Of a stretch of DNA of 34,198 nt, positions 1 through 34,198 are shown one piece after another. Each line of letters begins with the position of its first letter. Position 1 is the first letter of the stretch. The position numbers and the translations under genes were made by a program. The notes beneath the pieces were generated by a model, which was given only the letters and a program-made list of their open reading frames with translations, searched no databases and had not been told where the DNA came from. Location: positions 1-34,198 of the IMG/VR virus record IMGVR_UViG_3300034357_001685; one strand, written 5' to 3'. This DNA comes from a virus. Its lineage: Duplodnaviria; Caudoviricetes.

Positions 1-38
1 CTGGAAGACCGCAGCAGGATTCAACACCTAAAAAAACC

Positions 39-581
39 ATGCCCAACATCTATGCTTTGGCCGACACGGCCACCGAGACCCTCTGCGAGGAACTCATGCG
101 ACTCTACCACCCAGACCTCGACACCACCGCCGCCACCATCGACCTCGTGTTCGCCCTGCGCGACCCCGAGAGCGACAGCGAAGCGCCTACCCTCGCCGTC
201 AATAGCCATCGCGCCTACGGCATCACAAAAATCCACAGCCTAAAAGAACGCGTGCTCGGCCTCAAGGATGCCGAGATCGTCCTCGACGGCGACGCCTGGC
301 CAAGCATGACCCCCCACGTCCGCCGTTCCGTGCTAGACCATCAACTGCAATACCTCGAGGTCCGCCGCGACAAAAATGGCGAGTATGTCCTCGACGACCT
401 AAACCGCCCAACCCTCAAAATGCGACAAACCGACCGCTCGTTCGGGTGGTTCGACGCCGTCGCCGAGCGCCACCGCGCCCACTCGCTGGAGTGCATCCAG
501 CTCCAAAAGCTCATCTCTGAGTCCGGCCAAATCTACATGCCCTTCGTCAACGACAACGGCTTACGCATCGCAAACTCATGA
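39..581 (+). CDS. putative phage metallopeptidase-family protein with degenerate active site
   Basis: 180-aa ORF with strong C3 codon bias. The segment 'DAEIVLDGDAW...RRSVLDHQLQYLEV' resembles the small phage metallopeptidase family (…LLDHELxH…), but HExxH reads HQLQY. Confidence 0.55.
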   Translation: MPNIYALADTATETLCEELMRLYHPDLDTTAATIDLVFALRDPESDSEAPTLAVNSHRAYGITKIHSLKERVLGLKDAEIVLDGDAWPSMTPHVRRSVLDHQLQYLEVRRDKNGEYVLDDLNRPTLKMRQTDRSFGWFDAVAERHRAHSLECIQLQKLISESGQIYMPFVNDNGLRIANS

Positions 582-862
582 GCACCGATACTCCACTACC
601 TACCGGCACATTGCCACCCAACACCAGAGTGCGCCACTACCCCGACGCCACCGAGGAATACCTCCGCTACCAAGTCGGCGAGTATGTGAGCCGCCCGCTC
701 GAGTCCCCCCGCTACAACGGCCCCGTCTGTGTCGGTCACACCTCGTCAACCTCCCGCACCGTCGGGATCTTCCATGCCATCGGCTGGGGATCCTCCCTCG
801 ACGCCGCGCGAGCCATGTATCTGGCAAAAACCCAACCCACCCGCCGCCGCAAGAACCCATGA
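578..862 (+). CDS. hypothetical phage protein
   Basis: 94 aa, with ATGA overlaps to both neighbours and codon bias like the flanking genes. Confidence 0.65.
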   Translation: MSTDTPLPTGTLPPNTRVRHYPDATEEYLRYQVGEYVSRPLESPRYNGPVCVGHTSSTSRTVGIFHAIGWGSSLDAARAMYLAKTQPTRRRKNP

Positions 863-1059
863 GCTACCAAGAAATCCAAATCCTCGACGCCATGAACGAA
901 AGCGGCCGCGCCTTCGACCGGGGCATCGCCTCCCTCTACTCCGTCGCCAACACCGCCCAACGCTACCGCGTCCGCGAATTGTTCCGCGACGAGTGGGACC
1001 GCTACGCAAAAATCTCCGACGAAAACCCGACCACCCACCCGCAGGAACCCTACCTATGA
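859..1059 (+). CDS. hypothetical phage protein
   Basis: 66 aa, translationally coupled (ATGA) at both ends. Confidence 0.7.
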   Translation: MSYQEIQILDAMNESGRAFDRGIASLYSVANTAQRYRVRELFRDEWDRYAKISDENPTTHPQEPYL

Positions 1060-2228
1060 GCGATCCCCGCCCACTCACCTCCGCCAGCAATATCCACCGC
1101 CGCGCCGAATGCCCCGGCAGCGCCCACGCGGAATTCGGCCTGCCCAATGAGGACTCCGAAGCCGCCAACGAAGGCACGATGCTCCACACCCACATGGCCG
1201 AGCCCACGCTCGACCGCACCCACCTCACCCCCGAGCAACTCAAAACGCTCCACAGCGCGACCGAAGGCAACGCGACAATCTGGGAAATGGTCGCCGCCGC
1301 CTCCACCCGGCGCGAAGACACATGGGACGGCGAATACACCCAGGGCGAGGAAATCGAACTCTGGCTCCGGCGCGGCATCCGGCCCGTATTCAGCGGCCAC
1401 TGCGACCTCTGGCGCTACTACCCCGCCGCCAAACTCCTCGTCATTCTGGATTACAAATTCGGACGCGTCCCCGTCGAAGACGCCGAGAGCAACCTGCAAC
1501 TCCGCGCCTATGCCGCCATGGGTGCCGACAAATGGGATTGCGACCATGTGCTCGTCGCCATTAACCAACCCCGCCTCCCATACGAACAACGCCTCCACAT
1601 TGCCGAATACACCCGCGAGGCATTGCAGCAGGCCAAAGCCCAACTCCTCGCAACCTACGACGCCGCCCACAACCCCGACGGCTCGCCCCGCGAGGACGCC
1701 CCGCGCAAAGCCAGCGAGAGCGCCTGCCGCTACTGCCGCGCCTCCCTAGAGTGCCCGACCTACCGCGAGACCTACTCGTTCCTCGCCGAGGCCGCCCCCA
1801 TGGGCAAACAGGCTTATGTGCAAGACCGCCTCATGCGCATCGGCGATGAGGACCTCGACAAGGTTTACACCGCCTGCAAGTTCGCCGCTCTCATTCAGGA
1901 CAGCGCGAAGGAAGAAATCCTGCGCCGTCTCAAACTCGGCGGCATGCCAGGGTGGCAATCCACTCCCGGCCGCAAAAACACTGACATCACCGACCGCCCC
2001 CGCGCCGTGCGCCTCCTCCAGGGCATCGGCCTCCCCATCGAAGCCGTCCTCGAGTGCGCCAAGATCAGCCTCCCAGACCTCGCCGAGGAACTCCGCCGCC
2101 GCAACGGGCTCAAACAAAAAGAGGCCAAAGAGCAAATCTACCTCACCCTCCAACCCGTCATCGAGGTCAAGGACACCTCGCCCATCCTCAAACGCGTCGA
2201 GGCCGGCCAACCAGAGCTACTGCCATGA
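1056..2228 (+). CDS. Cas4/AddB-like PD-(D/E)XK nuclease (DUF2800-type)
   Basis: Likely start is ATG 1056 (ATGA overlap). Motifs: N-terminal 'ECPGS…A.EGTMLH', nuclease 'GHCD…ILDYKFG…N.QLRAYA', and C-terminal 'CRYCRASLECP' Cys cluster. Confidence 0.85.
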   Translation: MSDPRPLTSASNIHRRAECPGSAHAEFGLPNEDSEAANEGTMLHTHMAEPTLDRTHLTPEQLKTLHSATEGNATIWEMVAAASTRREDTWDGEYTQGEEIELWLRRGIRPVFSGHCDLWRYYPAAKLLVILDYKFGRVPVEDAESNLQLRAYAAMGADKWDCDHVLVAINQPRLPYEQRLHIAEYTREALQQAKAQLLATYDAAHNPDGSPREDAPRKASESACRYCRASLECPTYRETYSFLAEAAPMGKQAYVQDRLMRIGDEDLDKVYTACKFAALIQDSAKEEILRRLKLGGMPGWQSTPGRKNTDITDRPRAVRLLQGIGLPIEAVLECAKISLPDLAEELRRRNGLKQKEAKEQIYLTLQPVIEVKDTSPILKRVEAGQPELLP

Positions 2229-2668
2229 CCACCCCCATCTCCTTCACGGTCCTTGGCGACCCCAAAGGCCAACCCCGCCCCAAGGCATTTTCGCGCGGAG
2301 GCCACGCCGCCGTCTACGACCCCGGCACCGCCGAGGGCTGGAAAAGCGCCATCGCCGTCGCCGCCAAGGAAGCTGGCGCCGTGGGCCTCCTGCTCACCGG
2401 CCCCCTGCGCCTCACCCTCTCCTGCTATTTCCGCCGGCCCCGCGCCCACTACCGCACCGGCAAGCGTGCCGCCGAACTCCGTGACGACATCACCCTCTGG
2501 CACACAAAAAAACCCGACGCCGACAACGTCGGCAAAGCCGCCGCCGACGCCCTCACACACCTAGGCACTTGGCACGACGACTCTCAAATCTGCGAGTTCA
2601 TCGTCCGCAAACGCTACACAGCCTCCATCGCTCACACCGAAATCACCATCGAAGACCTGGCCGAATGA
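2225..2668 (+). CDS. rusA: RusA-family Holliday junction resolvase
   Basis: 'F.V.GDPKGQPRP', 'KKPDADNVGKA..DAL' and 'W.DDSQI' motifs; ATGA-coupled start at 2225. Confidence 0.9.
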   Translation: MTTPISFTVLGDPKGQPRPKAFSRGGHAAVYDPGTAEGWKSAIAVAAKEAGAVGLLLTGPLRLTLSCYFRRPRAHYRTGKRAAELRDDITLWHTKKPDADNVGKAAADALTHLGTWHDDSQICEFIVRKRYTASIAHTEITIEDLAE

Positions 2669-2955
2669 AAACTGAAAAAGCCCTCTCCAAGCGAGCATTC
2701 ATGCGGCTCACCGGGTTTTCTTTCCCGACCGTCCAGCAGCTTTGGAACGACCCGTCGTTCCCCGTGGTCGCCGAGAAACTGTTTTGGTCGGACTTTGTGG
2801 CGTGGCGGCGGCGTAACCTGCGAGCCCCGCGTTCGCATACTCCGCCAAATCCTGCACCCGGTGGCGATCATACAACAAATGCACCAACTCCGAAGAGTGG
2901 TTCACCAGTCGCATTGCCACCTCGCGCGGCACGCCTTCGCGCCTCATTTGCGTAA
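2665..2955 (+). CDS. putative excisionase / small HTH DNA-binding protein
   Basis: 'ALSKRAFMRLTGFSFPTVQQLW…FP…LFWSDFVAW' is a winged-HTH Xis-like pattern. It converges on the integrase and has an ATGA-coupled start. Confidence 0.6.
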   Translation: MKTEKALSKRAFMRLTGFSFPTVQQLWNDPSFPVVAEKLFWSDFVAWRRRNLRAPRSHTPPNPAPGGDHTTNAPTPKSGSPVALPPRAARLRASFA

Positions 2956-3841
2956 TCTTTGTCACCCGCAAACAATGGAAACTCACGCCCTTGATTCCCA
3001 AGCTTTGGAAAAAATTCTGCCAGCACCTCGACGGCTGGAACGGAAACTCGGCGATTGTATGTGTCCGGCGTTTTTCCTTTTTCATCGCGCGAAACATTTC
3101 CATGAGCGCGTCGGGAATCGGAACACTAAACGCCTTGCGCCGCCCACCCTTCGGAGCGGGAAATGTGATCGTAGGCACGGCGGCTTCCAGGTCGATGAAG
3201 GTGAGGGGAATCCTCGTTTCCCTCAAGCGGCAGCCGGTGAAAAGGCCAATTTCAAAACACACCCGCATCCATTCCTCGCGGGATTTCACGGCCTCTCGGC
3301 ACAATTCAATCTCCTCCGGGGTGAATGCTCGCTTCACCTTTGTCTCATCCTTGCGAAGTTTCAGGCTCGCCAGCGGGTTGGCGACAATCAGGCTGCGTCG
3401 CACCGCTTCGTTCATAATCATTTGGAGAAATTTAATTTCTTGGATCGCCGTGTTGCGCCCGGCCCGCTTACCGCTCTTCTTTTTCTGATTGGGGCGCCAC
3501 ACGATATAATCCTCCACATGCGAGTAGCGCACAGAGGAGATGTCCAGACGATTTTCCTGCAGGAACATCTGCATCCATTTCCAAGCTCCGTTGTAGCGGA
3601 TCTTGCTGTCCTCGGCCAAGCCGCTCGTCGCGATAAATCGATCCACCCACTCCCAGCCAATCTTGGAAACCGGGGCCGAGCGAAATTCCGAAACCTCCGC
3701 CTCGGCGCGCAAGGCGCGAGCCTTCGCCGTCTCATTGGGGTCATCGTGTCGCAGGCCTGTGGAGGATTTCTTCCATTCTCCGTCAACTTTGTGACGCAGA
3801 TACCAGAACGGCTTGCCGGACATTTTGAAAAGAGAGGCCAT
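2708..3841 (-). CDS. int: tyrosine recombinase (phage integrase)
   Basis: Catalytic residues R (FTGCRLRE), K (PKGG), HxxR (FHCLR), H (VNHSS) and Y (LLYDR); N-terminal arm-binding-like 'FWYLRHKVDGEWKKSSTG'. Confidence 0.92.
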   Translation of the reverse strand: MASLFKMSGKPFWYLRHKVDGEWKKSSTGLRHDDPNETAKARALRAEAEVSEFRSAPVSKIGWEWVDRFIATSGLAEDSKIRYNGAWKWMQMFLQENRLDISSVRYSHVEDYIVWRPNQKKKSGKRAGRNTAIQEIKFLQMIMNEAVRRSLIVANPLASLKLRKDETKVKRAFTPEEIELCREAVKSREEWMRVCFEIGLFTGCRLRETRIPLTFIDLEAAVPTITFPAPKGGRRKAFSVPIPDALMEMFRAMKKEKRRTHTIAEFPFQPSRCWQNFFQSLGIKGVSFHCLRVTKITQMRREGVPREVAMRLVNHSSELVHLLYDRHRVQDLAEYANAGLAGYAAATPQSPTKTVSRRPRGTTGRSKAAGRSGKKTR

Positions 3842-3851
3842 GATTATTTTG

Positions 3852-4031
3852 TGTTCCCCCTCGTCAGGGGGACAAGGGGGACAAACTCACAAAACACGAT
3901 GTCGCTTCTCTAGGCAAATCAAAACATTATGAAACGCTATAAAACGGATACTAAAATCGCCGGTTCGATTCCGGCCCTCGCCTCCCTTACCAATCAACGA
4001 CTTGCGGAGCAAAGGGGACAAGAGGGGGACA
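3852..4031. mobile_element. attP-like attachment site (core, IHF sites and arm repeats)
   Basis: Core 3959-3985. WATCAANNNNTTR matches at 3917-3929 and 3992-4004. AGGGG(G)ACA repeats at 3866-3874, 3875-3883, 4013-4020 and 4023-4031, plus an inverted variant at 3852-3861. Lies directly upstream of int. Confidence 0.85.
3959..3985 (+). tRNA. 3' fragment of a tRNA (probably tRNA-Cys) serving as att core; not a full tRNA gene
   Basis: GCCGG-TTCGATT-CCGGC T-arm, then CCTCGCC (acceptor 3' strand), discriminator T and CC. An implied 5' GGC plus U73 is characteristic of bacterial tRNA-Cys. Confidence 0.8.
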
Positions 4032-5173
4032 TGGAGGCTCTTGGCGGGGTTCGATTACGGGACTACCAAATACCGGCGGTTGAGCGGTTGAGTGGGTGCG
4101 AGAGGGGGATTTGCAAGGCTCCGGCGGGGTCGGGTAAAACAATTATTGCGGCGGCGGCGCTGGATCGTTGGGTGGGACGCCGGATCGGGCGCTCTCGGGT
4201 GATATGGGTTGCGAATACGGTAGATCAGCTCGACCAGGCGCGGCGCGCGGTGGCTTTGTTCCCGGGGATCGCCCATTTCGCGGCGGTGGATTTCGCGTGC
4301 TATGCCGGCGTCGCGTCGCTCGCAGGGTATGGTTTGGTGATCTGCGATGAGTGCCACCATGTGGCGGCTCCGGGGTTTGCTCCCAAACTGGGGTTCTACG
4401 GAGGCCCTCGATGGGGGTTGAGCGCTACGCCGGATCGCGCGGATGATCTCAAGGAGACGGTCTATGCGTTGCTGGGGGACATCGTCTATGAGGTGCCGAG
4501 GGAGGCGCTGGTGGACGCCCGGCAACTGGCGCAAGCTCAGGTGCTCGTGCATGCGCCCAACCGAAAGGGGGACATGGAGGGGGACATACGCGCGGCCGCG
4601 CTGCCTGCCTATGAGGAGCGGAAACGCAAATGGCCATGGCTGTTCCGGTCAAAACAATCTGCCGATGATCAGATGGGGCGCTGCGTGTGGCAATCCGCTC
4701 AAGAGGTTGGCATTTTCCAAAACGCAGCGCGAAACCAGCGCATCGTCGCGTTGGCGCGCGAGCACGCGGCCGATTCGACGCTAATATTGGTCGGCAGTAT
4801 TGTGCATGGGTTGGCTATCGCGGCTCAGGTTGCCGGGGCCGAGGTGTGTTACGCCAAACTGGGCGCAAAAAAACGCCGCGCAATGATTGCAGCGTTTGCA
4901 GCGGGCGAGCTCAAAACCATGGTCGCAACGAGCCTGGCGGATGAGGGGCTGGATGTGCCACGGGCAAATTGCCTGATCCTTGCGGCGGCGGGACGCAGCG
5001 CGGCGAAGGCGGAGCAGCGGACGGGGCGGGTGCTGCGGGCGTTCGCGGATAAGACACACGGAACGATCCACGACTTTGCGGACTTGCAGCATTATTTCCT
5101 CGCGGCGCAAGCGCGTAAGCGGATCGCTGTTTATCGCTCCCTCGGATATACCATCACGGAGGTGACGCCATGA
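4031..5173 (+). CDS. SF2 DEAD/DEAH-box (ResIII-like) helicase
   Basis: 'LRDYQ', Walker A 'APAGSGKT', 'DECHH', 'GLSATP.R.D', 'DEGLDVP' and 'QRTGRVLR'. Start placed at ATG 4031 because the upstream extension crosses attP. Confidence 0.9.
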   Translation: MEALGGVRLRDYQIPAVERLSGCERGICKAPAGSGKTIIAAAALDRWVGRRIGRSRVIWVANTVDQLDQARRAVALFPGIAHFAAVDFACYAGVASLAGYGLVICDECHHVAAPGFAPKLGFYGGPRWGLSATPDRADDLKETVYALLGDIVYEVPREALVDARQLAQAQVLVHAPNRKGDMEGDIRAAALPAYEERKRKWPWLFRSKQSADDQMGRCVWQSAQEVGIFQNAARNQRIVALAREHAADSTLILVGSIVHGLAIAAQVAGAEVCYAKLGAKKRRAMIAAFAAGELKTMVATSLADEGLDVPRANCLILAAAGRSAAKAEQRTGRVLRAFADKTHGTIHDFADLQHYFLAAQARKRIAVYRSLGYTITEVTP

Positions 5174-6792
5174 AAAACCTGCGCAATCTCATCAATGGCG
5201 GGGGGGACGTGGAACCGACGAGGGAAGAAATCGCCGAACGATTGCAGGAGCCCTACCGGAGTGCTCCGCCTGCGCGATTAGCTCAATCCGTGAGCGTGCC
5301 GTCCGGAGTGGCTCAATCGCACGAGGCGGAGAAAGGGGTGCTGTCGAGCATTCTAAACGCGGCGCTCGAGGGCGGGGACGCTGCGAGGAGGGCTATGTTT
5401 TTCGCGGAGTCGAAGGTGGCGTCGGGTCATTTTTTCGACGAGGCGCACAGAGAAATCTGGATCGCGCTGAAGGGGTTGCACGCTGACAATGAGCCGATGG
5501 ATTTTATCACTCTGACGAATGCGTTGGAGGGGTGTCGGAGCTTGGAGCGGGTGGGGGGGGCGGGCTACATTACCGAGTTGGCGCTGTATGTGCCTACTGC
5601 GGCGAACATTGACCACTATGCAGACATTCTGCAGGAAAAACATGGGTTGCGTTGTTTGGCGGCGGTGGCGGAGCGGTTGCGCGTGGCCGCGAGTGATGGC
5701 GCTGCGCGACCGGGAGATGTGTTGGACGAGGTGCAGGAGGCGCTGCAGCGCATTAAGGTCGGGCAACGCGTGGGAGTTTTGCCCGACCTGGACGATATGG
5801 CGGATTTCACAGGGGACAATCTGCCAACCCCGCCGGCGGAGTTGGTGAGCGGGCTGTTGCATCAGGGCAGCAAACTCATTATTGGCGGCACATCGAAGGG
5901 GCGAAAAACATTTTCGCTGATGGATTTGGCCATCTCTGTCGCGACTGGAGCGGATTGGTGGGGCCACCGGACGATCAAGGGCAAAGTTTGTTACATTAAC
6001 TTTGAGATTCAGCGGCCCTTTTTTGCCAAGAGATTCACGGACATCTGCCGGGCAAAGGGGGTGACGCCCGCGCGCGGCATGTTTCGGTGTTGGACGCTGA
6101 GGGGCTATGTGGAGGGCATCGAGAAGATGGCGGCCGAGATCACGAAGATTTTGCTGCAGGGGGACTATTCCCTAATTGTTTTTGACCCAATCTACAAGGC
6201 GCTCGGGGACCGCGACGAGAACAAAGCCGGGGATGTGGCGTCGATGCTCAATGAACTGGAGGCCATCGCGGTAAAGACCGGTGCGGCGATTGCATTCGGC
6301 GCTCACTATTCCAAGGGCAACCAAGCGGCAAAGGATGCCATGGACCGCATCGGGGGGTCGGGTGTGTTTGCGCGCGATCCGGATGCCATTCTGACCATGA
6401 CGCCGCACGAGGAGGAGGAGGCATTTACAGTGGATTGCACCCTGCGGAATTTTGCGCCGAAGGATCCTTTTGTCGTCAAGTGGGATTGGCCGCTGTTTAC
6501 CCGCGACGAGGGGCTGAATCCCGAGGCGTTGAAGAAACCCAAACAGGTCGGCAAAGCCCGCACAGAGGATGGGCAGTTCAACAAACGCTACACGGTGGAT
6601 CACATTCTCGACTGCCTGAAAGAGACGGTGGGCGGACGCAAGCCCACGGAACTCCTCCGGCTCGTGGCCGAGCAGACCGGAATGGGCAAATCGAAATTCT
6701 GGATGCTTTGGGACGAGGCGAAGGCCAGCCCCTATGTGATCCAGAAGGAGCGGAGATTTTTCCACATTAGTTCATTCACCAAACAACCATGA
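5170..6792 (+). CDS. replicative helicase: DnaB N-terminal domain fused to RepA/AAA_25-type ATPase
   Basis: DnaB-N signatures 'AEKGVLSSIL…FF…HREIW…DFITL…VGGAGYITEL…VPTAANIDHYA'; Walker A 'GGTSKGRKT'; Walker B 'LIVFDPIY'; 'HYSKG…GSGVFARDPD'. Confidence 0.85.
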   Translation: MKNLRNLINGGGDVEPTREEIAERLQEPYRSAPPARLAQSVSVPSGVAQSHEAEKGVLSSILNAALEGGDAARRAMFFAESKVASGHFFDEAHREIWIALKGLHADNEPMDFITLTNALEGCRSLERVGGAGYITELALYVPTAANIDHYADILQEKHGLRCLAAVAERLRVAASDGAARPGDVLDEVQEALQRIKVGQRVGVLPDLDDMADFTGDNLPTPPAELVSGLLHQGSKLIIGGTSKGRKTFSLMDLAISVATGADWWGHRTIKGKVCYINFEIQRPFFAKRFTDICRAKGVTPARGMFRCWTLRGYVEGIEKMAAEITKILLQGDYSLIVFDPIYKALGDRDENKAGDVASMLNELEAIAVKTGAAIAFGAHYSKGNQAAKDAMDRIGGSGVFARDPDAILTMTPHEEEEAFTVDCTLRNFAPKDPFVVKWDWPLFTRDEGLNPEALKKPKQVGKARTEDGQFNKRYTVDHILDCLKETVGGRKPTELLRLVAEQTGMGKSKFWMLWDEAKASPYVIQKERRFFHISSFTKQP

Positions 6793-7019
6793 AAATACAA
6801 AATACAATCACAGTCGCAGGAGAGCGAGACCAGCTTTCTAGCTCCGGCAACGTCGAAATGTTCACGTTTGAAATAACTTCCAGGCATGCACTTACAAAGC
6901 TCGCCGTCGAAGAGATTGCCAATATGCACGGATTCGGCGGGCAGTCGTTTGCAGCCGAGCACGCGCAGCACGATGGGACACACATATGGACAGGGCAATC
7001 AACGCGATACAGCGACTAA
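6789..7019 (+). CDS. hypothetical phage protein
   Basis: 76 aa with ATGA-coupled start. Confidence 0.55.
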   Translation: MKIQNTITVAGERDQLSSSGNVEMFTFEITSRHALTKLAVEEIANMHGFGGQSFAAEHAQHDGTHIWTGQSTRYSD

Positions 7020-7024
7020 CGAAT

Positions 7025-7654
7025 ATGGACACACCAGAGACGGACGAGCTCTATGAGCGCCTACTGAAAGAGAATCCCGGCAATCTCATTTATTTGGAGG
7101 AGATGCTAGAGCTGGCCCGCAAACTAGAGCGTGAGCGCGACGAGGCGCGAACAGAGCGCGACATTCTTGAAATCGTTGATCCAGCATGGCCTGTATTTAT
7201 TCGACAAATGGAACGCGAGCGCGACGAGGCGAGAAACCAGCGAGACATTTTGCGTCTCGATGCTCAACGCGAGGCAGAGCATCACGACCGGATGGTTGGA
7301 GAGCTTGAAAAGGTCTACGCTGAGCGCGACGAGGCGAGGGAGGAGCGGGACAGTCTGCAAGTCATGCGCAAGGAGGTTGTTGCCGCTAACAAAGGAGCAA
7401 AAATCAACGCACATGTTAGCAACAGCCTTGCTGGTAAACTCAACCGGGCAGAGCGCGAGCGTGACGAGGCGCGGGCTGAGTTAGCCGAGTGGACGGACTC
7501 CGCCAAAAATGTCAGAAAGGAATTCGAGGACGAGCACCATTGTTCCTGCGTTCCAATTCTCCGAAAACTCCTGAAAGACGCTGAGCGCGAGCGCGACGAG
7601 GCGAGGGAGGAAATTCAAAGGCTGCGTCTCGCACTAAAAACGCACGATTTATGA
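7025..7654 (+). CDS. coiled-coil protein with five ERDEAR repeats
   Basis: Starts 'MDTPETD' and carries five in-frame (E)RDEAR repeats. Confidence 0.75.
   Translation: MDTPETDELYERLLKENPGNLIYLEEMLELARKLERERDEARTERDILEIVDPAWPVFIRQMERERDEARNQRDILRLDAQREAEHHDRMVGELEKVYAERDEAREERDSLQVMRKEVVAANKGAKINAHVSNSLAGKLNRAERERDEARAELAEWTDSAKNVRKEFEDEHHCSCVPILRKLLKDAERERDEAREEIQRLRLALKTHDL
7133..7603 (+). repeat. five dispersed direct repeats GAGCG(C/T)GACGAGGCG
   Basis: Copies at 7133, 7217, 7322, 7457 and 7589; periods 84, 105, 135 and 132 nt, all multiples of 3. Confidence 0.9.
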
Positions 7655-7697
7655 AAATACAGGTTTACTGCAGAGGGTCTCATTCATATAGCTAAGT

Positions 7698-8117
7698 GTG
7701 AAAACGACAAAATACCTCCTCAAGACAGAGAACGGAATGTTCCTCGGCAGCCCTACCAATACGCTGACCGATAACATTCAGATGGCTGCGGTGTTCAACC
7801 CCTACCAAAACCCTCCGCACGAGACTGCGGCCAGATTTGGTATACGGTTCGGGAAAATGACTCCGATGGAACTTATCCCACTCAGCGGCGGGATATTCCC
7901 GAAATACGAGTTGAAGGAAATCGGGCAAAACTTCAATCAGAAACCAACCTTCCAAGCACGCGATTACATCATCACCCGTGACGGGTATCGCGGAATCGTG
8001 ATTCGCCAACTGGATCGCGGTGACATGTATGAGATTAAAACCGCTGGCGGATACACAATACGCGATGCGAACGATCTCAACCTCGACGAACTCATGTTGG
8101 AGGAGGCCGCAGCATGA
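7698..8117 (+). CDS. hypothetical phage protein
   Basis: 139-aa ORF with GTG start and ATGA overlap with the next gene. Confidence 0.6.
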   Translation: MKTTKYLLKTENGMFLGSPTNTLTDNIQMAAVFNPYQNPPHETAARFGIRFGKMTPMELIPLSGGIFPKYELKEIGQNFNQKPTFQARDYIITRDGYRGIVIRQLDRGDMYEIKTAGGYTIRDANDLNLDELMLEEAAA

Positions 8118-8905
8118 TCCCAAAAATCATACTTAGCCTCTTTGACCACACGGGAAACTGGGCCAGGCCTTTTGCCGAGGCCGGGCATGAAGTGATCGCC
8201 CTTGACATCAAGAACGAAGGCGAACTTGGTGATGTGAACCGGTTCAGCGTGGAATTCCTCGTTGAGGAACTTGGAATCGAATGGGTGGACGCGATTATTG
8301 CCGCGCCGCCTTGCACGGACTTCACGAACAGCGGCGCATGGAAGTGGAAGGAGAAAGACGCCGATGGACGCACCGCCGCCAGCACGGAACTGGTTTATCA
8401 AACCCTGCGCACGGTGGAATTCTTCAAGCCGGATTGGTGGGTGCTCGAAAACCCCGTGGGCCGCATCCACAAGCTCGTGCCCAGCTTGGGCAAGCCTCTC
8501 GCATTTGATCCGGCCGATTATGCCGGCCACATTGCCACCCCAGACGATGCCGCCACGATTGACCGGCTCCGCGCCATGCCTATCGAGGACATGACCCAGC
8601 AGGACATCGAGGACATTAAAAGACTCAACCTCTACACGAAGAAGACCTGGCTCTTCGGGGATTTCAACCGTGACGGCCTAGCCGCTGCCAAGCGCCGGAT
8701 CGAGCCCATACGGGCGACTAAACAAGGTAGCTGGACACAGCGCCTCGGCGGCAAGAGCGAGAAGACTAAGGCCGCTCGCAGCGCCACCCCGGAGGGATTC
8801 GCCCTAGCATTCCACCAAGCGCATGATTGGTTTGTCAGCGAAAAACGGCGAATGGAGGACGGATTTGAAGACGAATCGGATGACGAATTGGAGGACGCCG
8901 CATGA
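8114..8905 (+). CDS. C5-cytosine DNA methyltransferase-like protein (short phage type)
   Basis: Motif I-like 'ILSLFDHTGNW', catalytic motif IV 'AAPPCTDF', motif VI 'VLENPVGR', and C-terminal 'RSATPEGFA'. Confidence 0.8.
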   Translation: MIPKIILSLFDHTGNWARPFAEAGHEVIALDIKNEGELGDVNRFSVEFLVEELGIEWVDAIIAAPPCTDFTNSGAWKWKEKDADGRTAASTELVYQTLRTVEFFKPDWWVLENPVGRIHKLVPSLGKPLAFDPADYAGHIATPDDAATIDRLRAMPIEDMTQQDIEDIKRLNLYTKKTWLFGDFNRDGLAAAKRRIEPIRATKQGSWTQRLGGKSEKTKAARSATPEGFALAFHQAHDWFVSEKRRMEDGFEDESDDELEDAA

Positions 8906-8964
8906 AAATACACCTCACCAAAACACTGTTTACTCATACAAAAAACGCACAACTTATGAAAATT

Positions 8965-9106
8965 ACTCCACAGAAAACACCACTGGAGTCCAGCGGCTAT
9001 GGAGTAGCTGAAATCACTCCACTCCACCGGCTACTAAAGTAACGCCGGAGTGGAGTGGTCAGTGACCGTGATTCTCAGCGACTCCACTCCATCCGCGAAG
9101 TGGACT
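8965..9106. repeat. cluster of ACTCC(A)/(T)GGAGT repeats with hairpin
   Basis: At least 9 copies in both orientations; imperfect inverted repeat 9015-9031/9044-9057. Confidence 0.75.
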
Positions 9107-9134
9107 AAACCAACAAACAACCCAACCAAAAATT

Positions 9135-9824
9135 ATGAATCTCCCAAACCTGAAAAAAGCTCTCGCAAAAAATAGCAGCAATTCTGAAAGTAGCGCAGCC
9201 AGTGCGCTAGGTAGCGCAATCGGTAAGGACTCAGAGTCCCTAGGTAGGGACCGGGAAATCGGACTCAAAGGCCCTCGGATAAAGAAAACTTCCTTTAAGG
9301 AAGTAAAGAAAGACAGCCGCTTTCAGCGCGGCGAGTCTGAAGCCTCGCCCGCTAACGGGCAATCGAAAAAAACGCAACGCAAAAACGATGTCCCGCGCGT
9401 AAAAGACCGCGCCGAGACGTTCGGCGAGCAGTTCGAGCTGCTGCGCAAAAAGGAGCCGTCGATACGCCCGCTGGTCCGCGCTGTCCGGCGCCTGGCTGAT
9501 TGCATCAATGATGGGGCGCCCGAGGCAAGCGCTAAAGTCATCGCCGAGGCCAAGGTGGCCACGCATCGGATTTTCGACGTGCAGGCAAAAGTGCTCGTCG
9601 AGGTGCCGGACCACAAAACGCGATTAGCTGCCGTGACGTTGGAATTAGCCTACGTCGAAGGTTTGCCGGTCAAACGCGAGATTGTGCTGACCGGCTCATT
9701 CGAGAGCGGGGAGTCGGTGATCGAGCGGCTCAAGGGGAGCCCGGAGGCAATGAGGGTCATGCTCGGTATTCAAAAAACGGGGGGTGTCATTGACGACGAC
9801 ACCACCACGGGAGAGGCGCTGTGA
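9135..9824 (+). CDS. hypothetical protein, candidate terminase small subunit
   Basis: 229 aa upstream of terL, with helical C-terminal half 'VEVPDHKTRLAAVTLELAYVEGLPVKRE'. The call is mostly positional and the start is uncertain. Confidence 0.45.
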   Translation: MNLPNLKKALAKNSSNSESSAASALGSAIGKDSESLGRDREIGLKGPRIKKTSFKEVKKDSRFQRGESEASPANGQSKKTQRKNDVPRVKDRAETFGEQFELLRKKEPSIRPLVRAVRRLADCINDGAPEASAKVIAEAKVATHRIFDVQAKVLVEVPDHKTRLAAVTLELAYVEGLPVKREIVLTGSFESGESVIERLKGSPEAMRVMLGIQKTGGVIDDDTTTGEAL

Positions 9825-10219
9825 TTAGCGTGTTCAGTAATCGACCGATTTTTGAAAATACCGGTTTACTGGCAGGAGGCTCGTGCATACAGCCAAGTGT
9901 GAAAACCAAAAACACCATCCCGCATGACGAGCGAAACAACTACGGGCAGGCGGCAGCAAAAGCCCTAATTCGGGCGCAGGCGGCCCGCAGGCAGGCTTTC
10001 ACTCCTCGCGAGGGGGGTGGGAGCGGAAGGCCGCTAAAATCTGCCAGAATCGCATTTTCTTGCGGTGCTGCGGACGGGTTGTTCCTGATGGTCACCCTCC
10101 GCGCTGAATTTCGGCGCTGGTGGAGTCGCCGCAATGCGGACCCCGCCATGCGGGAGTATTCCAGGACGGAGGCCCGGGCGGCCATTCGGCTGCTGCGAAA
10201 ACTCAAGGAGGCCCTATGA
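9821..10219 (+). CDS. hypothetical basic protein
   Basis: Coupled by GTGA and ATGA overlaps; the true start may be downstream (GTG 9899). Confidence 0.45.
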   Translation: MISVFSNRPIFENTGLLAGGSCIQPSVKTKNTIPHDERNNYGQAAAKALIRAQAARRQAFTPREGGGSGRPLKSARIAFSCGAADGLFLMVTLRAEFRRWWSRRNADPAMREYSRTEARAAIRLLRKLKEAL

Positions 10220-10818
10220 GGGTGGCTCTCTACTATCGGGTCAGCACCCAGGAGCAGACTACCGAGCCACAGAGGCTCGAGTTGCTGGAATACTGCCGCC
10301 GTCGGCAGTGGGACAAGATCACGGAATTTACCGACGTGATCAGCGGCAGCAAGTTTGCCCGAGTGGGGTTGGACATGCTGATGCGCGGAGTGCGCAAGCG
10401 CGCGTATGACGTGGTTGTGGTCGTCAAGCTGGACCGCCTCGGGCGGAGTCTCACGCATCTGGCGCAGCTTGTTGGCGAGCTGGAGTCGCATCGCGTGGCG
10501 GTGGTTGCCACCACGCAGGGCATCGACACTACGGAGAGCAATCCGGCCGGCCGATTGCAGATGCACGTATTGATGGCCGTGGCGGAGTTTGAGCGGGACA
10601 TCATCCGGGAGCGCACCAAGGCCGGCCTGAAGGCAGCGGTGGCCCGGGGCAGCACGCTCGGTCGGCGAGCGCTGCGGTGGACTCCGGAGCAGACGGCGAC
10701 CATTGCCGGGTGGCAGGGCACGGTTGCGGGACTCGCGACCGCCCTCGGGTGCAGCCTGGGTAAAGCGCATGGGCTGCTCCGGGCCAAGCGCCTTGACAGC
10801 GATAAACCGGCAGATTAG
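10216..10818 (+). CDS. small serine recombinase (resolvase/invertase family)
   Basis: 'MRVALYYRVST.EQ' with catalytic Ser, 'KLDRLGRS', 'AEFERDIIRERTKAG' and a C-terminal HTH; AAGGAGG upstream of ATG 10216. Confidence 0.93.
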   Translation: MRVALYYRVSTQEQTTEPQRLELLEYCRRRQWDKITEFTDVISGSKFARVGLDMLMRGVRKRAYDVVVVVKLDRLGRSLTHLAQLVGELESHRVAVVATTQGIDTTESNPAGRLQMHVLMAVAEFERDIIRERTKAGLKAAVARGSTLGRRALRWTPEQTATIAGWQGTVAGLATALGCSLGKAHGLLRAKRLDSDKPAD

Positions 10819-10821
10819 CCT
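10793..10821 (+). promoter_or_regulatory. sigma70-like promoter for terL
   Basis: TTGACA (10793), 17 nt, TAGCCT (10816). Shares the 13-mer TTGACAGCGATAA with the site at 32900. Confidence 0.6.
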
Positions 10822-10830
10822 CCCTGCCTC

Positions 10831-12687
10831 ATGAATTCTCATGACATCGTGCGAGCAAACCCCGGCGTGTGGTTCGAGACCTACGGGCGCATCCGCGACA
10901 CTAGCGGGAAGCAGGTGACGCCGCGCATGAATGTGCTGCAGCGCCGGATCAACGCGCTGTATGTGCAGCGGCTGATGGAGCAGCAGCCCCTCCGGGCGAT
11001 AGGCCTCAAGCCCCGCAAGCGAGGATTCTCGACCATGGTGGCGGCGATCCATTACGCGCAGCTGCAGAACTTCGCGCATCAGGGCGTCGTCATTGGGGAC
11101 AAGCTGGAGACGGCCGATGTCGTGTTCCGAATGATGCAGAATTTCTCAGACCACGACGGATTCAAGCTCAAGTGGGGCAGCAAGCCCGACTCCACGAGCG
11201 AGCGGATGCGGTTTCCTCACGGGTCGCTCCTCCTGCAGGCCACAGCACGCGGCAAGGCCACGGCGCGCGGCATGACGCCGCAGTTCATCCATGGCACGGA
11301 GGTCAGTCACTGGGAGAGCCCTGAGGAAGCGATGGACGCCTCGATGAACGCTGTGCCCGACTCGGGATTCAACACGGTCTTTTGGGAATCGACGCCCTTT
11401 GGGGCAGGCGAGCCATTCGCGCAGACATGGGAGTCGGCGCGATGGCCTACTGCGGAAGAGTGCGGAGGCGCCGAGTATTGGAAACCCTGGGAAGCTATGT
11501 GCCCCGACCAGCCACCTGGAGGTCTGCGCGACCGGCTGTTCGTTCGGGTATTCGCAGCCTGGTATGAATTTGACGAAAGCGTCATGAAGCTGACTGCTGA
11601 TCAGAAGCGGGAGATCCGCGACAGCTTGGACTCGGAGAGTTGGTATCGAGGCGAGCAAAAGCTCATCGACCTCTACGGCAACGACGGGCCGGTGGGCCTG
11701 CGCCTCGGGACCGAGGTCGGGCATGCTGATGTGTGGGAGCAACTGGCATGGCGACGGTTGACGATCAAGACCAAGTGCCGAGGCAGTGTGCGCATTTTCA
11801 ATGAGGAGCATCCGACCGACCCGAAGTCGTGCTTCCTGGCGAGCGGCCGTCAGGTGTTTGACGAGGACGGCATCACGCATATCCAGTTGCTTTGCCGAGA
11901 ATCGCCAACGCATGGCGATGTCAACGACCAGGATGGACGGGCGACATGGCGACCGACCTCGATGGACGCAGCGACGGTGTGGCGCTGGGAAGCCCCGAAG
12001 GTTGGGTGCCGGTATCTCATCTCGGCGGACTTGGCGGAGGGCGAGGACCAGACGAAGGGCGACAACCCCGATGCGCACTCGGCGCTGGTGTGGCGGGACG
12101 AGTATCTGGACGAGCGCGGGGTGCTGTGGCCGATCAAGCTGGCCGCGCGGGTGAGGCCACCGAACCGGATGCCCATGATCCCGTTTGCGAGGTTGGTGAG
12201 GGCGCTGTCCTGGTATTACGGGAACTGCATGGTCATTCCGGAAATGAATAATTCAGGCATGTCGTTCATGACGGCACTTCGCATGATGGAAGGTGGGCCG
12301 TGCCCCCCGATCTGGCAGCGGAGGGAGCGCGATCCGCACAGCGGCACCGAGCGGGCATGGGACGGCTGGAGGACGACGGACAGTGCGGAATACAAGGGCG
12401 TGCGGGCGACGATCATCTGGCACATGCACGAGTTACTGCGCAACAAGCTAGTGGAGATTCGTTGTCCCAATATGGCGACGGAGTTGGCCGATTTTGTGGA
12501 CAAGCGGGGGCGGATGGAAGCCGGTAGCGGTCACGACGACGATGTGATGTCGGCGGCGATCGGGCTGTATAACATCGGGTCGGCAACGGAGTATGCCCGG
12601 GCGGTGCGGGTGGACTTCATGCCAAGGGATGTGGAGCTGTGTGAAGCGAGGGATACGAAGAGCGGGATGTTGGCGATGAAATGGTGA
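10831..12687 (+). CDS. terL: terminase large subunit
   Basis: Walker A 'LKPRKRGFST', Walker B 'FIHGTEVSHW', coupling motif 'ESTPFG', RNase-H-like 'ISADLAEG', 'IPEMNNSG' and 'HDDDVMS'. Confidence 0.92.
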   Translation: MNSHDIVRANPGVWFETYGRIRDTSGKQVTPRMNVLQRRINALYVQRLMEQQPLRAIGLKPRKRGFSTMVAAIHYAQLQNFAHQGVVIGDKLETADVVFRMMQNFSDHDGFKLKWGSKPDSTSERMRFPHGSLLLQATARGKATARGMTPQFIHGTEVSHWESPEEAMDASMNAVPDSGFNTVFWESTPFGAGEPFAQTWESARWPTAEECGGAEYWKPWEAMCPDQPPGGLRDRLFVRVFAAWYEFDESVMKLTADQKREIRDSLDSESWYRGEQKLIDLYGNDGPVGLRLGTEVGHADVWEQLAWRRLTIKTKCRGSVRIFNEEHPTDPKSCFLASGRQVFDEDGITHIQLLCRESPTHGDVNDQDGRATWRPTSMDAATVWRWEAPKVGCRYLISADLAEGEDQTKGDNPDAHSALVWRDEYLDERGVLWPIKLAARVRPPNRMPMIPFARLVRALSWYYGNCMVIPEMNNSGMSFMTALRMMEGGPCPPIWQRRERDPHSGTERAWDGWRTTDSAEYKGVRATIIWHMHELLRNKLVEIRCPNMATELADFVDKRGRMEAGSGHDDDVMSAAIGLYNIGSATEYARAVRVDFMPRDVELCEARDTKSGMLAMKW

Positions 12688-12701
12688 CAGCGAAAAACAG
12701 C

Positions 12702-12730
12702 TTGACAGCGTGAGCGGCGGGGATTAGTTG
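12702..12730 (+). promoter_or_regulatory. putative promoter of the TTGACAGCG class
   Basis: TTGACAGCG at 12702 with GATTAG at the same offset (+20) as in the 10793 site; 49 nt before ATG 12751. Confidence 0.5.
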
Positions 12731-12750
12731 CGGGAGCAACCAGCCTGCCA

Positions 12751-14046
12751 ATGCCACCCAAAGACGACACCAAGAAGCGAAATTTGAATCTCACCGACTC
12801 GCCTGAGTCATTTGCTCAACTGCCGGCCAAGCCATCGCTCGCGCAGGAAGTGATGGCGTATGAGAACGACCCAGTGGCGCGAGCGGCTTACCAAGAGAAC
12901 CTAGACATCGACAGCGACTACAAGAAAGAAGCCACTCGGTCGATGCGCTCGAAAAACGACGCAGACCCTTATGTGGCCCGGAGCGAGGGCCGGGCTCGCT
13001 CGAGGGCGGATCGGGCCGGGAAGGTAGAGGCGGCAGAGCAAAAGCGGTCCGATTTTTGGGATCAAGGGAAACAAGGCACAGCGGCCAACGAGGCCCAGCA
13101 GGAAAGGAACGCAGCCTTCCAGAGGACAGACGCGGCAAGGCAGGGAGCGAAGGATGAGGCCATTGCGCCCATACGGGAGCAGGCCCTAGCCCGCAACAAG
13201 GCACAGGCCCAAGAGCAGCAGAACATGCAAGACCCGGACAAGCGCATGGCCGCGCTGCGCATGGATATGGCGCGCGACGGTCGGCGACTATCGTATGCTG
13301 AATTGAGCGGACCCGAAGGCAAGAAGTCCACCTACATGAGGCCCACCAAAGAAGGCACCGAAGGGTATCTGGCTACGCGGGGCAAAAAGAATTTCCAAGA
13401 CATGGCAAACAAAGCGGTTGGCATGGCAAGCGCGAAGCCATCCCCGGGATTGCCGCAGAACATGACGGCTGCAGCCCCGCAAGCGGGCATCGACCGCGCA
13501 ACCAACGCGACGGCATCGGCGACGCCCAAGCCGGCGACGCCCAAGGTGGTCATGCCGACATATAATCGGCCGCCTGCGCAGCCTGACCCGAACGTGTTGC
13601 CCCCCGGAGCGCCTGCGCAGCCCGACCCGAATGCAGCAGCGGCGATTGCGAGTTTCAACCAGACGCAGGAGAATCTCCCTCGAGGGTCATCCATGGCGCA
13701 GACCGCCAACCTGCAGAATTTGCAAAAGGGGAACGTGCCGACGTTGGCAAGTGTGCCAGGTGAGTTGGCTCGCAGAACGGGAAGCGGACTAGGTGCGGTG
13801 GGGCAATCGATAGCAACGAGTGCGCCGGTCAGAGCCGTTGGAAATGTTTTAAGCGGCAAGACGCCATTAGTTGGCAAAGCCAAAACTCCCGCTCCCAAGC
13901 TTGCGGCCACAGGCACCCTCCCGAGCGGACGCCCGGTGACAGCGACGGCCGAGGCTGTTGCCCCGCAAAGACCGGTTGCCCCAAGGACTACGGTGCAGGC
14001 GGCGCAGAAGAAAAAACAAATCAACCCACTGTTGGCTGTGAAATAA
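12751..14046 (+). CDS. hypothetical low-complexity protein (possible virion/ejection protein)
   Basis: 431 aa with A/Q/K-rich coiled N-half and P/A/T-rich C-half containing ATPKPATPK and PAQPDPN x2 repeats. Function inferred from position only. Confidence 0.7.
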   Translation: MPPKDDTKKRNLNLTDSPESFAQLPAKPSLAQEVMAYENDPVARAAYQENLDIDSDYKKEATRSMRSKNDADPYVARSEGRARSRADRAGKVEAAEQKRSDFWDQGKQGTAANEAQQERNAAFQRTDAARQGAKDEAIAPIREQALARNKAQAQEQQNMQDPDKRMAALRMDMARDGRRLSYAELSGPEGKKSTYMRPTKEGTEGYLATRGKKNFQDMANKAVGMASAKPSPGLPQNMTAAAPQAGIDRATNATASATPKPATPKVVMPTYNRPPAQPDPNVLPPGAPAQPDPNAAAAIASFNQTQENLPRGSSMAQTANLQNLQKGNVPTLASVPGELARRTGSGLGAVGQSIATSAPVRAVGNVLSGKTPLVGKAKTPAPKLAATGTLPSGRPVTATAEAVAPQRPVAPRTTVQAAQKKKQINPLLAVK

Positions 14047-14051
14047 ATGTT

Positions 14052-14357
14052 ATGGAAAAAACAGACATAGTAAACCCGACTTTCAAGCCAGCCCAGAGGA
14101 GCACGGAAACCTCGCGTAACCCATCTATGGCGCAAGCGGCCAACTTGAAAAATTTACGGAAAGGCGACATCCCGACACTGGCAAGTGTTCCCGCAATGAT
14201 TGCGAATAAAGCTGAACAATCTGTGCATTCGTTTGTGCGAGAGGGAATGAAGCAGCGACCAAACCGGCTTCGAGATGGTGCGCTGGTGTTGAAAGACATT
14301 GTCACAGGAAAAAAACCTTTAATCGCCACCGGCCGCAAAGCGCAAACGGAGCGCTAA
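14052..14357 (+). CDS. hypothetical protein, partial paralog of the upstream gene's C-terminus
   Basis: 'SMAQAANLKNLRKGDIPTLASVPA' versus upstream 'SMAQTANLQNLQKGNVPTLASVPG'. Confidence 0.65.
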   Translation: MEKTDIVNPTFKPAQRSTETSRNPSMAQAANLKNLRKGDIPTLASVPAMIANKAEQSVHSFVREGMKQRPNRLRDGALVLKDIVTGKKPLIATGRKAQTER

Positions 14358-14367
14358 TTTTCCTTAG

Positions 14368-17300
14368 ATGATCGACACCGACGACGAAGAGGAATTGATC
14401 CCCGGCAGCACGGCCGAGGACTATGTGGAAGCGGAGCCGGAGCCAGTCCCCGCTGCGGCGCCTTCCGCGCCCAGCGATGATTTTGCAACGATGCCCGAGC
14501 CTCCCGAGGCCCCGGCATTTGAGGTCACGCCGAAGCCTCCGCGCCGCCCGGAGTTGAGTCCGGCGCCCTCGGACTACCCGAAGAATGTGGCGCGCATGCG
14601 CGATTGGGCGGAGCGGACGGGAGAGTGGGAAGAGCGCGAGAACGCTAAAGCGGCGCGCAAGGAATTTAGCGAAGCGCGCCGGACGCACAACGCCGAGACG
14701 CGGAAGGTGAGCGCGGCGACAGGGGCGCAGTATGACTACGACGCCGACCGCCTCGCCCGCCCGAGGATCGACCCGCAGACCGGCGAGCAGGCATTCACGA
14801 AGCGCGTGAGTCCCGTGCGGTGGGACGAGCAGGGGCGGCCCTTCCAGGTCATCCAGAACGAGCAAGGCAAGCGCAGCGAGCGGATCGCCGATCCGGATGC
14901 CGGTGCCGCGATTGGCCCGAACCCCACCGCCCCCGAAGACCCCTCTATTTACCGGAAAACCAAGTTTCAACCGTGGGAAGCCATCGACCCCGAGGAAGGC
15001 ATTAACTCCCCGGATGGCCGGGTGGTGCGCGCCAGCGCGAAGGCGCTTTTTGATCGGGAAAAAACCACGATGAAGCGCGAGCGCGACGAGATTGCCTTGA
15101 ACTTGGGCGACCCTGCGCGACCGACCGGCTTGAGCCCCGAGGCCCGGGCGAAAGTCGAAGGCGAACGGCAGGGGTTGGCGGAGCCCGCGCCGCCGCCTGC
15201 GGAGGTCAAAGGAATGTTCGGCGGAGTGAATATCGAAGCCACGGAAGCTGCGAAGAAAAAATGGCAGGAAGGCGAAGCGTTCCGCTCTGGGTTGTTGGCC
15301 GAGAAGCAAGCGATGCTGGCGGCAGACGACGAACGCGCCGGGTTGAAAGCCCGAGCCTACGAACTTGATCAAAACTTGTTTGGGCTGGAAAAAATGCCCC
15401 TCTCTGAGTTCGTGCAGGAACGCCGCAAAAAAAAAGCGGAGAGCCTGGCGGCCCTTGATCCCGAGGCCGCCCAGGCGGAGATCGAGAAGCGGGGAGCAGC
15501 GATCGCTGAGGAAGACGCCGCCACGGACGCGGCCATGCAAGAGGTGCAGCGCCGCAACGCCGCGCTGAACGAGCGCACGGCAAAAGGCATCACGCTGCAA
15601 GAAATGGACTCCGTCGCCACCGAGCGCGCCGCGATCGAAGCCGACGCAGCGGGGCTCGAGGAGCGCATTGCCAAGCGCAACGCCGCCGCCGGGGAAGTCA
15701 TGCAGGGTGTGGAGGCGATCAAGGCGAAGGACGCCGTGGAACGGAAAAAATCCCGCGACGAAATTCGTAAAACGCCCGAGCTTGCGCCTTTCGCTGATCG
15801 TCTCGACGCGCTCGACGCCGAGACCGAGACGCGGATGTCGGCCATCGACGCCATGCCGCAAGGGCCCGGCAAGGAAGCCGCCCGCGCTGCTTTGCAGGAG
15901 GACATTTCCCAAAAATCCGCCGTCATCGACAGCGAATACGGTGTCGCCGCGCGTGGAGGATTTCCAAAATCGTTTGACGATAAGGAATGGGACGACGCTG
16001 ACCGCAAAGCCTGGAAAGCCCTACCGAAGGAAAAGCAATCCGAGTTTTTGGAGACGAAAGCCTATGTGAACATCCGCGACGATATTCGCAGGCAATACGA
16101 CTTCACCGCCAACCGCACATTCGATCAATGGAAAGAGGAAAACGCCGAACGCCTCGCGGCGCAAAAACCCAACGCCACAAACGAAGAATTGCAGGCCGAC
16201 TACCAGAAAAGCCAAGAGACGATTTTGCGGGCATTGGAAGTCACGATGCGGCGAAAAGGCCCGACTCACGACGCCGCCGTGCTGGAGATTTTCCACAACA
16301 ACGACCCTCAGAAGCAGGCTTTGGCCGAGTTGGAGCGGAACCCTGCTGAGTATTGGGCCGGACAGATCAAGCGGGCTTTTGGAAATTACCAAGCATTCAA
16401 CGCCGCCGCCGCCGGGCTGATTGCCAATTTTATTCCCGGCCAGAAAGACAACGCAGCGTTAATGCTGCTGGGCGCACAGGATCAGCAAAATGACCTTGCC
16501 CGCAAATACCCGCAGGTGGTGGAAGGGATCAAAAATGTTGGATCCTCCGGCGATGCCGCCATGTGGGCTGGGCAAACATTGACGAGTTTGGCCCCGGACA
16601 TCGCCGAAAGCATAGCGGCAGGTGCAGCTGGAGCCGCCGTTGGAGCCGCCGTCGGAAGCGCCGTGCCCGTCGCGGGAACAGCGATCGGCGGAGCGGTGGG
16701 AGGTATCGGTGGTTTTTTTGCGCGATTGCTTGGCAAGGCGGCGGTTAAAAACCTTGCCAAAAAAGAACTTCTCAAGCAGGGCGTCAAAAAAATCACGCGC
16801 GAGGCGCTGGAGGCGACCGGAAAAAACATTCTCGCCCGCGAAGGTGTCGAGCAACTTTTGAAAACCGAAATCCGCCGCATCGGCGCGAAGACCGGCATCG
16901 TGCTTGGCGGAGCGGCCAGTTCCTACAAAGGCAACACGGCGGAGATTTACATGAACCTCCTCGGCGAGGAGGGCGTGGATGCCGACAGCGCCGCCGCCAC
17001 CGCGTTGGTTTTTGGCGTTCCCGCTGCCGCCATGGACATGGTGGCCGAAACCGGCCCGCTGACCCGCCTATTGGGATTTGGCGCCAAGCCCGCAAAAGAA
17101 TTCGCATCCGCCGCCGCGAAATATCGAGCCCGCGTGATGGAGGAAGCCGCGCAGTTTGGCGGAACGGTGCTCATGGAATCTGGGGCCGAGGGTGCGCAGG
17201 CGCTCACCGGCTTTGCAGCGAAACGATTCGCCAAGGACGGATTCGATTTTGCGAACTACTCGCCCATTACCCAAGAGGAATGGGATGAATTTGTCGAAAG

Positions 17301-20300
17301 TTCCGCCGCCGGAGCGCTTGGCGGCGCGGTTTTCGCCACCGCCGGAGCGGCAGGCGGATTGAGGGATGCTCGTAACGAATTCCTGCAAAACGAGCCGCCC
17401 TCCGCGCCCCAGCCTGATCCCTCTGGCACACCCCCGCCACCGGTTTTGCCCGAGAACATCGCCGCCATGCAAGCCGAGATCGGGCAGGCCGCCCCAGAGC
17501 GCCAGGCCCCACTCGCCACGGCTATCAAAGTCGTTTCCGGCGCGCCGATGGATTCGCTCACGAAGGCCGAGCAGGATGCCATCAAGCCCCATGTAGCCAC
17601 GGTCGGCGGGCAGACCGTGCTTACCGACGATATTTTGACAGAACTTTCCCAAGCCTCCCCACAGGCTGCCGCGCTCATGCAGCAGGGGAGCATCCGCGAC
17701 GAATCCACGCGGCGGTTAGAGATTCTTGAACAAGAAAACGAACAAGAAAAAAAAGGAGGTGACACACCAAATGAAATCAAGCTGCAAAACATCGGCAAAA
17801 ATGCCGGCCAAGTCGGCCAAGTCGGCTCCCAAGGCAATGAAAATGCCCAAGGGAATGAAAATGCCCAAGGCCTCGGGACGGGGGCGCTAACGCTAACAAA
17901 CCAAGTCCGCACCGGGATACAGTCCGGAGTAGCTTCAGCCGATCCCGACATGCGGGAACTGTGGGCAGATCAATTAAAGCGCAGGTTAGAGAAAAAAGGG
18001 ACATTGACATGGCAAGATGTCCCCCAAGAGCTCAACCAGGCAATGGATACAGCCTCTTTTGCATCTTTGAAGCAAGCATTAGAGGAAAACCCACAAGAAG
18101 CCATCGCAATCATCGCAGGAAAACAAAACCTGACGCCCGACGGCACGGCGGGAAGCCTCACGCTCCCGCCGTTGCCCGTGGGGCGCTACGGCAGCCTCAT
18201 CAACAAACGCGAACAAGCCGTGGCCGGCACACTGGCCACACGGTTGGTCCAAGGCGGGGCGGACCAAGCCGCCGCCGCAAAATTCAGCGAATACTATGTG
18301 AAGCGCGAGACCCTCCGGGGGTGGGGCACCGACAAACTCAAAGCCGCTGTGCAGGAATTCTCTTCGGCGGGAGGCATGACGAATCCCCAGGGCATCATTG
18401 AGAGCGTCGCCGCCTCCGATGCCTCCCAACTTGCCGAGGTCGACGCCATCACCACCCAAGTATTCAAGAGCTTGGACACCGATCCCCGCGCGGCGAGCAT
18501 GACCCCTGCCGAGCGCAAGGATTTCGAGACAGTCGTGCGCCAACAGATCGCGCCCGCCGTGCTGCGCTACGGTCCGATTCTACGGCGCCTCGAGGCATTC
18601 TTCGACCCCTCGGGCAAAGACGACCTCGCTGCAGGCTCCGACAAATTAGTCATCAACGCCGCCGCGCTCATCGGAGAACGGGGGGTGGATTTCTGGAGCA
18701 ACACCGAGAACACTGATATCATCATCTCCGAAGAGCTCGGCCACGTTTCTCAGGTAAAAATCCTCGCGCAAAAAAACCGCGAGCGCACCGGAGCGACGGG
18801 GTCCGATATGGAACTCGCCCTGGCCGAAGCCGAGGAGATCTTCCTCCAACTCCCGCAACCGCTACAGCAAGCCTCGAGCACACTTTACGGCAACTCCCCG
18901 AACCCCGGCATAAGCGGCATGGAATTCTTCCGCCAGATGCTCCAAGGCGACATCGCCATCTCCGAAGGCCGTGTGCTGGACAGGGACGGCAAAGTCATCA
19001 CCGAACTCGCGGTGAACGACGCCGGATGGATCGATAAAATGCGAGGCGTCTTTGAGCAACTCTTCAAAGCCTTCAACAGCCTACGCAGCACCCTCTCCAG
19101 CGACCTCAAGCAAGAAGGCCGCAGCGAAGCCGAGATCAAGCTGCTCACCGACCGCGTGGAGACCATCCGCACCGAGTCGCTTACATTTTTCAAATCCCTC
19201 AAAAAAGAGGGTGACCGCATCCGGGGTGCGGCGTATGAGAACCAGTATGCTACTACCCGCAACTCAAATAAAAACCAAGCCACCGACACCCGAGGAGGCA
19301 CAGGAACAACGCCAGATTCTTCGGGACTGCTACAACAAACAACGCCCCCTGGAAGCCCAAATGCGGCGCTCGATGGCACCTCAAGCCAGCAGCCTCCTGC
19401 AGGCACACCTCTTGGAGCAAATCAAGCCACCCGGCTTGCAGAGCTAGAATCCCGCGAGTCCGAGCGCGCCGCCCGCGAGGAGCGCGCCAAGGAGCGCCGC
19501 GCCGAGTATGTCGAGCAGCGCGCCGGGGATTTGAAGGATTACGAAAAGGTGGTCGCCGCCGCCCCTGAGGACGCCCGCGAGCAAGTCGCGGGCCTCGTCC
19601 AGCAAGCGCCTTCCGGCAAGGTCTCCTATGTCCTCGTCACCAACAACCGCCGCGTCCCCGCCACCTACATCGCCCTGCCCCCAGGCGTCGTGCAGACCAG
19701 CCACATCGGCCCGGATTTCCAGAAAAACCCCGAGTATGCCGGCCAAAACACCCGATCCTACGATACCGACCCCGCTGAGCAGAACAAAGTGCGCGCCGGA
19801 TCTCTGCCCGGTGCGCTAAACGAAGACATCCTTACCTCCACCGACCCCAGCAGCGCGAACAGTGCGCCGCAGGTCGCCATCGTCATCGACGCCGGTCCCG
19901 ACGGTCAGCCCCGCTCCCGCTGGCAGACAGCCGGAGGCAACGCCCGCGAGATGATGAGCAACCTCGCGCCGCAGGAAGATCAAGACCGCGTCAGCGAGGC
20001 TTGGCGCGAGAAGTCCGGGGTGTTTGGCTTCCAGTCCGTCCCCGACGGCTTCCGTGGCTACCGGTTTCTCGGCACATTCGACATCCGCACCCCCGAAGGG
20101 GCCCGCGATTACCAGAAGCTGGTCGATGATCTCAATCCCTCCACCGGCGTCGTGCAGGATGTCTCCGACCGCGCCGATCTGGATGCGAAAAATATTCCAC
20201 TCGATTTGGTGGCGGATCTTCCCGTGATGATGAGCGGCAAGCAGGCCACCGAGGCCCTCTCCCGCCTTCTCACCGCGCCCGGCGACATCGTCGAGCGCAA

Positions 20301-23300
20301 CCGCGTGGCCCCCATGGCCAAGAATCCCGCGCAGGCCCAGGCCTACATGCAACGCATCATGTTCGCTGGCGGGCTCGGCCTGCCCAAGCTCACCAACAAG
20401 ATCGCCGATTACCAGTTGCAAAACCGTAACGCCGCCTTTGTGGAACTCGCCGCCGACTCCGCCAAAGCGGGCATTGCGCTGCGCCAGAGCGGCAACCCAA
20501 GCATCGCCGACGCCTTTGGCAGCATGCTTTCCAACGTGAGCGATTACCTCGACGATGGCCGCACGCTCAAGAGCGCCTTGGAACTGGCCGCCAACCAAGT
20601 CGAGATGGATGCCGTGGTGGGCGAGACCGCAGTGGCAGTCTCCGTCGCCACGCGCCTCGGAGAGTTAATCGTCCTCGACAAGCGCGGCCGCATCAACACC
20701 GAAGCCACCAGCGATGCGCACAAAGACTACATGCTCGCGCTGGCCAGCGGGGTCGCCAAAGCCAACGAAGACGCCACCATGGGCAACATGTTTGCCGAGC
20801 AGCCCCTGTCCATGGCCGAGCGCATCGCCGACATCAACGCCGCCCACCGCCTCAAGACCCAAAAAGACAGCGAAAAGACGCTATCCGCTCCCCGCCGCCA
20901 ATCGACTCCCGCCACCCGCATCCGCGACCTCGAGCGGAAGCGCCGCCAAGAGGGGCTCAACCGCTACGAGAGCGAAGAACTCGCCCGCCTGGAGAAAGCC
21001 GCCGGGCAGCAGTTCATGGACTTCTTCGAGACCACCCGCACCCAGCGGTTCGAGTTGCAGCAGGAAGTCGCCCGCCGAGGCATCGAGAGCGCCCCCGGAG
21101 AGCAAATGGACCTCGTTCTCGCCGCCGCTCGCAGCCAAGGGCGGGTAAATGCGGCGGGAATTCTTTTAGAGACAAAGCAGGAACGATTTGGGCGCATCTA
21201 TCAAGAGCAGGAGGAGGAAACCAACGCTTTCCCGGCGGAAAAAGTCGAAACAGAAGATCAGGTTTTATCTCGTTTGCGCGGAAAATTCGGCAACGAAGCC
21301 GTTGAAAATACGATTGCAGGCTACAACGAACTTCGAACCAAGCACGAGCGGTTCAAAAAGCGTTTTGATAAAGAAATTGACGCCATGGCGCTTCAGTTCA
21401 ATGGGGAACCCATTCCAGCGCCGATCAAGGGACTCAAAAGATCAATTGAAAAAGCTTTCGATGATTACGACGGCAAGGCGTCCATGCTGAAAGATTTGCT
21501 TCGGGCCACAATCGTTGTGGATACCCTGGAAGACGCTGTAAATCTCAACGAAGAAATTCAGCGCCGGTATAAAATTATCAAATGGAAAAACCGGTTTGCT
21601 CCCCCTTTGCCAAGCGGTTACGGCGACATGTTAGGAGTTGTCGAAATGGCCCCAGGTATATTTGCGGAGATCCAAGTCCATGTGCCGGAAATCATCAAAG
21701 CCAAAAAAGTCGGGCACAAATGGTATGAGTTAGAAAGAACTTATGCGGGAGACCCGACAAAAGCCACAGAACTGGCCGATGTGCGGGCAAAAATGCAGGA
21801 ACTTTATTTGGCGGCGGCCAATGCCTTCATCATGAGGGTCACAAGCTCTCGGAATTCCGAAAAAGAAACCGGAGAGGCCATGTCCAAGTTCATGGAAGTG
21901 GTCCGGGACATTTCCCTAGGCATTCCGGTTGACCAAATTTTCGGGTCTTCGCCAGGCTCCCAAGCAACGGGCACATCGGGAAACACCTCCAGAAACTTGG
22001 TGCCATTGGCGAAATCAGATTCATTCATCACTCCTTCTCCTACGCGCGGAGCCTCGGCCGGTCAACCAGTAATTACGCTCGCCAATATTCAGGATTACGC
22101 AGGCGATGTAGATCTTTCCGAGTTGCAAAACATTGAAGGCGTTAAAATGCCTAAGGCGTTCAAAATCGACCAAGAAAAACTTTCGCGAGGCGAGGTGCGG
22201 GTTGTCTCTGTCAGCACACTGATTAGTCCTAAAAACGAGTTACTTGATCCGCGTTATTTGGCCGGCAAGAAAAAAGACCCCCGACAAACCGCCGCCGATT
22301 GGATGGCAAAAACGATCAAAGGGGAGCCAGGGACCAAACGCCGAGCCCCGCTGGATGCCATCGACAATCGCGACGGAACCTACACGATCGTAGACGGCAA
22401 CGCCACGGCGCAGGCGGCAATGCTGGCAGGTTGGAAAATGCTTCCCGTCAACATCGTCAAACCCCAAGACGCCACCCTCGCCGCCGCCCGCTCGCGCCGC
22501 AACGACGACCAACTCGCCTTCGATTTCACGGCGCCTGCCGTGCAGGAATACAAATCCGCCCTCGAGGCCGAGGGCATCACCCACCCCGTCGCCCAGGCGG
22601 CCGCCGCGCAGAGGGACCTCGGCATTCCCGCAGGCCCAGCGCTCAATTTGTTTGGCGAGCCCGACTCGCTTTTGGAGGGCAGGCAAACCACTCCCACCCG
22701 GCCCTCCGCCACACCAACTCCCGTTGCAGAACCCACCGCGCCTGCTCCCGCGACTGCTGTTCAACCGCCGCCCGCACCGGAGCCCACCCCCGAGGTATCA
22801 AATAATACAGCGCCCGCGGAGCAACCTGAATCGCAGACCGATCCCGCCGCAGTGGATCGGCTCAAGACCGCCGTGGGCGAGGCTTTGCGCAGCAACACCA
22901 GCATTGACCGCCGCGTGCTCAAAAATATGGCGCGCACGGCAGGCATCACCGATCCGGAAGCCGCCGCCAAATTGGTGGACGAGACAGCGGAACTTGCAGT
23001 GGTGGAAATAGCCCGCGAAATCGTGGCCCGTGGCGACAACCCGCTGGTCACTTACGAAAATCTGGTGGATCTCTACGCGCTGCAACCCGGCTTGACGAGC
23101 CGCACCAGCACCAGCCGGATCAACCAGGCATTCAGCACCCCTGCCCCGCTCGCCTATGTGGCCTCGCGCCTGGCCGATGTCGCCAACGGCAAGAGCGTTT
23201 CGGAATTCACCGCCGGGAACGGCATGCTGGTGATGGAATCCTCTCCATCCCGCGCGATCGTGAACGAACTCGATCCCGCCCGCGCCGCCCGCCTGCGCTC

Positions 23301-26300
23301 GCAGGGATTCCAAGTCACCGAGGCGGATGCCACGGTCGCCCGCCCGCAGCAGGTGGATACGATCGTGATGAACCCGCCCTTTGGCACGCTCATGCAAAAT
23401 GACGGCACCAACCAACGGTGGACCGTCACCGTGCCGGGCGGCGCGCAGTTCGAGACCACTCAGATCGACCACCAGATCGTGATGAACCAACTCAAAAGCC
23501 TGTCCGCAGACGGGCGCGCGGTTTTCATCATCGGTGGCAAGCTGGGCGACACGCAGGAGGCCCGCGCAGAGGCTTACAACACCCGCCAGACCCGCGAGTT
23601 TTTTTATTTTCTCTACAAAAACTACAATATCACCGACCACTTCACGCTTTCCGGCGACCTCTATCGCAAACAAGGCGCGGCCTGGCCGATTGATATCTTT
23701 GTGATCGAAGGGCAGGGCCGTTCGTCTTTGGAGTTGCCAAGCATCGTTGCCCCGTCTATAGTCAACTCTTGGGATGATCTCCGAACAAAAATTCCGGCAA
23801 ATGCTTTCTCGCGCCGAACCTTTGACAGCGAAAGAACGCTCGTGGGAGCGGACGGTCAGCCAATGGTTGAAGGGGGACGAGGACGACCTGCTGCTGAACT
23901 GGAACAACCTGCCGCTATCCGCCCTGGACAACTTGGCGGACGAGCGCCAAATCCGGAGCGCGTGGGACAACCCGGCGGAAATCCGCCCGATGCTTCTGGC
24001 GGCCAGCAACTATCTCCCGACTCCGGACTGGTATCAGGAGGGGATGCCGGAGGACGAGATGCAGGAATCCGCGATGGACTGGCTCAACAACCAAACCGCC
24101 TGGTAGCGGACGAGGAACCGGCGGAAAAGGCCGGCCGCTATCAGAACAAGTATGTGCCGCAGAGCGGCAGTTATTCGGTGGACACGCTTACGCCCACCAA
24201 CCTTGCCAGCGCGCAGAAAACCGCACTGAAAAACCTCGAAGCCCGCACCGGCATGCCGGTGGACCGCTTAGTCGCCAGCAAACTGGGGTTTGCCACACCC
24301 GAGGAACTCCACCGCAAATCGGACGGCAGCGACCGCTTCAGCGCCGAGGCCATCGACGCCCTCGCCTTGGCAATCAACAATGTCGAGAACGGCAGCAGCT
24401 TCATTATCGGCGACCAGACCGGCATCGGCAAAGGCCGCATTGCCGCAGGCATGCTGCTCTACGCGAAAAAGCGCGGGTTCATTCCCGTGTTTGTCACGAG
24501 GAAGCCCGACCTTTACGCCGACATGATTCGGGATATTTCCGACATTGGGTTTTACGACGAATTGCGCCCGCTCATTACAAACAGCGGGCAGTCTTTTGAA
24601 GACCCGCGCGGCGAGCGCGTGCGCACCGGCACCGCCGCGAAGCACGATGTGATTTTGCAATCCTTGAGGGAGACCGGCCAGCTTCCCGAAGGCACCAACA
24701 TGGTCTTCACCACCTACGACCAGTTGGGCAAGGATGCCCCGAGCAGATACACCGAGACCAAAAAAGAAAAAGCCAAGCGCAAAAAAGACGGCAGGGCCCG
24801 GCCGGACGGCAAGCGCGCCGCCATGATGCGCGCCATCGCTTCTCGCGCTTTTTTCGTGCTTGACGAAAGCCACACCGGAGCGGGCATCGACAGCGACATC
24901 GGCATCCGCTTGCGCGAGTGGCTGCCCACTTCCTCGGGCGTTTACTACTCCAGCGCCACTTTTGCCAAGAACCCCACCGCCATGCCGCTCTACGGCCAGA
25001 CGACCATGCGCTACGCAGGGCTTTCTTCCGACGAACTCACCGATGCCATGACGAGCGGCGGAGTGCCGTTGCAGCAGGTCGTTTCCTACATGCTCGCCGT
25101 GGACGGCCAATACCTGCGCCGCGAGCGTTCGTTCGACGGCATTACCTTTGGCGAGATCACCGTGGGCGGTGAAAACGATGCCCAGCTTGCCGATCAATTC
25201 GCCACCGCAGCCTCGGAGATGCTCATGATGAGCATGGATAAACGGTTCGACAAAGCGCTGAAGGATTTTTCCAAACTCCTCAAGCGCGATGCCGCCACCC
25301 TTGAGAGCAATACCGGCGAATCCGCCATGGCGAGCGTGGAGTCCTACAGCTTCGCCGGGCAGATGCAGAATCTCACGCAGCAGTTCCTGCTTTCCGTGAA
25401 AGCCCGCTCCACCGCGCAGGATGCCGTGCAGCGCGTTCGCAACGGCGAAAAAGTCGTCGTCGCCCTGCAGGCCACCAACCAATCCGCCATCGAGGATATC
25501 CAAGGCAACATGGAATGGGGCATGAATTTCAACGGACTCATGCGCCGCTATGTAGACAAAATTTTCAGCGTGCGCGTGAAGGAGCCCGGAACAGAAGAGA
25601 GCGTTTCCATGAGCGTCTTTGAGCTTGGCGCGACCTTGGGAGTGGACACCTCGGAGTTGCAATCCATCCGCCAACGCATGATCTCCATGCTTGACGCCCG
25701 CGACTTCGGCACCCTGCCACTCTCGCCGATTGACGCCATGGAGGAAATCTTTGAAGAGGCGGGCGTGACCTATGGCGAGATCACCGCCCGCAAAACCGGC
25801 ATGCGCGCGGGGGCGATCTACCAGCGCCCACCGAAAGATTTCAACACCGCCGCAAAAATCCAATCGGTAAAGGATTTCAACTCCGGCAGCAAAGACATCC
25901 TCATCATCAACGCGGCGGGCAGCACCGGCATTTCCATGCACGCGGCGAAAAACTTTGCCGACCAGCGCACCCGCACGATGCTCATCGCGCAGCCCCACTT
26001 GGACATCAATGAGTTTTTCCAGACTCTTGGCCGCATCAACCGCACAGGGCAAGTCACCCTGCCGAGCTTCTACATCGTGCGCAGTGAGCTTCCCGCCGAG
26101 CGCCGCATCGCCGCCGTGCTGCGTTTGCGAATGGCAAATCTCAACGCCAACACAACCGGAGCCGCCGAGAGCAACGTTTCTGAAAATGTCACCGGCGATT
26201 TTCTCAACGAATACGGCGACCAGGCCGCGCAGACCGCTTTGACGAACAATCCGGAAATCCTCACCAAGATGATGCGGATTTTTCCGAAATACTACGCCCC

Positions 26301-29300
26301 GAGGTCGTCCCAAGAGAACAGCGAAAGCGAAGCGGTCGAGATGGAGCCCGGCCAGTTCATCCGCAAGCTCACCGGCCACATGGTCGTGCTCACCATCGCC
26401 GAGCAAGAGGCCATGTGGAACTCCATCGACGCCGAATACGCCTCGATCATCAATTATCTCAACGAAACCAATACCAACACGCTCCAGGCCCAATCCTACG
26501 ACTACCGAGCGAAGACGGTGGAAAGCACCGTGATTTTCCAAGGCGAGAACGCCGAGGGATCTTCCATGTTCTCCTCGCCTGCCTACCTCGAGCGCGTGGA
26601 AATCAACGATCCCCGCCAGCCCATGACGCTGGCCGAGGCAAAAGAACTCCAACAAGCCGCCCCGGAGGACATGCAACGCGTGGCCGAGGAATTTCGCAAA
26701 GCGTCCCAGAACGCCGAAGAGGTCGCCATCGCCCGATTGAAATCCCAGATACAGGAATGGAACGACGAACGCGACAACCGCTACCGCTCCCGTTTCCGCC
26801 AGACACGCGAACTCGTGAACCGTATGTCCAACTACGCTGGCCGGTTCGTCCAGATCGAGATGGGCGAGGAGACCATCGTCGGCATCGTCACCGCCCTGCG
26901 CACCAACGCCCAGCAAAGCGGCGCGCCCTCGCAGCAAAGCGTGGTCATTTCCACCAACACGCCCAACCGGAAACTCACGATTCCCTTGAGCCGCGTGGAG
27001 TCGATCAATTTCGTGCCCCCCTACAACAACTCCCGCATGGAGGAGCAATGGGCGCGGCCCGATCAATCCCGCTCCGAGCGAGTCATTGTCACCGGCAACA
27101 TCCTGGGCGCTTACAGCGCGTTCAACCGCATGGGCCGTGGCACCGGTCGCATCATCACTTTCACCACGGAAAACGGAGCCGTGCGCACCGGCATGGAAAT
27201 GCCCCGTTCGTGGGCGGAGACGCGCATCGTCGAGGTGCGCGAGCATGGCCAAGCCCGGCAGATTTTGTTGGACCAGCAAAGAACCCTCACCACCGCCACC
27301 GGAGCGAACCTACGCTACAACACGACGGATCGCGTGCTCGTGCTCAATGTCCCCGGCGACCGCCAGCGCGGCGGGCTTTTCTGGCGCAACCCCCAACTCA
27401 ATTCCCTCATGATCGGCGGGGAATTCCGACAAACCGGCGGCAACATGGTTGCCAATGTGAGCCCACAGCGCCTACCGGAACTGATCGGGTGGTTTAACCG
27501 CAACAACCACACACTCACGCATGTTGAAACCCCCGGCGACCGCACCCTCGCCGCCGCACGCCGCCAGACCTACGATCCCAACCAACTCCAACTCGATTTC
27601 GATGCCGCCCCGCGCGACCAGGTCGCGGCGCAGGAGGATGCGGATAAATCCGCCGCCGCCCGCTTCCAGTCCGGCCTCGAGGGCGTGATGGGCCTCGCCT
27701 CGGGCTACTCCAACATCCCGGGCGTGGACATGGACGAAGTGCTTCAGACCGCCCGCATCGCGCTGGCCGATGCCGCCCGCTCGTTCGACGCCTCGCGCGG
27801 CGTGCCGTTCGGCCCCTACTCCTCCATCGTCGTGCGCAACCGGCTCAACAGCCTCTACCGTCGCGAGAGCCTCCGCCGCGAGCGCATCCCGCAGAGCCTC
27901 GACGAACCACTCCCCGGCGACTTCAGCGAGACCCGCCAAGACTACACGCCCGACACCACCACGCCCGATGCCGCCACCACCGCCACCCGCAACGAAGCCC
28001 GTGGCCTCATCGACACCATCACCGCCACGCTCCCAGAGCGCATGCGCGCCGCCGTCGAGGGCTACATGCAACGCCGCCAACAGGAAGAAATCGGCGAGGA
28101 ATTCGGCATCTCCAAACAAGCCGTCTCCCGCCTGCAGCAAGAAGGATTCAAACGCCTGCGCCAAAAACTCAACGAACGCGGGATTTCGAGTGTGGGAGAA
28201 CTCTTGTCAGCTCCTCAAAAAAACACGCCGCTCGGAAGCGAACGAGCGCCATTCTACCTCAAATCCGCCGAAGTCCTCGACCAGAAGGTGCAAGGCAAGA
28301 GTGCCACGCTCGACCAGATCAAAGCCCTCCTCTCGCCGCAAAACGGCATCAAGGCCGAAGAGGTCAAGTGGACCGGAGTGATGCAGGAAGCCGAGCGCCT
28401 CGCCAAAGAAAACAACGGCAAGGTGCCGAAGGACGCACTGATGGAGTTTCTGGCAAAGGATGGGAGTGTGCGCTTGGAGGAAGAGTTGTTTGGATATCAC
28501 AAAGATGCAGTCTATCCGGCAAGTTGGTATGCAGAAAAAAAACCAAACGGAATCTGGTGGGTCGTTGATCCAGATGATTTGGAATCGGGAAGTCCTGCTT
28601 TACGGGCTACCGGCGAAACAAGAACCGAAGCCTGGAATAACGCATTGCAGAGTTATCGCAGAAGGTCTCAGCGCGAAACTGTAAAATACGAGCAATACCA
28701 ACTCCCCGGCGGCGAAAACTACCGCGAGGTGGTGCTGGCAATTCCTGTTAAAGTAAGTTTGCCTAAAGGATATGAGGCAAGGCAAGAAAATGGACAATGG
28801 GGAGTTTTTGCAGTTACTGACGATGGGAATATCTATGGTGAAGGATCGACTCGCGATCAAGCAATTCAAAGAGCAAATGAATACCTAAAAACAGGTAAAA
28901 CAACCTCTGAACTTGATCCTTCATACACCTCCTCCCACTTCTCCGACATCCCCAACTATGTCGCCCACATGCGCCTCAACGAGCGCACCGATGCGGAGGG
29001 CAATCCCGGATTGTTTGTGGAAGAGATTCAAAGTGACCGGCATCAGGCGGGGCGGGAGAAGGGGTATGCGCTGACAGAATCGGAACGAGCAGAAGTGAAA
29101 GCTCTGGAAGATAAGGCAAGACGCGAAGGTGGCGTTGTGAGGTTCAGCGCAGAAGACAGGGCGCGATGGGATGAGTCAGGCGCAAAATTTGAAGGCGCTG
29201 GCATCCCAGACGCCCCTTTCCGCACGACTTGGCCCCTGCAACTTTTTAAACGCGCCTTGCGCGATGCCGTCTCAAGCGGCAAGGACTGGATCGGCTGGAC

Positions 29301-32300
29301 GACCGGCGAGACGCAGGCGGCAAGGTATTATTTAAGCAAGCAGGTTCAAGGCGTCATTGTGGACCGCCAAAGCAACGGCAATTTTTCCATTCAAGTGAAG
29401 CCCATTGGACGGAACGATTACGAGGTTGTTCAACGCGGCGTCAAGGAAGACAAGGTAGAGGAATATATCGGCAAAGAACTCGCATCAAAACTTGAGGACA
29501 AAGCGCGCAATCAGTTCGAGGGTCTTGACCTCAAGCTCGGCGGCGAAGGAATGCGCGGCTTCTACGACCAAATCCTGCCCAAGGAAATCGCCAAGTATGT
29601 GAAGCAGTGGGGAGGGAAGGTGGAGAAAACAATCATCGAAACTCCAACCCCAGGTTATGAGGCCTACGCTAAGACTAAAATCTTCAAAGATGCTACCCCC
29701 ATCTGGCGCGTGGGCATCACTTCGCAAATGCGCGAGAGCGTCCAAAAAACAGGCCAATCCCTTTTCGCCCCATCCGGCGCACCCCAGGGCGACGGGGGGT
29801 TCTTTCGCCCCGAGGACGAGCCGTTTGATGAGCATGTGAACCAGCTTCTGAACGATCTCCAAGGCGTGCCGTTCGACATGGATGGCGCCGTGCCGTTGCA
29901 GGAAAAAGCGGCGCAAGAAGAGGGTAGGGGACAACCCTACCAAGTCGGCCGCCCCGACCTGGCCTTCGGCGCGAACAATCCCGATGTGCGCGGGTTGGAT
30001 CAATTCTACACCGACCGGTTCTTGCCCGAGACCGAGGCCCAATGGGAAACCTCCGCCCGCGATATGGTGGCGAAGGATTTTGAGGGCACCCGGCGCTCGA
30101 TTGAAAAAGCCGGTCTCGCCGGGCAGACGATCTCGCCGGAACTCACCAAAGCCTCCGACCAGATCGCCAATTCGCTTCGCCAAAAAATGCTCCAGACCGG
30201 CAAGGATGAAGACCGCCGGGCGTTCAATGTTTTCTGGTATGCCTACCGCTCCACGGGCACCGAGGCGGGCCGCGCGTTGGCCGCGCGCCGCGACCCCTTC
30301 AAGACCCCCGCCATGCGCCACCGCGAATTCCTCATAGACCTCATGCTCACGCCGGGCAAGAAGGACAAGGCGCGCATCGATGCCGAGCCGGACCCCGCGA
30401 AAAAAGCCAACCTCATCGACAGCGTGACCGCCGCGCTTCTCAAAAAACTCAAGGATGCCGGAATCTCTCCCGAGGACATTCTAGGCAACCGCGTGGTCGT
30501 GGGTCTGAACAACGCAGAGATCCAGCGCCAATTCCGCACCGGCCTCAATGCCAAGCAGGCCGAGGTCTTCGATCTTCTCCTGCGCAAAAACCAAACGCCC
30601 ACGCAGATCGCGCAGCGCACCGGCATGAAGCCCGACGCCGTGGAAGCCGTCTTCACCGCCTTCAAAAACCGGATGCGCCAGCAGCATCTTGCCAAATTCA
30701 AAGCCGGTATCCACAAGCAAACCGAAGCCACCCTCGGGGCCGCCCGCACGCCGACCCCCAAAGCAGCGGGACTCTTCGGCGACCAGGTCTCAGACGCCGA
30801 AGCCGATGCCGCGTTCAACCAATGGTTCAGCGGCATGGTGGGCACGAGCGATACCAAGAAAATCGGCCGGCCGAAATTCCGCATCGACGATCCCGCCCAT
30901 GTGATGCGACTCGCCCGCGCGATCCAAAGCGCCCGTGGCGAAGCGGGTCTGAGCGACATGGCCTACGAATGGTGGATCATGAACATCCTCTCGGGGCCGC
31001 AAACCCAAGTGGTCAACATCGCAGGCAACTCCGGTTTCCTCGCGCTCGACACCACGCTGCAGCGCGGCATGGAGGCACTTGTCAATATTTTCGTGCGCGA
31101 CCAGCAAGCGGCGCAGTTCGGAGAGTTCCAATCGTTGTTCAAAGGCATCCTTCCAGGCATCACCAAAGGTCTCGCCATGGCCGCGAAAGCGTGGAGCGCC
31201 GAGCACGATTTCTACGAGCACACCGTCCTCGGCACCCCGCTGGAACTCGGCCAATCCGACAAGCTCGGCAACACCCGCGCCGCCATCCCCGGCCAAGCGG
31301 GCAAAGTGATCCGCATCCCCGGCCGCGCCCTGCTTTTTGCCGACAGCTTCTTCAAATCGCTCAGCGGGCAAATGAATGTCGCCGCCTTCGCCTACCGCAT
31401 CGCCAAGGCCGAAGGACTCACCGGCCAAGCCCTCACGGACCGCGTGGCGCTTCTTTCCAAGACCCGCAACGAGGTTGTCAGCGAAAACATGCCTTCCGCC
31501 GCCCCTTCGCAGGAAATGGTGGAGTTTTTCGCCCGTCAGCTCGCCCGCCGCGACGAATCGCTCGATCCTGCTGCCCTCGTGGCAAACCGCTCCAGCGAGG
31601 CATGGGAACTCGCCCGCGAGCAAGCCGCCTACGATGCCGCCAAGGCCGCAGGCTGGACCGAGGCCGCGTGGATTCGCGCCGTGGACAAATCCAAGGAAAT
31701 GACCTTCCAGCAGGATTTGCAGCGCCGCGCCGAGGGCGGCAACTTGTTCGAGGACGCCGCCGCGAAGCTGCAGGATGCACGGTTCAACAACCAACTCATC
31801 GGGTTTTTCTTCCCGTTCGTCAAAACCCCCTACAACATCTTCCGCACCGGCATCCGCAAATCCCCGCTCGGAGCCGCGAACCTCACCTTCCAAGCCGGGA
31901 AGGGCCTCCTTTCGATGAAGGATGGCAAGCCCTTCCTCGAAGGCGATCCCACCCTCGTGCGCGACATGAGCGAGCAACTCCTCGCCTGGACCGCCATGGC
32001 GCTCATCTTCGGAGCCGTGCAAGGCGACGAGGACGATGACGACAAACTTCTCCTCATCACCGGCAGCCAGCCCCGCAGCGAATCCAGCGCAGGAATCCGC
32101 GACCTCAACACCCGCGCCACCGGGGGCGAGTATGTGATCCGGATCGGCGGGCGCAATGGCATCACCATCCCCTACGGCCGCCTCGATCCCATCGCCACCG
32201 TGCTCGGCACCACCACCGACCTCATCCGCTCGATCAAACGCAACGGCACGCCCACCGAAAATCTCGCCTCCGTGTGGAACTACATGGTCGCGCAAACCAA

Positions 32301-32898
32301 CTCGAAAACCTTTCTCCAAGGCATCGCCAACATCGCCACGATCCTTGAAGGAAAATCCGACCCCGTCGGCGCGACCCAGCGCACCCTGTTGCAAGCCCTC
32401 GTGCCCAACATCATCCGCCAGCCGCTCCGCAATCTGGACGACTATGTGCGCGACACCAAGACCGCGCCCGCTACCTACACACTCTTCCCGAGTGGCAACC
32501 TGGCCGAGCCGAAGGTGGATATTTACGGCAACGAGATTCGCAAAGGCTCCAGCCCCGTGATGCGGCTCTTCCTCAACAGCGCCCTCGCCACCGAGCCCGT
32601 GTTGCAATCTACCGACGAGCTTCTGATGAATTGGAACCGCGCCAACCCCTCGATGGCCTACGCGCCCCAGCAAGCCGAAGCCATCTACAAAGGCCGCGAT
32701 GGAAAAGAAAAATCCATGACCGCCGAGGAAACCCGCCGCTACCGCCTCGCCGCCGGCCGCCTCGCCAGCGTGAAGCTCCGCGCCGTCGCCACCCCCAACC
32801 GCGTCGCCACCCCCACCGAGCAAGACATCCAAGAAATCCGCAACGCCTTCTCCGAAGCCCGCCGCGAAGTCCGCGAACGAATGTTCGCCGGGCGATAA
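14368..32898 (+). CDS. giant polyvalent (DarB-like) multidomain protein, 6176 aa
   Basis: Uninterrupted 18.5-kb ORF with recognisable MTase, SF2 Strawberry-notch helicase, RelA/SpoT-like, ParB-like and sigma70 modules. Confidence 0.95.
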   Translation: MIDTDDEEELIPGSTAEDYVEAEPEPVPAAAPSAPSDDFATMPEPPEAPAFEVTPKPPRRPELSPAPSDYPKNVARMRDWAERTGEWEERENAKAARKEFSEARRTHNAETRKVSAATGAQYDYDADRLARPRIDPQTGEQAFTKRVSPVRWDEQGRPFQVIQNEQGKRSERIADPDAGAAIGPNPTAPEDPSIYRKTKFQPWEAIDPEEGINSPDGRVVRASAKALFDREKTTMKRERDEIALNLGDPARPTGLSPEARAKVEGERQGLAEPAPPPAEVKGMFGGVNIEATEAAKKKWQEGEAFRSGLLAEKQAMLAADDERAGLKARAYELDQNLFGLEKMPLSEFVQERRKKKAESLAALDPEAAQAEIEKRGAAIAEEDAATDAAMQEVQRRNAALNERTAKGITLQEMDSVATERAAIEADAAGLEERIAKRNAAAGEVMQGVEAIKAKDAVERKKSRDEIRKTPELAPFADRLDALDAETETRMSAIDAMPQGPGKEAARAALQEDISQKSAVIDSEYGVAARGGFPKSFDDKEWDDADRKAWKALPKEKQSEFLETKAYVNIRDDIRRQYDFTANRTFDQWKEENAERLAAQKPNATNEELQADYQKSQETILRALEVTMRRKGPTHDAAVLEIFHNNDPQKQALAELERNPAEYWAGQIKRAFGNYQAFNAAAAGLIANFIPGQKDNAALMLLGAQDQQNDLARKYPQVVEGIKNVGSSGDAAMWAGQTLTSLAPDIAESIAAGAAGAAVGAAVGSAVPVAGTAIGGAVGGIGGFFARLLGKAAVKNLAKKELLKQGVKKITREALEATGKNILAREGVEQLLKTEIRRIGAKTGIVLGGAASSYKGNTAEIYMNLLGEEGVDADSAAATALVFGVPAAAMDMVAETGPLTRLLGFGAKPAKEFASAAAKYRARVMEEAAQFGGTVLMESGAEGAQALTGFAAKRFAKDGFDFANYSPITQEEWDEFVESSAAGALGGAVFATAGAAGGLRDARNEFLQNEPPSAPQPDPSGTPPPPVLPENIAAMQAEIGQAAPERQAPLATAIKVVSGAPMDSLTKAEQDAIKPHVATVGGQTVLTDDILTELSQASPQAAALMQQGSIRDESTRRLEILEQENEQEKKGGDTPNEIKLQNIGKNAGQVGQVGSQGNENAQGNENAQGLGTGALTLTNQVRTGIQSGVASADPDMRELWADQLKRRLEKKGTLTWQDVPQELNQAMDTASFASLKQALEENPQEAIAIIAGKQNLTPDGTAGSLTLPPLPVGRYGSLINKREQAVAGTLATRLVQGGADQAAAAKFSEYYVKRETLRGWGTDKLKAAVQEFSSAGGMTNPQGIIESVAASDASQLAEVDAITTQVFKSLDTDPRAASMTPAERKDFETVVRQQIAPAVLRYGPILRRLEAFFDPSGKDDLAAGSDKLVINAAALIGERGVDFWSNTENTDIIISEELGHVSQVKILAQKNRERTGATGSDMELALAEAEEIFLQLPQPLQQASSTLYGNSPNPGISGMEFFRQMLQGDIAISEGRVLDRDGKVITELAVNDAGWIDKMRGVFEQLFKAFNSLRSTLSSDLKQEGRSEAEIKLLTDRVETIRTESLTFFKSLKKEGDRIRGAAYENQYATTRNSNKNQATDTRGGTGTTPDSSGLLQQTTPPGSPNAALDGTSSQQPPAGTPLGANQATRLAELESRESERAAREERAKERRAEYVEQRAGDLKDYEKVVAAAPEDAREQVAGLVQQAPSGKVSYVLVTNNRRVPATYIALPPGVVQTSHIGPDFQKNPEYAGQNTRSYDTDPAEQNKVRAGSLPGALNEDILTSTDPSSANSAPQVAIVIDAGPDGQPRSRWQTAGGNAREMMSNLAPQEDQDRVSEAWREKSGVFGFQSVPDGFRGYRFLGTFDIRTPEGARDYQKLVDDLNPSTGVVQDVSDRADLDAKNIPLDLVADLPVMMSGKQATEALSRLLTAPGDIVERNRVAPMAKNPAQAQAYMQRIMFAGGLGLPKLTNKIADYQLQNRNAAFVELAADSAKAGIALRQSGNPSIADAFGSMLSNVSDYLDDGRTLKSALELAANQVEMDAVVGETAVAVSVATRLGELIVLDKRGRINTEATSDAHKDYMLALASGVAKANEDATMGNMFAEQPLSMAERIADINAAHRLKTQKDSEKTLSAPRRQSTPATRIRDLERKRRQEGLNRYESEELARLEKAAGQQFMDFFETTRTQRFELQQEVARRGIESAPGEQMDLVLAAARSQGRVNAAGILLETKQERFGRIYQEQEEETNAFPAEKVETEDQVLSRLRGKFGNEAVENTIAGYNELRTKHERFKKRFDKEIDAMALQFNGEPIPAPIKGLKRSIEKAFDDYDGKASMLKDLLRATIVVDTLEDAVNLNEEIQRRYKIIKWKNRFAPPLPSGYGDMLGVVEMAPGIFAEIQVHVPEIIKAKKVGHKWYELERTYAGDPTKATELADVRAKMQELYLAAANAFIMRVTSSRNSEKETGEAMSKFMEVVRDISLGIPVDQIFGSSPGSQATGTSGNTSRNLVPLAKSDSFITPSPTRGASAGQPVITLANIQDYAGDVDLSELQNIEGVKMPKAFKIDQEKLSRGEVRVVSVSTLISPKNELLDPRYLAGKKKDPRQTAADWMAKTIKGEPGTKRRAPLDAIDNRDGTYTIVDGNATAQAAMLAGWKMLPVNIVKPQDATLAAARSRRNDDQLAFDFTAPAVQEYKSALEAEGITHPVAQAAAAQRDLGIPAGPALNLFGEPDSLLEGRQTTPTRPSATPTPVAEPTAPAPATAVQPPPAPEPTPEVSNNTAPAEQPESQTDPAAVDRLKTAVGEALRSNTSIDRRVLKNMARTAGITDPEAAAKLVDETAELAVVEIAREIVARGDNPLVTYENLVDLYALQPGLTSRTSTSRINQAFSTPAPLAYVASRLADVANGKSVSEFTAGNGMLVMESSPSRAIVNELDPARAARLRSQGFQVTEADATVARPQQVDTIVMNPPFGTLMQNDGTNQRWTVTVPGGAQFETTQIDHQIVMNQLKSLSADGRAVFIIGGKLGDTQEARAEAYNTRQTREFFYFLYKNYNITDHFTLSGDLYRKQGAAWPIDIFVIEGQGRSSLELPSIVAPSIVNSWDDLRTKIPANAFSRRTFDSERTLVGADGQPMVEGGRGRPAAELEQPAAIRPGQLGGRAPNPERVGQPGGNPPDASGGQQLSPDSGLVSGGDAGGRDAGIRDGLAQQPNRLVADEEPAEKAGRYQNKYVPQSGSYSVDTLTPTNLASAQKTALKNLEARTGMPVDRLVASKLGFATPEELHRKSDGSDRFSAEAIDALALAINNVENGSSFIIGDQTGIGKGRIAAGMLLYAKKRGFIPVFVTRKPDLYADMIRDISDIGFYDELRPLITNSGQSFEDPRGERVRTGTAAKHDVILQSLRETGQLPEGTNMVFTTYDQLGKDAPSRYTETKKEKAKRKKDGRARPDGKRAAMMRAIASRAFFVLDESHTGAGIDSDIGIRLREWLPTSSGVYYSSATFAKNPTAMPLYGQTTMRYAGLSSDELTDAMTSGGVPLQQVVSYMLAVDGQYLRRERSFDGITFGEITVGGENDAQLADQFATAASEMLMMSMDKRFDKALKDFSKLLKRDAATLESNTGESAMASVESYSFAGQMQNLTQQFLLSVKARSTAQDAVQRVRNGEKVVVALQATNQSAIEDIQGNMEWGMNFNGLMRRYVDKIFSVRVKEPGTEESVSMSVFELGATLGVDTSELQSIRQRMISMLDARDFGTLPLSPIDAMEEIFEEAGVTYGEITARKTGMRAGAIYQRPPKDFNTAAKIQSVKDFNSGSKDILIINAAGSTGISMHAAKNFADQRTRTMLIAQPHLDINEFFQTLGRINRTGQVTLPSFYIVRSELPAERRIAAVLRLRMANLNANTTGAAESNVSENVTGDFLNEYGDQAAQTALTNNPEILTKMMRIFPKYYAPRSSQENSESEAVEMEPGQFIRKLTGHMVVLTIAEQEAMWNSIDAEYASIINYLNETNTNTLQAQSYDYRAKTVESTVIFQGENAEGSSMFSSPAYLERVEINDPRQPMTLAEAKELQQAAPEDMQRVAEEFRKASQNAEEVAIARLKSQIQEWNDERDNRYRSRFRQTRELVNRMSNYAGRFVQIEMGEETIVGIVTALRTNAQQSGAPSQQSVVISTNTPNRKLTIPLSRVESINFVPPYNNSRMEEQWARPDQSRSERVIVTGNILGAYSAFNRMGRGTGRIITFTTENGAVRTGMEMPRSWAETRIVEVREHGQARQILLDQQRTLTTATGANLRYNTTDRVLVLNVPGDRQRGGLFWRNPQLNSLMIGGEFRQTGGNMVANVSPQRLPELIGWFNRNNHTLTHVETPGDRTLAAARRQTYDPNQLQLDFDAAPRDQVAAQEDADKSAAARFQSGLEGVMGLASGYSNIPGVDMDEVLQTARIALADAARSFDASRGVPFGPYSSIVVRNRLNSLYRRESLRRERIPQSLDEPLPGDFSETRQDYTPDTTTPDAATTATRNEARGLIDTITATLPERMRAAVEGYMQRRQQEEIGEEFGISKQAVSRLQQEGFKRLRQKLNERGISSVGELLSAPQKNTPLGSERAPFYLKSAEVLDQKVQGKSATLDQIKALLSPQNGIKAEEVKWTGVMQEAERLAKENNGKVPKDALMEFLAKDGSVRLEEELFGYHKDAVYPASWYAEKKPNGIWWVVDPDDLESGSPALRATGETRTEAWNNALQSYRRRSQRETVKYEQYQLPGGENYREVVLAIPVKVSLPKGYEARQENGQWGVFAVTDDGNIYGEGSTRDQAIQRANEYLKTGKTTSELDPSYTSSHFSDIPNYVAHMRLNERTDAEGNPGLFVEEIQSDRHQAGREKGYALTESERAEVKALEDKARREGGVVRFSAEDRARWDESGAKFEGAGIPDAPFRTTWPLQLFKRALRDAVSSGKDWIGWTTGETQAARYYLSKQVQGVIVDRQSNGNFSIQVKPIGRNDYEVVQRGVKEDKVEEYIGKELASKLEDKARNQFEGLDLKLGGEGMRGFYDQILPKEIAKYVKQWGGKVEKTIIETPTPGYEAYAKTKIFKDATPIWRVGITSQMRESVQKTGQSLFAPSGAPQGDGGFFRPEDEPFDEHVNQLLNDLQGVPFDMDGAVPLQEKAAQEEGRGQPYQVGRPDLAFGANNPDVRGLDQFYTDRFLPETEAQWETSARDMVAKDFEGTRRSIEKAGLAGQTISPELTKASDQIANSLRQKMLQTGKDEDRRAFNVFWYAYRSTGTEAGRALAARRDPFKTPAMRHREFLIDLMLTPGKKDKARIDAEPDPAKKANLIDSVTAALLKKLKDAGISPEDILGNRVVVGLNNAEIQRQFRTGLNAKQAEVFDLLLRKNQTPTQIAQRTGMKPDAVEAVFTAFKNRMRQQHLAKFKAGIHKQTEATLGAARTPTPKAAGLFGDQVSDAEADAAFNQWFSGMVGTSDTKKIGRPKFRIDDPAHVMRLARAIQSARGEAGLSDMAYEWWIMNILSGPQTQVVNIAGNSGFLALDTTLQRGMEALVNIFVRDQQAAQFGEFQSLFKGILPGITKGLAMAAKAWSAEHDFYEHTVLGTPLELGQSDKLGNTRAAIPGQAGKVIRIPGRALLFADSFFKSLSGQMNVAAFAYRIAKAEGLTGQALTDRVALLSKTRNEVVSENMPSAAPSQEMVEFFARQLARRDESLDPAALVANRSSEAWELAREQAAYDAAKAAGWTEAAWIRAVDKSKEMTFQQDLQRRAEGGNLFEDAAAKLQDARFNNQLIGFFFPFVKTPYNIFRTGIRKSPLGAANLTFQAGKGLLSMKDGKPFLEGDPTLVRDMSEQLLAWTAMALIFGAVQGDEDDDDKLLLITGSQPRSESSAGIRDLNTRATGGEYVIRIGGRNGITIPYGRLDPIATVLGTTTDLIRSIKRNGTPTENLASVWNYMVAQTNSKTFLQGIANIATILEGKSDPVGATQRTLLQALVPNIIRQPLRNLDDYVRDTKTAPATYTLFPSGNLAEPKVDIYGNEIRKGSSPVMRLFLNSALATEPVLQSTDELLMNWNRANPSMAYAPQQAEAIYKGRDGKEKSMTAEETRRYRLAAGRLASVKLRAVATPNRVATPTEQDIQEIRNAFSEARREVRERMFAGR
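16600..16740 (+). other. glycine-zipper hydrophobic segment in the giant protein
   Basis: 'IAAGAAGAAVGAAVGSAVPVAGTAIGGAVGGIGGFF', a candidate membrane-inserting segment. Confidence 0.6.
17771..17890 (+). CDS. nested +1-frame small basic peptide (39 aa)
   Basis: AAGGAGGTGA SD at 17753-17762, ATG 17771, TAA 17888-17890; MKSSCKTSAKMPAKSAKSAPKAMKMPKGMKMPKASGRGR. Confidence 0.65.
   Translation: MKSSCKTSAKMPAKSAKSAPKAMKMPKGMKMPKASGRGR
18480..19200 (+). other. zincin/MPTase-like module of the giant protein (degenerate HExxH)
   Basis: 'LVINAA…IIISEELGH…EFFRQMLQ…W.DKMR.VF' resembles polyvalent-protein metallopeptidases, with the first His replaced by Glu. Boundaries approximate. Confidence 0.45.
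19235..19447 (+). CDS. nested +1-frame small ORF (about 66-70 aa)
   Basis: ATG at 19235 or 19247 to TAG 19447. GC3 bias moves to this frame while the main frame becomes a T/G/S/Q linker. Confidence 0.45.
   Translation: MRTSMLLPATQIKTKPPTPEEAQEQRQILRDCYNKQRPLEAQMRRSMAPQASSLLQAHLLEQIKPPGLQS
19615..20200 (+). other. ddrB-associated ParB-like module
   Basis: 'VPATY…VQTSH…Q.TRSY…APQV…GGNAREM' pattern. Boundaries approximate. Confidence 0.55.
21340..21830 (+). other. RelA/SpoT-like (small alarmone synthetase) nucleotidyltransferase module
   Basis: 'IKGLKRSIEK', 'LKDLLRATIV', 'KNRF…SGYGD' and 'EIQVH' motifs in the canonical order. Confidence 0.8.
21804..22031 (-). CDS. nested antisense small protein (75 aa), candidate antitoxin/immunity protein
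   Basis: On the minus strand: TTGACC, 17 nt, TAGGAG; AGGAG SD 8 nt before ATG 22028 (GTG 22031); globular-looking sequence FLEVFPDVPVAWEPG…PVSFSEFRELV; TAA at 21804. Confidence 0.6.
   Translation of the reverse strand: MMNESDFANGTKFLEVFPDVPVAWEPGEDPKIWSTGMPREMSRTTSMNLDMASPVSFSEFRELVTLMMKALAAAK
22190..22460 (+). other. ParB/Sulfiredoxin-like module
   Basis: 'RRAPLDAIDNRDGTYTIVDGNATAQAA…GWKMLPV'. Confidence 0.7.
23095..23790 (+). other. N6-adenine DNA methyltransferase module
   Basis: 'QAFSTPAPLAY', motif I 'EFTAGNGML' and motif IV 'VMNPPF' (NPPF at 23371-23382). Confidence 0.9.
23801..24106 (+). CDS. nested +1-frame acidic protein (about 101 aa; alternative start 23774)
   Basis: Typical GC3-rich codons in this frame (gac gag gac gac ctg ctg ctg aac tgg…), while the main frame shows A/T-ending codons and a G/R/P linker. 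Confidence 0.65.
   Translation: MLSRAEPLTAKERSWERTVSQWLKGDEDDLLLNWNNLPLSALDNLADERQIRSAWDNPAEIRPMLLAASNYLPTPDWYQEGMPEDEMQESAMDWLNNQTAW
24145..26610 (+). other. Strawberry-notch-type SF2 helicase module
   Basis: 'IGDQTGIGKGR', 'FTTYDQL', 'LDESH', 'SSATFAK', 'AGSTGISMHA' and 'QTLGRINRTGQ'. Confidence 0.9.
27655..28180 (+). other. sigma-70-family module (regions 2 and 4)
   Basis: 'DEVLQTARIALADAARSFDASRGVPFGPYSSIVVRNRL', 'SLDEP' and 'LPERMR…QEEIGEEFGISKQAVSRLQQEGFKRLR'. Confidence 0.85.
28249..29745 (+). other. conserved-looking polyvalent-protein module of unknown function
   Basis: 'YQLPGGENYREVVL…SSHF…VAHMR…LFVEEIQSDRHQ…PDAPF…GWTTG.TQA.RY' motif series; locally lower GC. Confidence 0.55.
30950..32898 (+). 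other. helical C-terminal module resembling phage internal-virion/LPD C-termini
   Basis: 'NILSGPQT.VVN', 'ADSFFK', 'FFPFVKTPYNI', 'YGRLDPIA' and 'KTFLQGI' motifs. Confidence 0.5.
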
Positions 32899-32899
32899 A

Positions 32900-32928
32900 T
32901 TGACAGCGATAAGCAGACAAACTATGAT
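32900..32928 (+). promoter_or_regulatory. near-consensus sigma70 promoter
   Basis: TTGACA (32900-32905), 17 nt, TATGAT (32923-32928), upstream of ATG 32947. Confidence 0.75.
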
Positions 32929-32946
32929 CCACCAACCCGCCGCCTG

Positions 32947-34198
32947 ATGTTCCAGCCATACCAAAGACCCCGCATCGTCGAATTTCCAGACCCGGCCACA
33001 GGGCACATCACGGCCGGCATTTCCGTGGACTCGAAGAGCCTAGAGCAATCCGACATCCCAGCCCTCGGCACCCCCATCACGCAGATCGGCCTGCCCGAGG
33101 AATTTGCGGACAAATACAGCCCTGGTCATGTGCTCACGAGGATCTTGGCAAACGAAGGCTCGCCCGGCTACCAACTCATTTTCGAGAAGCTCCCCGGAGC
33201 CACGCTCACCGGCAAGATCGTCACGGAAAAAGGCCAAGTCGCCACGCTCACCCGCCAAACCGTCGCCCCCGGCACCCCCGTCACCGCCAGCGCCTTCACT
33301 GTCACCGCCCGCTTGGAACCCGACGGAAAAGGCAAAAGCGTGCTGGAGAAGGTGGAAGTAGGGGAGGTCTTCTCCGAAGCCCGATTCACCGCCGAGAAGC
33401 CCGAGGTCGTCCCCACGCCCTTCCGGGCCGCCGTTCCCGAGGAGACCACGGAATTTGTCCAGATCGGCGAGGCCGAAATGCCGGTGCTCGACCAAGAAGG
33501 CGACAAGGCCGCGAGCCAAGAGCAGCTCACGAAATTCACCAAACGCGTGCGCCGCGTGCGCCGCGACCTCTCCAATGTTTCCGAATCCCTGCAGGAAACC
33601 AATGTGGACGAGGCCGGAATCGTCGAGACGATCACCAAAACCCTCCAAACCGGCCCCCAAACCGTGGACCCTACCGCCACCCTGCGCGGCCAGGTAGAAG
33701 AGCTAGGCGACGGGCTCACGCTCAAGACCGAGGTGGAAAAAGCCAAAATCTTCGGAGGGAAAACCATCTCCGCCGAGCGCCCCGATCCAGTCCCCGAGAA
33801 ATTCCGCGTCGCCGTCCCCACCAAGACCCTCGAAGAAACCGTCACCGGCACCGCCACCGCCCCCGTTTTAGTAGGAGGCGAAATCGCCGAGAGCGAGCAA
33901 CAAGTTACGGAATTCACCAAGCGCACCCGCAAGGTCACGCGGGACATCCCGAAAGACAACGAGGGCAAGCCAGTCCCCGTCCCCCTGTCGCAAAAAGCCA
34001 CCACGCCCGAAGGATTGTTGGCCAGCGTCACCGAGACTTTCCAAGCAGGCGATACCGCAATTACGCCAACGGCCAAGATCAGCGTCGAAAGCGAAGCGAT
34101 GGGCGATGGCAATTACATCGTCCGCAAGACGGAGTTGCCCGAAGTATTTTCGGGGAATGTCTTCACCGCTGAACGGCCCGATCCGGTCCCAGAGAAAT
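32947..34198 (+). CDS. 5'-partial T/V/E-rich repeat protein, probably structural; runs off the window
   Basis: Open frame from ATG 32947 (MFQPYQRPRIVEFPDP…) to the window end, absent from the ORF track because it has no stop. Repeats 'xxAE[K/R]PxxVP' at 33385, 33766 and 34162. Confidence 0.85.
   Translation, partial: MFQPYQRPRIVEFPDPATGHITAGISVDSKSLEQSDIPALGTPITQIGLPEEFADKYSPGHVLTRILANEGSPGYQLIFEKLPGATLTGKIVTEKGQVATLTRQTVAPGTPVTASAFTVTARLEPDGKGKSVLEKVEVGEVFSEARFTAEKPEVVPTPFRAAVPEETTEFVQIGEAEMPVLDQEGDKAASQEQLTKFTKRVRRVRRDLSNVSESLQETNVDEAGIVETITKTLQTGPQTVDPTATLRGQVEELGDGLTLKTEVEKAKIFGGKTISAERPDPVPEKFRVAVPTKTLEETVTGTATAPVLVGGEIAESEQQVTEFTKRTRKVTRDIPKDNEGKPVPVPLSQKATTPEGLLASVTETFQAGDTAITPTAKISVESEAMGDGNYIVRKTELPEVFSGNVFTAERPDPVPEK

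Follow-up and report, generated by a model that had tools for sequence, protein, structure and literature searches.

The window, a stretch of 34,198 nt from a virus of the class Caudoviricetes (IMG/VR record IMGVR_UViG_3300034357_001685), carries a giant gene (14368..32898, + strand) whose open reading frame of 6176 codons was confirmed on translation, with a terminase-like gene upstream of it. The product is a DarB-type polyvalent protein with Pfam matches to AAA_34, Helicase_C_4, Sigma70_r2/r4 and N6_Mtase, and the homolog search returned 776 giant homologs. Its domains include a ddrB-ParB-like domain (19585..20247, + strand), recognized through the homolog in L228 (PF18763 at 2.7e-19), the window sequence itself giving no direct Pfam match; an N6-adenine methyltransferase (22918..23787, + strand; PF02384, E 3.2e-4), which the relatives keep; and a Strawberry-notch SF2 helicase module (24130..26466, + strand; PF13872 and PF13871). 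The giant protein thereby has the DarB-type arrangement, in which an adenine methylase precedes an SF2 (Strawberry notch) helicase within a single large polypeptide of many domains. The polyvalent proteins, which include P1 DarB and have RelA/SpoT domains among their listed domains, resemble the giant protein in joining methylase and SF2 helicase to other domains (Iyer et al. 2017, PMC5512222); in the available portion of that main text, 'overlap' is absent and 'nested' refers to a hairpin. No zeta-type cassette was found in the loci with DNA.

The initial annotation proposed that low-complexity linkers of this gene contain four smaller genes in other frames. The four frames translate as described, into peptides of 39 (ORF1), 70 (ORF2), 75 (ORF3) and 101 aa (ORF4), and the ATG codons of the three +1 frames lie in main-frame N-E, Y-E and N-A dipeptides as stated; the latter is no evidence, since under the genetic code a +1 ATG can only be read as a dipeptide of this kind in the main frame. 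Contigs from four other lake runs, spanning parts of 17000-25500, differed by no more than two changes each with no frameshifting indel listed, and therefore an assembly error is excluded for the parts they cover. No RNA data set carrying the stretch was listed, an outcome that bears in neither direction on expression. That annotation overlooks nested genes was borne out by phage BS-TP4, for which only the 5391-aa gp3 is listed over a 119-aa +1 ORF. Searches of Pfam, PHROG and NCBIfam gave no relevant family for the four peptides or those of their relatives, the ESM Atlas gave no usable match, and the representative peptides had no tblastn match in the cultured-phage collection.

The four frames could be by-products of low-complexity linkers, none of them being translated. 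Synonymous resampling of the linkers left the frames open in 37-81% of cases, so that the mere openness of a frame says little, and the code-forced start dipeptides fit this explanation equally. A protein-only substitution test in the window's lineage, serving as a stand-in for two-frame dN/dS as a search for the DNA of the close relatives P0004 and P0005 found none, was not significant (P 0.3-0.4). The predicted departure of GC3 from the main frame in the +1 ORFs was clear for ORF4 (main-frame GC1/2/3 of 0.83/0.60/0.43), ambiguous for ORF2 (0.62/0.61/0.43) and absent for ORF1 (0.66/0.39/0.59), and a similar drop in main-frame GC3 occurs in low-GC stretches having no supported nested gene, e.g. 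28400-28900. When a 3-periodic Markov coding score (alternative minus main frame) was calculated for the 147 alternative-frame ORFs of the giant gene, ORF4 ranked 1st (+54.5 bits), ORF3 3rd (+5.8), ORF2 6th (-1.0) and ORF1 20th (-11.2), the last two scoring under the main frame as the by-product explanation would have it. The comparative results given below for ORF3 and ORF4 nevertheless make that explanation very improbable; they include SD enrichment at the nested starts, and the linker of L004, which has no such ORF, shows that a linker of this kind can do without one. As judged from sequence comparison, at least two conserved small genes are present in other frames of the giant-gene linkers; ORF3 and ORF4 have strong support, and ORF1 and ORF2 are unproven.

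ORF4 (23774..24106, + strand, +1 frame) encodes an acidic peptide of 110 aa (pI 4.3), predicted to be a helical bundle, in the methylase-helicase linker. The +1 frame is present as proposed, but its start is more likely 23774 than 23801, because the relative P0003 retains the Met at the former position and has none at the latter. Neither start has an SD sequence. A sigma70-type promoter-like site (TTGCCA-17-TATAGT; 23734..23762, + strand) is located inside the methylase coding sequence and was the sole such site found in 17400-24300, where 1.3 would be expected by chance. The pattern TTGCC(A/G)-17-TAnnnT occurs at the same place in all five members of the window's clade; a promoter at this position is confined to the clade and not general, a score of at least 9 being reached in 4 of 106 loci against 1.3 expected.

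An ATG-led +1 ORF was detected in the methylase-helicase linker of 138 of 144 related loci, and +1 ORFs of at least 60 aa were found in 75/78 phage loci and 63/66 genome loci, with none in the +2 frame; helicase windows would lead one to expect about 5-6, and synonymous resampling 22-28. The ATG was preceded by an SD sequence in 114 of the 138, compared with 22% of background. The initial annotation had called for dN/dS in both frames among relatives, and in the ORF4-type linkers this gave 0.38 for the +1 frame and 1.47 for the main frame, whereas the relation was reversed in the helicase (1.70 vs 0.12). The +1 identity exceeded the main-frame identity in 45/45 pairs, which were aligned on the +1 peptide, a procedure that favours the +1 frame. 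This substitution pattern indicates that selection in ORF4-type linkers is on the +1 peptide and that the giant frame there is unconstrained. The family comprises 729 clusters at 50% identity and its model is confident (pLDDT 95.7), which together with the frame-reversed selection speaks against by-products of linker composition.

It was also considered that the +1 ORFs are tails reached by programmed frameshifting, which would truncate the giant protein. Two database proteins, P0235 and P0269, do fuse the methylase end with the +1 peptide; they are explained equally well by sequence errors, we infer. The fixed, SD-led ATG, often with a +1 stop just ahead of it, does not fit frameshifting, the explanation is inapplicable to ORF3, and it is accordingly regarded as highly unlikely.

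The window's own ORF4 has an ATG-led +1 frame that begins at the methylase end, as in the main nested-gene family (A2), but no homology to that family (E 9.8, HHalign probability 0.5%, shuffle controls) or to three sub-groups was detectable. The peptide has a homolog at 83%; a direct search of viral contigs with it found none. Its model is modest (pLDDT 69, with four of five models at 45-53), and neither this nor the family model gave a Foldseek match at E 0.001 or better. Taken together, ORF4 is very likely a real gene with its own promoter-like site. Its product may, tentatively, be an acidic protein that binds the methylase-helicase and restrains or chaperones it. The ORF4-type genes might instead be real but functionally unrelated passengers, for example exclusion factors, occupying a free stretch of DNA; in 18 of the 21 long matches the family domain is joined to extensions of unrelated sequence, and peptides at this site cannot be aligned between different clades. 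Such a reading is rather unlikely, given that loci from cyanobacteria, proteobacteria and phages, with 35-40% helicase identity, keep the start at a constant place with respect to the end of the methylase.

ORF1 (17771..17890, + strand, +1 frame) is a possible gene for a basic peptide of 39 aa (pI 11.4). Its proposed SD sequence, AAGGAGGT, is indeed the strongest (-14.7 kcal/mol) among the 147 alternative-frame ORFs. The start motif GG..NE is conserved in P0004 and P0005; the ORF1-type motif (E/K)GG..NE was not enriched among 121 giant proteins (29 seen vs 49 expected). ORF2 (19235..19447, + strand, +1 frame; 70 aa), likewise a possible gene, lies between an unnamed domain and the ddrB-ParB-like domain. 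Its start motif AY[E/G] is conserved in P0004, P0005 and L190, and the +1 frame is open at this site in L190, where the counterpart peptide is unalike (980/1000 shuffles score equally well). SD-led +1 ORFs upstream of the ddrB-ParB-like domain were seen in 7 of 15 loci; they were mostly not gene-like, had no control rate and were left uncounted. The chance that each of ORF1 and ORF2 is translated appears about even, and if they are, small basic DNA-binding or packaging peptides are the most likely products.

The third nested frame adjoins a RelA/SpoT-type synthetase domain (21265..21828, + strand). This Tas1/Apk-like domain is predicted to be a (p)ppApp synthetase from a search of its profile (A4) against PDB, in which Tas1 (6ox6_A) matched at E 1.8e-35 and the runner-up Rel at 2.1e-7, placing it closer to Tas1 than to Rel/SAS; the Pfam RelA_SpoT match of the window sequence was weak (E 0.076). 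The conserved Syn-type residues of the RelA/SpoT synthetase fold are present, K55, R59, K63, D77, R80, G118, Y119, E135 and Q137 being invariant in 22 sequences including the window. The domain is part of a low-GC cassette (0.505, with flanks of 0.63-0.65) bounded by a left repeat with the LAAAR motif (21109..21137, + strand, repeat family D19) and a right repeat with the TLAAAR motif (22468..22495, + strand, from repeat analysis). Identity to relatives collapses past the left repeat, and the cassette between the repeats is swapped out in relatives.

ORF3 (21804..22028, - strand) encodes an acidic peptide of 74 aa (pI 4.6, compared with 8.9 for the domain), its possible GTG start at 22031 being followed immediately by the ATG at 22028. 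Of the SD and promoter attributed to it, the SD was found (AGGAG, -7.3 kcal/mol) and no promoter was found in the window. SD sequences at -5 or stronger preceded 11/11 ORF3-type starts, compared with 20% of 1091 background ATGs, and a -10-like site was present in 8 of 11 such loci against 6% of background; the window's ORF3 lacks this site common to most relatives. Against a profile built without it, the window's peptide scored 14.9 bits, a value reached by 0/1000 shuffles, and it ranked 1st of 113 antisense segments. Two-frame dN/dS (0.29 vs 0.33) did not separate the frames, since the third positions of both frames coincide at ORF3 and the measure is blind to frame there. A direct search of viral contigs with the ORF3 peptide gave a single 15-residue match, which was rejected as lying in another frame.

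The domain was found in 34 viral loci, internal to the protein in 21 and terminal in 13. An opposite-strand gene of the ORF3 family accompanied the internal domain in 21/21 loci (19 nested at the domain end and 2 free-standing, in L196 and L197, approximately 2.3 kb beyond the domain), and these 21 loci represent about ten lineages, with a profile built from 15 of them. When lineages were left out singly, 10 of 12 scored 0/1000, L181 8/1000 and L201 266/1000. A peptide-first search placed the antisense gene directly behind the domain in 25/25 loci, 13 of which were on new contigs. Where the domain is terminal, a small sense gene comes next in 12 of 13 loci, and the sense and antisense partner families show a weak mutual match. 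ORF3 is thus, with high probability, a real gene, and a homolog that stands free is not accounted for by linker composition. The initial proposal that the giant protein grew by reading through older genes would agree with two of the results, the unconstrained main frame in ORF4-type linkers and the free-standing homolog of ORF3.

Tas1-Tis1 (Apk1) and Apk2-IapK/BcTis1-Aph1 are (p)ppApp toxin-immunity sets (PMC10083569, PMC12226406, PMC11782079), with the gene order apk2-iapK-aph1 (PMC12226406, PMC10083569), and in the available part of one report Tis1/IapK-type genes are always behind Apk2 homologs (PMC10083569). Similarly, a synthetase domain closest to Tas1 is followed directly by a small partner gene of ~70 aa here, although on the opposite strand; the relatives with a terminal domain have the sense layout of Apk2-IapK, and in phage PHB04 the domain is followed by a small gene and then by an alarmone hydrolase, as in Apk2-IapK-Aph1. 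Apk1 and Apk2 in the strict sense have the toxin at the C terminus and an N-terminal PAAR (Apk1) or MuF (Apk2) domain. In contrast to these sets, the domain here lies in the interior of a 6176-aa protein, its partner gene is wholly nested on the opposite strand, and neither PAAR nor MuF was detected in the giant protein. The ORF3 family had no sequence match to PDB chains, so it is the position of the gene that likens it to Tis1, and no HD hydrolase gene was found in the contig, which is 56% complete. The earlier guess of an immunity protein agrees with the gene context of ORF3, and ORF3 is likely a Tis1/IapK-like immunity protein of the adjacent domain.

Alternatively, ORF3 may be a real gene for something other than immunity, acting as an activator or chaperone, serving a domain whose product is a harmless signal, for instance (p)ppGpp, or working as an antisense RNA. 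The missing sequence resemblance to Tis1 or IapK, a domain activity that is itself predicted, and the absence of the hydrolase gene from the partial contig would suit this alternative. It is considered improbable, as the linkage between domain and gene is tight in both search directions and ORF3 agrees in size, charge and position with the Tis1/IapK-type genes as far as described (PMC10083569); the conserved motifs of ORF3-type peptides and the SD argue for a protein rather than an RNA.

Antisense-embedded genes have been described in the available parts of two reports, namely olg1 in tle3 of P. aeruginosa, among evolutionarily novel ORFs reported to be translated and under purifying selection (PMC8850804), and olg1 in gene 10 of phage Fc02, with exclusion activity (PMC9936078). 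ORF3 is likewise an antisense-embedded prokaryotic gene, but differs from the P. aeruginosa ORFs in belonging to a family that is tied to one toxin-like domain and is sometimes free-standing. No earlier paper on an ORF3-type antisense gene was found in the literature look-ups. The spanin gene Rz1 is embedded in the +1 frame of Rz and makes its partner protein. As with Rz1, one phage gene here holds whole other genes in its +1 frame; however, the predicted cytoplasmic genes are several, they occupy linkers of a giant enzyme, one of them is antisense, and the partnership is putative.

In summary, it is reasonably likely that the linkers of the giant protein contain at least two separate genes and that antisense ORF3 confers immunity to the Tas1-like domain. 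The giant protein would be packaged and injected, by analogy with P1 DarB and other polyvalent proteins. Because the giant frame continues for 3700 codons past the domain, it would leave no place for an immunity gene of the usual downstream kind, which would be why ORF3 sits on the other strand of the following linker and has a ribosome site of its own. By binding the predicted (p)ppApp-making domain that immediately precedes it, the ORF3 protein would block that domain, shielding the producing cell and possibly blocking incoming kin phage, and the toxin-like domain and its antidote would travel as one module.

These findings suggest a possible way for a phage to carry a toxin-like enzyme deep inside a protein of 6000 residues and yet spare the producing cell, and for toxin-like domains to be exchanged along with their antidotes. 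They also yield two protein families that annotation lacks, one of them confidently modelled and matching nothing in Foldseek. Linkers taken to be disordered would in some cases be coding in another frame, affecting annotation and domain analysis for hundreds of phage and prophage genes. A general rule can be put forward only speculatively, that in giant injected phage proteins each dangerous enzyme domain is accompanied, in a different frame of the linker that follows it, by a gene for an antidote or partner that has a promoter and ribosome site of its own, and that toxin-immunity pairs are swapped as in-frame cassettes between short repeats. If this were true, 'disordered linkers' would largely be shadows of hidden genes, and the hidden genes would provide self-protection and immunity to superinfection at a level that annotation misses.

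The virus record, which derives from DNA runs of lake water, is linear and 56% complete. Replication genes, a resolvase and a terminase-like gene lie upstream of the 6176-aa ORF (14368..32898, plus strand), which contains an N6-methylase (22918..23787), a Strawberry-notch helicase (24130..26466) and sigma-70 regions; this layout is that of DarB-type polyvalent proteins (PMC5512222). Sigma-70 regions 2 and 4 were located at 27685-28164 and could direct host polymerase after injection. The homologs P0004 and P0005, known as proteins only, were 92-93% identical to the window in the methylase-helicase region and unrelated to it at about aa 2260-2700 and aa 4600-5100.

The initial annotation had placed four alternative frames in the linkers of the giant ORF, and translation confirmed all of them: ORF1 (17771-17890, +1), ORF2 (19235-19447, +1), ORF3 (antisense; 21804-22031 as first given, 21804-22028 here) and ORF4 (+1; 23801-24106 as first given, 23774-24106 here). 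The GC3 shift out of the main frame, claimed for every +1 case, was clear for ORF4 and for no other. Frame openness and the start dipeptides (N-E, Y-E and N-A, all present) carry little weight, because the frames remained open in 37-81% of synonymous resamplings and the dipeptides are forced by the code. A Markov coding model, fitted to the other genes of the phage plus the remainder of the giant gene, was used to rank 147 alternative ORFs: ORF4 came 1st, ORF3 3rd, ORF2 6th and ORF1 20th; the best ribosome-binding motif (SD) of the 147 was that of ORF1. Second by coding score was a 32-aa ORF at 28790-28888 (+1, SD -5.6) in a low-GC cassette, which is absent from the initial annotation's list.

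The methylase-helicase linker was compared in 80 viral and 80 genome loci retrieved via the helicase, plus L002-L004; a locus was excluded if it had no methylase match, if its linker was shorter than 150 nt, if the strand was wrong or if it was a duplicate. Of the 78 phage and 66 genome loci that remained, 75 and 63, respectively, carried an ATG-led +1 ORF of at least 60 aa from the methylase end, mostly starting at +7 or +10 nt relative to that end, against an expectation of about 5-6 (helicase windows) or 22-28 (synonymous resampling); none of these loci had an equivalent +2 ORF. An SD preceded 114 of 138 starts, compared with 22% of 2436 control ATGs. As the initial annotation had proposed, dN/dS was calculated in both frames, and it revealed constraint on +1 (0.38, versus 1.47 in the giant frame; 45 non-overlapping pairs), although aligning the pairs by the +1 peptide biases the comparison somewhat towards +1. 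The helicase showed the reverse (1.70 in +1, 0.12 in the giant frame). One cluster held 114 of the 139 peptides. A 61-sequence alignment of this family gave a predicted fold with pLDDT 95.7, for which Foldseek returned no match, and retrieved 729 protein clusters. The acidic methylase-helicase linker of an Acinetobacter element (L004, 15780-16197) lacks a nested ORF and serves as a natural negative control. The family domain also occurred at the C-terminus of unrelated proteins (P0130, P0178, P0202, P0215, P0254, P0157, P0198, P0200 and P0151), several with hydrophobic N-termini as judged by eye and one with a tandem pair of the domain; these are possibly membrane-anchored decoys.

Sequence and profile comparison with shuffle controls detected no homology between the window's ORF4 and this main family. 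Support for the window's ORF4 comes from where it lies, from the top coding score, from a helical model of modest quality (pLDDT 69), from a promoter-like site and from an 83%-identical homolog that gene calling picked out on short contigs. The site, TTGCC(A/G)-17-TAnnnT, occupied the same position in all five members of its clade (the window, L007, L013, L017 and L036; support 0.88), a conservation to which the constraint on the Leu-Pro codons there contributes. ORF4 probably starts at 23774. Fixed linkage and acidity suggest that it may be a binding partner of the methylase-helicase.

The 188 residues preceding ORF3 form a RelA/SpoT-type domain (21265..21828). A five-sequence profile of this domain gave E-values of 1.8e-35 for the toxin Tas1 and 2e-7 for Rel enzymes, and the residues shared by the family are present in the window. 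In 34 viral loci, the domain was inside a longer ORF in 21 and at the protein end in 13. Of the 21 internal-domain loci, 19 carried an antisense ORF of 67-79 aa that ends where the domain ends and lies in the frame used in the window; the remaining two, L196 and L197, carried a free-standing minus-strand ORF3 homolog past the end of the ORF. The L196 ORF (961-5957) has an internal RelA-like domain and a start that looks portal-like by eye, with the partner-family gene convergent about 2.3 kb downstream. A small sense gene followed in 12 of the 13 terminal-domain loci, mostly one PHB04-like group, and the 13th contig ends there. In phage PHB04 an alarmone hydrolase gene follows the small partner gene, an order (domain, small gene, hydrolase) like that of apk2-iapK-aph1 in PMC12226406 and PMC10083569.

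A search starting from the peptide found it antisense behind the domain in 25 of 25 loci, 13 of them new contigs. An SD was present in 11 of 11 loci. Eight of the 11 have a -10-like site, which the window lacks. In leave-one-out scoring with 1000 shuffles, no shuffle reached the score of the window or of 10 of the 12 lineages; L181 was marginal and L201 failed. Because PDB sequences gave no match to Tis1, the sense and antisense partner families aligned weakly (mainly at a terminal helix), and the low dN/dS of ORF3 does not distinguish the frames, we infer its putative immunity role from gene context, charge and analogy.

The domain and ORF3 lie together in 1.3 kb with a GC of 0.505, bounded by LAAAR-coding repeats; GC in the flanks is 0.63-0.65. 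At the same site, P0004 and P0005 carry a zeta-toxin-family domain (PF06414), and thus the module is exchanged in frame, the nested partner gene travelling along. (T)LAAAR-coding repeats mark module boundaries at 21109, 22468, 27538 and 30724; the content between them varies among relatives, P0004-type proteins having an extra module near 27540. The P0004 linker after the zeta-like domain (aa about 2485-2530) opens with D-E, a possible +1 ATG, and is shifted-frame-like in composition; judged from the protein, it may encode a nested antitoxin. Inside the RelA cassette, 22180-22467 resembles a ParB/Srx-type domain in its motif IVDGN; Pfam gave no match there.

For ORF1 and ORF2, the chances of each being a nested gene are roughly balanced. 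ORF1 encodes 39 aa rich in Lys, Met and Pro with a negative coding score; EGG..NE is kept at its site in P0004 and P0005, and such a start motif is not enriched generally. At the ORF2 site, AY(E/G) is common to P0004, P0005 and the distant locus L190, which has >70 open codons in +1 (GC 0.61/0.33/0.78); the peptides of ORF2 and L190 are unalike. In 81 giant genes, 76 alternative ORFs outscored the main frame by >8 bits, and every one of them was a +1 ORF. The methylase-linker gene accounted for 51, and 19 others had an SD, many being short and basic, and therefore extra +1 ORFs are common in giant genes. Short basic +1 ORFs with an SD also lie in other linkers (L007 5334-5507, L041 5685-5954, L055 6468-6647 and L077 7332-7526); their composition is ORF1-like, and PHROG gave no matches.

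A literature search covering few subscription papers turned up nothing on genes nested within polyvalent proteins, nor on an immunity gene nested in antisense; the supplements of PMC5512222 may list gene neighbourhoods. Embedded genes and Tas1/Apk toxin-immunity sets, the parts seen here, are each known, and their combination appears new. Nested frames with their signals are conserved, and cassettes are exchanged. The giant protein would be injected, its RelA/SpoT-type domain would synthesise (p)ppApp, and the nested genes would be expressed independently of the giant gene, ORF3 neutralising that domain and ORF4 acting as a partner. The suggestion that the polyprotein grew by reading through older small genes is compatible with a main frame free of constraint and with the homolog found as a separate gene.

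Follow-up and report, generated by a model that had tools for sequence, protein, structure and literature searches.

Can a phage carry a potentially lethal enzyme as an internal part of a giant protein, and what would protect the cell in which that protein is made? This question is raised by a virus of the Caudoviricetes (IMG/VR record IMGVR_UViG_3300034357_001685, positions 1 to 34,198; this whole stretch of 34,198 nucleotides is referred to as the window), in which an alarmone synthetase-like domain is followed by an open reading frame (ORF) on the opposite strand. A first-pass annotation had proposed that the two form a hidden pair of a small alarmone synthetase that is toxic (toxSAS) and its antitoxin. 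Antisense genes that are conserved, lie wholly within another gene and have a function that can be predicted are a rarity among prokaryotes, and a contested one.

An alarmone synthetase domain within a giant phage protein

The phage record includes an integrase and a terminase among its genes, and the window sequence is present in lake-water DNA runs. The terminase large subunit is encoded at 10831-12687, and two genes downstream lies the gene that carries the pair:

14368..32898, plus strand, giant polyvalent (DarB-like) phage protein of 6176 aa carrying the toxin/antisense module (ORF and domain matches)

Domain searches identified a Strawberry-notch helicase (AAA_34/Helicase_C_4) and sigma70 regions in the 6176-aa protein, together with a weak match to an N6 methylase. 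The protein thus shows the features of polyvalent proteins, which are very large and multidomain, with an SNF2/Strawberry-notch helicase, a methylase and variable effector domains. Its packaging in the virion and injection with the DNA are likely, given the position of the gene behind that of the terminase and passages on such proteins in PMC5512222. A complete sigma70-like region 2 and 4 is also encoded within the giant protein at 27700-28200, possibly representing a virion-delivered sigma factor. Elsewhere in the window, the integrase gene (2708-3841, minus strand) is covered by an open plus-strand frame of 372 codons (2795-3913), for which no family match was found.

The synthetase domain is located near the centre of the window:

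21328..21825, plus strand, alarmone synthetase domain of the Tas1/Apk-like kind, a predicted toxin that would synthesise (p)ppApp (Tas1 matches and motifs)

The alarmone synthetase-like motifs listed in the first-pass annotation (K..RS.EK, DLLR, SGYGD and EIQVH) are all read in the same frame as the 6176-aa ORF, with K-x3-R-x3-K at 21427-21453, DLLR at 21493, SGYGD at 21613-21627 and EIQVH at 21667. The Pfam RelA_SpoT match of the domain is sub-threshold (E 0.11). As a single sequence it matches Tas1 (6ox6_A) with an E-value of 7e-11 (phmmer against PDB), and a profile of 27 homologous domains matches Tas1 at 1e-24, versus at least 8e-4 for the (p)ppGpp synthetases in PDB. Ten residues (K43, R47, K51, D65, R68, G106, Y107, D109, E123 and Q125) are invariant in 27/27 rows of the domain alignment, the window included, nine of these rows having been obtained by a search with the tail motif. 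We take the invariant columns to be the synthetase motifs KxxxRxxxK, DxxR, GY and ExQ. On the strength of the Tas1 match and the invariant catalytic residues, 21328-21825 is, as judged from its sequence, a Tas1/Apk-type enzyme, and we infer that it synthesises (p)ppApp. The earlier description of the domain as RelA/SpoT-like hence holds for a synthetase, and is narrowed from generic RelA/SpoT to the Tas1/Apk (p)ppApp branch. The 6176-aa protein does not have the architecture of Apk1 or Apk2, as domain searches found no match to a PAAR or MuF carrier in it, and a further 3743 aa follow the ExQ motif, placing the toxin domain internally rather than at the C-terminus. The window domain is predicted to work like an Apk, yet is neither an Apk1 nor an Apk2.

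An open reading frame nested on the opposite strand

Three features are located on the minus strand at and behind the end of the domain:

21804..22028, minus strand, nested antisense gene of 74 aa, predicted Tis1/IapK-like immunity protein (conserved family, profile and fold)
22037..22041, minus strand, Shine-Dalgarno sequence AGGAG, 8 nt before ATG 22028 (sequence; enrichment of such sequences in homologs)
22037..22065, minus strand, doubtful promoter TTGACC-N17-TAGGAG (literal sequence only)

The 75-aa minus-strand ORF reported earlier, with a stop codon overlapping the 3' end of the domain, was recovered as described. It may start at GTG 22031 (75 aa) or ATG 22028 (74 aa) and terminates at TAA 21806-21804, the domain extending to 21825. 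The TAA is composed of the wobble T of a Leu codon and the TA of the codon for an invariant Tyr in the last helix of the domain, and the antisense frame shares its wobble positions with the giant gene. The AGGAG Shine-Dalgarno (SD) sequence previously assigned to this ORF is found at 22041-22037, with a second SD-like sequence, AAGGAG, at 22036-22031 (minus strand). When a family profile was built without the window ORF, it detected this ORF at E 1.8e-7 among the 578 six-frame window ORFs, the next best scoring 0.06. No family for the antisense protein was found in Pfam, PHROGs, NCBIfam or the ESM Atlas.

Conservation of the antisense family

A search with domain and tail gave three long proteins with the same odd tail. 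Loci gathered by domain motifs from viral, genome and metagenome collections amounted to 129, with the window counted and repeated contigs included. A member of the family is encoded antisense in 121 of these loci and co-oriented in one, and none was detected at E<0.05 in the remaining seven. Upon clustering at 70% domain identity, 33 of the 40 clusters were found to have the antisense gene in the same frame and overlapping the end of the domain; it is free-standing and antisense in one, co-oriented in one and not detected in five (L083, with a broken domain, L129/L186, L137, L138 and L188). The family is therefore antisense in 34/40 clusters and present in the toxin locus of 35/40, a sample biased towards relatives reachable via one or two domain motifs and a fraction biased upward by the 9/27 domain rows that came from the tail-motif scan. 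Conservation of the antisense ORF among homologs, suggested at the outset as a check, is thus observed, and the domains of the 33 overlap clusters range down to approximately 30% identity.

The family profile was trained on part of the loci, and nine held-out antisense clusters were matched at E-values of 6e-18 to 4e-2, two of them marginally (3e-2 and 4e-2). Among the 48 loci of the tail-motif scan, 37 were chance matches with neither a domain nor a family match, and the toxin domain adjoins in 11/11 of the true family matches from the motif search. The host proteins provide varied contexts, with ddrB-ParB, LPD22, LPD38, ART-PolyVal, RadC-like, topoisomerase and methylase neighbours. The base of the domain tree is not resolved, so that the tree gives no order of events. 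Nothing was returned when either protein served as a single-sequence query against the viral contigs. A search among proteins of near length, for which domain and tail were combined, gave 0/1752 candidates, and no credible match was obtained when family members were compared by tblastn with annotated phages and plasmids.

Several loci differ from this common layout. In L138 (G384:C35), with a divergent synthetase, a 74-aa antisense ORF with an SD occupies the same position below the profile threshold, and probably represents a further subfamily. In L129 and L186 an internal synthetase domain without an antisense partner is part of a NUDIX-containing protein, the NUDIX domain of which might detoxify. 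The sense ORF of L097 codes for a polyvalent protein that also contains a zeta-toxin domain.

Predicted fold and relationship to Tis1

AF2 modelling on the family alignment (pLDDT 82, pTM 0.70; 62 and 0.28 for the single sequence) predicted a small beta sheet and a C-terminal helix for the antisense protein. Tis1 (6ox6_B) was the first match in Foldseek, albeit a weak one (E 2.9, TM 0.48), was also first upon VIA re-ranking, and was first of 48,161 chains in a VIA-wide comparison, again weakly (Z 5.1, rmsd 4.9, 63 aligned, 11% identity; next Z 4.0). What gives weight to these scores is the identity of the top match, Tis1 being the cognate partner of Tas1, the solved protein to which the domain is most closely related. 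The sequence profiles of the family do not reach Tis1 and gave no PDB match, and membership of the Tis1 family, as modelled, is for this reason only likely. The antisense protein resembles the Tis1/IapK-like immunity proteins in being a small protein beside an Apk domain. In a profile comparison with the gene behind the MuF-Apk of PHB04, the hhalign probability was 4% and only the last 20 columns aligned, weakly. In PHB04 and two Deinococcus plasmids, the genes that follow the synthetases appeared alike by eye and were set aside, as significance was not reached.

The conservation of the family, its free-standing members beside the toxin domain and a fold comparison headed by Tis1 lend support to the hidden toxSAS-antitoxin pair proposed in the first-pass annotation. 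It is highly probable that the plus-strand Tas1/Apk-like domain and the minus-strand 74-aa protein constitute a nested pair, in which the latter would block the domain as Tis1 blocks Tas1. The alternative that survives best, itself improbable, accepts that the antisense gene is real and that its product binds the domain, and holds that the enzyme makes (p)ppGpp, modifies tRNA or takes part in mild signalling, giving a pair of regulator and enzyme. The substrate of the domain is not readable from the sequence, searches for Apk1-like proteins also return exported synthetases that make (p)ppGpp (passages of PMC12691689), and the RelA/SpoT domains of polyvalent proteins were read as alarmone signalling by Iyer et al. 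(passages of PMC5512222). This is countered by the proximity of the domain to Tas1, with a margin of over 20 orders of magnitude to every (p)ppGpp synthetase, by the association of Tis1-like partners with (pp)pApp producers in the relevant passages of PMC11782079, and by a dedicated partner in 35/40 clusters, which implies toxicity.

Expression signals in the window

The promoter reported in the first-pass annotation is literally present on the minus strand, as TTGACC at 22065-22060, a spacer of 17 nt and TAGGAG at 22042-22037, but its function as such is doubtful. A promoter scan of the window found 0 sites and did not call it, and its -10 element is non-canonical, the TAGGAG hexamer being without the final T and containing the same five bases as the SD AGGAG. 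As a consequence of this overlap, promoter and SD are unable to serve one transcript, and the promoter, if used, would give rise to a leaderless mRNA. The nearest relative of the window, L140, has TTGACT-N17-TAAGAG at the same place, a likeness that could be explained by protein conservation too.

The state of these signals bears on a second alternative, more improbable than the first, in which the family is functional elsewhere and the window phage retains a vestige, with a decayed promoter and an ORF kept by constraint on the sense linker. The window is one of the 4/27 cluster representatives in which no TAnnnT box was found near the antisense start, and its antisense protein is a divergent member of the family (14-37% identity). 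Decay is at odds with the intact SD, start, length and stop of the gene and the intact catalytic residues of the toxin, with the TA(A/G)GAG layout common to L140 and L113, and with the existence of a relative, the independently called protein P0003, that is 77% identical to the antisense protein.

Evidence for a gene rather than a shadow frame

The ORF might also be a mere shadow, kept open and protein-like by a conserved Ser/Gly/Pro/Thr-rich sense linker. The wobble-sharing frame is often open by chance, with at least 60 open codons at 160/774 control stops, and ORF length alone is therefore no proof of a gene; Ser codons are moreover read as Asp/Glu in antisense, and the composition bias is shared with generic shadows. 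Other features discriminate between the two. An SD of at least 5 nt is found in 21/27 cluster representatives versus 4/119 same-frame control ORFs, the antisense ORF being present in 60/65 loci of the SD test. A TAnnnT box occurs 4-26 nt before the start in 23/27 representatives versus 101/1426 control starts (7%); it is placed exactly 19 nt before the start in 16/27, and three have a perfect TTGACA-N17. L038 and L103, in which a -10 box lies 5-7 nt before the GTG and an SD is lacking, carry leaderless versions of the antisense gene. Conservation at sense codon positions 1/2, compared in 12 disjoint pairs, is 0.77/0.83 in the domain and 0.83/0.79 in the overlap, and this flip was observed in 9/10 untied pairs (p 0.02), as would be expected if the antisense frame drives selection in the overlap.

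Some members of the family are independent of an open sense frame. In L112 and L181 the sense frame stops inside an intact antisense gene. L134 contains a free-standing counter-oriented copy (E 2e-11) with its own -10 box and SD, located behind a portal-synthetase fusion. In L187 (639-1097) a co-oriented tandem duplicate (E 1e-12 and 1e-6) directly follows a terminal synthetase, which is the classic toxin-immunity order, and the shadow frame has six stops.

A sense Tyr codon supplies the antisense stop in 23/27 representatives, the invariant Tyr in approximately 21 of them. The base next to the Tyr codons is a purine in 13/14; it is not in L112, the locus with a stop in the sense frame. The sense frame is open in 26/27 representatives versus approximately 20 expected under synonymous re-encoding. 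Depletion of Tyr, His and Gln in the nested proteins was considered as a sign of selection for an open sense frame and rejected, the same depletion being seen in generic shadow frames.

At family level the antisense ORF has its own translation and transcription signals and is under selection in its own frame, the hallmarks of an embedded gene, and the ORF at 22028-21804 behaves, at the level of sequence, as a real gene. The shadow reading, which is the least probable of the alternatives, appears largely refuted, since it cannot explain the free-standing members without an open sense frame (L187, L134 and L112) and leaves unexplained why promoters and SDs are enriched, why codon-position conservation flips and why the fold is confident.

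Boundaries of the cassette

Domain and nested gene form part of a larger unit:

21118..22491, plus strand, cassette delimited by a LAAARS linker repeat at either end and comprising the toxin domain, the nested gene and one more domain (repeats at 21118 and 22477; binned third-position GC)

Its delimitation by the LAAARS repeats and a third-position GC of approximately 0.5, versus 0.80-0.88 upstream, mark this unit as an apparently acquired cassette. Contigs from 4/4 lake runs examined match the window over 37 nt, with seven mismatches, and part from it exactly at the first linker (21136), beyond which they run into sequence not found in the window; they possibly stem from a related phage in which a different module occupies the site. 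The remainder of the cassette (22100-22470) has no Pfam match, and the same domain follows the nested gene in L140 and L038. By eye, it appears to be ParB/Srx-like. In total, four L[AG]AAR linker repeats are present in the giant protein (window 21118, 22477, 27547 and 30733), three of which have a Q-x-x-L/F-D-F/L-like motif nearby and two of which flank the low-GC cassette. These linkers may possibly be recombination or processing sites.

Proposed mechanism and implications

In the reading preferred here, the domain would make (p)ppApp and drain ATP, and the conserved 74-aa antisense protein would bind and block it as Tis1 does Tas1. An immunity cistron of the same orientation cannot come after a toxin that lies midway in an 18.5-kb ORF. 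The gene for immunity would instead lie antisense in the linker in the wobble-sharing frame, linker and immunity gene being each other's reverse complement. It would use a ribosome-binding site of its own and, in most homologs, a separate sigma70 promoter, both located further along the linker. A promoter for the host polymerase would free antitoxin expression from the late operon; the antitoxin would be made in the lysogen, or at an early stage of infection ahead of transcription of the late gene, and would protect the lysogen, or the infected cell during synthesis of the giant protein. If the giant protein is packaged and injected, as is likely, the toxin would act before new antitoxin accumulates, either to bring about a transient drop in ATP at injection or to kill non-immune hosts. 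(p)ppApp activity, toxin binding, expression timing and virion delivery are the parts of this scheme that we infer.

On a wider scale, we are mildly inclined to believe that a self-contained cassette has evolved in phages, made up of an Apk toxin and an immunity gene that has its own promoter and is overprinted in antisense on the linker behind, and that it can move by shuffling into the interior of unrelated virion proteins with their frame preserved; the proposed hosts of this cassette include helicase-methylase giants and ParB, ART, LPD and topoisomerase fusions. The injected proteins would transiently lower host ATP or kill non-immune cells, and lysogens with the cognate hidden gene would be protected, amounting to kin discrimination that is invisible to gene callers. 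Immunity genes may be hidden in the same manner at further toxin domains that lie internally in polyvalent proteins.

The family represents a widespread natural case of an embedded antisense gene (33 clusters and free-standing relatives), and offers an explanation of how a giant phage protein can contain a lethal enzyme in its interior. It further provides a candidate antitoxin for the RelA/SpoT domains noted in polyvalent proteins in 2017, with a way to clone and assay them, and suggests that standard annotation misses immunity genes inside toxin genes. The role of phage Apk toxins during infection becomes more testable as a result.

Comparison with known systems

In Apk1 and Apk2, as described in passages of PMC10083569 and PMC12226406, a C-terminal toxin is followed by a small immunity gene, and in (pp)pApp producers the acceptor site is blocked by Tis1-like proteins (passages of PMC11782079). 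The Tas1(Apk1)-Tis1 pair of the T6SS (PDB 6OX6; PMC10083569 and PMC11782079, in part) includes the closest solved relative of the window domain, Tas1, and Tis1 is of the same size as the antisense protein and its top, albeit weak, fold match. According to the same passages Tas1 is C-terminal on a PAAR carrier and has a separate immunity gene, whereas the window contains an internal domain and a nested antisense partner with its own signals. MuF-Apk2 of temperate phages, with IapK/BcTis1 and Aph1 (parts of PMC10083569 and PMC12226406), shares with the window a phage Apk toxin in a presumed virion protein and a small immunity factor acting by protein-protein contact. Unlike in the MuF-Apk2 systems so described, the window protein has no MuF domain, the toxin is not terminal and no operonic iapK follows downstream. 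A scan covering the window ORFs except for some small ones detected no Aph1/HD hydrolase.

The polyvalent RelA/SpoT proteins of Iyer et al. (2017; passages of PMC5512222) are giant phage proteins with a helicase, a methylase and an alarmone synthetase, as here, and the homologous loci carry ddrB-ParB, LPD22, LPD38 and ART-PolyVal domains. The words 'antisense', 'opposite strand' and 'overlapping' do not occur in the main text of PMC5512222, and its passages on the domain name no immunity partner. 'Antisense' is also absent from the main texts of PMC10083569 and PMC12691689, the supplementary homolog lists of which, like that of PMC5512222, could include the present proteins. A literature search outside most subscription journals gave no account of an alarmone synthetase whose immunity gene is nested in antisense.

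In the Tha/Ith system of Staphylococcus aureus phages (passages of PMC11087260), a small inhibitor gene lies antisense in an operon under its own constitutive promoter, and inhibition is timed to the phage cycle. This indicates that antisense inhibitor genes can time the activity of phage toxins, though without double coding: ith is a separate gene that interrupts the operon, whereas the window inhibitor is double-coded inside the reading frame of its toxin, and the enzymes are unrelated. The embedded antisense genes of Pseudomonas aeruginosa and Escherichia coli (parts of PMC8850804 and PMC9927249) are, as here, fully embedded and backed by evidence of selection. They are described in those parts as evolutionarily novel, whereas the window family is old, has free-standing members and has a predictable function directed at the product of its host gene. 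The toxin-immunity chemistry is known, and it is the nested antisense arrangement that is the new part.
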